DNA from: Naegleria gruberi
Taxonomy: Eukaryota
Assembly (NCBI GenBank): GCA_000004985.1
Contig: GG738891.1
Reading direction: 5' to 3' (one strand)
Length of the DNA stretch: 64,000 bases
The position numbers and the translations under genes were made by a program. The notes beneath the pieces are model-generated. The model was not told the DNA's origin. It worked only from the letters and a program-made list of their open reading frames with translations, and did not search any database. This document shows positions 1 to 64,000 of the stretch, one piece after another (the first letter of the stretch is position 1; each line of letters begins with the position of its first letter).

Positions 1-1
1 T

Positions 2-187
2 TAAACAAGTTGATGATTTATTTCATATTGTATGTACTCATAATTTTATAAATGATTTATTGAATGAAGCAGGTTGTAGTGAGAAGCAAATGGAGGCATT
101 TTTTTTTGCCTACTACACTGTAGATTGTCAAGGAAGAAACCACGTGTTCGATTCTTGTCCAAGGACTTTGATTATGCTTGAAAATTA
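2..187 (+). CDS. Possible C-terminal fragment of a gene that begins upstream of the window. It reads ...VDDLFHIVCTHNFINDLLNEAGCSEKQMEAFFFAYYTVDCQGRNHVFDSCPRTLIMLEN and ends at a TAA.
   Basis: Open frame running from the window edge to a stop at 185-187. There is no start codon. No recognisable domain. Confidence 0.15.
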
Positions 188-388
188 AAAATAAACGTGA
201 GCGTGGCCAAGTACCTAACAATCATCCATTACTAAAATTAAAAATAATTGTGAGTTGTAATGAAAATCTAAAATAAGAGAATGTGAGTATAAAAACTCAG
301 TTGCACCTTGTATGAACACCCACAAAAATTAAAAAAGAAATACTGAAAATGTTGAATCAAGATATGAAATACCAACAAGCTGACACTC

Positions 389-1021
389 ATGAAATTAATG
401 ATGACGATGATTGTTTCCTTCGTTATGAAGATATCACCGATAATACTCACAAAGTTACATCCAATAACACTGCCTCAAGTCCCTCGATATTCTCACCACT
501 CTCAACTATCCTCTCTCAAGAAGAAAGTTACTGAGTTTCAAAACATTAACTCAACCTCTCAATCACAACCACATGAAATTATTCACCCATATGAAAATCA
601 AGTTCAAAACGTCTCACATATTATACTTCAACAAACCGCTCAACAAATGCCAATGTCTTTCATTAACAAATCAAATTTCGAGAGTTGCAGTGATTTTAGA
701 TTCATCAATAGATCTTCCGAAAAAATACTTGAAATTGGAATATACCAGTTTTCCTTTGTAAACCAAAATTTGATTCGTACTAGACGTTTACGTGTTACCA
801 TTCCAGAATATAGAGAAACAGGAAATGCATATCGTGTAAAATATATTATCGACAAATACCAAGGACAAATTTATTTGGAAATTAAAGGAACTTTTGTTAA
901 GCTAATTAGTAAAGGTAAACTTAATACAATTATCATCAATGAAAACAATATAAGTTTACAAAAAATCAATTACAACAATCAAAGCTCATTGGAATGTACT
1001 GATTATGAAGTCTATGAATGA
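389..1021 (+). CDS. Hypothetical protein of 210 aa; the exon structure is unclear.
   Basis: ORF from the track. An AAAATG start context sits at 345-351 in a neighbouring frame, which hints at an unresolved intron or frameshift. No recognisable domain. Confidence 0.2.
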   Translation: MKLMMTMIVSFVMKISPIILTKLHPITLPQVPRYSHHSQLSSLKKKVTEFQNINSTSQSQPHEIIHPYENQVQNVSHIILQQTAQQMPMSFINKSNFESCSDFRFINRSSEKILEIGIYQFSFVNQNLIRTRRLRVTIPEYRETGNAYRVKYIIDKYQGQIYLEIKGTFVKLISKGKLNTIIINENNISLQKINYNNQSSLECTDYEVYE

Positions 1022-1621
1022 ATTTGTTTTTGATTGTCTAATTCTGAGCGAAGTGAAGAATGGACTTGTTTTCATTGTAAACTTAATAAAATATAAGTTG
1101 AGTATTTTTCAACAAGACCTTAACTACCTTCTTCAGGTACAATCAGCAAAAGATATCACCTGGCAAAGACTCAAACAACGCCAAGGTTGGTTCACAAGGT
1201 GCTTCTGCTCGCTTCTTCGATGGAATTGTTTGAGTCCAACCCATCTGAAGAGGTTTCTGGTAAAAGAGCAAGAGTTGCTGATGAACCAGATGATTGGTTT
1301 AAAACCACGTCATCAACTCTTACCAAAGAATGTTTGGTGTATCATTGAAAGAAGATTTGCAGTTGGAAGAAGCTGTTTCGAATAGAAGAGAGCGCTGACA
1401 ACTTGGAATTCAAGAATAGAATGGCTGCTCTTGAATAGACACTCCATTCCAGATTCATCTAGTATAAAAGATATTAAAAGTAAAGGTTATTCTTTACTTT
1501 TAACAAATTCTTTTATCATCTCTCAAATCTGCAAGCGTTTGAGAGAGAGTGATAACCTTGATTTACCGCTTATTCTTCAAGGATTTGAATTTATTCAGAA
1601 TATTTCTGAGTTAAATCTAGT

Positions 1622-1924
1622 TTGGAGGCCAAACAACAAGAGAAGGCGATTAAATCTGCTGAAAAAGTAAAAACAGCAGAAACTATTGAAAAAGTCAGCA
1701 AATGGGCCAGCAGAACCCCTAATTTTCGTAAGTTCCCCACTAGATACGATAATAGACAAGCTGGCTACAACTACAACAACAACAAGCACAACAACAACAA
1801 CTTCAACCAAGGACAAGGTAATGGTTATCAATCCAACAATCAAGGCTTCAGAAGATTCAATAATGCTCACCAAGCAAGTGGAACCTCTTCAAATTCCTCC
1901 AACTCAAACAACAACAATAAATGA
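1622..1924 (+). CDS. N/Q-rich low-complexity ORF, possibly one exon of a larger gene spanning about 1100-1976. It runs into the assembly gap.
   Basis: ORF with KSAEKVK-type lysine-rich N-terminus followed by an N/Q/G-rich tract (NNNKHNNNNFNQGQGNGYQSNNQGF). Truncated by the N-run at 1977. Confidence 0.25.
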   Translation: MEAKQQEKAIKSAEKVKTAETIEKVSKWASRTPNFRKFPTRYDNRQAGYNYNNNKHNNNNFNQGQGNGYQSNNQGFRRFNNAHQASGTSSNSSNSNNNNK

Positions 1925-1976
1925 TGCCAACATTCCTCTTGGTGGTCGCCTCTCTCGTTTTCACAGCGGATGGCAA

Positions 1977-2026
1977 NNNNNNNNNNNNNNNNNNNNNNNN
2001 NNNNNNNNNNNNNNNNNNNNNNNNNN
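1977..2026. other. Assembly gap (50 N).
   Basis: Run of n characters. Confidence 0.99.
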
Positions 2027-2249
2027 AATATTACTTTTATATTTTTGTGATACTAGTAACTATATATCTACTATTACACTTAATAGTAGATATATAGTTA
2101 CTAACAATCAAATTGGTGATGAAGGATCCAAACATATAAGTGAAATGAAACGGTTGATATCACTTGATATTGGTAACAATTTAATTAGTGATGAAGGAGT
2201 TAAATATATCAGTGAAATGAAACAATTGATATCACAAGAAAATAGGTAA
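2027..2249 (+). CDS. Leucine-rich-repeat fragment of ribonuclease-inhibitor type; partial CDS resuming after the gap.
   Basis: Repeated L..L.L.NN.IGDEG.K.ISEMK..ISLDIGNNLISDEGVKYISEMKQLIS periodicity typical of RI-type LRRs. The 5' part is lost in the N-run. Confidence 0.4.
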
Positions 2250-2364
2250 TTTGTTCTCTTTACAACATGTTTCGACCTTGAACTCGAAAGAAGTTTAATT
2301 TATTTTTAACTCTAAAAAAAACACAACAAACAACACACGACAGTAGCCACACCAACAAACAACA

Positions 2365-2874
2365 ATGGCAATAATGTACGGAGGCTTGGCAAGAAGTGGT
2401 AAAGTCAAATATCAAACACCACGTGTAGAAAAGACCAGCGATTCATCCTATCACGGAGGTTGCGCCAAATACAAAATCAAATCATCAAATAATTTATCAT
2501 ATTCGGGAGGTGCTCATCGGTTGGAGAAGAATTTTACTGAAGAGTTGAAAGTCTATGATCAATACAAGGAAAATCATCAACGATGTGATTGGGTGGAGGA
2601 GAGAGCGAATATAAAGAGATCAGAACCTGTTCTTTTGAATTCCTTTCACAAGTTTAATACTGAGAAGGGTTTTAACAAGATGGAATGGAATTCAATGAAA
2701 AAGGAGGAGAATATCTTGAAGAATAGATACAATTATAATCCAAATGCAAAGAATCATAAAAAGTGGCATAGAAATCATCCTAAAGATGGTTTTTATCAAA
2801 AGAGAACTGTTGATGCCAATGATTTGGAATGTTGGGAAGATGAAGTAATTCAATTCTCTCATTTGTATGAATAA
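2365..2874 (+). CDS. Hypothetical 169-aa protein whose first roughly 25 residues resemble ribosomal protein S30 (GGLARSGKVKYQTPRVEK).
   Basis: Real ATG in an A-rich context (aaacaacaATGg). The N-terminus resembles the eS30 motif GSLARAGKV+.QTPKV, but the rest is unrelated basic/N-rich sequence. Confidence 0.3.
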   Translation: MAIMYGGLARSGKVKYQTPRVEKTSDSSYHGGCAKYKIKSSNNLSYSGGAHRLEKNFTEELKVYDQYKENHQRCDWVEERANIKRSEPVLLNSFHKFNTEKGFNKMEWNSMKKEENILKNRYNYNPNAKNHKKWHRNHPKDGFYQKRTVDANDLECWEDEVIQFSHLYE

Positions 2875-3064
2875 TTGCAAACAATAGAAAGGAATTCAAG
2901 AGATGGAGCTTGTTGTTATTACAATATATTTGGAAGGTCACTTTCCCATAATATGAAAAGGCACAGAATGTGCTAACCAGACATTTTAACATTATCAGTT
3001 CTATTAATTTCAATAAAATTATATTAATTATTAAGGAATGCTATTGCCTTGTTAAGCCAGGAAT

Positions 3065-4162
3065 TTATTGTTTTCTATCAACTCTTGAAAATTCAATTAA
3101 TTTCTTAATAGAATCAACATGTTCGTTCATGGTTTCGTCTCCAATTTCTTTCACTTCATTGGTGAAAAGGTTCAATAATTGATTGAATTTTGAATTCCAT
3201 CGTTCATGTTTAGTTTCCCCATTCTTCATTTCCATCAAATAACCCTTCACATTTTCAACAAATCTAACCAAAGCAATGGCCTTTCGAATTCCATTAGTTT
3301 CGTAATAATTTCCAAGTTGATTTGCATTGATTTTAACCTGCTTCTCCTCTCTGACCTTCTTTCCTTCAACAGTCTCATAAGAAAGTGTTAATTTCACATT
3401 CGATTCTCCTTTAAAATCATTCTTTGCTTTCAATCTTAATAAAACTATTCCTCCCTTAACTCCTCTTTCATCTAATTGACTAGCAGAACAAGTATCAACT
3501 TTCATAATCTCGCCAGTTGATTCTCCTGCCATATTTGTTCCAAAACATTTTTCAATTTCATAATTTTCACATTCCAAACTCAACTTGACATTGTAACAAA
3601 TCGGTGTTACAATATAATTGAAATCCTGATTCAAAATCTTTGTAAAATCCTCAGTTGATTTAACAGAGAAATAATTACAACCACGAACTTGAGTCAATTC
3701 TTCAACAATATCCGAATTGAAATCTAAACCAATTCCAATAAAAGTTGAAAAGATATTATACGGACCAGAGTTTGCATCTTTTGTAAGAATATCGAGAGTG
3801 TCAGTTCCACCCACATTTGGACAAGCATCTGTCAAGTAAATAATTCTATTAGAATTGGATAAATCAGACGAATCTAGAGTGGAAAATAAATCAATTCCTC
3901 TTTGCATGCCAGCTTCAAAATTTGTAGATCCCTTCTCTTTAATCTTTAGAACAGTTTCCTTGAGCGATTTCTTATCTAAATCCTGAACAATTGTTAATGG
4001 AAGAAAAGTTTCGGCCTTGTCATCGAATAAAACAATTCCCAATCTTTCAAATTCTCTCAAATTGTCAATTATTTCACAAATTACTTGATTGGCAACTTGC
4101 ATTTTGGTTTTTTCCTTGTTAGACATGGCAGATCCCATTGATCCACTAATATCCAATACAAT
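3065..4162 (-). CDS. von Willebrand factor type A (vWA) domain protein, exon 2.
   Basis: The exon begins IVLDISGSMG, the MIDAS DxSxS motif preceded by a hydrophobic beta-strand. The acceptor AG lies at 4164-4163 on the minus strand. A long ORF continues to the stop at 3065. Confidence 0.7.
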   Translation of the reverse strand: MVLDISGSMGSAMSNKEKTKMQVANQVICEIIDNLREFERLGIVLFDDKAETFLPLTIVQDLDKKSLKETVLKIKEKGSTNFEAGMQRGIDLFSTLDSSDLSNSNRIIYLTDACPNVGGTDTLDILTKDANSGPYNIFSTFIGIGLDFNSDIVEELTQVRGCNYFSVKSTEDFTKILNQDFNYIVTPICYNVKLSLECENYEIEKCFGTNMAGESTGEIMKVDTCSASQLDERGVKGGIVLLRLKAKNDFKGESNVKLTLSYETVEGKKVREEKQVKINANQLGNYYETNGIRKAIALVRFVENVKGYLMEMKNGETKHERWNSKFNQLLNLFTNEVKEIGDETMNEHVDSIKKLIEFSRVDRKQ

Positions 4163-4210
4163 CTTTAGTTTACAATAATTATTAAATAATCATAACTAAA
4201 CAACACGTAC

Positions 4211-4501
4211 AACTAAATTCAAATCCCTTCTTTCATTCAAACCATCTTTACAACTGTGCAATCCTAATGCCAAGTGAATTTGTCTTTCCGCACTGATCGG
4301 ATCATGATCAACAGCAATCGAATAGGCAGTTTCCAATAATTTATCAGAAACCTTCATCACACCAGTTTGATAAAAGTATTCTTTCATAATTCCCTCGAAT
4401 GTAATGGAAGAATTGGAGGGTAATCTCTTTCCACAATTCAAAACCTCTTTAAAAGATTCGGAATTAAAAGCTCCGGAAGAAAATAAAGCTGCTTTCATCA
4501 T
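4211..4501 (-). CDS. vWA domain protein, exon 1 (97 aa N-terminal region).
   Basis: Real ATG at 4501-4499. A GTACGT donor is at 4210-4205. Splicing out the 48-nt intron (4210-4163) joins ...RRDLNLV to IVLDISGSM in phase 0 and reconstitutes a canonical vWA beta1 strand. Confidence 0.6.
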
Positions 4502-4671
4502 TTATTTTTTTGATTTCTGCAAGTTCAGTAAAATTGGATTTTACAATGGAAATTATCGGAAAACAATATATTATTCGAAACATTTCAGTTCTTAAGGCAA
4601 GTTTGATTTTTACAAGAATTTTGAAATAAGAAACAAGAAGAATTGAGGAAACTTTTTGTTACTGTAAATTA

Positions 4672-4690
4672 CCCGCTCATTTTTATTGAC
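4672..4690. repeat. Left terminal inverted repeat of the transposon.
   Basis: CCCGCTCATTTTTATTGAC matches the reverse complement of 7197-7215 with one indel. Confidence 0.6.
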
Positions 4691-4870
4691 GCTTGTTTTG
4701 ACGATTTTATAGTCATGAATGACGCCTTTGTTTATGCTTGTTAAGGTGTCATTGGGACGTTGTTGTGGACGTCAAAATGACGTTTTTTTTCGTCATTTTG
4801 ACGGTGTCAATTTGAGAGTCATTAAGACGTCAAAAAAAGCGTCCTCAATGACGTCTCAAAAAGTGTCTCC
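4686..4870. repeat. Subterminal GACG/TGACGTC repeat array, left end.
   Basis: At least 12 copies of (T)GACG or CGTCA within about 185 bp. Confidence 0.6.
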
Positions 4871-5309
4871 AATGACGTTGCAGAATGATTATTAATTTTT
4901 GATAAATTGAAATTTTATTGAACTATTCATAATTCTTACAAGTTGGAAATCCTTCATCTTGAACCATTTCACACTGAGTGAAACTCAATGCTGTGAAAGA
5001 TTCACACCGTGTGAATTAATATTGTAAAAGATTTCACACCATCAAAGATGACAAGGAAATTGACAAGAGTTTCTTATAAAAACGTGAAATAAAAATTTGA
5101 ATTGATATGTCTTGTAAATGAATTGAAATGATGTAATATAATTGATAACTGATACGACTTACTAGTATGTTGAGGTATTTTTTTTGAAAAATAGTTTAAA
5201 CTGGTTGCAAAAATAGAAAGTGTTTATTTTAGAGATGAAGCCAAATATGGAAAGACATTTAATATAATGTAAAGGCCATTTTGTGAATTGGTTTGAAGTG
5301 AAAAGAGCC

Positions 5310-6244
5310 NNNNNNNNNNNNNNNNNNNNNNNNNNNNNNNNNNNNNNNNNNNNNNNNNNNNNNNNNNNNNNNNNNNNNNNNNNNNNNNNNNNNNNNNNNN
5401 NNNNNNNNNNNNNNNNNNNNNNNNNNNNNNNNNNNNNNNNNNNNNNNNNNNNNNNNNNNNNNNNNNNNNNNNNNNNNNNNNNNNNNNNNNNNNNNNNNNN
5501 NNNNNNNNNNNNNNNNNNNNNNNNNNNNNNNNNNNNNNNNNNNNNNNNNNNNNNNNNNNNNNNNNNNNNNNNNNNNNNNNNNNNNNNNNNNNNNNNNNNN
5601 NNNNNNNNNNNNNNNNNNNNNNNNNNNNNNNNNNNNNNNNNNNNNNNNNNNNNNNNNNNNNNNNNNNNNNNNNNNNNNNNNNNNNNNNNNNNNNNNNNNN
5701 NNNNNNNNNNNNNNNNNNNNNNNNNNNNNNNNNNNNNNNNNNNNNNNNNNNNNNNNNNNNNNNNNNNNNNNNNNNNNNNNNNNNNNNNNNNNNNNNNNNN
5801 NNNNNNNNNNNNNNNNNNNNNNNNNNNNNNNNNNNNNNNNNNNNNNNNNNNNNNNNNNNNNNNNNNNNNNNNNNNNNNNNNNNNNNNNNNNNNNNNNNNN
5901 NNNNNNNNNNNNNNNNNNNNNNNNNNNNNNNNNNNNNNNNNNNNNNNNNNNNNNNNNNNNNNNNNNNNNNNNNNNNNNNNNNNNNNNNNNNNNNNNNNNN
6001 NNNNNNNNNNNNNNNNNNNNNNNNNNNNNNNNNNNNNNNNNNNNNNNNNNNNNNNNNNNNNNNNNNNNNNNNNNNNNNNNNNNNNNNNNNNNNNNNNNNN
6101 NNNNNNNNNNNNNNNNNNNNNNNNNNNNNNNNNNNNNNNNNNNNNNNNNNNNNNNNNNNNNNNNNNNNNNNNNNNNNNNNNNNNNNNNNNNNNNNNNNNN
6201 NNNNNNNNNNNNNNNNNNNNNNNNNNNNNNNNNNNNNNNNNNNN
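5310..6244. other. Assembly gap (935 N) inside the transposon.
   Basis: Run of n characters. The true element length is unknown. Confidence 0.99.
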
Positions 6245-6256
6245 CCAACCAATAAG

Positions 6257-6922
6257 ATGTCAACTAGAAAAAACAAATCTAAGGCAGCTGCTCCAAAGAG
6301 GAAGAATCAATCTGATGAAGATGAATCAAGTACTGATACAGATAATGATTCTGAACCAAGCAAGAAAAAACAATTTAAACCATCTTCCAGTAAACAACTA
6401 GTGAAGACAGTGAAGAAGACCATGTCAGTTCATGATTCAGATAGTGATGAATCCACCACTGAAGATTCAGAAAATGGTACTGGTGACTCCACAGAATCTG
6501 TCTATTTTCAAGTTCGTCACGTTAATGGAAAACGGGAATATGTGATTGTTCCAGAGCATGTCGATTACATCTTTGATTTGATAGATAAGGACAAAGCTTT
6601 TCCAGAGTTCATCAATGCCATTATCCAATGTGAAAAGGTATTAACTGACCTCACAAAAAGGTTTGCTCATCTATTTTCAGGGCTTGCATTCAACACTACC
6701 GTAAATGGTATAACTTATTCAATTCCTCCAGACATTATCAAAATGCTTATTGGTAATGTGACTCAAAAACAGTGCTTGGAATTGTTAGCACATCATCACT
6801 TCAAGAAACCTATAGGAGAACTCACAACTGATCAAAGAACAGTATGTAGAAAGTTCTTTGAAGCAAGGGGATGGGATAAAGAAAGTGTTCGGAAGGCAAT
6901 CAATAGTTTGATCAAAGAATAA
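6257..6922 (+). CDS. Transposon-internal ORF of 221 aa: a basic N-terminus (KNKSKAAAPKRKNQ) and an acidic tract, then a globular C-terminal part. Possibly an accessory or DNA-binding protein of the element, or the C-terminal part of a larger ORF lost in the gap.
   Basis: The ORF starts immediately after the N-run and lies between the TIRs. No DDE/DDD motif is visible in the sequenced part. Confidence 0.35.
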   Translation: MSTRKNKSKAAAPKRKNQSDEDESSTDTDNDSEPSKKKQFKPSSSKQLVKTVKKTMSVHDSDSDESTTEDSENGTGDSTESVYFQVRHVNGKREYVIVPEHVDYIFDLIDKDKAFPEFINAIIQCEKVLTDLTKRFAHLFSGLAFNTTVNGITYSIPPDIIKMLIGNVTQKQCLELLAHHHFKKPIGELTTDQRTVCRKFFEARGWDKESVRKAINSLIKE

Positions 6923-7140
6923 TTTCCAGACATGATGTTAAGCTTGATAGTCAAGCTTGTGAAATTTGTATTTTTTTTTTTAAAATTTTCAAAAAAATTC
7001 ACAAGTCTGAAATACGTCACCTCCTCCTTCACTGATTTTCATCATCAAAACAACACAAAACAAACAACAACAAATAAACAACACATTACAACATCAAGTA
7101 GAACACAACAGAATATCGATAATTAACTTTGGAGTAACTT

Positions 7141-7200
7141 TATGCAAAATCGTCAGCGATGACGTCAAAAAAAGCGTCAATCCACCATCAGGAATGACGA
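7141..7200. repeat. Subterminal GACG repeat array, right end.
   Basis: cgtcagcgatgacgtcaaaaaaagcgtcaa...aatgacga. Confidence 0.55.
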
Positions 7201-7215
7201 AATAAAATGAGCGGG
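7197..7215. repeat. Right terminal inverted repeat of the transposon.
   Basis: CGAAATAAAATGAGCGGG is the reverse complement of the left end. Confidence 0.6.
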
Positions 7216-7232
7216 TTAATTGGTGAAAAATT

Positions 7233-7249
7233 AAAGAGCAGAAAAAAAT
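7233..7249. repeat. 17-bp direct repeat AAAGAGCAGAAAAAAAT, copy 1.
   Basis: Identical to 7514-7530. Confidence 0.7.
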
Positions 7250-7513
7250 TTAAACGTTTATTAATCGTATGAACCCGACGGGTTCGTCTTGATGATATTA
7301 CGAATATTAAATAATAAATTCTTTCTTGTTGGGATTGCTTTGTTCATTTCTTGTAACTCTGTGGACACAAATACTTGGCTTGAACACCCTATGCTGGAAC
7401 CCCGGGTAGTATAGGGTACGGTGACTTAACCCGACGTAAGTATTGCGGCAACACACTGTGGTCTCAGGGTCAACAGTGTAGTTACTGGGTGGTACGACAT
7501 TTTTTTTGAGACG
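7250..7513 (+). other. 264-bp GC-rich insertion bracketed by the 17-bp direct repeats. Candidate small structured RNA gene or SINE-like retroposon.
   Basis: Local GC is well above the flanks. Contains the palindrome GAACCCGACGGGTTC and ends in T8 (cattttttttgagacg). Confidence 0.35.
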
Positions 7514-7530
7514 AAAGAGCAGAAAAAAAT
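7514..7530. repeat. 17-bp direct repeat, copy 2. It ends in the ATG of the downstream peptidase gene.
   Basis: Identical 17-mer; the final AT plus the following G form the start codon at 7529-7531. Confidence 0.7.
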
Positions 7531-8851
7531 GGGTAAATTCGAAACTCTGAAAACTGAAAGCATTCACTCACTGCAAAGCAAGGGACTATTTAGATTCGTC
7601 ATCATCGTGATGATGAGTTTAATTATGTTTTGTTCGAATATTGTTATCGGAAAACAATATATTATTCGAAACGTGCCATACTTTTCACAACAAACAGAAT
7701 ATTCGTGTGGAGCTACCAGTTTACAGATGGCACTTTCGTATTTTGATGGAAATTTTCATAGACAAATGAAAGAAGAGTCATTGTTAAAGGAAACAGTTTC
7801 GTTTCGAATAATTTCTCAAGAATCAATTGTAGATGTTGCTAGAACTTCCAATCATACAGGAACATGTTCATTAGACGTCATTAGAAGTGCCAGATTCTCC
7901 ACCATTAGTTCAACACCAATTTCTCAATATTATTTACAATATCCGAAACAAGCTCCGATGAACGGATGGTTTGGAATTGAGAATTCCCATAATTTATTGA
8001 ACAAATCTTTGGATTCAATTTACTATTTTGGAGGATTAATGACCATATACTATCCAGAAAGAGGTTCTTATTTGAAATCTGAAAAATGTTCTGAAAAGAA
8101 GGGAGGAGAAGGAAATGTCAAATGTTGGGTAAAAGAAATGATTGAATCCTTTTTGAAATTTGACATTCCTGTCATTTGTTTAATGTTTTATGATTTGAAT
8201 GATAGTGAAGGACATTACCGATTGGCAGTTGGTTACGAAACTAAACTAGACGAAAGTGGAAATGAAATTCCAACACATATTATTATGTGGGATCCTTACA
8301 ATCGAGAAGGAAATCCTCCAATTTCTAATTTTACAATTTCAGAATTTTGTAATTTGTGGAATTATACAGAATTGAGATTTGAGAATACTTGTTATAGACC
8401 TTATTTTGGAGCTGTCATGTATCCATTGGATATTAAGGCAATGGTTAGTAGAGAGGGACATTTGATGGTTGAGTATGGACATCCGAAACACTTGGTTTCG
8501 TCTGATTTTGTTTCGAAACATGTGGAAAAGACACTAGTGATAGACAATGTGGTGGCCAAGATTCGTATTTATCAAACGATTCCTAATCAAGAAGATATTT
8601 TGAAAGAAGTGGAAAGTGTTGATTTGCAAATGAATCCTTCCAGATTGAATTTTGGACAAAATCTTTCATTTTCTTGGAAATTACCATCAAATCTCTTATT
8701 GGAAAAGAATATTCGAATCAAAATTGGAATTTATGGATTAGTTTGTGATAAAACCTTAACTTGGCTCTATGAACCAAACACGGACAAGTTTAGTCAATCG
8801 TACAAATATTGCGATCAAGTTGGAGGAACAATTTTCATTAAAACAGATTAA
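7529..8851 (+). CDS. Membrane-anchored peptidase-C39-like (papain-fold) domain protein.
   Basis: N-terminal hydrophobic anchor (LFRFVIIVMMSLIMFCSNIVIG). The motif VPYFSQQTEYSCGATSLQMALSYFDG matches the C39-like Q...CG..SL.M.L.Y.G catalytic-Cys region, and EGHYRLAVGYE matches the His motif. Single 440-aa ORF. Confidence 0.6.
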   Translation: MGKFETLKTESIHSLQSKGLFRFVIIVMMSLIMFCSNIVIGKQYIIRNVPYFSQQTEYSCGATSLQMALSYFDGNFHRQMKEESLLKETVSFRIISQESIVDVARTSNHTGTCSLDVIRSARFSTISSTPISQYYLQYPKQAPMNGWFGIENSHNLLNKSLDSIYYFGGLMTIYYPERGSYLKSEKCSEKKGGEGNVKCWVKEMIESFLKFDIPVICLMFYDLNDSEGHYRLAVGYETKLDESGNEIPTHIIMWDPYNREGNPPISNFTISEFCNLWNYTELRFENTCYRPYFGAVMYPLDIKAMVSREGHLMVEYGHPKHLVSSDFVSKHVEKTLVIDNVVAKIRIYQTIPNQEDILKEVESVDLQMNPSRLNFGQNLSFSWKLPSNLLLEKNIRIKIGIYGLVCDKTLTWLYEPNTDKFSQSYKYCDQVGGTIFIKTD

Positions 8852-9168
8852 TCTTATTGGAAATATAATCTAAATTATTCTAAATTATTATGAAATTATT
8901 CTAAAATGATTAGAAACTATTTATATTGAAGCCATTTTTCGTAGATTGTTCTTTACAGTAGTGGCTTAATTATTATAGAAATTTGATCAATGAGATTACA
9001 AAAAAATTTGATGAATATTTATAGTAATTAAAACACATTATATTCGCTGTCATGATTTTCATTTTTTGTAAACTTGACAAAGAACCATTACATTCGTCTA
9101 ATCTCATATAATTGTGATTTTGCCTTTCGAATAGTTTAACAGTCAAAAAAATAATAACAAAATAAAAC

Positions 9169-9237
9169 ATGCAACAAGCAATGAAATTCTGGGTTCAAGA
9201 CACCAAACCAGCTTGGTTACCTGAAGGATTCCAAGTG
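9169..9237 (+). CDS. EF-hand plus fascin-like beta-trefoil protein, exon 1.
   Basis: aaaacATG start. A GTAAGT donor at 9238-9243 ends the exon in phase 0. Confidence 0.55.
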
Positions 9238-9282
9238 GTAAGTTTTCATATTTCTTTCGAGATCTTTTCACACATTTTAAAG

Positions 9283-9431
9283 CCAACCGAAATGTTAACT
9301 CACGTTCAACAATTATGTAAAGAAGCCGAAACTGTGTATAATCAAGTCGATTTGGAAGGTAATGGCTTCTTGAGAAGAAGAGAATTCAAGAAGGCAATGA
9401 AGAGATTGGGAATTAACAAGTTTGAAGCAAG
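9283..9431 (+). CDS. Exon 2, carrying an EF-hand loop (DLEGNGFLRRRE).
   Basis: Acceptor AG at 9281-9282. The frame matches the track ORF. A GTATGT donor lies at 9432-9437. Confidence 0.55.
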
Positions 9432-9481
9432 GTATGTGTTATCTTGGAGGATTAGTTAAATTTCTGACATTTTGACTTTAG

Positions 9482-10178
9482 ACACATGTTGATCTTTGTT
9501 GACAGAGAACGTCTCAAAGTTGTCAGTATCAAAAACTACGTCAATGCCTACTTATTCATCAAGAGTGGTGGCTTGAATCACATCAATGCTGATTATCAAG
9601 GTCCACTCACTTCCTCAGTTGACCAAAGAACTCACATGAACAATACAGATCCAGGAGAACCATTCAATTTCTCTCAATTAACCAAAAGACAATTATCCAA
9701 CACTACCCAACCACTCTCATTCTTTGCTCAAAACATGTTCCAACCAATTCCTCGTCCAAAAACCATCTACGGTTACACTCAATCCATGAAAGCAGCTAAT
9801 GGAATGTATCTCTGCTCTGAAAATGGAAGAGTCATTGCGAATCGTCCAGTAGTTGGTCCATGGGAGAATTTCTTCTTTCACTCAGATACAGAATGGTCCA
9901 GTGATTGGAATTCTTATTGTGCATTGAGAACTCATTGGAATACTCTGTTGTGTTGTGAGATGGATAATTCAATTATTGATAATAGAACTGTTGCTGGACC
10001 GTGGGAGAGGTTTACTGTGGAGATTCCTCCTGGGGCTGGTGGTGGCATTAGTTGTTACAAGTCGTGGACTGGACATTATTTGACAGCTGATGCTTCTGGA
10101 AATGTTTCGTTCAGTGCAACTAGTATTGGTCCAAATGAAACATGGATTTGTAAAGTACTTAATGTTCTATATCTTTAA
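9482..10178 (+). CDS. Exon 3, carrying fascin-like beta-trefoil repeats.
   Basis: Acceptor AG at 9480-9481 restores AG+A=Arg. Three repeats of G.YL..E..G.V.AN....GPWE.F (GMYLCSENGRVIANRPVVGPWENFFF, NTLLCCEMDNSIIDNRTVAGPWERFTV and GHYLTADASGNVSFSATSIGPNETW). Confidence 0.55.
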
Positions 10179-10271
10179 AAAGTTTAATTGTAATGTAAAT
10201 ATAAATGATTTATTTTTCTTGAATGTAAACTATTTCTGTAATCACGTTTCGTTTTCTTTCATTCCAAAAAA

Positions 10272-11870
10272 ATGTCAAAAGAATGTGCAGTGGCTGATCG
10301 CGAATATTATGAAGAATCTCAACCACCAACAGTGCTAAATAATCAAAATAATGCAAAGAAACTAGACGAAAGCTTTCCACCAGTTGAATATCACGAAAAT
10401 TCATTAAATTCTTTAACACCCGATTACATTTACCTTGACGAGAACAATATCGAAAAGGATTTAATCTGTTCTCTCTGCTACCATCCCTTCATTGATCCAA
10501 TTATGCACTCAACATGTGAAAATATGTTCTGCTCCTCTTGTGTTAAAAAAGTTATTGGAAACAAGTGTCCCCTATGTAAAGGAGAGAATTTCACATCAAA
10601 TTGCTCATCTGTTCCTCGATTCGTCACCAACAAGTTGCTACAATTGAAAGTGGAATGTTCCATGTGTAAGGGAGCAGTTGCAAGAGGTGATTTGAAAGAT
10701 CATCAGGAAAAATATTGTCCTCTTCATGATGCCTATCAACAGGTGACTAAATTGAAGGAGAAACTGGAAGAGGAATGCAAGGAGAAGAAGGATGAGTTGG
10801 GAAGAAAGTTGGAAGAATTATCTGAAAGTTTAAATCTCGAATGGAGTCAAAAGAAGGATGAGTTGACCAGAGAATTTGAATCGAAAGAGGAGGAACTGCA
10901 TGAACGAATTGAATTATTTGAGAATCAAATATTGGCAAGGGAAAAACTTGAGAATGTGAACAAACCTATTCATTTAAATGTTGGTGGGACTATTCTTACA
11001 GTTTCTTTGGGAACATTTATTCATAATGAAAGAGAATCAGATAATTTATTTAAAAAAATGTTCACAGGTGAATATCCATGCTATCAAACACCTTCAAAAC
11101 AGTTTGAAGAGCCTGTGTATTATGTTGATTGTGATCCAATGATTTTCAGATACATCTTAGGATGGTTACAATATGGAAAGAACTCAATTGGGCCAAGTTT
11201 GAGTTTATCTGACATTCTTCTAGCTTGTAAGAAGTTTAGTTTAGATAATCTAGCTGTTAAATTAACCAAATCTGAATACTTTTATGAGATTTCTCAACTA
11301 GAATTCTTCAAAATGAAGAATAGCTCTCCATCCATAATTTTAAACAAATTTGACATGACTAATTTAATGTTAAGAGGTATGGATCTACAAAAATCCTCAA
11401 TTTCACTTTCACTTTTCAGGGGAATGGATTTGAGTGGAGTGAATTTTTCCAATTCTAATTTGAATGGATGTAACTTTAGTGGTTGTATCTTGGATGGAAC
11501 TAATTTTTCAAAATCCAACTTGTCAAATGCAAACATTCAAATAAGTTCATCTTGTAATTTCACTAACTGTGATTTTTCTGGTTGCTTGATTGACAAGTCA
11601 AATTTGAACAATCTTTCATTTTCAGGATCCAGTTTTAAAGAAACCAAGTTTGTGGAATTGTGTAATTTGATTGAGAATGTGACACTGAGCAAGTGCACAA
11701 TTTACAAAGTTTACTTAAATGGAAAGACGTTTAATAGAGTTGACTTTAGTGAAACATCTTTTAAAGATTGCAAGTTTGCAGATTGTACCTTCAAGAACTG
11801 TAACTTTTCAGAGACTCAATGGAAGACAAGCAAAGTAGAGCGATGTAATTTTCTGGAATGCATTCAGTAA
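10272..11870 (+). CDS. RING/TRAF-type zinc finger, coiled coil, BTB/POZ (T1/KCTD-like) and pentapeptide-repeat protein, with KCTD9-like architecture.
   Basis: The start is set by the track ORF, which opens MSKECAV with ATG+TCA at 10272-10277; the written context is aaaaaaATGTCA. Motifs: C.LC....DP.....C...FC..C......KCPLC; a KLKEKLEEE coiled coil; IHLNVGGTILTVSLGTF...VYYVDCDPMIFRYILGWLQYG (BTB/T1); then pentapeptide-like repeats (NLSNANIQISSSCNFTNCDFSGCLIDKSNLNNLSFSGSSF...). Confidence 0.6.
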   Translation: MSKECAVADREYYEESQPPTVLNNQNNAKKLDESFPPVEYHENSLNSLTPDYIYLDENNIEKDLICSLCYHPFIDPIMHSTCENMFCSSCVKKVIGNKCPLCKGENFTSNCSSVPRFVTNKLLQLKVECSMCKGAVARGDLKDHQEKYCPLHDAYQQVTKLKEKLEEECKEKKDELGRKLEELSESLNLEWSQKKDELTREFESKEEELHERIELFENQILAREKLENVNKPIHLNVGGTILTVSLGTFIHNERESDNLFKKMFTGEYPCYQTPSKQFEEPVYYVDCDPMIFRYILGWLQYGKNSIGPSLSLSDILLACKKFSLDNLAVKLTKSEYFYEISQLEFFKMKNSSPSIILNKFDMTNLMLRGMDLQKSSISLSLFRGMDLSGVNFSNSNLNGCNFSGCILDGTNFSKSNLSNANIQISSSCNFTNCDFSGCLIDKSNLNNLSFSGSSFKETKFVELCNLIENVTLSKCTIYKVYLNGKTFNRVDFSETSFKDCKFADCTFKNCNFSETQWKTSKVERCNFLECIQ

Positions 11871-12460
11871 ATTGGCAAATGCAACTTCAAACAAGTTAAC
11901 CAATCTGATTGCCAATTTAAAAATTGTGCTCCAGAAGTTGTTGGACAATTCAAATCCATCACCATTACAGACAGCTCTATTTGGAAAGATATTTGTTCTA
12001 GTATTGGATTGCTTGGATTAAAACTTATTTATCGTGGAACAGTTCATGGTTTTAGTGCTTCTTCCTTCCACTCCAATTGCGATAATCAAGGACCAACCTT
12101 GACCATCATTAAATCTGAAAATGATCAAATATTTGGAGGATTTACCATTAATAATTGGAAATCGATAGAATCAAAACAGGAGCAAGATAAAAATGCATTT
12201 CTTTTCAAAATTGAAAATAGAAAATTTAACAGATTCAATATCAAACCAGAGAGGATAGATTTCGCCACATATAGCAGATTCAACAGAATGGAATTTCCAT
12301 TGACACGAATTGTAATGTGAATAATAATTCATATGCTGACTTTGGAAATACTTATCAGCTCCCTAGTGGAATGATTCGTGGAGAGGTCTCGAAAAGATAT
12401 TTGGCAGAAAGTGAGAAATTCAAAGTTGAAGAAATTGAGGTTTTCAAGTTGCTTTTAAAT
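11871..12460 (+). pseudogene. In-frame continuation encoding more pentapeptide repeats and a TLDc domain. It is separated from the upstream CDS by a single TAA and carries a +1 frameshift near 12318. Either a disrupted C-terminal part of the same gene or a sequencing error.
   Basis: Same frame as 10272..11870. LIYRGTVHGFSASSFHSNCDNQGPTLTIIKSENDQIFGGFTINNW matches the TLDc core (LLYR.S.DGFS...FH..CD.KGPT...IK...G..FGG.T...W). After the frameshift, NCNVNNNSYADFGNTYQ...FKVEEIEVF matches the TLDc C-terminus. Confidence 0.4.
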
Positions 12461-12820
12461 TGAAATCTGAATCACTTAAGGGAAATCTTTAAATTTTGAT
12501 GTGGTCTTCTGGAAAATATATTCTGGCTTTCATTTTTATTTTTAATAACCTAAATTTAGAAAACTCATTTCTATTATTAGACTCTTGTAATAAATATAGA
12601 TCTCTAAAAATTCTAAAAATAATTATAATATTTTTAGAATCAAAAAACTAAAAATATATTTTCTATTAATATTATGTTAAAAATAATCACCACACTCAAC
12701 AACAAATCATCATGGGAATAATATCTTGCGGAGTGTTTCACGACCCAATTTTTTAAACAATAAACACATCATCTCAACACACAATAAAAATCACAAGATT
12801 TTTCGGAATAAGTTATGATT

Positions 12821-12947
12821 ATTAGACCCTTTATACTCAGGTAAACAATTACTTTCAAATACGAGTAAAGACAATTCTTTTGAATGGACTGTAAAAAAAT
12901 TTTTTACAGAAACCTCTTATAACGTTCAAGAGTAAAGTAAACTTGAA
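12821..12947. repeat. Left arm of an imperfect foldback inverted repeat.
   Basis: agaccctttata and cctcttataacgttcaagagtaaagtaaacttgaaaa are mirrored as reverse complements at 13166-13300. Confidence 0.45.
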
Positions 12948-13165
12948 AAAATTAATTTTATTGAAAATGGTTGGTTTTGTCATCATGATCGGAATCAGTT
13001 GTTGCACAAAACATCTCTCAAACTTATTCATAATCATCAATGCCATTCTGCTGAAGCAGATGATGAAATATTGTAACACGATAATATAGCCTATCACAAA
13101 TTATTGTGATTGTTCTTTTCATGATGAAGAAACCTTTAGAGATGGACTAGCTTTGACATTTTTTT

Positions 13166-13300
13166 TGTTGTTGTTTTCAAGTTTACTTTACTTTACTCTG
13201 AACGTTATAAGAGGACTCTTGAAAATAAAATTTTTTTTAATTACTGTTCAATTCAAGCCCACCACTATAAAGGGTCTATTGTAATACTCAGTCCATTTTA
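13166..13300. repeat. Right arm of the foldback inverted repeat.
   Basis: ttttcaagtttactttactttactctgaacgttataagagg and tataaagggtct are reverse complements of the left-arm segments. Confidence 0.45.
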
Positions 13301-13325
13301 TAAGAATATAAAATATTTATTATTA

Positions 13326-16300
13326 TTATTCAAATACCAATCTCAAATCAATTTGCACTGCAGATGGAATTTCTTCTTCCTTCTTCTTCTTTCTGAATAA
13401 TTTTCTAACAGATTCCGATGAAAAATTGGACAAGACCGATATGAAGGAATGTCTAGAATTTGTTGTTGAGTTTCCATCATCATCATCACCTCCTCCTCTG
13501 CCTACGCCTTTGCCTCCTCTCACAACAGTCACTGCTCCTTCTGAATTATGATCATCACCATCATCATTATCATGACTAATTGTGATGTTGTTGCTATGAT
13601 TTGAATGTGTATCCTCCTCTCCCCTTGTTGAAGGAGTTTCTCTTGGAGTTGGTGGAAGATAAATTGTTTCTCCCTCCACAATAGGATGATCTTCATTATA
13701 TATTATTGTTGTTGTACTCGTATTATTAATAGTATTATTTAAATTAATGATAGGAACAACAGGATGAGGATGAGGATTAAAAGGCTCGATATGAAGATGA
13801 GGTTTTTCATCATCACCATTATCACTTTCTACATCGACATCAATTGCTGTTGTCATTGAAAGTGCTCTTCTTCTTCTATTCCGATGATGACGAAGAATGC
13901 TCGATTTACCACAACAATAACAACACCACCAACAGCAACAACAAAACTGCAGGCAAGGAATGGCTAGACAACATAATTCTCCATAGAAACAATAGTAGGC
14001 ATAGCAACCAATTGTTACAGAGCAACACAAAACCATAGCACCAACCACCACAGCAATGATAATGCCTATTAACATACTCTGATCATCTATATAAATCTTC
14101 TTTTGGACAATGAAGAGATTGAGTGTGGAGGAGACAAGATTGGTCATGTTGAAAGTGACAGAACATTTGCAGGTTGCCATTGTTGAATTGATAATTGTAA
14201 CTATGCAATTTGGATTATCTTCGATGGATAGTGTACTGATTGAGATTGAGGCACATGAATATGATGTATTGACCTCTTTGAAGAACAATTGACCCAAATT
14301 ACTGTCATCTTGAGTAGTAGTAGTATTCTCTAGCAGTGGAATATGGAATTCCAAGTCAATTATGGAAGATGATTTCAATAAGGCAACATCCAAATCACCA
14401 AAACCAAAAGCAATAATTTTAGATTGGAGAGAGGACTTTCTTCTAACTTTCTCAGAGAGAGTTTCTACTTTTGAGGCTAAATAATCACCAATGGAGAATA
14501 TATCATCCACCACAAGGAATGCTTGAAGGAATGGTTTGCTGGAATGTGTGGCCTTAATAGTATTATTTAACTGTACTTTGACACTTGTCAATGTTGAAGG
14601 TTCTATCAACAGCTGATGATTCGAATAGTCGTATAACCACACCAGTTCCATCACTCTTCTATAGAATGCTGCCTTCTTAAAGACTTTTGTTCTTGTCTTT
14701 GGTTGACTTCTGGCTTCTAGATGGGAGGTAAACTTGAGAGTTGTAAATAATTGTTGTGCATTTGAAGCTTGTTTGGTAAAGAATCGTTTCTCAAGGATGA
14801 ATTGGAAGGCAGAATCAATGACAGAGTCCAAACAAAAGTCAACACCCACTGGAAGTTTCAAGCTTTCATCAGCAATCACCTTAACAAGATATTTGACAAG
14901 TTGGGATAGAGCTTCTGATACTGTATTTGTATCAAGATGTTTGAAGTTATACAGAATCGAGTCTACAGTAAATGCAGCTATGGAAATGAGTTGATTATCC
15001 ATCATTATTTCTGTACCATTTGCTAACATTCTCAATAGTTGTAGATTCTTGTTTTGATATTCTGCAAAATCCTTGATGGTATTTTCACAAGCAACCCCAA
15101 CAAAACCTTCCCTACACATACAGGTATCCTTTTTCAAAATTCCACCATTCTTACATGTGAGACTTCTTGTCAATGACCTAGTATTTTCATATATTGAAAT
15201 TGGTTCAATTTTTGTGATGGCTCTATTCAGAAGGGCAGTAGAAGTTCTAGATATGGCTGCTGATTGATAGAGTGATCCCAATAGCGACTCTTCTTTTGCC
15301 TGTTTAATCCATTGTTGAGCTAAAACTTGTACTTGTGAAAAGGTTGAATATGAGCGAGTTTGAATGCTTACATTCATTGATTCTATAGTTGATGCTTGTG
15401 TGGCTGTATTGATTACCTCAAAGAAACATGTAACTGTCTCACCAATGAATGCTGTAGGAAGTTGTTTCGAATAGCCAACATCAATATTATGCATGTAAAT
15501 TTTTACACCAGACCTATCATCAATGAAACCATATCTGTAATCTAAATGATCTTCTTCACTTTTACAATTCATGCAAATGAATTCAAATTCTGTTTCTACT
15601 GCAAAACCATTCAAAGGAGTAATGGTACAATAACACATTGGAGGAGGGGAGGCAACACTGAAACTGTACTGAATCAATGAAGCAACATTTGCATTTGGAT
15701 CATAAGCTGACAGAGTAATAATATTATTGGAGCCAGCATTTAACAAACTTGGATCAATATTAATGTAATCTGAACTTGTGGAACCAACAATAACATTATT
15801 AACAATTACCGTATAATTGGTAATTAAAGATGTTCCAGGAATGAGAGAGGTCTGTAATGTTAGAGTATCACTAACAAGAAAGTATTCCTTCTTTGGGTAA
15901 ACATTAATAATGTTAATTATTGGTGGAATATACGTAAAATGGATAGTAGTCGATTTATGAATACTTCTTCCATCAGATTTAGTAACTTTAAGATCTAGTT
16001 CTAGTGATAGTGGAGGAACGGGGAAAAGAGCTGCATCAATTTTGAAGTTCGTTGACTTTTCTGAGGATAGTACTGAGAGAAACTCTAATAAGAGCTCATT
16101 GACGTTATTGTCCAAGCATGTCCATTCCCACACTTCTGTAGAGTATGCGTTGTAAACCATTTCAGGATCTGTATAATCTACATTAATTATGGTATAATTG
16201 GGTTGTGCATCAAAAGTAATTAAGTTCAAGTATAGATCTGGAGGTTTGGTGATTAAGGTTACAACTGAAACATCTTTGATGTTAGGATTGGATGGATAGT

Positions 16301-19300
16301 AGACAGATACTTGGAATTTATAGATCTGGTAACCAAATGTTTCTAAAGAGACGTAGAGGTCAGAGTATTTATCCATACTGTATCTGATTTTTGGTCCACT
16401 CAATTGAGTCCATTCAATGATTGAATTTTCTGATTTGCATGAAGATTCTGACACTATTTTCTTGATGGTAATAGGAAATTGAGTAGTTACTTTTTCAATA
16501 GTTGTTTGTGGAACATATAATGCTGGAAGAGGGCTTTCTGCTTTTGAAAATATGGAAGAATATACAGTTGAGCTATTTACAATATTTCCCACCACAAGAG
16601 AAACTAAATATTTTCCTTGTGGAAGGGTTGAATCTAGCTTAATTAATGGAGTATTGGGGAAATTGAATGGAATAATTTGGAACACATGGTCTGTCTCATT
16701 GAACAAGGTCCAGTAATAGTCAAGTGGTGTATTATTTGGAGATATACTGAGCGAGCCATCAATGATAATCTCATCACAGGAGCTATAGAATTCTGAGAGT
16801 AGATTTATGGATGCTGTTGGAGCGATAACTTTTTCATTTTCACACCAAATGCCATAATATCCATTCTCACATTGGCATTGATTGTAATCTATGCATACAC
16901 CTCTTCCAGAACAAACATTAGAATCATTCGAAAGTAGAGAATCACATCGTGTCAACTCACAATTCACACCAACATGATTACTGGTGCATGTACAATTATC
17001 AAAGCTTGAACAATTACCACGATTTGAACACACCAAAGGATTGGTATTATTCAGACCGAAACAAGAGTATTGTTCACAACTTTCACCGAAATAGCCGTCA
17101 GAGCATTGGCAAGTATCCAAATCAATGCAATTACCCTTTCCAGAGCAAACAGTTTCTTTTTCACTTGATGAAATGTTGAAACATGTGGTCAACTCACAAT
17201 TAGCTCCATGATACTTTTCTCCACATGTACAATTATTGTAGGATGAGCAAAATCCTCTACCAGAACAAACCTTTGAATCGGCATGCTCTGTTCCATTACA
17301 ATCAAAATAATTACATAGATCTCCATAAGTTCCTAATTGACAAGAGCACTTATTCACATCAATACATTGGCCATTTCCAGAACACACTGTCGAGTTGTCT
17401 TTTTCAATACCAAAGCATGAAAATTCTTTACATTCCACACCAGTATATCCTGAACGACATTTACAATCATCAAAATCAACACATTCACCTCTTCCTGAAC
17501 AAACATTTTGAGTTTCATTGCTCAAAACACCAAAACAACTTGTCACTGAACAATCTAATCCGAAATAATGTGATACACATTCGCACTCATCTGTTTCAGT
17601 ACAACTTCCGTGCCCAGAGCAAACTCTGGAATCAGTTCTATTCATTCCATAACAAGAATAATATTGGCAGTTGTCTCCGTAATATCCTTCAGAACAATTG
17701 CATTGATTGAATCGATAGCAATTTCCTTTTCCAGAGCAAACTTGAGGATTTGATGAAGATACATTGAAACACACATAAGATTCACATTCTTCTCCATGAT
17801 ATCCATGCTCACATGAGCAATTATTAGGAGAAACGCATTGACCATGACCTGAACAAGCCAATGGTTCTGAATGTTGCACATTAAAACATGAGAAATTGTC
17901 ACATTCCTTTCCATAGTAACCAGATACACATGTGCAATTATCAAAATCAACACATTCACCTCTTCCAGAACAAACACTTGAAGAATTGGAAAGTTTGGAG
18001 AAGCAAGTAGTGATGGAACAGTTCAAATCCATATAGTTCTCATCACATTGGCATTGATCCAAGCTGGAACAAGTTCCTCTTCCAGAACAAACATTGGAAT
18101 CTGAAGAATTGAATCCAAAACATGTGTAAAGTTCACAAAATTCACCAAAATATCCATATTCACATTGGCAATTATTAAATGTTTCACATGAACCATGCTT
18201 GGAACAAACTGAGCTATTGGAAGATGAAATTCCATCACAAGTAGTTTCTTGACAGAATGAACCAAAGTAATGTTCTACACATTCGCATGTGTCATGTTGC
18301 TTGCATTCACCACGTCCATTACAAACTCTTGAATCATTACTTAATAATCCCTCACAGGATGTCACTTGACATTTATCACCCCACCAATTGTTTGAGCAGT
18401 GACATGTATCGGGTCCAACACATATTCCATTTCCAGAACATGATATGTTTAAAGTTTTCGATTCATTAAAACATGAAAATTCGTCACAATTTGATCCAAA
18501 ATAATCAATTTCACATTGACATAAATTAAAATCAATGCATTGACCATGTGAGGAACAAACTAGATTGGTTTGATTCGATGGGATGGAAGCACAGGTGGTG
18601 AGTTGACATTCTTCTCCGAAATAGTTTGGTAGACAAAAGCATTCGTCAAGTTTCGAACAATTTCCTCTTCCAGAACAAACACTTTTGGTTTCAGTATGAT
18701 TAATTCCAAAGCAAGCATAATTTTCACAATCCATGCCTGAATAACCATTCTCACATTCGCAAATTTCAGATTTTAAGCATTTTCCGTGTTTGGAACAAAC
18801 TGAACTATTTAAATGCTCAATTCCATTACAATAAAATTCTTCACAATTTGATCCAAAATAACCAGTATTACAAGTGCAATTGTTAAAATCATTACAGTTA
18901 CCATTTTTGGTACAAACAGTCGAGTCATTTGACATTATTCCAAAACAAGAGGTTACGTCACATGCCAATCCAAAGTAATTTTCTTGACATTCACAATTTC
19001 CAAAATCTGAACAATTTCCTCTTCCTGAACAAACTAACACATCATTTTGAGTAATATTGTTACATGTGTAATATTGACATTCATCACCAAAATATCCAAA
19101 TTTACAAGAACAAGTATTGTAATCAATACATTTTCCTTTTCCAGAACAAGCTCGTGAACTGGAAGATATTTCAGCACCACAACTTGTCAATTGACAATAA
19201 TCTCCAAAATAGTGAGCTTGACATTTACAATTATTGTAAGAAGTACAATTTCCTTTTTGGGAACAAACAACAGAAGAATTGGTATTGTTAATGCCATTAC

Positions 19301-22300
19301 AAGTATAATATTGGCATTCTTCTCCGAAATATCCATCATTACAACGACATGAATTGTAATCAATACATTGGCCGTTAGAGGAACAAGCAGTTTCGTTTTG
19401 GTTGGAATATTCGAAACATTCGAATATCTCACAATTGAAGCCCCTGTAATTAAGCGAGCAGTTACATTGATTGTAATCAATGCAATTACCCTTTGATGAG
19501 CAGACTGTTGAATTTAGAGATGATACTGAGCTACATGTGGTCAACTCACAATTTTTTCCAAAATAATTTTCTTCACAAGTACAATTATCGAAACTTGAGC
19601 ATTTTCCTCGAGAAGAGCAAACTTTAAAATCGACATTTGATATTCCATGACATGAAAAATATTGACATTCGTCTCCAGAATATTCATCATTTTCACAAGC
19701 GCAATTATTAAAGGAAGTACATTTGCCGAAACCAGAACAAACTGAAGAGTTATAAGATTCAATTCCATTACAAGTGGTAATTTCACAACTCAATCCAAAA
19801 TAATTCATTTCACATTGACAGGTGTCAAAATCAACACAAGCTCCATAACCAGTACAAACCAAACTGTCATTACTCAATATTCCATTACAACTTGTCACTT
19901 GACACATTGATCCAAACATATTTTCCTTACATTCACAAGTATTTACATCAAGACATTTGCCACGACCAGAACATGACAAGTTGGAGAATTTGGAAATTTC
20001 AAAACAATTGAAATTTTCACATGAATCTCCATAATAATCAGCTGTGCAATTACAAGTATTGTAATCTATACATGTTCCCTTTGATGAGCAAACAGAACTT
20101 TCATTGGATTGAATATTATTACAAGTGGTCAATTCGCAATTATTTCCAAAATAGGAATCAATACAGGTGCAATTATCAAAACTCGAACATTTTCCTTTTG
20201 AAGAACAAACAGATTCCAAAGTATTGTTCACATTGAAACAAGTATAAAATTGACAATCATTTCCAAAGTATCCTTCGTCACATTCGCAATTCTCAAAACT
20301 TTTACAATGACCTCTTGATGAGCAAACTGAGGAATTGTAATGTTCAATGCCATTACAGTTAAATAATTCACAATTGGTTCCATAATATCCTTCATTGCAT
20401 TCGCAGAAATCAAAATCTGTGCAATTTCCTTTTCCAGAACAAACATTAGTTTCGTTTGAAAGTGTTGAATTACAACTGGTCAATTGACATTCATCTCCTA
20501 AATAATTAAGGAAACATGAACAATTATTTGTTGAATAGCATTCTCCACGTGAATGACAAACAGATGAGTTGATATTCAAAATGTCAAAACATTTGAATTC
20601 AGAACAATCAGAACCAAATGAATTTTCAAAACATTGACAGGTGTCAAATTGTGAACAAACTCCATTTCCAGAACATGTCAAATCTGTTACATTGGATGGA
20701 ACTCCAAAACATACAGTAACTTGGCAGAATTGACCAAAATAATTTTCAGTGCAATTACAACTATCTGTTTCAATACAATTACCACGTCCTGAACAAACAA
20801 TTGATTCATTACTCAATGTTCCATTACATTTGTATAATGAACAGTCAGCTCCGTAAGCATCTGGTTGACATTGACAGGAATTCACATCAGAACATTTGCC
20901 TCTGCCAGAACAAACTAATTGTGATTGATTTGAAGGAATGGAAAAACAATCAGTCACTTGACAATAATCTCCATAATATCCATCTCTGCATGAACATTGA
21001 TTTGGTGATAGACATTCTCCTCTTCCAGAACAAGTAATTGTTTCATTACTAAAAATGGAATTACATATTGTAACTGAACAATTCAGTCCAAAGTAATTAA
21101 AATCACATTCACACAAATCTGTTTCTGAACAAATACCATGTCCAGAACAAACCAAAGATTCACTATTATTCAAACCAAAGCAAGTGTGGAATTGACAATT
21201 CTCTCCATAATATCCCTCAGAACAATTACAATGATTGTAAGAAGAACAATCACCTTTTCCAGAACAAACACTGTTATTGGTCATATCAAGTCCAAAACAA
21301 GATGTTCTCTCACAAAATTCACCATAGTATCCATCCGTACAATTACAAATATCTTTTGCAACACAATTTCCATTGGAATTACAAACACTTGTCAAATTAC
21401 CAAAAGTTCCATTACATTTGGATATGGAACAATCCTCACCAAATGCATCTGGAAGACAAATACATGAATCTATATCTGAACAATTGCCTCTTCCTGAACA
21501 AACTGTAGAGTCCAAGTTGAGTGTGCCAAGACATGAGAATTGAGAACAAGTTATTCCTGAATAACCTGGTTTACAAGTACAATTATTGAAAGAAGAACAT
21601 AAACCGTGAGAGGAGCATACTTGAGTGAAATTGGAAACAATATTTTCACAAGTCGTGAGCTGGCAGAATGGACCAAAATAATTTGCCGTGCAATTACAGA
21701 TATCTGGATTAATACACGAGCCACTTCCGCTACAAACAAGGGAATCATTACTTGGAATACCATTGCACAATGTAAATTCACAATTTGTTCCATAAATTTG
21801 AGAATTATTGCAATGACAATTGTTAACATCTGAACAAACGCCCCTTGAGGAACAAACTGATGAGGAATTTCTGTTAAATCCAAAGCAATCATATTCTTGA
21901 CAGTCAGATCCATAGTATCCTTCCTCACATTCACAATTATTGTATTGAGTACAATTACCGCGACCTGAACAAACAATTGTGGAATTTGAAACGATATTTG
22001 AACACGTTGTGAACTGACACCATTCACCAAAGTAATGTTTGGAACAGTTGCAAACTTTGAAATCGGTACAAATACCATTCTTTGAACAGACTAATGAATC
22101 ATTTGCAGTAATATTGTTACAATATGGAATTTCACAATTCAATCCAGTATAACCATATTTGGAATCACAATTACAATTATTATATGAATCACAACTTCCA
22201 TGTCTACTACAAACACGTTGATCATTAGATCCAAAACCATAACATGTTGTAAAATCACAAAAAGTTCCAGCATAATTCAAGTCACATTCACAAACGTCCA

Positions 22301-25300
22301 TGTCAACACATTTTCCAAAATTATTACAAACAAGAGATGAGTTTGAAGAGATCGAATCACAAGTAGTAAATTCACAATTCGATCCAAAATATCCTTCTCT
22401 ACATTCACATCTATTGTACTCTGAACAGATTCCTCGGCCACTACATACAGACCTATTATTCGAATCCACTCGGTCACAAGTTGTAAGTTCACACCAATCA
22501 CCGAAATAATTCTGAGAGCAGTTACAATAATTTGGACCATAGCAAGTACCCCTGGAATTACAAACTCTTGAATCATTGCTCATCGTTCCATTACAATATG
22601 TCAATTCGCATTCTAATCCAAAACTAAACTCATTACACTCACACTTATTGTAATCAACACATTTGCCATTTTTTGAACAAGTTTCATTGGAATTAAAAAC
22701 TCCAAAACATGAAAATTCGCTGCAATTAAACCCAAAGTATCCATAACTGCATTCACAGGTATCGTATGCAGTACATTTACCCTTTCCATTACAAACTTGA
22801 GAATGTTGTGAATCAACTCCATAACAACTGGTCAACTCACAAAAGGAGCCCCAATAGTACGGTTCTATACAAGAGCACACATCAGGATTAGAACAGTTGC
22901 CTCTACCAACATCAGTACACTTTCCAATTAGTCCATTACATATTGGAATATCACAATCTGAGCCACCATAACCTAAAGTCTCATTACATGTGCAATTATT
23001 GAAATTTTCACACAATCCTCTCAAATTACAAACCAATGGTGAAGTGTTTTCAATGAGATTACATGTTGTAAATTGACACCACTCTCCATAATGACCCTCT
23101 TCACATGAACAAACATCGGTTTTTGTGCATTTTCCATGACCATTACAAACAAGAGTTTCATTTCCCAAAGTGCCATTACAATACAATACTGAACAATCAA
23201 CTCCAAAAGTGTCTGGTCTACAAGAGCAGGTATTGAAATCTGTACAATTTCCATTTCCAGAACAAACAGTTGGAGAGTTTGGAAGCAAATCAAAACATGT
23301 GAATAAATTGCAGTCCTCTCTGACATATGGTTGTAAAGGGTCAAAGGTTGATGGTTGACTGAATTTTGCTTGTTTCAAAATTAAATAACCACCTTCTGTA
23401 CAGGTTGACCAAATAGCTCCTTGAATATTATCTGAAACTATGAAATCGTGTCCATATCTTGCAATTACAGTTCCATGAACATTTCCAGAAAAGGTATTTC
23501 CATGAATTGCTGGATTGTAAACCCAATTTGCATTTCCAGAGCTGAAATAATAAGTCAACCAAAAAACATTTCTATAGGTAGCACATTTCAGATAGGTAAA
23601 ATCGGCGCCAAAATAGTGTACGAAAGGAAGCTTAAAGACCACTGGTTCAATTCCTACAATTGTAAACTTTTGGCCATTGATTGTCCATCCATTTTCCATG
23701 CAATAGACACCTCCTCTGTTGATGATAATGTTTCTACCCATGTCAGTGTCTGGATTTTTTATCATGTAATCACAAGGAAGGGCCAGAAGCTCCTGCATCT
23801 TATTAGAAACTTGTTGAACTAATTCTAAACCGTAATTTTCTGAACTGTTTGTAACTATAGCACTTCCATTGGCAACATAGGGATAAACTGGATCTGGATA
23901 AACATAATTTGGAGGATTAATGACGAATGAAGGTATTGCAATACTAGCAGAAAGTGGCGCGTTATCCAAACTATTCTTAACTAAAACTATTGGAATGTTG
24001 GAGATTAATTTATAACCAGCAAATATATCATTTTCGCACAAGGTTCCAGAAAAGCCAGCACTACAAGTACATTGATCAAATGCATAGCAACGTCCTCTTC
24101 CAGAACAAACTGAACTATTCGTATTTTCAATGCCGAAACATGAAGTAAATTGGCAGAAAGTTCCATAATAATTTTGAGAACAGGAGCAATTATTTGGAGC
24201 AAAACAAGCACCTCTTCCAGGTGCAGTACAAATTCCTACCAAATTATTACAAATAGGAATATCACAATTAGGTCCGCCAAATCCCATTTCTGTCCTACAT
24301 GTACAATTATCGAAATAGTCACAAATTCCACTACTGTTACAAACAAGAGGTGAATATTTGGAAACTCCTGCACATGTTGTAAACTCACAAAAAGTTCCAT
24401 TGTGTCCAAAGTCACATTGACATGTATCCTTGGCCACACATCGTCCGTGTCCACTACAAACATTTGAAACATTACTAAGAATTCCATTACAAAAGGAAAG
24501 TGAGCATTGAGGACCATAACTATCTGAATTACATATACAGGTGTCAAAATCTACACATTTACCCCTTCCAGAACATGTCATATTTGAAGTTGACACAATG
24601 CCATAACAATTCACACGAGAACAGAAAGTTCCATCATAATACGAATCTTGTGGATTAAATGTTATAGGTGCTGACAGTTTTACATCTTTAAAATTGAGAT
24701 TTCCTTTAGAATTTGGTGAATGAATCATCAAAGATCCTTGTATGTCACCTGTAACTGTCAAATCAGCATTGCTATTTGCGATCATTGTTCCTTGAACAGT
24801 TCCAGAAATAGTTAAATTAGAGTTTGCATCAGTGGATAGGAAGAGTAAATTTCTATAAGTTGCGCACTCAAGATATGAAACCTTGGATCCAATATAATTA
24901 AAATACGGAGCTTTAAAGACAACTTGTTCAGTACCTATTATGGTTAAAGACATTTTGTTAATTGTCCATCCTTGCTTCAAGCAATAAACCATTCCACCTC
25001 TAATAGTGATGCTAGTAGTCAATTCCAAGTCTGGATTAGTAACATTAACTGTACATGGTAATGCTATTAATTCAGTTACTTTTTTTGTTAATTCTTGAGA
25101 AAGAATTTGTCCGCTAGATGTTGTAGTATTCTTAATGACTGCATCTCCATTCGAAACATATTGGAATTGATACTTTTCTGTAACCATTAGTGGAATTGCA
25201 ATACTGGCCAATAGATATGAATTGGATCTTGAGTTTTTTACCAAATTTAGTTTCTTATTGGTGATGAGTTTGTATCCAGCAAAAAGATCATTTTGACAGT

Positions 25301-28300
25301 TAGTGCCAGAGAAACCTGCTCTACAAGAGCATGTATTGTAATCTGTACAATAACCATGTCCACTACAAACCATCGAATCATTGGAAATAAGCCCAAAACA
25401 AGTAGTCAACTCACAATTCACACCCAAATATCGTGAAGATGAGCATGTACAAGTATTAGCATTCGAACAAGTTCCTCTTCTCGAACAAACATTAGGATTT
25501 GAAGCATTCAAACCGAAACACATGGAAACATTGCACCAAGTTCCAGTAAATTTCGAATAATCAGCGCAAGTGCAATTATTGAAAGGCCAACAAGTTCCAT
25601 GCCCACCACAAACTAATGAAGAATTTGAAGATGAAATGGAAGCACAAGTTGTTTGATTGCAATTTGGTCCAAAATAATTGGATTTACAGGAACAAGTGTC
25701 AGTTGCCAAACAACTTCCCAATCCATTGCAAGTTTGTGTGGAATTACTCCAAATGCCAAAGCATTTCTGAATGGAACAATTCGTTCCATAATATCCATCG
25801 TAACATTTACATGTGTCAATAGCAGAACAAACACCTTTTCCACTACAAACATTTGTTGAATTTTTGAGAATTCCAAAACATTTGTAAATTTCACAATTAC
25901 TTCCAGAATATCCTGTCTTACAAGTACAATTGTTGTAATCAATGCATTTACCAAATCCTGAACAAGTTAGTGAATTATTTGATTCAATTCCACCACAAGT
26001 TGTCAAATCACAGAATTGACCATGATAACGTTGTGAACAGTTACAAACATCTGGATAGATACATGAACCATGAGTATTACAAACTGATGAAAGAGAAGCC
26101 TTTGTTCTATTGCAAATAGGAATTTCACAATCTAATCCAGTATAACCAAACTCTGAACTGCAATTACAATTATTGTAAACTTGACAAGAACCTCTTTCTC
26201 TACAAGCCAAGGAAGAATTTGATGAAACACCATTACATGTGGTTAGCTCACAGAATTTTCCGTAATAATGAGCATTACACTCACAAATGTCTTTGGCAGA
26301 ACAAATTCCTCTACCAGAACAAACAGTTGATATGTTACTGAAAATTCCATCACATTTAGATATGGAACAATCACTTCCATAGGCATCCTCTGAGCATACA
26401 CAAGTGTTATAATCTATGCATTGTCCTCTTCCATGACATGTACTATTTAAATTTGAAGAAACATTATAGCAAGAAGTGTAATTACAAAAATCTCCGATAT
26501 ACTTTTCATGAGTATCAAAAGTTAATGGTACAGCAAGAGAAACTTCATGTAAAATTGAGGTAGAGCTTCCTGTTACCCATAATTGACCATCAAACGGTCC
26601 TATTACCGTCATTGATCCAGAATAATTGGGAATGTACGTTCCAAGAATTGGTGGTAAATAATTTGTCAACTTGTTTCCTCCTTCAATCACAGTGGAACCA
26701 CCAATTATCCAGAAAAAGTTTCTATGGGATGCACATTCCAGTAGCAATATGTTTGCATTAGTAATTGTAAGAGACTGAACTTTGAAAATCACTAGTTCAG
26801 TACCAATAATTACAATTCTTTGGGACGAGTTGATTGTCCAAGTGAAATCAAAACAAAATACCCCAGATTTTCTAACAACAAGTTCTTTAGGTATTTGTGA
26901 TGAGCTGGTAAATCGTTGAGTGCAGGCCATTGCTATCAAGCTAGTTCTTTTTCTCTTCATTTTTTGAATAATCACATTTGACAGCGAGATAGAACTTTTA
27001 GTCATGGTTGCCTTTCCCTTGGATTTTAAAGTAATTCCGGTACTACTCATAGAACCATAAATAATACTTGATCCAAAGTACCTAGTTAAGCTGTTTACAA
27101 CTGGCTGATAATAGTTGTTCGAATATTCAATTTCGAATACACCTGGAGTATCAGAAATGAGACCATACCCAGCAAACATATCATACATGAATCTTTCACA
27201 ATAGATTCCATCATATTCGTCCTGACAAGAGCATGTTTCGTACAAATTACAAGCTCCATGTCCATTACAAACAAACGAATCATTCGAAGCAGTTTGGTTA
27301 CAAGTTGTCAGTTGACACCAATCACCATAATAATGATCATTACATAAACAGCTATTAGGGGATGTACACTTTCCGTGTGAGCTACAAACATTCGAATTAT
27401 CGCTATAAGTTCCATTACAAATTGTAATCTGACAATTCAATCCAAAATAATTTGGAATACAGGAACAAGTATTTGGGGCCATGCATGAACCTTTAGAAGA
27501 ACAAGTTGAATTCAACAAGCTAGATACTCCATTGCAATCATACTTATTACAAATTGTATCGTAATAACCTGATTTACATGTACAAGTTTCGAATGCAGTA
27601 CAAGTACCATGTGAGGAACAAACGGCCGTGTTATTCGATTCAGTTCCATTACAAGTAGTTACCTCACAATTAACACCATAGTAATGTTCTTTGCAGTGAC
27701 ATGTATTTGGTTCTGTGCAGTTACCTCTACCTGAGCAGACTTTCGAATCAGTGGCAGGTTTAGAATAACAAACAGGGATTTGACATTCAGATCCAGTATA
27801 TCCCTTTAGAGGATTACAAACACAAGTATTATAAGGCCAACAAGTACCCCTTTCATTACAAACGGTGGTGTTTGTGGAATTAATTCCAAAACATGTTGTA
27901 AATTGACATTTGAAGCTTTCGTAATTTGGTTTACAGACACAGGTGTCAGTATCTACACATGTGCCTTCTCCGCTACAAACATGTGATACATCATTACTTA
28001 AATACCCATAACACTTGGAAATTGAGCAATCATTTCCATAATATCCATCTCTACATTTACAATTATTGTAATCTAAACATTCACCTCTTCCAGAGCAAGT
28101 TGTGTTTGAATTTCTATTGATTCCATAACAATTAAATTCTTGACAATTATTTCCGTAATAGTTCGTCTTACAATCGCACTTTTCAAAGGCAGAACAAGAA
28201 CCATGAGATGAACAAACAGTTGAATTTGTTGAATTAATTTCTGAACATGTTGTCACTTGACATAGATCACCAAAGTAATGATCTGAACAATTACATACAG

Positions 28301-31300
28301 AAGGAGAGATGCAAGAACCATGTGCACTGCATACTGCACTACCAGTTGCCAAAATTCCTTTACAAATAGGAACTTGGCAATAGCTTCCTCCATATCCATA
28401 ATTGGAATTACAAGAACAGTTTTCATATTTGATGCATTGTCCTCTTCCACTGCAAACATCTGAAGAATTGCTGGAAATACCTCCACAAGTAGTCAATTCA
28501 CAGAAAGTTCCATAATAATTAGCATTACAAGAACAAGTATCTGGTCCTACACATTTTCCTCGAGTGGAGCAAACTGAAGATGTATTGCTATATGTGGAGT
28601 TACATAAGAACAAGGAGCAATCTAATCCAAAAGCACCTTCTAGACACTTGCATGTATCAATATCGACACAAACACCCTTTCCTGAACAAGTTGTATTTGA
28701 GTTGGATTTTTCATTGTAACATGTTGTAAAGTTACAAAAATCTCCAACTATTTGATCATAAGGATCAAATGTTATAGGAGCTGTAAACTTCACATTACTT
28801 AATTCTATCATCCCTAAATTCCAAATCTGACCTTCAACAAGACCACTAATTGGCAAATAGTCAACCGATGAAACAAGAGTTCCATACAGAGGACCCACAA
28901 CACGTGAAGTGAAATTCACAGACTTTCCTATGAACCAATAAACATTTCTAAATGACGAACATTCTAAATGAATCATTGAAACATTCTTATAATCAATACT
29001 TGGTGCTTTGAATACAATTGTCTCTGTACCAATTATTGTAATCTTTGTAGAAGAAACTGTTAAAGTTGAATTAAAGCAATAGACTCCTCCCTTTCTAATT
29101 ACCATAGAATTTGCAAAGAATGATAGAGAATTTGATATGTAATAGTTGCATCTCAATAGATTTAACTCTTGAACTTTTTCTTTCATTTGTCGAAGCAATT
29201 CTATACCAATTGGTTGACTTGTATTTGTAATGATAGCATTTCCATTAGAAATGTATTCGTATTGACCTTGAGAAACATTCATTGATGGTATAGCTATACT
29301 TGCCATCAAAGGGGAATTAGTTTGCAAGTTGATTTTTACATTGATTTTCGACTCACTGATTAATTTGTATCCAGCAAAGTAATCATGAATGAAAAGTTCA
29401 CAATTTGAACCATTATAACGAGTTACACATTCACAGATATCATAATCTAGACATTTTCCGTTTCCAGAACAAGCTAATGAAGAATTAGAAACCTCGCCAA
29501 AACATGTTGTCATTTCACACAAACTTCCCAAATAATTGCTATCACATGAACAGAGATCTGTAGAAGTACATGATCCGTGAGAGCTACATACAGAAGAAAC
29601 GTTGCTAAATACCCCGTTACATGTAGTTACTTCACAAGTATTTCCATAGAAATTTGTATTGCATTCACAAGTGTCTATATCAATACAATTTCCATTTTTG
29701 GAGCAAGATAAACCAGAGGCCATTCCTATTCCAAAGCAATCATATTCCTGACAAATCTTACCATAATAACCTTCCATGCATGAACAATTGTTAAAATCTG
29801 TGCATTCACCATGTCCAGAGCAAACCAAAGAATCATTTGAACTGATTCCATCGCATGTGGTCAACTCACATAAATTTCCAAAGTATGTGTCACTGCAATT
29901 ACAATAATCCAGCAATACACAATTTCCTCTATGGTTACACACCGTTTCATTGGTAGATATTATACCTTTGCAATATGTAAGTTCACATGAAAATCCCTCA
30001 AACCCTTCAAAACAAGTACAATTCTCAGCCATCGCACAAATTCCATTTCCATTACAAACAGTTGTGTCATTTGACAATACTCCACCACACAAGGTTTCAG
30101 AGCATGTCTCACCAAAATAGTTCAATTCGCAAAGGCAACTGTTTGTACTATGGCAAGAACCTCTTCCAGAGCAAACAGAACTGTCATTACTCGAAATACC
30201 ATTACAATAGGAAATTTCACACATCGCTCCCTCATATCCTTCTTCACATTGACAAGAATCAATATCTAAGCATTGACCCCTTCCAGAACAAACTTTACTA
30301 TTGTTCAAAGATAAACCGAAACAATTAAAAATTTCACATTCTTGTCCATAGTATCCTTGGGCACATTCACAATAATTGAAAGAAGAACAACTTCCTCTCA
30401 TGGAACAAACTGATGTAGAGTTGGATTCTAATCCAAAACACGTGGTTGATTGACAGAATTCTCCATAATAATTATCTGTACAATTGCAAATATTAACATC
30501 AATACATTGACCTCTTTCTGGTTGAGTGCAATAACCAACCAATCCATTGCACGTTGGAATATCACAATTGGATCCTCCATAAAGAAATGATGCATCACAA
30601 GAGCAATTATTAAATTTCTCACATGAACCTCTTTGATTACAGGCATTTGGTGATAAATTTGAAATACCATCACAAGTTCTGAATTGACACCAAGTACCAT
30701 TATTTCCATATTCACAAAGACAAGTATCTGTAGAGATACATTGACCATTTCCACTGCATGCATTCGATTCATTTCCAAGTACTCCATTACATTTGGAAAT
30801 AGAACAATCGTGTCCATAACTTTCTGAAGGACACAAGCATGCGTCCAAGCCAACACATAATCCCCTTCCTCCACAAACGCTCGCCTCACTCGATAACACT
30901 CCAAAACAATAGGTACTTAAGCATTGTGCAGTAATATAGGTATCATATGGATTGAAAGTTATTGGCGGACTAAACACGAGATCAAAAACAATCAATTGAG
31001 TTCCTCCGACATACCAGATTGCTCCTTGGACATTGTGGTAAACCTCCAAGCTGTAATAAGGAGAGGCTCCTATCACTGTACCATGAATTGTTCCTGTGAA
31101 AAAGTTGCCATTCAATCCTCTATCAAATGTCAACCAGAAAAAGTTTCTGTAAGAGGCACATTCCAAGTAATAGAAAGTGGCTCCATAGTAGTAGACAAAA
31201 GGAGTTTTGATTACAACAGGTTCTGTACCAATCACTACAAAAGTATAAGATGAATCTATGGCCAATCCATTTGGAAAACAATACACTCCTCCATGTTTGA

Positions 31301-32750
31301 AAATTGCACTCTTATTAGATCCAAAAAATGGTTCCTGATTGGAAAAGGTAAAATCACATGGTTTCTCAATAATTTCTTGAGCTCTTTTTTCCATGGCTTG
31401 AACAATTTGATCACCTAAAGGGTTTGTATCGTGTGTGTAAGAAATTGATGCGTAAACTTCGTCATCTGCCAAAACAAATGGTTCTGGAGGTGTTGATACA
31501 TAGGCTGTCGATAAAATCATTGATGGAAGAGCAATACTTGCAGAAAGAATGTTATTTGGAGCAGAGTTTCTTCCAATTACAACAGGTCTTGTACTAATGA
31601 GCTTGTAACCTGCTAAAATATCAACTTCACACAAATTCCCTTCAAATCCAGAAGGACATTCACATGTTTGATAGTCTGAGCATTTACCAACTCCTGAACA
31701 AGTAAACCTTGAATTGGATACAACCCCTCCACAAGATGTTAATTCACACAATTCACCAAAATAATTATTAGAGATGCACGAGCATTGATTAGGGCCAATG
31801 CACGAACCTCTCGAATTACAAGCAGTACTATTGGTATTCTCTACCTCTCCACATTTGAAAAGCTCACATTCTTCTCCATAAGCACCAGTGGAGCAGAGAC
31901 AAGTATCTAACTGTGTGCAATTTCCTCTTGAAGAACAAACATTGCTCATATTGGAGAGTTTATCAAAACAGGTGCTAATTTCACATTCCATACCAGAATA
32001 GCCATCAGAGCATGAGCATGTATTGTTGTCGGTGCAGTTTCCTCGTGAGTTGCAAACATTGAAATGGTCTTGTTGGATGCCAAAACATGAAATGGAAATA
32101 GATTCAGATGAGGAATTGTTGGAAAGAGTGGTTTCATTATTAGATATTTGGGTGTTGTTGTTTTCAATAGACTCACAATTCAAACCTGAGTAACCTATTG
32201 AACAATTGCAAAAATCAAATTCAATACATGTACCAGAGCCAGAACATACTTCGCTCTCATTACTAAGTAATCCAAAACAAGATGTTATGGAACAATTTTC
32301 TCCAATGTAATTAATATCGCATTTACATGTATCTGGTCCAATACATTGACCGTGTTGGGAACAAGTCGTATTGAAATCATCAGGGTCCAGTCCATAACAT
32401 TGATAGTTTTCACAGTCGGCACCAAAATATCCACTCTCACATATACACTCTGTTCCATTACTCTCCGAAGAACAATTGCCTCTACCAGAACAAACTTCAG
32501 TGATTGAAGAATTGTAAAAAGATGTTGTATCATTAGAACATGATATAGCAGAGACATTCCAATAATGATGAAGGTGTCTATCACTCAACATGAAGAAAAG
32601 AAGTTGTATCAATAGAAGAAGTGAAATGAGTCTATGTATCATTAGAGTAGACCTCCTCTCTGTGTATGAACATTGAGCAGTAGATGCCTGCATCTTCAGT
32701 GTAGTTCCGTATCCTTCAGTAGTATGAAGCATATTAAAAGAGAGGAACAA
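13326..32750 (-). CDS. Giant (up to 6474 aa) single-exon type I membrane protein. It has a signal peptide, over 100 tenascin-type EGF-like repeats interrupted by five repeated roughly 230-aa modules, a roughly 1170-aa non-EGF juxtamembrane region, one TM helix and a cytoplasmic tail.
   Basis: Uninterrupted 19.4-kb ORF. Six-Cys periodicity CFG(L/I)xSNxSxVCSGRGxCx5CxCx3YxGxxCE repeats every about 31-33 aa. The N-terminal hydrophobic segment MIHRLISLLLLIQLLFFMLS gives a likely ATG at 32642. The C-terminal TM MLIGIIIAVVVGAMVL lies at about 14040-14090. The track start at 32750 is a TTG. Confidence 0.8.
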   Translation of the reverse strand: MFLSFNMLHTTEGYGTTLKMQASTAQCSYTERRSTLMIHRLISLLLLIQLLFFMLSDRHLHHYWNVSAISCSNDTTSFYNSSITEVCSGRGNCSSESNGTECICESGYFGADCENYQCYGLDPDDFNTTCSQHGQCIGPDTCKCDINYIGENCSITSCFGLLSNESEVCSGSGTCIEFDFCNCSIGYSGLNCESIENNNTQISNNETTLSNNSSSESISISCFGIQQDHFNVCNSRGNCTDNNTCSCSDGYSGMECEISTCFDKLSNMSNVCSSRGNCTQLDTCLCSTGAYGEECELFKCGEVENTNSTACNSRGSCIGPNQCSCISNNYFGELCELTSCGGVVSNSRFTCSGVGKCSDYQTCECPSGFEGNLCEVDILAGYKLISTRPVVIGRNSAPNNILSASIALPSMILSTAYVSTPPEPFVLADDEVYASISYTHDTNPLGDQIVQAMEKRAQEIIEKPCDFTFSNQEPFFGSNKSAIFKHGGVYCFPNGLAIDSSYTFVVIGTEPVVIKTPFVYYYGATFYYLECASYRNFFWLTFDRGLNGNFFTGTIHGTVIGASPYYSLEVYHNVQGAIWYVGGTQLIVFDLVFSPPITFNPYDTYITAQCLSTYCFGVLSSEASVCGGRGLCVGLDACLCPSESYGHDCSISKCNGVLGNESNACSGNGQCISTDTCLCEYGNNGTWCQFRTCDGISNLSPNACNQRGSCEKFNNCSCDASFLYGGSNCDIPTCNGLVGYCTQPERGQCIDVNICNCTDNYYGEFCQSTTCFGLESNSTSVCSMRGSCSSFNYCECAQGYYGQECEIFNCFGLSLNNSKVCSGRGQCLDIDSCQCEEGYEGAMCEISYCNGISSNDSSVCSGRGSCHSTNSCLCELNYFGETCSETLCGGVLSNDTTVCNGNGICAMAENCTCFEGFEGFSCELTYCKGIISTNETVCNHRGNCVLLDYCNCSDTYFGNLCELTTCDGISSNDSLVCSGHGECTDFNNCSCMEGYYGKICQEYDCFGIGMASGLSCSKNGNCIDIDTCECNTNFYGNTCEVTTCNGVFSNVSSVCSSHGSCTSTDLCSCDSNYLGSLCEMTTCFGEVSNSSLACSGNGKCLDYDICECVTRYNGSNCELFIHDYFAGYKLISESKINVKINLQTNSPLMASIAIPSMNVSQGQYEYISNGNAIITNTSQPIGIELLRQMKEKVQELNLLRCNYYISNSLSFFANSMVIRKGGVYCFNSTLTVSSTKITIIGTETIVFKAPSIDYKNVSMIHLECSSFRNVYWFIGKSVNFTSRVVGPLYGTLVSSVDYLPISGLVEGQIWNLGMIELSNVKFTAPITFDPYDQIVGDFCNFTTCYNEKSNSNTTCSGKGVCVDIDTCKCLEGAFGLDCSLFLCNSTYSNTSSVCSTRGKCVGPDTCSCNANYYGTFCELTTCGGISSNSSDVCSGRGQCIKYENCSCNSNYGYGGSYCQVPICKGILATGSAVCSAHGSCISPSVCNCSDHYFGDLCQVTTCSEINSTNSTVCSSHGSCSAFEKCDCKTNYYGNNCQEFNCYGINRNSNTTCSGRGECLDYNNCKCRDGYYGNDCSISKCYGYLSNDVSHVCSGEGTCVDTDTCVCKPNYESFKCQFTTCFGINSTNTTVCNERGTCWPYNTCVCNPLKGYTGSECQIPVCYSKPATDSKVCSGRGNCTEPNTCHCKEHYYGVNCEVTTCNGTESNNTAVCSSHGTCTAFETCTCKSGYYDTICNKYDCNGVSSLLNSTCSSKGSCMAPNTCSCIPNYFGLNCQITICNGTYSDNSNVCSSHGKCTSPNSCLCNDHYYGDWCQLTTCNQTASNDSFVCNGHGACNLYETCSCQDEYDGIYCERFMYDMFAGYGLISDTPGVFEIEYSNNYYQPVVNSLTRYFGSSIIYGSMSSTGITLKSKGKATMTKSSISLSNVIIQKMKRKRTSLIAMACTQRFTSSSQIPKELVVRKSGVFCFDFTWTINSSQRIVIIGTELVIFKVQSLTITNANILLLECASHRNFFWIIGGSTVIEGGNKLTNYLPPILGTYIPNYSGSMTVIGPFDGQLWVTGSSTSILHEVSLAVPLTFDTHEKYIGDFCNYTSCYNVSSNLNSTCHGRGQCIDYNTCVCSEDAYGSDCSISKCDGIFSNISTVCSGRGICSAKDICECNAHYYGKFCELTTCNGVSSNSSLACRERGSCQVYNNCNCSSEFGYTGLDCEIPICNRTKASLSSVCNTHGSCIYPDVCNCSQRYHGQFCDLTTCGGIESNNSLTCSGFGKCIDYNNCTCKTGYSGSNCEIYKCFGILKNSTNVCSGKGVCSAIDTCKCYDGYYGTNCSIQKCFGIWSNSTQTCNGLGSCLATDTCSCKSNYFGPNCNQTTCASISSSNSSLVCGGHGTCWPFNNCTCADYSKFTGTWCNVSMCFGLNASNPNVCSRRGTCSNANTCTCSSSRYLGVNCELTTCFGLISNDSMVCSGHGYCTDYNTCSCRAGFSGTNCQNDLFAGYKLITNKKLNLVKNSRSNSYLLASIAIPLMVTEKYQFQYVSNGDAVIKNTTTSSGQILSQELTKKVTELIALPCTVNVTNPDLELTTSITIRGGMVYCLKQGWTINKMSLTIIGTEQVVFKAPYFNYIGSKVSYLECATYRNLLFLSTDANSNLTISGTVQGTMIANSNADLTVTGDIQGSLMIHSPNSKGNLNFKDVKLSAPITFNPQDSYYDGTFCSRVNCYGIVSTSNMTCSGRGKCVDFDTCICNSDSYGPQCSLSFCNGILSNVSNVCSGHGRCVAKDTCQCDFGHNGTFCEFTTCAGVSKYSPLVCNSSGICDYFDNCTCRTEMGFGGPNCDIPICNNLVGICTAPGRGACFAPNNCSCSQNYYGTFCQFTSCFGIENTNSSVCSGRGRCYAFDQCTCSAGFSGTLCENDIFAGYKLISNIPIVLVKNSLDNAPLSASIAIPSFVINPPNYVYPDPVYPYVANGSAIVTNSSENYGLELVQQVSNKMQELLALPCDYMIKNPDTDMGRNIIINRGGVYCMENGWTINGQKFTIVGIEPVVFKLPFVHYFGADFTYLKCATYRNVFWLTYYFSSGNANWVYNPAIHGNTFSGNVHGTVIARYGHDFIVSDNIQGAIWSTCTEGGYLILKQAKFSQPSTFDPLQPYVREDCNLFTCFDLLPNSPTVCSGNGNCTDFNTCSCRPDTFGVDCSVLYCNGTLGNETLVCNGHGKCTKTDVCSCEEGHYGEWCQFTTCNLIENTSPLVCNLRGLCENFNNCTCNETLGYGGSDCDIPICNGLIGKCTDVGRGNCSNPDVCSCIEPYYWGSFCELTSCYGVDSQHSQVCNGKGKCTAYDTCECSYGYFGFNCSEFSCFGVFNSNETCSKNGKCVDYNKCECNEFSFGLECELTYCNGTMSNDSRVCNSRGTCYGPNYCNCSQNYFGDWCELTTCDRVDSNNRSVCSGRGICSEYNRCECREGYFGSNCEFTTCDSISSNSSLVCNNFGKCVDMDVCECDLNYAGTFCDFTTCYGFGSNDQRVCSRHGSCDSYNNCNCDSKYGYTGLNCEIPYCNNITANDSLVCSKNGICTDFKVCNCSKHYFGEWCQFTTCSNIVSNSTIVCSGRGNCTQYNNCECEEGYYGSDCQEYDCFGFNRNSSSVCSSRGVCSDVNNCHCNNSQIYGTNCEFTLCNGIPSNDSLVCSGSGSCINPDICNCTANYFGPFCQLTTCENIVSNFTQVCSSHGLCSSFNNCTCKPGYSGITCSQFSCLGTLNLDSTVCSGRGNCSDIDSCICLPDAFGEDCSISKCNGTFGNLTSVCNSNGNCVAKDICNCTDGYYGEFCERTSCFGLDMTNNSVCSGKGDCSSYNHCNCSEGYYGENCQFHTCFGLNNSESLVCSGHGICSETDLCECDFNYFGLNCSVTICNSIFSNETITCSGRGECLSPNQCSCRDGYYGDYCQVTDCFSIPSNQSQLVCSGRGKCSDVNSCQCQPDAYGADCSLYKCNGTLSNESIVCSGRGNCIETDSCNCTENYFGQFCQVTVCFGVPSNVTDLTCSGNGVCSQFDTCQCFENSFGSDCSEFKCFDILNINSSVCHSRGECYSTNNCSCFLNYLGDECQLTSCNSTLSNETNVCSGKGNCTDFDFCECNEGYYGTNCELFNCNGIEHYNSSVCSSRGHCKSFENCECDEGYFGNDCQFYTCFNVNNTLESVCSSKGKCSSFDNCTCIDSYFGNNCELTTCNNIQSNESSVCSSKGTCIDYNTCNCTADYYGDSCENFNCFEISKFSNLSCSGRGKCLDVNTCECKENMFGSMCQVTSCNGILSNDSLVCTGYGACVDFDTCQCEMNYFGLSCEITTCNGIESYNSSVCSGFGKCTSFNNCACENDEYSGDECQYFSCHGISNVDFKVCSSRGKCSSFDNCTCEENYFGKNCELTTCSSVSSLNSTVCSSKGNCIDYNQCNCSLNYRGFNCEIFECFEYSNQNETACSSNGQCIDYNSCRCNDGYFGEECQYYTCNGINNTNSSVVCSQKGNCTSYNNCKCQAHYFGDYCQLTSCGAEISSSSRACSGKGKCIDYNTCSCKFGYFGDECQYYTCNNITQNDVLVCSGRGNCSDFGNCECQENYFGLACDVTSCFGIMSNDSTVCTKNGNCNDFNNCTCNTGYFGSNCEEFYCNGIEHLNSSVCSKHGKCLKSEICECENGYSGMDCENYACFGINHTETKSVCSGRGNCSKLDECFCLPNYFGEECQLTTCASIPSNQTNLVCSSHGQCIDFNLCQCEIDYFGSNCDEFSCFNESKTLNISCSGNGICVGPDTCHCSNNWWGDKCQVTSCEGLLSNDSRVCNGRGECKQHDTCECVEHYFGSFCQETTCDGISSSNSSVCSKHGSCETFNNCQCEYGYFGEFCELYTCFGFNSSDSNVCSGRGTCSSLDQCQCDENYMDLNCSITTCFSKLSNSSSVCSGRGECVDFDNCTCVSGYYGKECDNFSCFNVQHSEPLACSGHGQCVSPNNCSCEHGYHGEECESYVCFNVSSSNPQVCSGKGNCYRFNQCNCSEGYYGDNCQYYSCYGMNRTDSRVCSGHGSCTETDECECVSHYFGLDCSVTSCFGVLSNETQNVCSGRGECVDFDDCKCRSGYTGVECKEFSCFGIEKDNSTVCSGNGQCIDVNKCSCQLGTYGDLCNYFDCNGTEHADSKVCSGRGFCSSYNNCTCGEKYHGANCELTTCFNISSSEKETVCSGKGNCIDLDTCQCSDGYFGESCEQYSCFGLNNTNPLVCSNRGNCSSFDNCTCTSNHVGVNCELTRCDSLLSNDSNVCSGRGVCIDYNQCQCENGYYGIWCENEKVIAPTASINLLSEFYSSCDEIIIDGSLSISPNNTPLDYYWTLFNETDHVFQIIPFNFPNTPLIKLDSTLPQGKYLVSLVVGNIVNSSTVYSSIFSKAESPLPALYVPQTTIEKVTTQFPITIKKIVSESSCKSENSIIEWTQLSGPKIRYSMDKYSDLYVSLETFGYQIYKFQVSVYYPSNPNIKDVSVVTLITKPPDLYLNLITFDAQPNYTIINVDYTDPEMVYNAYSTEVWEWTCLDNNVNELLLEFLSVLSSEKSTNFKIDAALFPVPPLSLELDLKVTKSDGRSIHKSTTIHFTYIPPIINIINVYPKKEYFLVSDTLTLQTSLIPGTSLITNYTVIVNNVIVGSTSSDYINIDPSLLNAGSNNIITLSAYDPNANVASLIQYSFSVASPPPMCYCTITPLNGFAVETEFEFICMNCKSEEDHLDYRYGFIDDRSGVKIYMHNIDVGYSKQLPTAFIGETVTCFFEVINTATQASTIESMNVSIQTRSYSTFSQVQVLAQQWIKQAKEESLLGSLYQSAAISRTSTALLNRAITKIEPISIYENTRSLTRSLTCKNGGILKKDTCMCREGFVGVACENTIKDFAEYQNKNLQLLRMLANGTEIMMDNQLISIAAFTVDSILYNFKHLDTNTVSEALSQLVKYLVKVIADESLKLPVGVDFCLDSVIDSAFQFILEKRFFTKQASNAQQLFTTLKFTSHLEARSQPKTRTKVFKKAAFYRRVMELVWLYDYSNHQLLIEPSTLTSVKVQLNNTIKATHSSKPFLQAFLVVDDIFSIGDYLASKVETLSEKVRRKSSLQSKIIAFGFGDLDVALLKSSSIIDLEFHIPLLENTTTTQDDSNLGQLFFKEVNTSYSCASISISTLSIEDNPNCIVTIINSTMATCKCSVTFNMTNLVSSTLNLFIVQKKIYIDDQSMLIGIIIAVVVGAMVLCCSVTIGCYAYYCFYGELCCLAIPCLQFCCCCWWCCYCCGKSSILRHHRNRRRRALSMTTAIDVDVESDNGDDEKPHLHIEPFNPHPHPVVPIINLNNTINNTSTTTIIYNEDHPIVEGETIYLPPTPRETPSTRGEEDTHSNHSNNITISHDNDDGDDHNSEGAVTVVRGGKGVGRGGGDDDDGNSTTNSRHSFISVLSNFSSESVRKLFRKKKKEEEIPSAVQIDLRLVFE

Positions 32751-35222
32751 CAGTTTGTTGGTGTTGTTGTTTTTTGTTATTTAATTCTTTGTTAGCAAAC
32801 AAAGAGGAGGAGCTATGCTAAATCAGTCCCAAAATACAGGCTATTATATTGAGCATTCAGTTGGCATCTGTGCTACCTTATTGAACTTCTACAATAGATG
32901 AAGCTTGCTAATAAGCTCATTTTTCTGAGATCCTTTTCTGAAACATTGGATATACTTGTCGATATCATTGCACTTAATAGTACTTGTGAAGGAGCAAAAT
33001 GAGATTAAGAGCAAGTATCGTCATATACAGAATTTAAATAAGGAAACGCAGATGGATCGTAATAATGAACGGGAGCAAACAATGGTCTTTTCTCTGAAAC
33101 TCATTTTCCTCGATTTTGGTACCCAAGCCAAAATGCTCTGCTTCTAGGAGTGTCCCCCAAACAAGGGGAATGACTAAAGATTTCCTTACTTCCCAAGGCA
33201 GACGTCTGCCACTCGACCAGAAGATGATCTTCCTCCTGTGATGCTCTATTAATACCCATCTTTGAAAAATAGAATCTACATCCGGTTCAAGTTTGTGTTG
33301 CATCGTATCGAGAGAGTTGATTGGTCTCTCCAATTGTCCTCAAGGTATTACTCAACAAATAGGCTCAATATGGATCGGAATCAAGCAACTACAATCATTC
33401 TTAATATAGTTTATTTGAGATATTGTAGTCTTGACTTGTTAGCTTATTAATACTCAGAATTACTTCTTGTGGTTCTCTAATAGTTCAATATGATCGCTAA
33501 AGTTTGGGCCATCTAAACCTCTAGGAATCATCTTATTCGCAAATAATAATGTGGATCTAGATTTGATGAGGAAACAATCACCACCACGTATGCTTTGCAC
33601 TGGAGGCTATCACTCAAACATTTTGAAAGCCAAATATCCTCATTCGAATAATTAAATATAACAGCCGAATTGTGTGAAGAAAGCAAAAAATTGGACCACA
33701 CAATGAGCATTGTTCTGTGGATGATACCACCTTGTGGTAAAGTGAAAAACAAGCTAACAACAAGTGTAAATTCTTGTATTGTTGTGTTCCTAAAAATCAT
33801 CATGTCCAACAATCAGATTATTGCTAATAAAGAAGATTTATTCGGATAATCACAAAATCTTCTCCAACACAGTATTCAGCAAGGTTTGTATTGGTTGCTT
33901 GTTGGTTTCATCCACCCAGACTTAAGCTCCTTCATTCGTTGGTGGTGTAAAACGATGGAGAATGTTCTTCTTGGTGAATTGTGGATATCAACCTTATAGA
34001 CGTAAATCTAGCTTCGCATGACAAGGGAAAGTAATCTATTGTTACTGTGTTTAAACCTTTGGCTATCGTTAGTTTAAATCTTCTCCTCCATCACAAACCA
34101 ATCCAAGTTTTCTCATTTTTTTTGTTGAATATTTAACGGTAACAATTAGCGGAGCGAAAATATTTACTGAGTGGTGAAGTTTCCTTTGCTTTTCTTCACA
34201 AAACGCAGAGTGCCATATTAAAAGTTGATCATGATTTTGAAGATTGGTGACTCAAGAGTATGATTAAATTGTATAATTTAATTACAATTAATTGTAATAA
34301 TAAAATATTATTTCTATTTACCTTTAAAAAAATGTTTAAATGTGAATCCTTCAACATTTTTCTCCGAAACACTAGTACTATTTCCTTTGTTAAATAATGT
34401 AAATTTTCCAATTCAACAACATTAAAACAACAATATGTGGTAGCTGAGGAAAGTAATTGCAAATATTGTTTGATCGACAGTGAGCACTCACTACTTCGGA
34501 AGTCGATTCAACATCTCTCCAAGATTTGATAAACAAAATAATCAGAAGGCTTTCAAGACAATACAGTCCACATTCAACAGATTTACTCAAGCATTTAATA
34601 ATATTCTATTTCTTCTGGCCAATTCCATTCCTCCTCTGTGAACACTGTCAATGTTTATTCAAAACTGGATTCCGATTTATTGCCCTTCCTTGCTTTCCTT
34701 AAAATTCTTGGTGGAGAATATTTATTGCAACTTGTCCTCTCAAAGAACAAATGTATCTGCCAAGTTATTATAATTCTTCAAACGCCTTTTCGAATTTTGA
34801 CTCCATTCTGTACTTTCTCTTGCACTGTGCTCATAGATTTGTTGGAGAAATTAAGGTGTAGAAAGCAATTACTGGAGATTTATCCTGATATAATTACAAT
34901 GTTATTGGAAATTTAACATTCTCATTTACTATAACGAACAAATCACTTCCAAACTCTTAATTGTCTGCTCTATAATATATGGTGGAGAGTATTGCAATCT
35001 GAAGAGTACACCGTTCCCAAACAGACCTCAATATATACAAATTCACAATATCCATACGTATTATTGGCACAATCCCAACCAGGACTGACCAGTAAAGATG
35101 TTGAAGGAGATGTTGTCTAACCAGAAACACAGCAGTGACTGCTTTAAGAAATTAATTTAAAATATGGCTTTTAGTTGCGAAAGATATTCTAGTGTTTTAC
35201 CGTTTTGTGATTATAGATGTAA

Positions 35223-35295
35223 GTACCCTTGGCTCAATTGGAAGAGCATCGGCCTACGGAGCCGGGGGTTGTGGGTTCGAGTCCCACAGGGTATA
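35223..35295 (+). tRNA. tRNA-Arg (anticodon ACG), 73 nt, no intron.
   Basis: Cloverleaf by hand. Acceptor GTACCCT/AGGGTAT (G-U at 1:72). D-arm GCTC-AATTGGAA-GAGC. Anticodon arm TCGGC-CTACGGA-GCCGG, the same loop as known eukaryotic Arg-ACG. T-arm GTGGG-TTCGAGT-CCCAC. Discriminator A. Confidence 0.85.
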
Positions 35296-35362
35296 ACTTT
35301 TTAACTTTTGTAATTTTTCTTACTGGTGTAAGCACAACTAAATCTTCTCAAAAATCGTTTTA

Positions 35363-36382
35363 TTAATCAAAATTATTAAAGAATGAAGACAATGAATCAG
35401 AGCACCAAAACTCATCTCGAACCAAACCTTCCTCAGGAGTTGATTCTAGGGTATTGTTAAAGTCAAATAAAAAGTCTAACTGTGAGAGTTCATCAAGGTT
35501 GGCACTGCTTGTGGCACATGTACTTGTTGTTGCTGATTTTTCATTGCATGTAGTATCCAGTGTTGGTTGCAACAATTTGTAATCAAATGAGGTATTGTTG
35601 TTGGAATAAGCCATCATTGACATCATGGATGGCATACTTGCAACAATATTAGGGTGAACATTCTCCACATCACCAAACTCTTTCTTTACAGTTATCAGCT
35701 TGTTCTTCTTCTTTGGAGAAACAAATGTTTGTTCTTCCTCTTCTTGTTTTACAATGTTTGGATGAATAGTCTTCAGTATGGCATGTATTGCTTCTTCATC
35801 TGAGGACGAAAAACTCTTGCATGCATCATCACTATGTTGTTCACTATCAGTGTCATTGCACTTTCTCTTCTTACTCTCGGTTGTGGTTCTCTTTGAATTT
35901 CTATCTTGAATGAGGAAGGATTCTATGGTTGTCCACTCAACACCATTCGAAGAGTCATCCCTATCTAAAAGTTGTATTCTAAATATTCCCTTTGTACCTC
36001 TATTTCCCTTGTTAATTGATACCTTGAGTTGAGCTCCAAACTCAACCTCTGATATCTTGCTCAAACTACACATTGTCTCTTTACTTAGAAGTGAGTTTCC
36101 ATCTTGTGTCACAAGCATGGTACCATTAGTGGGATCTCTCAATTCAATCATACAATAGTATCGGTTAGGTTGGAATGAAAACTTGCTATTCTTCATAAAT
36201 TTGATATTAATATCAAATTTTAAAACATTACTCTTCTTGATAACAGTGTTGGCTAAACTGCTTGTATCAATATTTGTTAATATTTGGTAGGAGAGAATAC
36301 ATGAGGAGAGGTTACTTGTCTTATCATGTTGTTGTTTGAATAAGACTTGATTGTGAAAGTCGATTGGTTTACGGTTAGGCAT
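35363..36382 (-). CDS. Hypothetical nuclear-type protein of about 339 aa from the first ATG. It has a beta-rich central region, a KKRK basic cluster and an acidic C-terminus. The ORF stays open upstream to 36655 (a GTG), so the 5' end is uncertain.
   Basis: ORF from the track. ATG at 36382-36380 (MPNRKPIDF). Features: ESKKRKCND and a C-terminal DELSQLDFLFDFNN acidic tail. No confident domain call. Confidence 0.4.
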   Translation of the reverse strand: MPNRKPIDFHNQVLFKQQHDKTSNLSSCILSYQILTNIDTSSLANTVIKKSNVLKFDINIKFMKNSKFSFQPNRYYCMIELRDPTNGTMLVTQDGNSLLSKETMCSLSKISEVEFGAQLKVSINKGNRGTKGIFRIQLLDRDDSSNGVEWTTIESFLIQDRNSKRTTTESKKRKCNDTDSEQHSDDACKSFSSSDEEAIHAILKTIHPNIVKQEEEEQTFVSPKKKNKLITVKKEFGDVENVHPNIVASMPSMMSMMAYSNNNTSFDYKLLQPTLDTTCNEKSATTSTCATSSANLDELSQLDFLFDFNNTLESTPEEGLVRDEFWCSDSLSSFFNNFD

Positions 36383-37179
36383 TCTGTTGTTGTAATGTAC
36401 AAGATGTGTTTGTTGATTGGTCGGATGTGTTTTTTGTAAACTTGTGTGTTTAGCACCGGATGAACTATTAATAATGAAGGTTGCTTGGCCTTGAAGAGAA
36501 TATTCGGTCAGGTGCTTGTTTGGTAGTGGAGGCAAGCTTTTTGCTGTTCGAGCTCTCAATCTTTTTTTTTGAATATAAAATAATAATATTTGTGATGAAG
36601 GTTGGTCGAGTTGCTTGCCACCTCCAAAATCGCAAAAATTTGTTGTACTTTCCACTCGAGCTGATTTTCAGCGGTTCATTCTCTGTTCAGGCTCGCTTGG
36701 ATTTTGTGCTTAAAAATTTTTTTAGGTCGTGGCATTTTTAGAAGTTCCGCCATGAGCGGGAAAGCTAGTTTGACGTTTACAATGGGAATACTAAATTTTT
36801 GGTAACTTTGATTTTTCACTTTACAATGAAAAATTTTTATTTAGGGATTGTGTTACATCTTTTGAAGGCAACTACAGTAAAATTATACAATGGCAAGTTG
36901 GGAAACTGCCTATATTTAAGTTTGGCTTGTGATTTTTGGTGCTTCTAGCAGAGTTTGAGGGAAAATGCGATTTTCTTTATTCTGAGCCTATTTTTCATTG
37001 TGATAGTGAGGTAACGATCAAAATTCGAACGCCTCTGAAAATACTATACCTCAAATAGTTTCTACTGATGTAAAGTCAATAATTGTGGTTAAAAAAGAGA
37101 AAGAAAGCGTTACATTTGTATTTTATGGCTATTTCTGTTATTTACTATCTATTGCACATTTTTAATGCAATAATGTGAA

Positions 37180-37260
37180 GCAGGGGTTCCCGAGTGGTCA
37201 AAGGGGGTAGACTCAAGTTCTACTGCGCAAGCTTCGTGGGTTCAAATCCCACCTTCTGCA
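37180..37260 (+). tRNA. tRNA-Leu (anticodon CAA), 81 nt, long variable arm, no intron.
   Basis: Acceptor GCAGGGG/CTTCTGC (two G-U pairs). D-arm CCC-GAGTGGTCAAA-GGG. Anticodon arm GTAGA-CTCAAGT-TCTAC. 12-nt variable arm. T-arm GTGGG-TTCAAAT-CCCAC. Discriminator A. Confidence 0.85.
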
Positions 37261-37429
37261 ACTTTTTATTTTTCGATTACTTAATGAAATTGCTATTTTT
37301 TCTATTTTCTGGTAGTATTTGATTTATACTACATAATTGGAGAGAGTCTATCTGTTACAATATATATTTGTTCGAAAAATAGCCTCGGATTGAAAACTTT
37401 CATTTTTAGCACAAATATTTAATAAAAAA

Positions 37430-37774
37430 ATGCAAACTCAACTATTGGAAACCTTGGAAAGCAACATTTCACACGAGCAAACCATCATACAAAGAACACA
37501 ATCCTATCAAATTATTGGCTTTCTCGGATTTACATGTGCAATCTCTCTCTTCAAGTTTGGAAGAAACAAAAAATTAACAACACCACTAGCAGCTGTCTTG
37601 TTCCCTTCCTCTTGTTATCTATTTGGATATAATACAGTTTTGAGAAGGAAAACAAATAGAAAATTGGAAAAGTATTCGGAAATTTATGAAAATGTGAAAA
37701 ATTCTTCTGAAATGAGTAAACAAGAAGGAAAACAAATTTTGGAATTAATGAAATCTATTCGAATTTCCAAATAA
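37430..37774 (+). CDS. Small hypothetical protein of 114 aa with one or two predicted TM segments.
   Basis: aaaaaaATGcaa start context. Hydrophobic stretches IIGFLGFTCAISLF and AAVLFPSSCYLFGY. No homology recognised. Confidence 0.3.
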   Translation: MQTQLLETLESNISHEQTIIQRTQSYQIIGFLGFTCAISLFKFGRNKKLTTPLAAVLFPSSCYLFGYNTVLRRKTNRKLEKYSEIYENVKNSSEMSKQEGKQILELMKSIRISK

Positions 37775-37822
37775 TTAATTCATTATTCAATGGAAGGTGT
37801 GAATTTCATACCTTGTTCAGAT

Positions 37823-38365
37823 TCACTTTTGGATTCGTCTACCCGTTCTAATTCTACTACGATCTTCCATCAAAATTACACAATGACCCATTTCTACATG
37901 TTTTTTCAATTGATATTCCTCATGAACTTCATAGACATTCTCCTTACACACATTGCAATATCTGTAACCATTTAGACTATCACTCATTGAATCAATTTTT
38001 AGTGGACATTCGTATTCCCATTCACAATTTTCTATAAATTCACGTTTGTAATCTATTGGGGAATACAATGTTTTGGACTTGGATAATGGCAACGAGTTTG
38101 GAGAATGAATTTGTAAATGGATGATTCGTCTACGGAGAATGTGCATCCAATTTTTCACATTTAGAGTTTTGGAATAATTGGAAAAGTAGAATAGAACTAG
38201 GGGTTTCCAAATGATTGTTTGAGTTGGTTGAAATGTTTCATCATTTTCATTGTAAACATCTTTGATGGAAACTATTCTTGAAGACATGTTCATCTCTTCA
38301 AGTGGTGAAATATCATCAATTGCATCATTGGCACGAACTTTGGAGAAGAATCGAAATAGTGGCAT
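37823..38365 (-). CDS. Hypothetical 180-aa protein with a C-terminal Cys/His cluster (CNVCKENVYEVHEEYQLKKHVEMGHC).
   Basis: ORF from the track only. Confidence 0.25.
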   Translation of the reverse strand: MPLFRFFSKVRANDAIDDISPLEEMNMSSRIVSIKDVYNENDETFQPTQTIIWKPLVLFYFSNYSKTLNVKNWMHILRRRIIHLQIHSPNSLPLSKSKTLYSPIDYKREFIENCEWEYECPLKIDSMSDSLNGYRYCNVCKENVYEVHEEYQLKKHVEMGHCVILMEDRSRIRTGRRIQK

Positions 38366-38768
38366 TTTTTTATTAGAGGTGTTTCATATGATTGTCGATG
38401 CCGTTTCTATTGTGAAATTCCACACTTTTTATTTTACAGGAATAGTTTTGAATTTTCATTTACAAGTTAGTTTGGATTCCACCAAAAGGAAAACTACAGA
38501 AATTGTTATAGAGGTCAAGAATCAAACCAGGAGTACCAGGAGTGAAAATTGCTTCAACCGTGTCATTGATTGTCCGCCCTCTGTGTGAAACCTCATCCAA
38601 ACAAACATCAGCATCCTCAAATAATAAATGCTCATGCACATTACATGAAAATGCATCCGCACGCTTTATGCACTATTTCTACTCTCAATAAAACGTTTCA
38701 ACTCTCTTCCGAAAATCAACAGAATAACAACAATAAGAAAAAAACAATTTAATAATATTAAAGAGAAA

Positions 38769-39380
38769 ATGGTCGTTGAAATTGCTTACTTTGCTGGTCC
38801 TGGTCGTGCCGAAGTTTTAAAGTTAATTGCTGAAGTTGGTCAAGTTGAATACACCTTCAAGGGTATTCCTCGTGAAGAATGGCCAAATCACAAGGTAACC
38901 TGTAGATATGGACAACTTCCTTACCTGAAGATTAATGATGAAACAACCTTGTATCAAACCATTGCTATTGCTAGATATTTGGCTCAAGAAGGTGGTCTCT
39001 ATCCAACTGACCGTCTCGAAGCCAGTGCCAGTGAAGAATATGTTGCTGCCATTGATGATATCATTGCTGGTTTTGTTAGAATTTTCTTCAGAACCCCAGA
39101 AGAAAAGAGAGAAGAAGAATTGAAAGCCTTTTCCGAAGGTATTTTGAAGACTACTTTGGTTGCTTTTGAAAAGGTTTTGGAAAAGAATGAAGGAAACTTG
39201 GTTAAGGGAAAGCTTACTTGGGCTGATTTGGTATTGTATGATATTGTCGTTAATATTCAATCTAAGGGAGCTGATATTTCCTATGCTCAAAATGTTCTCA
39301 AATTGAAGGAAACTGTCGCTGCTCACGAGAGAGTTAAGGCATTCTTGGAATCTGATAGAAATTTGAGAAAGCAACAATAA
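38769..39380 (+). CDS. Glutathione S-transferase (sigma/alpha-like class).
   Basis: N-terminal thioredoxin-like GST motifs: YFAGPGRAEVLKLIAEVGQVEY...GQLPYLKINDETTLYQTIAIARYLA. C-terminal helical domain. Codon usage is biased to GGT/GCT/GTT, suggesting high expression. Start context agagaaaATGg. Confidence 0.85.
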   Translation: MVVEIAYFAGPGRAEVLKLIAEVGQVEYTFKGIPREEWPNHKVTCRYGQLPYLKINDETTLYQTIAIARYLAQEGGLYPTDRLEASASEEYVAAIDDIIAGFVRIFFRTPEEKREEELKAFSEGILKTTLVAFEKVLEKNEGNLVKGKLTWADLVLYDIVVNIQSKGADISYAQNVLKLKETVAAHERVKAFLESDRNLRKQQ

Positions 39381-39655
39381 ATTGTTTACATAACTATTAA
39401 TAATATAATTGATTGATTCAATAATTATCTATTTTTAATGCATTATTGTTCACCATAATGATGATGAGATATCTATCGTTCTTGTCCTTAATAATCACCG
39501 TAATCCAAAAAGAATTGAATTAGAGTTAGGTGCACCTCAAAAATCCTACAATTACCGCTGCTCCTCAATACTCCTCGATACTCCTTATCTTGTTGCTTAT
39601 CTTCTCTGAACAATAATAACATTTCATTTATTAAAAAACAACAAACAACAATAGT

Positions 39656-39830
39656 ATGGATCCATCCAATTTACTGGAAGAAGAGACAACACCAACTCAG
39701 AGAAGGAAATCGGCTGTCGAAACTTCATCCCTCAAAAAGTCAACCATTTCAGCTCTAGTACTAATCGTTACTGGAGTTGCTTGCTTGGTTATCGCCATTG
39801 GCTTTTTATTGGTCAATTACTTGTTGGATG
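39656..39830 (+). CDS. Two-TM membrane protein, exon 1.
   Basis: ATG at 39656. TM segment ISALVLIVTGVACLVIAIGFLLVNYLL. A GTAAGT donor at 39831 ends the exon in phase 1. Confidence 0.45.
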
Positions 39831-40085
39831 GTAAGTCACTCCATCCTTATAGGGTTTTCTAATTAATAACTATATATTGTGCTAATTCTTCATCTCTATT
39901 AAGATAAGAGAAAATATCAACTTTCAACTTGGACAAAATATAATGATAAAAACATTATGAATCATGTCATGGAATTGTTAGGAGTTTAAATTATCATTTC
40001 CAAAAAATTGAACTCTCTCCAAATAGAAATCTATGGAAGCCAATTGTTAGAGAACTTTTATATCAACTCAAAACTGCTCCTTTAG

Positions 40086-40870
40086 CCGTCCACAAGATTA
40101 GTTTTGCCTCAAAGGACGATTATTACCTTGCATTAGAATGGAATTTTGTTACCAACAAATACTCACTTGAATATTATCAAAACGGTCAATTATTCACCTC
40201 AGTTGATGTTGATTTGGAAGGAAATTATGTCTTGCCAGAAAAGGGTGCATTTACTCCTTCCTCACTGAATGATTTGGTATTTTGGAATTCTTACACACAA
40301 GCACCAAATTCCCAAAAGTGGAACTTTAAAGCCAACGAAGAATATTTGGACGTAACTGCCAGCACTGGTTTCTATGCAGAAAATGGAAGATTGAATTACT
40401 TGATTACTGTCACTTATTACTCCAAAGGCTTTTCCAAAGTCATTAATGTACCACAAACACTTAATTCTAAATACTATTTGATAACTCCAGATTTGAATAT
40501 GATTGAGGCGTATGATGAAAGTCCAATTGGCAAGAATAAGTTTGGAATTGGAAGAAAATCATTGCTTAACAGTGATAATACTGATGTTAGAGAATTGGGC
40601 AAGTATATGCTCTCATCTCAACATGTTGAAAAATGGTTCTACCAAAAGTTTACTGCAGATGACAGTGGCAGAGATTATTATGTAAAGGTGGAAACTTTGG
40701 ATAATTCATGGTGGTTGGTGCACACGATCGCTGTTGATGATTATGAATATGACCTTGTCAAGTATTTCACTGTAGTTGTCTTTTTGATATCAGTTGTTGC
40801 TGCCTTTGTGTTGATGTGTCTATTTGGAGTTCAATTTAATGTTTACAAGACTCATGTTGCAAAGAAATAA
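40086..40870 (+). CDS. Two-TM membrane protein, exon 2. The acceptor at 40084-40085 is preferred; an alternative lies at 40135-40136.
   Basis: An upstream in-frame TAA at 39947-39949 limits the exon. A phase-compatible AG is at 40084-40085. A C-terminal TM (YFTVVVFLISVVAAFVLMCLFGV) precedes the stop at 40868-40870. Confidence 0.4.
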
Positions 40871-41139
40871 ACATCTTTGTTTGTTTGGAAAGCTTCTCTA
40901 TTTCCAATCATTGCAAGATTCAATTCAAGAACCACCTTTGAAAACTGGAAATATTAAAAACAAGTTTAGTGACTAATATTAATTCTAATGACAATGTTTG
41001 GCAATGAATTGGCGTCAAGCTTTAGTGATAGAATTGTTAGTTTCCTGTTGTGTGCGAAAAGGTTAATGGGATTGAGTTACAGATTCAGTAATTTGTCAGC
41101 TCAAATATGATTTGAAAATTCTATTTTAATGGTCATGTT

Positions 41140-41698
41140 CTAATCCATTTTAATTGACAATTCTTTTTCCAATTCCTTTCCAAATTCAGAGTGAAATCTA
41201 TAAAAACTGTCGAGCATGTTGTGTTCACACACTTGTTGAATTTCATTGAAAATTGAAATTGAGATGATGCTTTCCAAATTGGTTCCGTTCATTGAATTGT
41301 AGATTTCTATAATTTCTGGAATACCATTTGTAGATCGAGCAATGTTCAATTCGAGAGGAGCTCCCAATATTACATAGGTCTTTACAATTGTTCTGAATAA
41401 TTCGACTCGTTTCTTATTCGATTTGATCATTTTGAATTGTTCAATGGCATTCCACATCATGACATCTTCAGGACAATAACTCTTTTCATTGAATAAAAGG
41501 AATTTTGAATTCCACTTTTTAGAGGTCAAACATTTCTTGATGTGATTCGAAGAGTTTCCTCCAGAACTTTGAGAATCTCTTGGTTTTGAAGAGGAGGTAC
41601 TTCTTTGATAGATAAAAACTGGAAGGAAATGAGCTACAAATGTATCCCATATACATCCAAATACAATAAACATTTGCCATGGAAAGAAATAGTCAACT
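41140..41698 (-). CDS. 7TM-RGS protein, copy A, exon 2 (TM7 plus RGS domain).
   Basis: A 48-nt intron (41699-41746) with acceptor AG restores the codon TT+A=Leu and continues VDYFFPWQMFIVFGCIWDTFVAHFLPVFIY (TM7). The RGS box follows: KWNSKFLLFNEKSYCPEDVMMWNAIEQF...ILGAPLELNIARSTNG...EHNMLDSFYRFHSEF. Compare the RGS consensus AP.EVNID and DSY.RFL.S. Confidence 0.6.
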
Positions 41699-41746
41699 CT
41701 TTACAATAAATGTTAACTATTTAAAAACTACTAAAAGGTAACTTAC

Positions 41747-42927
41747 AAAGTATTAATATCAGTAAAGAATGAAGGTATGGCATACAATAAACTTGATAAC
41801 AACCATCCTACACAAATTAAAAACAGCTCCAACTTAATTTTCCACACATCATTCTTCATAAACAGAGCTAGCACAAATAATCCAAAAATAATCAACACAT
41901 AAACTCCAAAATGAATTGCCATAATCACCAAATCAAGTGTTCCATTTCCACATCCTTCCACCGAAAGTAAATGAGTGCCCCGAACGAACGAAGATACTGA
42001 GCTATTCAATCTATCTGTTTCAGCAATAATGGCATTGTAATAATCTGCAACTCCAACTGAAAAGTAAATTATCAAGTGAATTCCATAAACAACCAGGAAG
42101 AGTAATCCAATGAATTTGGAGCTTGTGAAAAATCGATAGATTCTCAATTTTTGTTTGTCAAATTTGGAAGAACTCAATCTTGATATTTCTTGGCTGTTTG
42201 TAGAATTTTTGGAGGTTTTTCTTTTAGGAATTTCTACTTGGATGTGTGAATCAGCATTGGTTTGTTTAGTTTCAAGCTGTGAATTAGAATCAGTAGTAGT
42301 TTCTTCTTGATTATTCACCAAAGCAAGTGAACTAAACGATTGTGAAATGGAAACTCCACTCAAACTCTGCAGCTCCACACTATTTCCATTATTTCCACTC
42401 GATCCTTCCACCATAAAACTACTTAGATCATTCAACTCCATGCTTTGGCTCAATAACTTTCGTTTTCCAATTTTCACTTTCAATTGATTCATCCAAGTCA
42501 AGGCAATCAATCGAACACATCTCCCAATGATAATGGCAGCCAATCCAGGCACTGCCATCCAATAGGTGAAGGTAAATAGAAAGCACGGATAGGTCTTTCT
42601 GGAAATGACAACTCTCAACAGCTGAATTAATACGAAAGCATACGAAGTTAAAGTTCCCAGAACCATCAGAGCAGGATTTCTGGCAATGGATATGTAGTTA
42701 ACCTCCTTGTTGCCTATTCTGTTGGTTTTTAGTTTCCATTGTTTGTAGAAGAGGCCAATTAGACAGGCAATTACCATCACTGTGTAGAACCCAAGAAATA
42801 AACCAGCCGAAACTCGACTTGTGGGATAATCATCACATAATCCTCGATAACTCGTGTAGCCCATTTCAAGGAGAATAGGATGACATGCGGCTGATGTATC
42901 ATTGATAGAAGAAATAGAATAGTTCAT
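41747..42927 (-). CDS. 7TM-RGS protein, copy A, exon 1 (TM1-TM6).
   Basis: Real ATG at 42927-42925. Six hydrophobic helices with a Ser-rich loop between TM3 and TM4. GTAAGT donor at 41746-41741. Confidence 0.6.
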
Positions 42928-43152
42928 GATAGAACCTGTGTGAATTTTTTTTCAAGTTTCGGATAATCAAATCATGGATGATTAACGTTAACAAAGACAG
43001 CAAGGGCTTCCGTAAGAGGCAAGGGCTATTAAGTTCCAATTCCAGAAATTGTAAAAAGTGAAATATTTACCATTAATATTTTTACTTTCAAAATTAAAAT
43101 ATTAATTTCCGTTTCTTCTGATTATTATATGTATTAAGAATCGTTTGAGTCT

Positions 43153-43720
43153 CTATATATCTTCAAATTTAATTCCCAATTCTTGTTCCAATTCCTTTCT
43201 AAATTCAGAGTGAAATCTCAGAAAACTATCAACCATGTTGTGTTCGCAAACCTGCTGAATTTCATTGAAAATTGAAATGGAAATTGAGATGCTTTCCAAA
43301 TTGGTTTCGTTAATCGAGTTGCAGAGTTCTATAATTTCTGGAATACCATTTGTAGATCGAGCAATGTTCAATTCGAGAGGAGCTCCAATCAAAATGTAGG
43401 TTCTCACAATAGTTCTGAATAATTCGACTCGTTTCTTATTCGATTTGATCATTTTGAATTGTTCAATGGCATTCCACATCATGACATCTTCAGGACAATA
43501 ACTCTTTTCATTGAATAAAAGGAATTTTGAATTCCACTTTTTGGAAGTTAAACACTTCTTGATGTGATTTGAAGAGTTTCCTCCAGAACTTTGAGAATCT
43601 CTTGGTTTTGATGAATTTCTATTCCTCTGATAGACAAAAACTGGAAGGAAATGAGCTACAAATGTATCCCATATACATCCAAATATAAGGAATAATTGCC
43701 ATGGAAAGAAATAGTCAACT
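43153..43720 (-). CDS. 7TM-RGS protein, copy B, exon 2 (TM7 plus RGS).
   Basis: 76-nt intron (43721-43796). The exon is about 95% nucleotide-identical to copy A exon 2, intron included. Confidence 0.55.
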
Positions 43721-43796
43721 CTAATTCACAATTATTTGCAAATCAAATTTCAATTACAATATTTCTTCTTCCAATTTAATGGATGTAACTACTTAC

Positions 43797-45007
43797 AATG
43801 TAGTAATATCACTAAAGAATGAAGGAACAGCATAGGTAATTGTCGACAACAACCATCCCACACAAATCAATGACAATTCCCATTTGATTTTCCACACATC
43901 ATTCTTCATAAACAGAGCTACAATCACAAATCCCAACAAGAGTATCAAATAAGCTCCAAAATACGTGGCCATCACCACCAAATTATAAGTTCCATTTCCA
44001 CATCCCTGCTCTGATAACAAATGAGTTCCCACCACAAAGGACAACTTTTTGTTTTGTAACTTTTCCAATGAACCTGATTGGACATTGAAATAATCAGCAA
44101 CTCCAACTGAAAAGTAAATGATCAGATGGGTTCCATAGATCAGTGCAAATAGAATAGCAATGAATTTTGAGCTGGTAAAAAATCGATACATTCTCAATTT
44201 TTGCTTGTCGAATCTGGAAGATCCCAATCGAATAATTTCTTCACTATTTTCAGAGTTTCTCTTGTTGTTTGCTGTTTCATTATTTGATCTAGTCACTATA
44301 CTTTCGTCCTTCTTTTCTTTCTGTTCTGAACTACTTTCCACATTTGTTGCTGGGCCAAGATCTTGTTGATCTTCATTCATCAAGGCCCCAATCGAACTAA
44401 ACGATTGTGAAATGGAAACTCCACTCAAACTCTGCAGCTCCACATTACTTGCACTCATCAATTCTACTCGATTCTCATCCATCAATAAACTCCTACTCTC
44501 CGTATTCTCCAACATGAAACTCTGACTCAATAACTTTCGTTTTCCAATTTTCACTTTCAATTGATTCATCCAAGTCAAGGCAACCAATCGAACACATCTC
44601 CCAAGAATAATGGCAGCCAATCCAGGCACACCCATCCAATAAGTGAATGAAAACATGAAACAGGGAAATAATTTCCTCGAAATGACAACTCTCAACAATT
44701 GAACTAGTGTGAAAATGTACGAGGTGATAGTTCCCAAGACCATTAGTGTTGGATTTCTTGCGATGGATATGTAATTCACCTCTCTGTGTCCTATCCTATT
44801 AGTTTTTAATTTCCATTGTTTGTAGAATTGACCAATTAAACTGGCAATCACCAGAGCTGTGTACAATCCGAGTGTCAGAGCTGCCAAAACTCTACTCGTT
44901 GGATAGTCATCACATAATCCTCGATAGTTTGTGTAGCCCATGCGAAGGAGTGCTGGATGACACGCAGCCGAAGTGTCATTTATTGCATAAATTGATGTGT
45001 AGTTCAT
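43797..45007 (-). CDS. 7TM-RGS protein, copy B, exon 1.
   Basis: Paralog of copy A. The ATG at 45007-45005 (MNYTSIY) aligns with the copy A start. An upstream in-frame ATG at 45127 is also possible. GTAAGT donor at 43796. Confidence 0.55.
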
Positions 45008-46748
45008 TTTGGCTTTCAATTTTTTTTTGCATGAGACTTTCTGCCACTCGATGATTGTTGACAGTTTAAAGGTTTCTTGAAGAGGCAACAGGATACAAAT
45101 AGATGAAAGCCAAATCGCAAAGTTCATTCTGAATCAAAACTAAAACCACTGTCCATTCAAACCAAAAATCCATCTATTTCGAATAAAACAATTGTATAAA
45201 TATCAAGTTTCACCTTTCAATATTTTCTTCAATCCAGCGCACCACACTCTTTCCATTATTATTCACCCAAATACCACCACTACAGCTTCTAAGTCCAAAA
45301 AGTAATTTACAGTAAATTCACAAATATCTACAGTACATTTAACTACCCACCTCAATTCAGAATATGAAACATACGCACGTTATTATACTGTAGTAACCAC
45401 GTTGCTCTTATTTATATAATAGATTATCGCAGTGCAAATCAATATCAGATATTATCAAAACAATCATTATAATTAATACAGGCAATATATCGCTCTCAAA
45501 GTTCATTGACCATTAATTGATGATTGAGGTTGTCAAGTCGTTGTTGGCACCTCTGTGATTATTTACTGTGAATACTTTGTGTTACTTTTAAATTGTGTTA
45601 TAATTGAAAGTAGGAAGGAATTAAGGAATTAAGGATTCTTTCATCAGTTTGAATTTACAATGATGCTTTCGCTTAATCCAATCAAAAAGAAAATTGAAAT
45701 ATATGGGTAGTCGTCGGACCATTCACATGAATGTCAAAACACCAATTTCAAGTGTTACTGGTTGAACGGTTGCAACGAAACCTAGAAAAATTCGCCATAA
45801 TTAAAGATGTGGAAAATTTGGCTTTGAAAGTGTCGAGTTTCAATATATTAAAAAGGAAGAGATGTGGACACGGCACTGTATCCAAGATACAATGAATGTG
45901 CAAACCAAACTCGTGAATTTTTGATTGTTTTTTAAGTTTTCAAGGATAGAAAATTCTGAATACTTGTTAATCAATACATATTGAACAACATTAAGGACAT
46001 ACACTAGTCAGGTCTGAAAAGAGCTCAACAAGCCCAAAAGAAGATTATAAGGTCCCTGAAAGAGCTTACTCGCTTAATGAACTAATAAGGATAATGAGTG
46101 TTTCGGATACTCGAACTCAGGCAAGCTGTGCTTAACAGTTACTTTTTAGAGACGAGTAATATAAGAAGAACAAACTGCTTGTTACGATGGTTTAAAAAGT
46201 GAATATTGAAAACCAGTAATACAATTAGAAAGAATTACTTCTTCCCCATGAGAATAAGAATTAGAAGCAATCTCGATATTGATATTAACAACAAAATGAT
46301 GTAGGGACATAAAATGGTACATTGCCTGTTTAAGAACATCCTTATAGAATCCGCTTCACTGAAGAAAAAGTTGTCTAGATTAAGCTAGTAGATTCCCTTA
46401 ATCAAATATCTCAAAACACCCTCCCCATTTAATCTACATTCTCTACAAATAAAGAAATCGTTTAAGCACATTGATGAGAATCACAGCGCTTGCGCATAGC
46501 ACAATAAACACTTCATACACACGTGTGTGGAGGAAGAAAAGGTCGTGCCATTCTATCACAAATTCTTCCTCCATGTTGCTCCTCCACAAACATCTCACCA
46601 ACCAACAAAACCTTAAAAAAAGCATCAACAAACAACAGTTTTAGACTGCTAGTTCTGTTCAGAATTAAACAAGGGAAGAATCAGTTCAATATTCACAAAC
46701 CTTTTGGCAAACACTAGTATCACCAATACATACACACATTTTGAGAGT

Positions 46749-47921
46749 ATGGGATCCAATACTTCATCCACAGTTAATCAAACCTCGCAAAAAGTCAGAG
46801 ATGTCCTCCTCCATAGTCCTGTCAATAAGAAGAATAGAGTTACCAACTCTTCTGCTAGTGCTCAAATGAGTAGGTCCTCTCCAACACTCACATTGGAAGG
46901 AAGAGTGCTGAAACCATGTTTAAAGAAGAATACAAACTTGATACAGAATGCCTCACTTCCAGTCATTTCCTCTCCATCCAACAATAACAGAAAGGCACTC
47001 TATAAGAGTGTCAGTTCTGACAATTTCACCACCAATGATGAAACAATGACTGCACCAGCTGTTGATATTGAATGTGAATCGACATGTTCTTCATCCTCCT
47101 CTTCAAGCTCTGATGAGCAACAAGTTAAAACAGCATTGAACACTGTTGCCAATGCCCAACAGCTAAATATGAATCCAACAGATATTACCAAATCAGGTCC
47201 GCCCAATTCCTCAATTTCCTCTTCTCATGCCAATAGAAAACAGCTCCAATTAGCTCCAATTATTCTCTCGCCTTCAAATTCCTCATCTTCCTCCTCTCCT
47301 AGCCAAAGAGTTCAGTTTGCTGATACAAGACGTTCTGGATCATTCTCCTCACTCACCTATACAAATTATATGAATTCCATGGATTCAAAGTTGAGAAACT
47401 CTCCATCCTCTTCACCAGCCAATTCTCCAAGAAGATTTTCTAGTTCTTCAGCTCCTTCTAATTCTCCTCGTTCTGCAACTTCAACAAGCATCAGCAGTGG
47501 AAGAAAGAAGTTAACAATTAGTACTCCTTCTTCACCTTCAAGCTCTTCTTCATCTAACGGTTCTCCTACTCATCATGTGAGTAATGTAAAGTTTCAATCA
47601 ACATCCAATTCATCTTCTCCTTCAACACCATCCTCTAGACCAATGTCCCTTTTTGAAATGTATAACAACTGCAATAGTAATTCACCTAAATCTCCATCAA
47701 GAAGTGACTCTTTCAGAACACACAAGGATTTCAGTTCGAGCAAATCCGATTCAAAGAGCATGAAGAATCTTTATGCCTCAAGATTTGGTTCGATATTCAA
47801 TCCTTCTCTCAATACTGCTATTCAAATTCCATTGTTGAGTGTTACTCAGCCAGACGCTCCACCTTCCTATGTTTATTATCCAAAGACTAATAGATCAACT
47901 CAATACTTGGATGTTCGATAA
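46749..47921 (+). CDS. Ser/Thr/Pro-rich low-complexity protein of about 390 aa.
   Basis: The ATG at 46749 is in frame with the track ORF, whose own start is a TTG. Composition is dominated by S, T, N and P tracts (SSSSSSSDEQQ, SPSNSSSSSSPSQR). Confidence 0.4.
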   Translation: MGSNTSSTVNQTSQKVRDVLLHSPVNKKNRVTNSSASAQMSRSSPTLTLEGRVLKPCLKKNTNLIQNASLPVISSPSNNNRKALYKSVSSDNFTTNDETMTAPAVDIECESTCSSSSSSSSDEQQVKTALNTVANAQQLNMNPTDITKSGPPNSSISSSHANRKQLQLAPIILSPSNSSSSSSPSQRVQFADTRRSGSFSSLTYTNYMNSMDSKLRNSPSSSPANSPRRFSSSSAPSNSPRSATSTSISSGRKKLTISTPSSPSSSSSSNGSPTHHVSNVKFQSTSNSSSPSTPSSRPMSLFEMYNNCNSNSPKSPSRSDSFRTHKDFSSSKSDSKSMKNLYASRFGSIFNPSLNTAIQIPLLSVTQPDAPPSYVYYPKTNRSTQYLDVR

Positions 47922-48695
47922 ATTTAATGTATATAACATGGATATTAAACCCTATAGTTTCGAGATTTTTGAATAAATAATGAAATGCTTTATTGATAAT
48001 TGATATTGTTGTGTTTCTATGAGTAGCATTGTCTGATTGTATTGATGATATCAAAACCTTAATATTATTCAACGTGAATATTGAACAGAAATATTTCAGT
48101 TATTCTAGAATGCATTGCGAAATGACCAAATTCAAACCATTCATATCTATTAATTGACGATTCTCTTTGAAAACACTGTCCATGACTTAATATGAAGTGT
48201 ATTGTCTTTTTTAATGCCAAATTAATCGTATTGGGTCCAATACACTACAATTATTGCTGTATCTTATGGTTGTTCTAATATTCAAGGTCGCGAACAGTAC
48301 ATGGACTTTTGGATGAACAAATAAAAGAACTGCTCCACTTGTTTGGTGGAGAATCCCTCAAGATAATTCTCCACAACAACGTTCCAATAAATCCCAACAA
48401 TACTGTGTCCAAATCCACAAACAAGGATACATCTTCTCCTGTTTGGTCACACTACTTCCAAATTCTGTCCAACATCTCAATAAAGAGCAAATTATTCAAA
48501 TGTGCAAGAAGGTTTTCCACAACCAATTACGAACATGTTCTCAAATATAATGCTTCTTCTGTATTTGAATAATGTAATCCTAATAATTATCTTTGTTCTT
48601 AAATATGTCCAACAACCAATAGATTCTATAGCTAATCATCATTATCTTTGAATCCAATCAATTGATGCATAAAGAATCGTGATACCTCCTCAATT

Positions 48696-49195
48696 TCAAA
48701 AATAAAAGACAAATGGTTCTTCCACAATCTTTTGCTTCTTATCCCCAATTACAGAGGTTGCATTCATGTAAATTCTATCTGACTGCTCCTCATGGTAGTA
48801 ACCTCTCGAATCGTGATTGTGTCCAAAAATGTGAACTCTTAATTGTTTAAAATAGTCAGAATCCAACAAGGTAGTCAACTCTTCAGATCCTCTCGAAGTC
48901 ACACCATCATAGATAATATCCAGTGAATTCTTATTGGCTGGTGTGTGGGTCAGTAAAATGTCAATATCGTGTGGAATGAAGAATTTTGTCTTTTTTACAG
49001 AGTCCTTCTTGAGGGGTGGAAATTTCCATGCATCTCTGAATCTGCTTCCATAAATTTTAATATTGTGTCCATGGTTATCAGGAATGGATATGGTTTCGTC
49101 TAGAAGGAGATGAATTTGAGATTTTGTCTTTTTATCTCGAAAATGTTTTTTGAAATGTCTACCAACAACAATATCAGGAGCCCATTCATGATTAC
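48696..49195 (-). CDS. Metallophosphoesterase, exon 2.
   Basis: A 108-nt AT-rich intron (49196-49303). The splice creates ...KYILMIV-GNHEWAPD (GNHE motif). Downstream lies HIFGHNHDSRGYY (the GH.H motif). Confidence 0.7.
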
Positions 49196-49303
49196 CTATT
49201 TAATATTTAATAATTATTTAATAAATATTTAATAAATATGTAATTTTCATTACAAATAATATTTAAAATAACATTTAATATTAAAAAGAATCAATCTACA
49301 TAC

Positions 49304-49616
49304 CAACAATCATTAAAATATATTTAAATCTTCCATCGCAATTCTTTGTAATATATTCAAAGAAATTATTAACCTCCTCTGCAGTTCCTCTATTCGTAAA
49401 GTCTCCACAATGAATCAAGACATCACCATCAGGAATTTTCAATAATTCATGAAGATTGTGAGTATCGGAAATGACTACAAACTTTAACCTTCCTCCATTA
49501 TCATGATTATTTTCCTCATCATGATGATAATAATTATTTTCTCCTTCGTGATGATGATTCTTCTTTCTTGAAGGCACTTTAACAACTTTACCAACAACGT
49601 TAGCTTCCGATAGCAT
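49304..49616 (-). CDS. Metallophosphoesterase (calcineurin-like phosphoesterase), exon 1.
   Basis: ATG at 49616-49614. KFVVISDTHNLHELLKIPDGDVLIHCGDFTNRG are the MPP motifs I-II. A GTATGT donor ends the exon. Confidence 0.7.
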
Positions 49617-50011
49617 GTTTGTTTTTTTAGAATGTTAGTTCCAGAAAACTTCATTCTAATAATAAGTTTAAATTAATTACATCATCAATTATTATTATTA
49701 TTTATTGTGATGATATGTTATCATTCTTATTAAAAACCGTACTCCTCATCGTTTAAAAAAAAACATAAATATTGAAATATTTTTAAGGTCGCTGCCTTAG
49801 TTCATCTCCATCATCAATTCGATCGTTAGTTTGACGAGAATTGGATTGCTAACATCAATAGACCGCCATCAATATTGGTGTTAATTCTATTGTTGAATTT
49901 TTGAGGACGTTAGAAAATATAATAATCAGTTTGGGAGATTATTGTTATTCTATAGAGAGAATATTAAGTAGTTTTAAACGACGACCAAATAACAATATAT
50001 ATTGTATAACA

Positions 50012-50578
50012 ATGGAGAGAAATGTCGTGATGATTGCCCAACTGGGCCTCATTGCAATTTTATTCTTTAGTTTTGTGAGTGCGGAACTTGAATGTGATTG
50101 TGAGAAGATGTTTGCTCCAGTTAGATTACCTGCTAAGCATAATGACACAGAATGTGAGCAGTGGGGTTATCTTCCTTCAACATCGAATGGAACACTTCTT
50201 GTAAATCATACATTGAATCAAAATATAACTTGGTCAAGCAATTCAACAGAATCACAAAATAATTCAACAACTTCATCATCGAAAATACCTACCATACCTG
50301 CCAATAATAATAACTCAACAAGATCGAAAACAGAGGGAAATACTACTCTTGTAGAAACAATGGATCAAGTTCTCAATGGAAAAGGGAAACAAGCTCAAGC
50401 TGGAGTTGCAACAGATAAAGGAGCTGATCCAGGGATGATTGCAGGTATTGTAATTGGATGTATTGCTGCTTTAGTCATCCTGGTGATATTTACATTAATG
50501 ATTATAGGAGTGATTATATTCAAATCCAAGTACAAGACTGCCTATTACTTTGTCCATGATGTCAGTGGTAAGAAGAGT
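50012..50578 (+). CDS. Type I membrane glycoprotein-like protein, exon 1 (signal peptide, N-glycosylation-rich ectodomain, TM).
   Basis: acaATGgag start. Signal peptide MIAQLGLIAILFFSFVSA. Many N.S/T sites. TM segment MIAGIVIGCIAALVILVIFTLMIIGVIIF. GTAAGT donor at 50579. Confidence 0.5.
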
Positions 50579-50650
50579 GTAAGTATCAGACCCTTTTTAA
50601 TCTTTATTCTTAAATGATTTATTTTCAATTATTTTAAATTACTGAAATAG

Positions 50651-50829
50651 TTTGCTGATGAAACAGCAGATATTATGAGAGAAACAGAAGAAGAATTCTC
50701 AAGTCATTTCACAGAGAGAAATGATAATGAGAGTGACACTAATAGTGAAAGAGGAATCGATTTGGGTGAAATGTCTGATGATGAAATTAGTGAAATTGTT
50801 GACTTTTCTAATGACAAGTTTGAATATTA
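50651..50829 (+). CDS. Type I membrane protein, exon 2 (acidic cytoplasmic tail).
   Basis: Acceptor ...gaaatAG at 50649-50650, phase 0. The exon FADETADIMRETEEEFSS...DDEISEIVDFSNDKFEY ends in a TAA. Confidence 0.45.
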
Positions 50830-50849
50830 ACTTATAAATCTCAATTTGT

Positions 50850-52292
50850 TTATAAATTATTTGAATCTGAAATTAAAAGTGGAGAAATATTATCCATTAT
50901 GGATTCGATTGATTCTAAAGATTTCTTCAATTCTTTTGAATCTTTCATTTTCCTTTTGAGATTGAGATGTTTTTCTCTCATCACTTCCAGTTTTTCCTTC
51001 AGTTTTGCAATCTTTTCCTCGTTTTGTTGAGATGACTTTTTCAGTTGATCATTTTCTGATTGTTGAGAAGAGAGCTCACTCATCAAGTCTCGTATCATGG
51101 TTTGGTCTTCTCTACTTTCTCTACTTTCTGTTGTGTTAGTATTGCTAGTGTTGAAATTTTGTTGTTGGGAAATGATTGGTTTTGTTGGACTAGCTTTAGA
51201 TGCTGGTTGGTAGTCTCTAAATTCAGTTCCACTCCTCAGTTTAACAATGGAGCATGAAAAAGTATTGTACAATTCTGAAAGTCCCTTATTGGACGAAGTT
51301 TCATCAAAATCCATGAATGGGAAGAGCCACTTTTTCAAAACAACGGCCATTGACTGAAGACTTCTCGTAAAGATAACACTCGCACCATGAGGAAGATCAT
51401 CAGTCTCCCTAGGATGTGAATCTGCCAACAAGAACATTCCAGTCTTGAAATTGTAAAAGATCAATACTGTTTCTGGTTGTTTTGTAAATATGGCACATAG
51501 TGGTCTCCTCATTTGATGAGAACAGCTCTCAATTGTTTCCAGAGTTGTGAGAAACGATGGGCCTTTGACTGATTTTTGAATTTCTGGATGCACTAGCTCT
51601 AGATAACTACTCATTCTATTATTGATATTCATTACTTCCTCAAAAGACAAGTTTCCAAGTCGAGGATCTTGCATGCATCCACACTCAATTACCTTGTCAA
51701 TAGTGGTGGGACTCCAAGAGAATGATCTCTCAGAATCCAACACTCCGTTCAACAGTTGAATAGCAAATTCACATGCTATTGAAGTACAAGCATTCTTTCC
51801 CCCAAATGAGTACTGGTCCTTACTACTCACTACAACTGCAATGTGTTCAATCTTTAATCCTGTTGTGGTTGCATCTACATGTCTGTAATGGGTTGAAAAT
51901 AGAGCAAGACTTGCTTGTTTCGAATTGTTTTTTCCACTTTGAGATTCTTCAAATTTCTCACTACAAACACTCGATCCATAAACATGATCTAAAAAGATGG
52001 AATAATTTGTATAGATTTCTCCACAAATTGGGCAAGTGTTTTGTGTTGGAGAGGGAGTTTGTTTTGAGTACATTCCTTGTGATGAGGGTGGTTTGGTTGG
52101 TGAAATTGTTGGAAGTGAGGCTCCCCTACTAAATTGTGACTGTTTGATAGGGGAGATGTGATGAATGGGCGAAGAAGAGTAATCGTACAAATCTGTAGAG
52201 TGTGTAGCATGTCCTGTATCACTAATTCCACTCAAATCCAAATCCGAAGCATGCAGCGATTCAAATGAATCCTTATATGAATTTGATCTCAT
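50850..52292 (-). CDS. Hypothetical protein with a C2H2-like Zn-finger motif (CPICGEIY...H), a central putative Cys-protease-like core (GKNACTSIACEFAIQLL ... HPRETDDLPHGASVIFT) and a C-terminal coiled coil.
   Basis: ATG at 52292. The central segment has a Q/N-x-x-C-[TS]-x-hydrophobic pattern reminiscent of MINDY/ZUFSP-type deubiquitinases. This is weak inference only. Confidence 0.35.
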   Translation of the reverse strand: MRSNSYKDSFESLHASDLDLSGISDTGHATHSTDLYDYSSSPIHHISPIKQSQFSRGASLPTISPTKPPSSQGMYSKQTPSPTQNTCPICGEIYTNYSIFLDHVYGSSVCSEKFEESQSGKNNSKQASLALFSTHYRHVDATTTGLKIEHIAVVVSSKDQYSFGGKNACTSIACEFAIQLLNGVLDSERSFSWSPTTIDKVIECGCMQDPRLGNLSFEEVMNINNRMSSYLELVHPEIQKSVKGPSFLTTLETIESCSHQMRRPLCAIFTKQPETVLIFYNFKTGMFLLADSHPRETDDLPHGASVIFTRSLQSMAVVLKKWLFPFMDFDETSSNKGLSELYNTFSCSIVKLRSGTEFRDYQPASKASPTKPIISQQQNFNTSNTNTTESRESREDQTMIRDLMSELSSQQSENDQLKKSSQQNEEKIAKLKEKLEVMREKHLNLKRKMKDSKELKKSLESIESIMDNISPLLISDSNNL

Positions 52293-52369
52293 CTCCAATT
52301 TTTAAATTCCGATAGAATCAAAATTCTTCAATCAAATCACAATTAAATAGTAGTAATAAATATGAGGTT

Positions 52370-52870
52370 TTCTAAAAGGTCGTGAATAAACCTCTCCGCG
52401 GTATGTTTTCTTATTTTTTTACTAATATTTTTTTGTAGAATTTTTGGCGCCATATTTTTTAAATCTCTTCTCGTGAGGATCATCACTACTTTGTGATATT
52501 AAGCCATCTTTTTCATTGATCAAAATATTAAAATTAATTTTCATCAAAATAATCGCTCTCGAATTCTCAACCATCTTAAAATCCATCTAACTTCATGACA
52601 AAATCCATCTAACCTCATATCGATTCAATTTAATAAAATAGCAATATATAATTCGATAAAAAACATTTTATACCAATAGTGTGATGATTAAAAAAAATTG
52701 GGTTGCAAATTTGCAAAAAATTTTATTTATTGCAAAGTACCAGCATTAACCAATGAATCAGCAACACCCTTCAAGAATGAGTAAGCATTTGGATTCTTGT
52801 GTGGTTCTCCGAATAACCCTACAATGACAGCTGACTTTAAGACAACTCCTGATACTCCTTGCTTCTTTGT
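52370..52870. repeat. Segmental duplication, copy 1 (profilin 3' coding end plus 3' flank).
   Basis: About 500 bp, roughly 90-95% identical in inverse orientation to 60128-60600. Confidence 0.7.
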
Positions 52871-53125
52871 TGAAGAAAAGCCTTGGAAGTTTTCTTCATC
52901 AGCAACCAAACCCATATATTTGACACCACCCAAAGTGATACCAGTAGCAGGGACGGAAGATGGATTAGCAACTTGACCAGCCAAATTCTTGGCTTCTTGA
53001 GCAGTAACAGCCCATCCGTCAGTAACACCCCAGATGGTACCATCTCTACCCATGATAAAACCCTTTTGGATCAAACCATTTGATGGAGCAACGAATTGAG
53101 AGTCAACGAAAGGAGTCCAAGACAT
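52727..53125 (-). CDS. Profilin.
   Basis: 132 aa. MSWTPFVD...GFIMGRDGTIWGVTDGW...LGGVKYMGLVADEE...KSAVIVGLFGEPHKNPNAYSFLKGVADSLVNAGTLQ matches profilin family motifs. Strong GGT/GCT/GTT/CCA codon bias. aaaATGtct start. Confidence 0.85.
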   Translation of the reverse strand: MSWTPFVDSQFVAPSNGLIQKGFIMGRDGTIWGVTDGWAVTAQEAKNLAGQVANPSSVPATGITLGGVKYMGLVADEENFQGFSSTKKQGVSGVVLKSAVIVGLFGEPHKNPNAYSFLKGVADSLVNAGTLQ

Positions 53126-53921
53126 TTTGTTGTTGTATTTTTTTTTATGTTTTAATATTTGATTGATTGGCTTGAATATTTGACGTGTTTTTGCTTGGTT
53201 GACCATAAGCTTGTCAAGTTAAAAACCTGTCCATCAATTAATACAAAATGCTTCCGTCACCAGACAAAACTCGTCAATCTTGAAGATTGTAAAAATAATG
53301 ATTCGATTCCGCGATTAAAAAGCTTAAAATTTTGACAGGTTTTGTCAGTTAGAAAGAAAATGCTTATTGATTGGTTTCACACTACTCACAAGACTGTATT
53401 GAAATAGATTAATTCATTGAAAAGAAAATGTCCAAACTCTAATCAAGTTCCATTCAAGAAATACTATTGAAATTGACCAAGTTCTATATTTTTACAAAAT
53501 ACCAAAAGAGACGAATTGCCCAATCAGTCTATATGCAGGAATTTTATGGATTTGGATAATTGTGTTGAGGTCTAGGATTGTAGACTAGTTGAATAGGATA
53601 CAATGCTGGAAGTGATCATTATTCCTTGATGGGCTGCTTTACAATTTTAAAAAACTTGAGCACTGATAAGGAATGTTGCAATTTTTCATCAACAGAGTAA
53701 TGCAATATTCCCTTCTTGCATTTCCTTTGGCTAATCTTGTAAAAGTTTGAAATGGAACAATACTTTGAATATGAAAGTAATTCCTTGGTGAAAATGGATA
53801 ACAAAAATATGCTTGTTCATATTCAAGGATATCGAATCAAAGGAAAAATAGTCTTACTTAATACTTGGCAATAGACGAGTGTGAGGAAAGGAATGAAATG
53901 TTCCCTTAGGGTCTGTTCAAG

Positions 53922-55114
53922 ATGGACTCAACAATCGGTGAGTTAAAAGAGGAGAATTTGCAATTCTTCTCCCAAATTGTTGTGGATTTTTATCATAAAA
54001 ATCATAAGGCAGTTGTAAAACAAGGCATTGTGACAGATAAAAAGCCAATTGTGAAATCTTTTAATTTGGATAAGAGTGCAATTAATTATTTAGTATTTCT
54101 TTGTAGAAATTCAATACGATTTGGAACACCCTTGGGTTAATCAAATCAGTGCTCAGAATTTACCTCAATCAGTGTTTGTCAAGTCATTGCCAAGAAGAAT
54201 TAGAGGAAGAATTGTCAGGTTTTGTTGTATTGATCATTACTGTTTTTTCTCTCAAATCCTCAGTAATGATTATTGATCATCATTTACATAAAAAAGTAAT
54301 GATCATATTATGAGAGGAAAGTATCATTTCAGAGGATATTCTCCAAAGACTATTACCAAAGAAGAAAAGTTTAAAACTGTGGAAACTATTGCCAAGCTTC
54401 ATGCTTCTGGTATGGCTTATTTCAGATCACTTCCAGAGAAAGAAAGGCAATACAAGATTGACCAATTAGATAGAAAGGCACCAGTATTTTGCAAGAATAC
54501 ACAAAACACACCAGACCTTATCATGTTGATTCCACAAATTTGCTTCTGGTAAAATGGTTGACAATGATATTCATCCTGAAATTATTGAACTTGCTAAACA
54601 ATTCTTCCAATCTTCAGTTATCAATGCCAAGTTAAAGTTATGTGAGGGAGCAGAGGAAATGCTTTCATTCGTTCACAGAGATTTACATTTCAATAATATT
54701 ATTCAATTCGACCATGTCAGTGTTAAACTCGTTGATTGGCAATGCTGTGGATTGGGTAATCCTCTATTTGATGTATTTTACATGATATGTTTCACATCTG
54801 ATTTGAATACAGTTGAATCTGTCGAGAAGGAATATTTGGACAATTACTATATTTGCATTTGCAAGGAATTGGAGCAATGAGGACTTTCCAAACCAAAACA
54901 ATTAGAAAATTATGAAAATTATTTGGAATTCTACAAGAATGCCATGCTTAGTTTCTTCACTTGGTGTCTTGCCATCCAACTCATTTCAACTCAAAGCAAG
55001 GACAAGAATACTGAACTTGGTATTTCTGCCATAAATTTCCTCCAATCAGGAGCTCATCTCCTATTAAAGTATGGTAATTTAAAGAAGAGAGTTAATAAAA
55101 TTCTCAGCCAATAA
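53922..55114 (+). CDS. EcKinase/choline-ethanolamine kinase-like (APH-fold) phosphotransferase. It is fragmented across four ORFs by frameshifts or unresolved short introns.
   Basis: SVFVKSLP (beta3 Lys region), FVHRDLHFNNIIQFD (catalytic-loop H.D....N) and VKLVDWQ (the DFG-equivalent metal-binding motif) appear in consecutive ORFs at 54140-54880. There are frame changes at about 54140, 54310 and 54553. Confidence 0.45.
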
Positions 55115-55207
55115 TGATGAGAAATAACACTAAGGTTGTTTGAATTATCATCTCTGATTATTATTTTAAATTGTGATGAATTTTAATTTTTTTTAATTAA
55201 TAAAAAA

Positions 55208-55511
55208 ATGATTACCAACAATAATGCAGTTTCGGAGGTGACCATTTCATCTTCATCATCACCAGAAGAACATGGTTTTGTTATTAACAAGACTCAAGAA
55301 TTTCTGAAGAGTAAAGGATTTGGGTGGTTGATGGAAGTGGATTCGTCATCAGATAGTAAGGAAAATATTTTGGGAGGAGAATCGGTTGAACAACCATCAA
55401 TTTTAGAAGAATTGGATATTGATGTGGCCGAAATTATATTCAAAGTCAAGAGAGTAATTGTACCTTTTGGAAAATTTAGTAGTGAAGATTTGGAAAAATT
55501 GAGAGAACCAG
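55208..55511 (+). CDS. Yip1 domain family protein, exon 1.
   Basis: aaaaaaATGatt start. PSILEELDIDVAEI...VIVPFGK matches the Yip1 family N-terminal cytoplasmic region. GTAAGA donor at 55512. Confidence 0.6.
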
Positions 55512-55606
55512 GTAAGAGGATCAAATCGATCATTCTCACAATAATTTTCTCATCAATTATATTTAAATATAATTAATAATAATTTAATGATTGAAATAAT
55601 ATTTAG

Positions 55607-56058
55607 ATTTTTGGGGACCATTCTTTATAATTTTAGCTTATGCCTTCCTTGTGGAATTAACTTATTTACAACTTAAAGTCATTACTTGGATGTATTTGAT
55701 TTGGTTTATTGGATCTGCATTGCTTTTTGCACTTGGTAGATTATTCACTCCAGCAAATATTGAAGAAGCCAGATCACTTAAAAAGCTCAAGATGAATCAA
55801 GAAGGTTTCCAACCAATTGGAACATCAGATAATGCCCAATTTCCTTCTAGTGACAATGATGCTCCACAAATTTCTGAAGAAGAACAAAAGATTATTGATG
55901 TTCACTATGGACAAGTCATGTCATTTGTTGGATATTCCCTGATACCTCATGTTGCCATTCTCGTAGTTTTACTTCTTTTCAGACTTATTTTCGATCCTAT
56001 ATTATTCTCTTTAGTCTCACTTATTTTGAACTTGTGCTCAATTGCTTGGTCTACAGTG
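55607..56058 (+). CDS. Yip1 family protein, exon 2 (multi-TM core).
   Basis: The acceptor at 55605-55606 gives G+AT=Asp, producing ...EPGDFWGPFF (the Yip1 D[LF].GP motif). Several TM helices. GTAAGT donor at 56059. Confidence 0.6.
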
Positions 56059-56128
56059 GTAAGTTTAATTTTCAGAATTCATTTAGCCTTATTCTAATTT
56101 CAATAGTCTTGTGTTTATTTATTCACAG

Positions 56129-56167
56129 CTGATAATTATTATCTGGAAAAGAAGAAGAAACTCTTGA
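56129..56167 (+). CDS. Yip1 family protein, exon 3 (short C-terminal segment LIIIIWKRRRNS*).
   Basis: Acceptor ttcacAG at 56127-56128, phase 0, TGA at 56165-56167. Confidence 0.45.
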   Translation: MIIIIWKRRRNS

Positions 56168-56351
56168 TTGTTCCAATCTTGTTATTATATTTATACTTTT
56201 TCTCCATGCAATCAGGTGTTTAAATCTTTACATTCAATTAAATAATTAAATAATATTTTATTATTTCAAATCACATTGGACATTGGATATCCAAATTGTT
56301 CATTGTAAAATGTTAAAATATCCAATTTTTGATGGAAACACAAATTAAAAA

Positions 56352-57965
56352 ATGGCAAGAAAACGATTGCACACTTCCGAACATGATGACGAGGAAGAGA
56401 ATCAACTTGTTGATCAAGAAATAATTGATGAAGAACAAGAAGAGGAAACAAAACATGATGATAAAGATATTATGGAAGATGATGAAGCACAAGATGAAAA
56501 TGATGGAGAACTTGATTTTGTCTACTCTGCTTCCGATGTTTTCACCAAACCAAAAAAGAAAAAGAAACACTCACATAGTGATGGATGCTGTGTTGTTAGG
56601 GATATTGTCAATGTTGATATTTCAAAGGCTGGTTCTTTTGGTAGAATTTCAGAGTTGGCCTTCTCCTATATTTTGTTATATACGCACACAAAAGATACAA
56701 CCAATTTGGCCTCTGTTTGTAAATGGACTTATTCAGTATTCTTATCTCTTAGATCATACAGTTTGAATAACATTCGTTTGGAGTATTTGAATGGCAGATG
56801 TCAACAGTACAAGACTTTGAATAGTTTGTTTAAAGTAGATAACATGAATAGAATGACTGGCTTTATGAAATATTTACCAAACTTTGAACCTGTTGATATT
56901 ATGAATGATGACATTACTTTAAAGCTTCCAAACAAGTTTACCAAGAGAAGAAATGTTCTCATTGATCTGTATAATGATTTTACTGCAGAGGAGAAGAGTG
57001 ATGCGAGTCCTGTGAAGAGAGATTTTCATTTTGATAGGATGAATCATTTAAAGTGGGAAACCTCTTTTCCAGAAAACATTGAAGAATTCCAATCTGTAGT
57101 GTCAGAAAATGCTGAACTTGGAAAGCACTTGTTGGACTGTTTGTGGGAAAATAACAAGGAGAATAGGGAGAAATTCATTATCGCTGGTGGTTTTGTTCTT
57201 TCATGTTTAACATCTAATACGCATTCATCTGATATTGATGTATTCTGTATTCAAAATGGAGAATCCAAAGAAAATTGCCACATGTCATTGAGAAGGATTT
57301 TATTCAAGTTTGGAGAATTAGCCAAGAAACACAAGTTTAATTATGGTATTGTGAAGAATAATGGTTGTATCAATATTTGCTTTGAGAAGAGATCTAAAAT
57401 GATACAATTTATTCTGAGAAGAGTGGACACCATTGAGGAATTAATGACCTTCTTTGATATTGATTGTTGCAGATTTTGTTTTGACGGTGAAAGAGTCTAC
57501 ACAACAAGAGAGGGTATTGCCAGTCTTAATGTCAAGTACAACTTTGTACCAGCAGAGCACAAGGAGAAGGGAATGTACACCTCCAGAGCATACAAATACG
57601 GAATGAGAAACGTGATGACTCTTTTCACAAAAGATCACTCTCTCGATCATTTTCATTCCAGAAAACTCAAACTCGATAGAATTAATGAAGCCCTGGAACA
57701 GAATGATACCGAAGAATCAGAAGTGCTCTTTGGTGATGGTACTGACAAGAAGGATTTTGAAGGATTATATTCTATTTTCAATGACTTTTCACTTTCGTAT
57801 GATATTATCAAATTGGTAAGAGTTGTGGGAGTGAGAAAATTCTTGTCACACAATTGGGAGAACTATTATGGATCAAATTGGGATGGCATATCATACAATC
57901 CTCAAGATTATGAAAACAATGAAGAAGAAGTCAAGGTTCTTTTGATGAAAAGTTGGAAGCAATGA
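56352..57965 (+). CDS. Hypothetical 537-aa protein with an acidic N-terminus (DEEENQLVDQEIIDEEQEEE).
   Basis: aaaaaATGgca start. Single ORF. No confident domain. The motif FIIAGGFVLSCLTSNTHSSDIDVFC was noted without assignment. Confidence 0.5.
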   Translation: MARKRLHTSEHDDEEENQLVDQEIIDEEQEEETKHDDKDIMEDDEAQDENDGELDFVYSASDVFTKPKKKKKHSHSDGCCVVRDIVNVDISKAGSFGRISELAFSYILLYTHTKDTTNLASVCKWTYSVFLSLRSYSLNNIRLEYLNGRCQQYKTLNSLFKVDNMNRMTGFMKYLPNFEPVDIMNDDITLKLPNKFTKRRNVLIDLYNDFTAEEKSDASPVKRDFHFDRMNHLKWETSFPENIEEFQSVVSENAELGKHLLDCLWENNKENREKFIIAGGFVLSCLTSNTHSSDIDVFCIQNGESKENCHMSLRRILFKFGELAKKHKFNYGIVKNNGCINICFEKRSKMIQFILRRVDTIEELMTFFDIDCCRFCFDGERVYTTREGIASLNVKYNFVPAEHKEKGMYTSRAYKYGMRNVMTLFTKDHSLDHFHSRKLKLDRINEALEQNDTEESEVLFGDGTDKKDFEGLYSIFNDFSLSYDIIKLVRVVGVRKFLSHNWENYYGSNWDGISYNPQDYENNEEEVKVLLMKSWKQ

Positions 57966-58310
57966 TTAGAAAATTAACATTTGAAGATACTCACTACTTT
58001 TGTCTGAGTGCTAGAGAATTATTCTTGAGAGATGCCACTATTTATTACTCTGATTACTATTTTGATTCACATCTTAGAGGAAAGTACAACTTTTGGAAGT
58101 GCTATTGTTGTGGATTCTACAGACATTCGAGAAAACTGAGTTATACCAATGATGGACACGATATGTGCGATACTTGCTCTCTATTTAATAGTAGAATGAG
58201 ATCTTTGAAGAGAGATTTGGTTGGAAAGGTTGCTATTGTGACTGGTGCAAGAATCAAGATTGGTTTTGAGACTGCTCGTGCTCTTTTGAAAAATGGAGCT
58301 ACTGTTATTG
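57962..58310 (+). CDS. Atypical short-chain dehydrogenase/reductase (SDR), exon 1 (Cys-rich N-terminal extension plus Rossmann TGxxxGxG).
   Basis: The ATG at 57962 overlaps the TGA of the upstream gene (ATGA). CYCCGFY...CDTC motifs, then GKVAIVTGARIKIGFETARALLKNGATVI. GTATGT donor at 58311. Confidence 0.5.
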
Positions 58311-58356
58311 GTATGTATCAACATTTCATTTGGTATTTTAACATTTTTATTCATAG

Positions 58357-58531
58357 CTACTTCCAGGTTTACTCATGATGCCTATGAAAAGTATGCAGAA
58401 TGTGATGACTTTGAGGATTGGCAATCTCGCCTCTTTATTTATCCATTGAACTTGAAAGATGGTGATTCAATTCTTTCATTCTGTGCCTATGTAAAGAATA
58501 ATTTTTCTAAAATTGACATTCTCATTAACAA
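58357..58531 (+). CDS. SDR, exon 2.
   Basis: 46-nt intron. The exon reads ATSRF...FSKIDILIN, with a GTAAGT donor at 58532. Confidence 0.5.
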
Positions 58532-58585
58532 GTAAGTATTATTCACCTTGACTGAGTTTTGTAAACTAATTATTGATCTATACAG

Positions 58586-59369
58586 TGCTGCTCAAACTGT
58601 GAGAAGACCACTCAAGTATTATGAAAAATTATTGGAGAAAGAAAAGAGTAACTTATCAGAAACTCATCTTGGAGAAATCAAAACCAATGACTCTACCGAG
58701 TTGGTTCTCAAGAATGAAAATAAGAAAATTGTAATTTACAGTGACGAATTATCAATCAAGAACCACTGTCTCAATATTACAGAACATTACAGTTTAACTA
58801 AGGAAGATTTTGATTCCAACCTCCATAGCATGTTTCCTGAGGGAGAAACTGATCAATTTGGTGAACAAAAAGATAATAGAACCCACCACTCTTGGACATA
58901 CTTACTTCCAGAAATTGATGCTATTGAACTATTGGAAACTACAATGATTAACAATATTGCACCAACAATTATTGTCTCTCAACTAATGGACATTATGAAA
59001 CCTAAAGTGGAAGATCTAGAAAATGTAACTGCTGAAGACATTTTGACTGGCAAAAACTCATCCTACATTATCAATGTTGTTTCACATGAAGGTATTTTCA
59101 ATATTGATGGTAAAACAGATGGTCACGTCCACACCAACATGTCCAAAGCTGCTCTCAACATGCTCACCAGAAGTGCCTCAAACTACTATGCCAAGAATGG
59201 AATCTTGATGAATTCATGTGATACTGGTTGGATTTCATCTGCAATCAAAACCTTTATGAAACCACCTCTCACTGTAAAGGATGGTGCCTATAGAATTTTA
59301 TATCCTATTCTCACTTGTTCATTAGATTATGGCAAGTTGTATAAGAATTATCATGAATCCAAGTGGTAG
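58586..59369 (+). CDS. SDR, exon 3.
   Basis: The splice completes IDILINNAAQ (the NNAG motif). Further on come IINVVSHEG and HVHTNMSKAALNMLTRS (the YxxxK region with the Tyr replaced). The exon ends in a TAG. Confidence 0.5.
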
Positions 59370-60127
59370 TAAAAATTGAAAAAAGGATTAAAAATGTTAT
59401 TAATAATGATGACAAGTTTTGAACAGGTTAAGCCTGTTTACAGCAATCCTAAACTTGATATGAATAAATTCATAAAGTATTCAATGCACTTTGAGCTATT
59501 CTGAAATCCGAACAAGAATTGTGGTGAAGTGAAGCTAAGAGAATTCAAATGGATGTTCCAGTAGAAGGTCTCAGTTCACTCAACCCAATTGTCATTGATG
59601 ACGAAGATGATGAAGTAATCAAGCTTTGTTTTTTGAGTATGTGTTTGAAGAGGATCCACTAAAGAAAGGTTCCAGTAAAATTAATATCAAAAGAAAAAAT
59701 CAGATGATTTTCAAGTTCTCATCGGATTGTTGGATTTCATTTTTAGTGGATTCTTCCAAAATCCGTGCTTTCAGTGTGTCTGTTGTATAATTTTTTGCCT
59801 TATTCTTTTTTAAAGTTACTCTTTATTTCTAAAAAAGTTGCACTAGTGCAATTTTTTATAGAGATTCTACCTCAATGTTCTTTTCATCTTGATTGTCTCA
59901 TCCTTCTGGCCATTCCTCGTCCTACTGATCAACCTTAATAATTAGGTAAGTAATGAAATATACTCTTAAGAAAAAGTACTGAAAGAGAGTGGATTCGGAT
60001 CAATTTATATCAACAAGAAGACAGCCAATGAAGGAGCCAAGTCAAAGATGATGTTGTGTAACGACAACATGTTTGTTCCTAACACAGAAGTTAAAAACAA
60101 CTCTCTAGATGTATACAAATGCAGTAG

Positions 60128-60262
60128 CAAGGAGTATCAGGAGTTGTCTTAAAGTCAGCTGTCATTGTAGGGTTATTCGGAGAACCACACAAGAATCCAA
60201 ATGCTTACTCATTCTTGAAGGGTGTTGCTGATTCATTGGTTAATGCTGGTACTTTGCAATAA
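60128..60262 (+). pseudogene. Profilin 3' fragment (last 44 codons ...QGVSGVVLKSAVIVGLFGEPHKNPNAYSFLKGVADSLVNAGTLQ*) within the inverted duplicate.
   Basis: Exact coding match to the profilin C-terminus. No upstream profilin sequence: the breakpoint lies at ...cagtag|caaggagtatc. Confidence 0.6.
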
Positions 60263-60600
60263 ATAAAATTTTTTGCAAATTTGCAACCCAATTTTTTTTA
60301 ATCATCACACTATTGGTATAAAATGTTTTTTATCGAATCATATATTTCTATTTTATTAAATTGAATCGATATGATGTAGTGTGTATTTTGTCATGAGGTT
60401 GGATGGATTTTAAGATGGTTGAGAATTCGAGAGCGATTATTTTGATGAAAATTAATTTTAATATTTTGATCAATGAAAAAGATGATCCGAGAAGAGATTT
60501 AAAAAATATGGCGCCAAAAATTCTACAAAAATTATATAATTAAAAAAAATAAGAAAACATATAGGAGGAGGTTTTAATTCTGTCATGATTAAGAGAACCT
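60128..60600. repeat. Segmental duplication, copy 2 (inverted).
   Basis: The reverse complement of the profilin 3' end and downstream sequence. Several small indels. Confidence 0.7.
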
Positions 60601-60873
60601 TCAAGAACAAGAGGAAGAAGTAAGATATTTGACACAACAATGAAAAACCCAACACTATCGAACTAGTTCACTACCATATCAAACTAAATTTTCATTCCTC
60701 TGGTTACAGAGCTTACTATTTTATACTGCTCACTCAATTTAAGAAACTCTCCGTAACACAAGAAACTATTTGCATGTAACACTACAATTTCTTCACTTCC
60801 TGCTCGTGTGGCAGATTTTATCATCTCTATAATCGTGCGCTGGCTGATTTATTTTCTCTCCACCTTAAAAAAA

Positions 60874-61506
60874 ATGGCAAAATTACTCCTCGCTCTACTA
60901 ATCATTGTAATCTCCCTAGTAGCTTTATTAAGCGTGGATAATGTTGTGGAGGCAATTGTTTGCCAACAAAATTTTGAATATCCATTGTATAAACAATGCG
61001 GCCAGCCATGGTCTAATGACTTGTTTGGTCGTAGCTCTATTTGTTATACTGGATCTTTGATTACATCAATGAGCATGGCTTTGAACGGTCGGAAGATATC
61101 TTCCATGAATCCTGGTCAATTAAATTCTTGGGCACATACAGCTCTTAAAGAATGGTTTGATAAGTGGAATGATGATGATAGAGCATTGGAAAATGCCTTA
61201 GTACATGGCTTGGAAAAGCTTGGCATGAAAAACACTAATTACTATCCGAATAATAATTGGATTGGAGAGATGGTTACTGATCTTTGCAAGGGAAAGGTTG
61301 TTCTTTTACAGGTTGCCAAAGATGACTATAACAAATACTGGACTCTGGCCACTGGTTTTGATGAGACAACATTCACTGTTAATAATCCAGCCTATTCCAA
61401 GACAGTTTTTAATGCAATGGAAGTTAAGAGTGCTGTTGTTTTCGAACAAATCAATCAAGAATTCATGAAATATTTTGATTGTCATGTTGAAATAGTTAAA
61501 TTGTAA
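60874..61506 (+). CDS. Small secreted protein of about 210 aa with a putative papain-fold (C39-like?) peptidase-like core.
   Basis: aaaaaaaATGgca start. Signal peptide MAKLLLALLIIVISLVALLSVDNVVEA. The motif Q-CGQPW...SSICYTGSLITSMSMAL loosely resembles the Cys-motif of the 7529 gene (SCGATSLQMAL). The His motif is not evident. Confidence 0.35.
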   Translation: MAKLLLALLIIVISLVALLSVDNVVEAIVCQQNFEYPLYKQCGQPWSNDLFGRSSICYTGSLITSMSMALNGRKISSMNPGQLNSWAHTALKEWFDKWNDDDRALENALVHGLEKLGMKNTNYYPNNNWIGEMVTDLCKGKVVLLQVAKDDYNKYWTLATGFDETTFTVNNPAYSKTVFNAMEVKSAVVFEQINQEFMKYFDCHVEIVKL

Positions 61507-61524
61507 TGAATCAATTAATAAAAA

Positions 61525-63675
61525 ATGTATCAACATGTAAATGTTGTCACTATACCATCAAGAGAACCTAAACTCAATATGAGAGAATTATTGGAAAGGC
61601 TGAATAAATCGGAAGAATATTTACTAACCAATCAAATTGATCAATATGTGAATATCAGATACAATAATTGTGATCCTATCATTCAGGATTTAATTATTAA
61701 TGATTTGAAAACAAACAATAGCACCTACCAGCAGCAGCAACAGAATATTAAATTAAATATTAAATTATTAACAAATTGTTTGGATGAGAATATAATTTAT
61801 GAAATTATTCAATTCATTCCGACTTATTCTAGGATTCATGATCAATTGAATAATGATGACAATGATGATGATGGATCGGAATTTAATTTTGCAGACTATG
61901 TGATGGATGATACGTTAGTAACACTTCACAAGATGAGATTGATTAACAAGACTTTTAATTCAATCATGATGAAGAGAATTCTAACACTTTCAAAGATTAG
62001 AATTGATTTGACCGTAAATTATAGGAATTCAAGAGATTCCTTTATCAAATTACTTGATTCTCAGGAATTGTACAAGGAAAACATGATGTCAGATAAGAAT
62101 TTCACTTTAGGATACTCATTCGATAGCTTAGTGGATGGAGGGTGGGAAAATAAAAAGCCCCTTACTCTAGTTTCTTCCAATATGGAATACAAGGAAGCTG
62201 TGTATTCAATATACCATTCAGAGAAAATACGTACGCTTGAAGCATTGAGAAAACATACTTATCGATCAACAACTTGGAATACCACAGTTGAAGAATTGAC
62301 AATTTGCACTGAGGATTCAGATATGGAATTTATGTTGTCATGTAAAAAATTGAGAAAGTTGAACATTTTGACAACTGTAATGCCAAAGTTGACTACCCAT
62401 CAATTCGATGTATTGGAAGAGGTGGAAATTATTGAACCTTCCCATGATTCAGTAGTTAATAATGGCAGAACATTTAGAATGTTAATCAATTTACCGAATA
62501 TCAAATCATTGACGCTTTTCTTGGTTGAATCAGATGAAGATGCCTATTACAAGCTAATGGTTTTCTTTCTTTCTCTGAACTTTGGAATTAATTTCAAATT
62601 TTATGAAATTGTGGAGAATGGAGAAAAAAGAGAACTAGATGTGAAGGAGTTATCAACTCGTGAGGAAACAGGACGAGTAGTCGTGATCAATTTCAATTCT
62701 GTAATATCAAACCCCAGCAGAAAAGTATTGAAAGAGCTTATTGAGCGATATGGTTCCAAATTCGAAACCTACCTACCAAGAATTATCTTCACTTCAGAAA
62801 CTGACAAGACATCTACCATAGAGAAATTCAGAGAAATAGCAGGTGATTTTCTAAAAGAGGGAATATTTCACATCTGTCACACGAATTCTCTGAAAATGTT
62901 TAAATCTTGCAATGTGGATCCAAAGACTGCTTTGATGTTGCAACATGTAGTTTATTCTTGCAATGAGTATCAAGAATCGAAACTTATTTCCTATCGTCCT
63001 TTTAACAAGGAAGACTTTCCAATATTTTTAGAGGCAATTCATTACGGATTGGATTTTAGAAAACAAATCAAGGAAATTATGAATATTTATTGTTCTATGG
63101 ATGATGTTTCTGGAATAGGCTCAACCCTACATTATTTGAATGTGGATTACAAAGTTATTTATTCCATGCTTCACAATATTACTAAAGTTATTATGAAACT
63201 CAATCAGTTTTCCAAAGGAATTGAGATATTGATTAGCTACATGCTCAAGAATAATCCAAAACTACTATTCGAATGGTTAAAAGAAAAGAAGGCGATTTCA
63301 AAGTCTGAAATATGGCACATTCCTTTTCTTGCAAGCTTATTTTCCACAAATATTAATCCATATTTCGTAAGACTATTAATTGATGAAATGGATAAGGAAA
63401 TATTTGAATGGGTAAATGAGAGAGGAGATTCAATTCTTCATTTATTCATCTTTTTAACAAAATCATTCAATTATGAGATATTCCTTGCAATTATCAAGAA
63501 GAATCCCAATTTATTGAACCTGTCCAATCACAAAAACGAAACTCCTCTCCAACTTTTACTGCTTCGACAAAAAGATAACGCCTACTCACTTCTTTTTGAA
63601 ACAGCAAGATTAACAGGACTTGAGATTAAAAACTTGGGAGGTAATACTTTTGATATGGACTTTACGTTCAAATAA
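61525..63675 (+). CDS. Hypothetical 716-aa protein with C-terminal ankyrin-like repeats.
   Basis: aaaaaATGtat start. Single ORF. NERGDSILHLF...NHKNETPLQLLLL are ankyrin-type motifs. The central region has LRR/F-box-like periodicity. Confidence 0.5.
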   Translation: MYQHVNVVTIPSREPKLNMRELLERLNKSEEYLLTNQIDQYVNIRYNNCDPIIQDLIINDLKTNNSTYQQQQQNIKLNIKLLTNCLDENIIYEIIQFIPTYSRIHDQLNNDDNDDDGSEFNFADYVMDDTLVTLHKMRLINKTFNSIMMKRILTLSKIRIDLTVNYRNSRDSFIKLLDSQELYKENMMSDKNFTLGYSFDSLVDGGWENKKPLTLVSSNMEYKEAVYSIYHSEKIRTLEALRKHTYRSTTWNTTVEELTICTEDSDMEFMLSCKKLRKLNILTTVMPKLTTHQFDVLEEVEIIEPSHDSVVNNGRTFRMLINLPNIKSLTLFLVESDEDAYYKLMVFFLSLNFGINFKFYEIVENGEKRELDVKELSTREETGRVVVINFNSVISNPSRKVLKELIERYGSKFETYLPRIIFTSETDKTSTIEKFREIAGDFLKEGIFHICHTNSLKMFKSCNVDPKTALMLQHVVYSCNEYQESKLISYRPFNKEDFPIFLEAIHYGLDFRKQIKEIMNIYCSMDDVSGIGSTLHYLNVDYKVIYSMLHNITKVIMKLNQFSKGIEILISYMLKNNPKLLFEWLKEKKAISKSEIWHIPFLASLFSTNINPYFVRLLIDEMDKEIFEWVNERGDSILHLFIFLTKSFNYEIFLAIIKKNPNLLNLSNHKNETPLQLLLLRQKDNAYSLLFETARLTGLEIKNLGGNTFDMDFTFK

Positions 63676-63690
63676 AGTTGTTTATTCAAG

Positions 63691-63966
63691 TTAAAAGAGA
63701 ATGAGTGGAGCAATTGCAAACCAATTACCAACAACTGTAAATGCAACAGCCCATAAAATTCCATTCAATAAAACAGTATTATATTCTGATTGATTCCACA
63801 AACTATTGTACAATTGGAGTGGTTGGTCGTGATTCTTTTTGTGAGTTCTGTCAGATAAAAAGTTGCAAAGGTTTTTCTGATATGTGGAATAGTAGATTGA
63901 ATAGGCAAAAAGGGTAGCTCCTCTGAAAACTGCTTTTGGTATTGTGATACCTCTTTGATGTTTCAA
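63691..63966 (-). CDS. Possible 3' part of a membrane-protein gene (C-terminal AVAFTVVGNWFAIAPLILF). The start is uncertain.
   Basis: Track ORF only, near the window end. Confidence 0.2.
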   Translation of the reverse strand: MKHQRGITIPKAVFRGATLFAYSIYYSTYQKNLCNFLSDRTHKKNHDQPLQLYNSLWNQSEYNTVLLNGILWAVAFTVVGNWFAIAPLILF

Positions 63967-64000
63967 ATGGAGATAGCAAACAAAACTGACGAGTGCTGAT

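Follow-up and report, generated by a model that had tools for sequence, protein, structure and literature searches.

Inverted copies of the profilin 3' end bracket a 7.3-kb gene block in Naegleria gruberi

The profilin locus and its inverted repeat

The window, by which we mean the whole 64-kb stretch of Naegleria gruberi DNA that was analyzed, carries an intact, intronless profilin gene whose product is 100% identical to D2VRA1 / XP_002673381 (Pfam Profilin, E = 6e-26). The 3' end of this gene, together with DNA downstream of it, recurs in inverse orientation at the far side of a block of genes. We refer to the two inverted copies as the left and right arms, and the features of the locus are as follows.

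50850-52292, minus strand: left outer neighbor gene, 480-482 aa, with its first ATG 109 nt outward of the left arm
52402-52866: left arm, 465 nt, made up of the profilin CDS 3' end (52727-52866) and 325 nt of downstream flank (52402-52726)
52430-52473, partner 60488-60531: conserved block of 44 nt, perfect, containing the palindrome TTTTTGGCGCCATATTTT, a candidate promoter element
52474-52501: stretch of 28 nt present in the left arm only, not a multiple of three, which breaks the sole small ORF of the flank
52651-52863, partner 60126-60338: perfect tract of 213 nt (CDS, 137 nt; 3' UTR, 76 nt)
52727-53125, minus strand: intact intronless profilin gene, 132 aa
52867-60122: inter-arm block, 7256 nt, which includes the profilin 5' part and promoter
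about 53924-55114, plus strand: EcKL/APH kinase-like gene, with a frameshift and an in-frame TGA
55208-56097, plus strand: weakly Yip1-like gene
56352-57965, plus strand: Gad2-like ORF of 537 codons
57962-59369, plus strand: SDR gene with two GT-AG introns
59370-60122: ORF-free stretch of ~750 nt
60123-60561: right arm, 439 nt, reverse complement of the left arm
60128-60262, plus strand: partial profilin copy (codons 89-132 and the TAA stop), identical to the gene at every position
60874-61506, plus strand: right outer neighbor gene, 210 aa, Peptidase_C39_2-like with a hydrophobic N-terminus, its ATG 312 nt past the outer end of the right arm

An earlier sequence-only reading of this DNA had proposed that the end of profilin and its 3' flank are duplicated in inverse orientation, and gapped blastn bears this out, aligning the arms over 467 columns at 90.6% identity with 4 gap openings (654 bits, E = 0). 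An inverted-repeat search resolved the pair into an ungapped core of 362 nt that is 97% complementary (52505-52866 / 60123-60484) and a second ungapped segment of 60 nt at 88% (52414-52473 / 60488-60547). This is the sole high-identity inverted repeat in the window, where the arm sequence has no further occurrence. The indels between the arms are small, as had been noted, consisting of the 28-nt stretch missing from the right arm and one of 2 nt. The 7.3-kb block described in the same reading was also found with its expected contents of kinase-like, Yip1 (weakly), hypothetical and SDR genes.

Homology ends sharply on both sides. At the inner junction (60122/60123), nothing significant aligns beyond 52866/60123, the observed score being reached in 89 of 500 shuffles, and the breakpoint previously placed between cagtag and caaggag is accurate to within 5 nt, positions 60123-60127 also matching at 4 of 5 bases. 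When profilin was used as a tblastn query, residues 1-132 were recovered at 53125-52730 and residues 89-132 only at 60128-60259, in agreement with a copy that holds exactly the last 44 codons and the stop and has no upstream profilin sequence. The copy had been assigned to 60128-60600; its start stands within those 5 nt, but its end lies at ~60561, as further outer extension of the arms to 52370/60600 is at chance level (42 of 500 shuffles). The outer junction at ~52401/52402 is likewise sharp, and the duplicated 3' flank, put at ~370 bp in that reading, is in fact shorter, amounting to ~325 nt on the left and ~300 nt on the right. The left arm runs on into the interior of the block as the rest of profilin, and the right arm runs on into the exterior.

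The duplication is almost certainly real, since its alignment has E = 0, it lies in a gap-free stretch of one contig, and the arms differ from each other by both substitutions and gap columns. We consider it highly improbable that the second copy is an assembly artefact arising from a chimeric clone or a mis-joined allelic haplotype in the Sanger assembly. The N. gruberi genome is a draft, with 1977 contigs in 784 scaffolds (PMC6125883), which speaks for such an error, but the arms are separated by 14-20 substitutions and 30 gap columns and are therefore not the same reads assembled twice. Furthermore, both arms are set in unique sequence on either side, the only runs of N in the window (1977-2026 and 5310-6244) are at least 46 kb away from them, and an allelic mis-join would not put an inverted 440-bp piece within a continuous contig.

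The feature is a genuine inverted partial duplication of unique DNA, and it is lineage-specific. Outgroup comparison covered profilin loci from N. lovaniensis, Willaertia magna and two metagenomic relatives; for the SDR gene, loci from Willaertia and three metagenomic ones were taken. None of the genes flanking the window's block were present at these profilin and SDR loci, and the gene order around profilin or the block was kept in no compared outgroup, with the Gad2-SDR pair as the sole conserved pair. A homology search found no orthologue of the 537-aa ORF, the central anchor of the block. The 3' flanks of the close relatives L009-L012 aligned neither to the arms nor to one another, and scans of metagenomes with 24-25-mers for N. 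gruberi-like contigs of the alternative orientation returned no match, nor did matching the exact profilin sequence bring up an N. gruberi record.

The profilin fragment and the duplicated flank

The fragment in the right arm is preceded directly by an in-frame TAG at 60125-60127, where the gene has AAG, and it contains no in-frame ATG. We scanned 1.5 kb upstream of the fragment for splice donors, taking any in-phase GT that ended an open frame of at least 25 codons. No in-phase GTAAGT or GTATGT was present in this region, and the scan yielded non-consensus sites only, namely GTAATC at 59615 and GTAAAG at 59274, the latter within the last exon of the SDR gene. A homology search that included the N. 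gruberi proteome found the fragment in no protein except profilins. Judged by these features of its sequence, the right copy is a dead, non-functional gene fragment, and we rejected the idea that it serves as an exon of a chimeric or new gene, the in-phase donors being weak as well as non-consensus.

Comparison of the coding part with known profilins identified its source. The fragment and the local gene differ at 0 of 135 nt, versus 12 of 135 for the D2UZH7-type paralogue, and divergence in the non-coding part of the arms is 6.4%, versus 16-26% at third positions against the paralogue type and the nearest relatives. These values indicate that the fragment is young and was copied from the local gene. 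Derivation from D2UZH7, the second profilin of N. gruberi, was rejected on the same count and on the peptide (GSFSEP vs GLFGEP). We also rejected the remnant of an old second profilin gene in the style of N. lovaniensis, whose tandem profilin pair is old, with 17 synonymous differences and unrelated flanks; the window's fragment has no synonymous difference and is accompanied by the local gene's 3' flank.

Each arm consists mostly of intergenic or promoter DNA. The flank in the left arm is both the profilin 3' flank and the upstream region of the left neighbor gene, and both outer neighbors read outward from their arms, so the two outward-facing predicted genes now have upstream sequence in common. 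The flank is non-coding, since its one small ORF is disrupted by the 28-nt stretch; a 46-codon ORF in the right arm (60403-60543) was rejected as a gene on this basis, its left-arm version being destroyed by the indel. Searches of the arms with Rfam (E <= 1) and ARAGORN gave no non-coding RNA and no tRNA, and neither arms nor block contained a transposase, recombinase or RNA gene by Pfam, Rfam and ARAGORN.

The shared upstream DNA raises the possibility that the ~300 nt of intergenic sequence is what matters in this duplication, giving both outward-facing genes shared regulation, for instance via the GGCGCC palindrome. The upstream region would originally have belonged to the 480-482-aa gene or, under inversion, to the C39-like gene. 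The flank does point outward to a gene start in both arms, and the perfect 44-nt block has persisted in the most diverged part of the arms. Within the 64 kb, exact TTTGGCGCCA is confined to the arms; at up to 1 mismatch there are 7 matches vs 1.4 expected, four of which are the two arms, each read on both strands. This evidence is purely positional, however, and a clean block of 44 nt is unremarkable among about 6 mutation events. There is also no evident functional link between the two neighbors, and we hold a regulatory role to be very unlikely.

Two further origins for the locus were examined and rejected. A transposon with terminal inverted repeats does not match a locus in which one arm encodes the conserved C-terminal end of a host protein, shared with orthologues, and there is neither a transposase nor significant similarity outside the arms. 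Foreign origin of the block is at odds with GC content and skews that are uniform over 48-64 kb.

Possible origins of the duplication and possible flipping of the block

Two origins would fit the sequence equally well, namely an inversion with staggered breaks and a copy-and-paste repair that left the block in place. Taken as a whole, the best explanation is a micro-inversion of the 7.3-kb block via staggered breaks, a reading we prefer tentatively and which comes close to being probable. The two strands would have been cut at either side of a 440-465-bp piece, made up of profilin codons 89-132, its 3' UTR and intergenic DNA towards the next gene, with a simple break at the other end of the segment. 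Both overhangs would then have been filled in and the segment rejoined upside-down, so that one of its ends carried the intact profilin and the opposite end was left with a stranded duplicate of the profilin tail. Later, the outer half of the arms would have diverged by ~6% plus indels, with the inner 213 nt remaining identical through conversion, or by chance given recency.

The geometry of the locus fits the staggered-break model, since the left arm joins the interior, the right arm joins the exterior and the junctions are sharp. Non-repetitive inverted duplicates stand at both ends of the segment (52867-60122), with no transposon, tRNA or Rfam feature. The model was established in Drosophila and would be carried over to Naegleria here. 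In flies, inverted duplications of unique sequence at segment ends have mostly been left behind by staggered-break inversion as its footprint and did not bring it about (Ranz et al. 2007, PLoS Biol 5:e152, PMC1885836). This is a causal direction that the earlier sequence-only reading had overlooked. These inversion-associated duplications have a median length of 321 bp, range from 46 bp to 1.9 kb and show 88 +/- 5% identity, and 12 of 18 inversions were duplicated at one breakpoint only (PMC1885836). The size and identity of the Naegleria arms fall within this published range (PMC1885836).

Copy-and-paste repair without inversion is a possible, if somewhat doubtful, alternative to the staggered-break inversion. 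A double-strand break in the intergenic region between the SDR and C39-like genes would have been mended with ~450 bp copied in inverted orientation from the nearby profilin 3' region, whether by ectopic synthesis-dependent repair, as 'filler DNA' or through a replication template switch, with the orientation of the block constant and the fragment inert. Such repair would explain the sharp homology ends, the startless fragment and a source gene 7.3 kb away. Imperfect microhomology at the inner junction (CAGTAG vs the gene's AAGAAG) is typical of it, and a plausible intergenic region of ~1.06 kb remains when the right arm is taken away. On the other hand, it requires the coincidence that the promoter-side end faces outward to a gene as it does in the original, and it is disfavored by the fact that spacers in short-range template switches are usually much smaller than 7.3 kb; nothing else specific stands against it.

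Recombination between inverted repeats can invert the DNA between them, and the 465- and 439-nt arms share an uninterrupted identical tract of 213 nt of the type that NAHR uses, although the minimum in Naegleria may differ. The repeat is therefore a plausible present-day substrate for homologous recombination that flips the block. No gene would be broken by a flip through the arms, and profilin would be unchanged since the coding parts of both arms are identical.

The distribution of differences between the arms was considered in this light. Differences are concentrated in the outer half, with divergence of ~6-9% plus indels in the distal flank and none in the inner 213 nt. This unevenness has P = 0.04-0.2 if clustered substitutions count as single events (5-8 events), a weakly significant suggestion that gene conversion between the arms produced the perfect inner tract, with recency or chance as the alternative.

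The same pattern bears on an active flip-flop, in which recombination between the arms repeatedly inverts the 7.3-kb block and both orientations exist among chromosome copies or in the population. The N. gruberi genome being multi-copy on this account, each arm would alternately complete profilin, and recombination together with purifying selection would keep the coding and proximal 3' UTR sequence identical. The lack of decay in the 'dead' fragment would then be due to flipping and not to recency, and the upstream element shared by the neighbors would be a side effect. The perfect tract is exactly the coding part plus the proximal 3' UTR beside a distal flank that has diverged, and an unchanged profilin is encoded in either orientation, as flip-flop would have it. 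We nevertheless consider it unlikely, as the tract is only marginally unexpected when clustered substitutions are taken as single events, one recent conversion or chance accounts for the pattern as well, no recombinase is present and a flip switches no gene on or off. A programmed invertible switch was rejected, since no recombinase emerged when every ORF of the block and its flanks was scanned with Pfam, and the genes are intact either way. Overall, the feature looks like the remnant of an ordinary structural rearrangement.

Significance and comparison with known systems

The importance of the locus is modest. It offers a small, clean example of the type of duplication that marks inversion breakpoints in flies, here from a free-living amoeba that branches deeply, and profilin function is not evidently affected by it. 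Confirmation of the inversion in a sister strain would extend the staggered-break mechanism to a very distant eukaryote and would make the locus a dated marker of micro-rearrangement for a genus with poorly conserved gene order. On the practical side, short-read assembly and mapping of the profilin 3' end will be ambiguous at the repeat, and the orientation of the block may vary between strains.

Inverted low-copy repeats are known to mediate recurrent NAHR inversion, as in the repeats flanking emerin and filamin at human Xq28 and the int22h repeats of F8. The Naegleria locus resembles these in having inverted arms around a gene block, a long perfect tract, conversion-compatible signs and a flip that would be structurally neutral. 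Unlike them, its arms are 10-100 times shorter, and an essential single-exon gene contributes one of them. Dead-on-arrival partial duplicates offer another parallel, as promoter, start codon and two thirds of the CDS are all missing from the right copy and a stop directly precedes it; in contrast to such duplicates, its coding part is undecayed (0/135 nt) next to non-coding sequence that has diverged.

Profilin duplication has happened repeatedly in this genus, and the N. lovaniensis tandem pair and the N. gruberi D2UZH7 locus belong to the same family as the copy in the window. Those duplicates are complete and expressed-looking, and their homology is confined to the CDS with synonymous differences only, which marks them as old and under selection. 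The window copy, by comparison, is partial and inverted, extends into the 3' flank and is free of synonymous differences.

The closest comparison is with the Drosophila duplications of Ranz et al. Those occur in flies at the ends of chromosomal-scale inversions, whereas the segment described here is 7.3 kb long, belongs to a heterolobosean amoeba and has an inversion that we infer. Otherwise the two are alike, consisting of unique, partly protein-coding sequence inverted at both ends of a segment and being one-sided, with arms of 440-465 bp vs a median of 321 bp and 90.6% vs 88 +/- 5% identity (PMC1885836). In both, one copy is degenerate and presumably non-functional, and it is the intact copy that joins the segment's interior, the degenerate one joining the exterior (PMC1885836).

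The inverted repeat and the block between its arms

A repeat search over 51-62 kb found one strong inverted pair, 52505-52866 / 60123-60484, in which 362 nt are 97% complementary at a spacing of 7256 nt, together with a weaker extension of the arms at 52414-52473 / 60488-60547. Gapped self-comparison of the whole window joined these segments into arms at 52402-52866 and 60561-60123 (90.6% identity over 467 columns, 654 bits, E = 0), and this profilin-tail pair was the sole high-identity inverted repeat in the 64 kb. The comparison bears out the sequence-only reading that the end of profilin and its 3' flank recur as an inverted partial duplication. The inner ends given in that reading (which placed the repeat at 52370-60600) also stand, and its outer ends were about 35 nt too generous, since similarity past 52402/60561 is at chance level (42 of 500 shuffles reach the observed score). 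Similarity past the inner ends 52866/60123 is likewise at chance level (89 of 500 shuffles).

The arms differ by a 28-nt indel present only on the left (52474-52501), one 2-nt indel and 14-20 substitutions, a count that varies with how the indel borders are aligned. These differences argue against the second copy being an assembly artefact, as does the unique sequence surrounding each arm with no gap nearby, making this source unlikely. The only N runs in the window are at 1977-2026 and 5310-6244, so both arms lie within continuous sequence. The profilin-tail duplication is a further example of a type of structural feature already known.

The profilin gene itself is 100% identical to N. gruberi D2VRA1 / XP_002673381, which identifies the window as nuclear DNA of this species, with a GC content of 33%. 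ORF and domain annotation showed that the kinase-like, Yip1, hypothetical and SDR genes earlier assigned to the block were essentially right.

Features of the block and its surroundings, with the tRNA genes of the window
First ATG at 52292, minus: 480-aa gene, outside the left arm
52727-53125, minus: profilin ORF, 132 aa (Pfam E = 6e-26)
52867 to about 53900: profilin 5' part and promoter
About 53924-55114, plus: EcKL/APH-type kinase-like gene
55208-56097, plus: two-exon gene with a sub-threshold Yip1 match (E = 0.012)
56352-57965, plus: 537-codon ORF
57962-59369, plus: SDR gene with two GT-AG introns
59370-60122: about 750 nt with no ORF above 57 codons
ATG at 60874, plus: Peptidase_C39_2-like gene, 210 aa, outside the right arm
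35223-35295, plus: tRNA-Arg(ACG)
37180-37260, plus: tRNA-Leu(CAA)

Two genes within the block appear interrupted. The kinase-like gene appears damaged, with ORFs 54310-54552 and 54554-54880 in different frames and only 1 nt apart, which leaves too little space for an intron, and past an in-frame TGA (54878-54880) that frame stays open for another 77 codons. The kinase-like gene is either a pseudogene or affected by sequence errors. Other heteroloboseans encode single Gad2-SDR fusion proteins, and the 537-codon ORF corresponds by homology to their Gad2-domain (PF26128) portion, matching the fusion protein of a metagenomic relative at 38.8% over 446 aa, and the same domain architecture occurs in Acrasis kona and a EukProt protein (P0011). 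A single frame encodes both parts in the metagenomic relative. The N. gruberi sequence shifts frame somewhere between 57885 and 57932, in a (GAA)n run, and its 537-codon and SDR ORFs share the four bases ATGA (57962-57965). No recorded N. gruberi protein is identical to the 537-aa product, and an ancestral Gad2-SDR fusion gene was split here either by a sequencing error or by a real frameshift.

Elsewhere in the window, a giant open frame (13329-32780, minus strand; about 6,480 codons) is made up of many diverged internal repeats, with 64-80% self-similarity throughout 16.8-31 kb. A repeat unit also has a match in a gene that lies at one end of a Naegleria-like metagenomic contig. A direct tandem duplication at 41149-42927 / 43168-45007 (about 1.8 kb, 77% identity) probably represents two adjoining paralogous genes.

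Content of the arms

The first 5 nt of the right arm match the profilin gene at four positions, and the single mismatch converts profilin codon 88 from AAG to TAG, placing a stop codon directly upstream of the fragment. The fragment (60128-60262, plus strand) then comprises codons 89-132 and TAA with no differences from the local gene. It contains no in-frame ATG, and no open frame in the 1.5 kb upstream ends in phase at a donor resembling GTAAGT/GTATGT, the sites of real introns in this window. A profilin homology search of a collection that includes the N. gruberi proteome found the fragment peptide only in profilins. As it lacks an ATG, an in-phase donor and a carrier protein, and adjoins a stop, we conclude that the fragment belongs to no gene.

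Profilin 3' UTR and the intergenic DNA beyond it make up the other 300-325 nt of each arm. The right arm has a 46-codon ORF there, which was rejected as coding, since the 28-nt indel destroys it in the left arm, showing that the outer part of the arms is non-coding; no Rfam families or tRNAs matched in the arms. Because profilin and the 480-aa gene to its left are both on the minus strand, the non-coding part of the left arm is also the upstream region of the 480-aa gene, stopping 109 nt before its ATG. The right arm directs the same sequence outward at the C39-like gene and stops 312 nt before that ATG, so that the two outward-facing genes have about 300 nt of upstream DNA in common. Within the otherwise most diverged part of the arms lies a 44-nt perfect block (52430-52473, partner 60488-60531) that includes the palindrome TTTTTGGCGCCATATTTT, which we take to resemble an E2F-type site; the exact core TTTGGCGCCA occurs in the two arms and nowhere else in the window.

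A further palindrome, TTGCAAATTTGCAA, this one perfect, directly follows the profilin stop (52691-52728 / 60261-60298) and explains why the repeat finder listed the arms as a "direct" repeat too. This palindrome may act as a 3'-end or terminator signal.

Source, age and uneven divergence of the copy

A second N. gruberi profilin, D2UZH7, maps to a different scaffold. A contig encoding exactly D2UZH7 departs from the fragment at 12 of 135 nt and also in the peptide (GSFSEP against GLFGEP), compared to 0 of 135 for the local gene, so the fragment either derives from the profilin gene 7.3 kb away or was converted by that gene. The arms diverge by 6.4% in non-coding sequence; at third codon positions, divergence amounts to 16% against the D2UZH7 type and 24-26% against the nearest relatives. 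The arm duplication is younger than these splits.

All differences between the arms fall in the outer 250 nt, save one at the breakpoint, and the inner 213 nt (52651-52863; 137 nt CDS and 76 nt 3' UTR) are identical. Such a clean run appeared in none of 20,000 simulations if 20 substitutions were independent. The substitutions are clustered at 52422-52429, beside the 28-nt indel, and at 52588-52614 in a small tandem repeat, and with 5-8 underlying events the probability of the run becomes 0.2-0.04. The clean tract hints at conversion of one arm by the other, or at constraint.

Recombination between inverted repeats flips the intervening DNA, and the 213-nt perfect tract is a potential substrate for it. 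A crossover there would leave all genes intact and switch none on or off, as the other arm would complete profilin with the same 44 residues. A programmed switch or transposon is excluded by the lack of any recombinase or transposase among the genes at the locus. A passive orientation polymorphism of the block is possible; exact look-up found no other N. gruberi record, and metagenome scans were empty.

Gene order in relatives and origin of the repeat

Profilin is all that the window has in common with the profilin loci of N. lovaniensis, W. magna (Willaertia) and metagenomic relatives, and at the SDR loci of relatives the Gad2-SDR pair alone is shared. Gene order is also reported to be poorly conserved between N. 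gruberi and its congeners (PMC6125883). Short contigs of very close relatives end too soon for gene order, and their 3' flanks do not align. In the closest orthologues, two ENA metagenome contigs (L011 and L012) compared with window 52620-53311, the profilin CDS is 89% identical and the 5' flank 82-87% identical over at least 186 nt, and the 97-103 nt of available 3' flank do not align from 5 nt past the stop. This mismatch could mean that the 3' side decays faster, or that one lineage has a rearrangement breakpoint immediately after profilin.

One origin consistent with the arms is a staggered-break inversion. The ancestral order would have been the 480-aa gene, the ORF-free stretch, SDR through kinase-like gene (all reversed relative to the present), profilin on the plus strand, its 3' flank and the C39-like gene. 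The two strands would have been nicked on either side of the now-duplicated piece, with a break at the other end of the segment, after which both overhangs would be filled in and the segment rejoined upside-down. The product would match the present arrangement: at the left end a complete profilin whose tail runs on into the interior, at the right end a stranded profilin tail that adjoins the exterior, and two junctions that are both novel and sharp. Alternatively, a break between the SDR and C39-like genes could have been repaired by reverse copying of the nearby profilin tail, which also fits; the inner junction shows imperfect microhomology (CAGTAG against AAGAAG), compatible with such a repair. 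We slightly favor the staggered-break inversion, because it explains why the copy brackets the block and faces outward, and the gap in support between the two mechanisms is small. The inversion may well have produced the repeat, rather than the repeat driving inversion.

The tandem profilins of N. lovaniensis (PYSW02000039.1, 8853-9251 and 10001-10399) are quite unlike this inverted partial copy. They encode identical proteins, their 17 differences are all synonymous and at third codon positions, and their flanks are unrelated, limiting homology to the CDS and 5 nt upstream; the pair is an old duplication under selection. Among Drosophila inversions, 17 of 29 carry duplications of the staggered-break kind, with a median length of 321 bp (46 bp to 1.9 kb) and a mean identity of 88 +/- 5%, lying at one breakpoint only in 12 of 18 cases, and most copies are presumed non-functional (Ranz et al., PMC1885836). 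The N. gruberi arms, at 440-465 bp and 90.6% identity, fall mid-range among these inversion-associated duplications.
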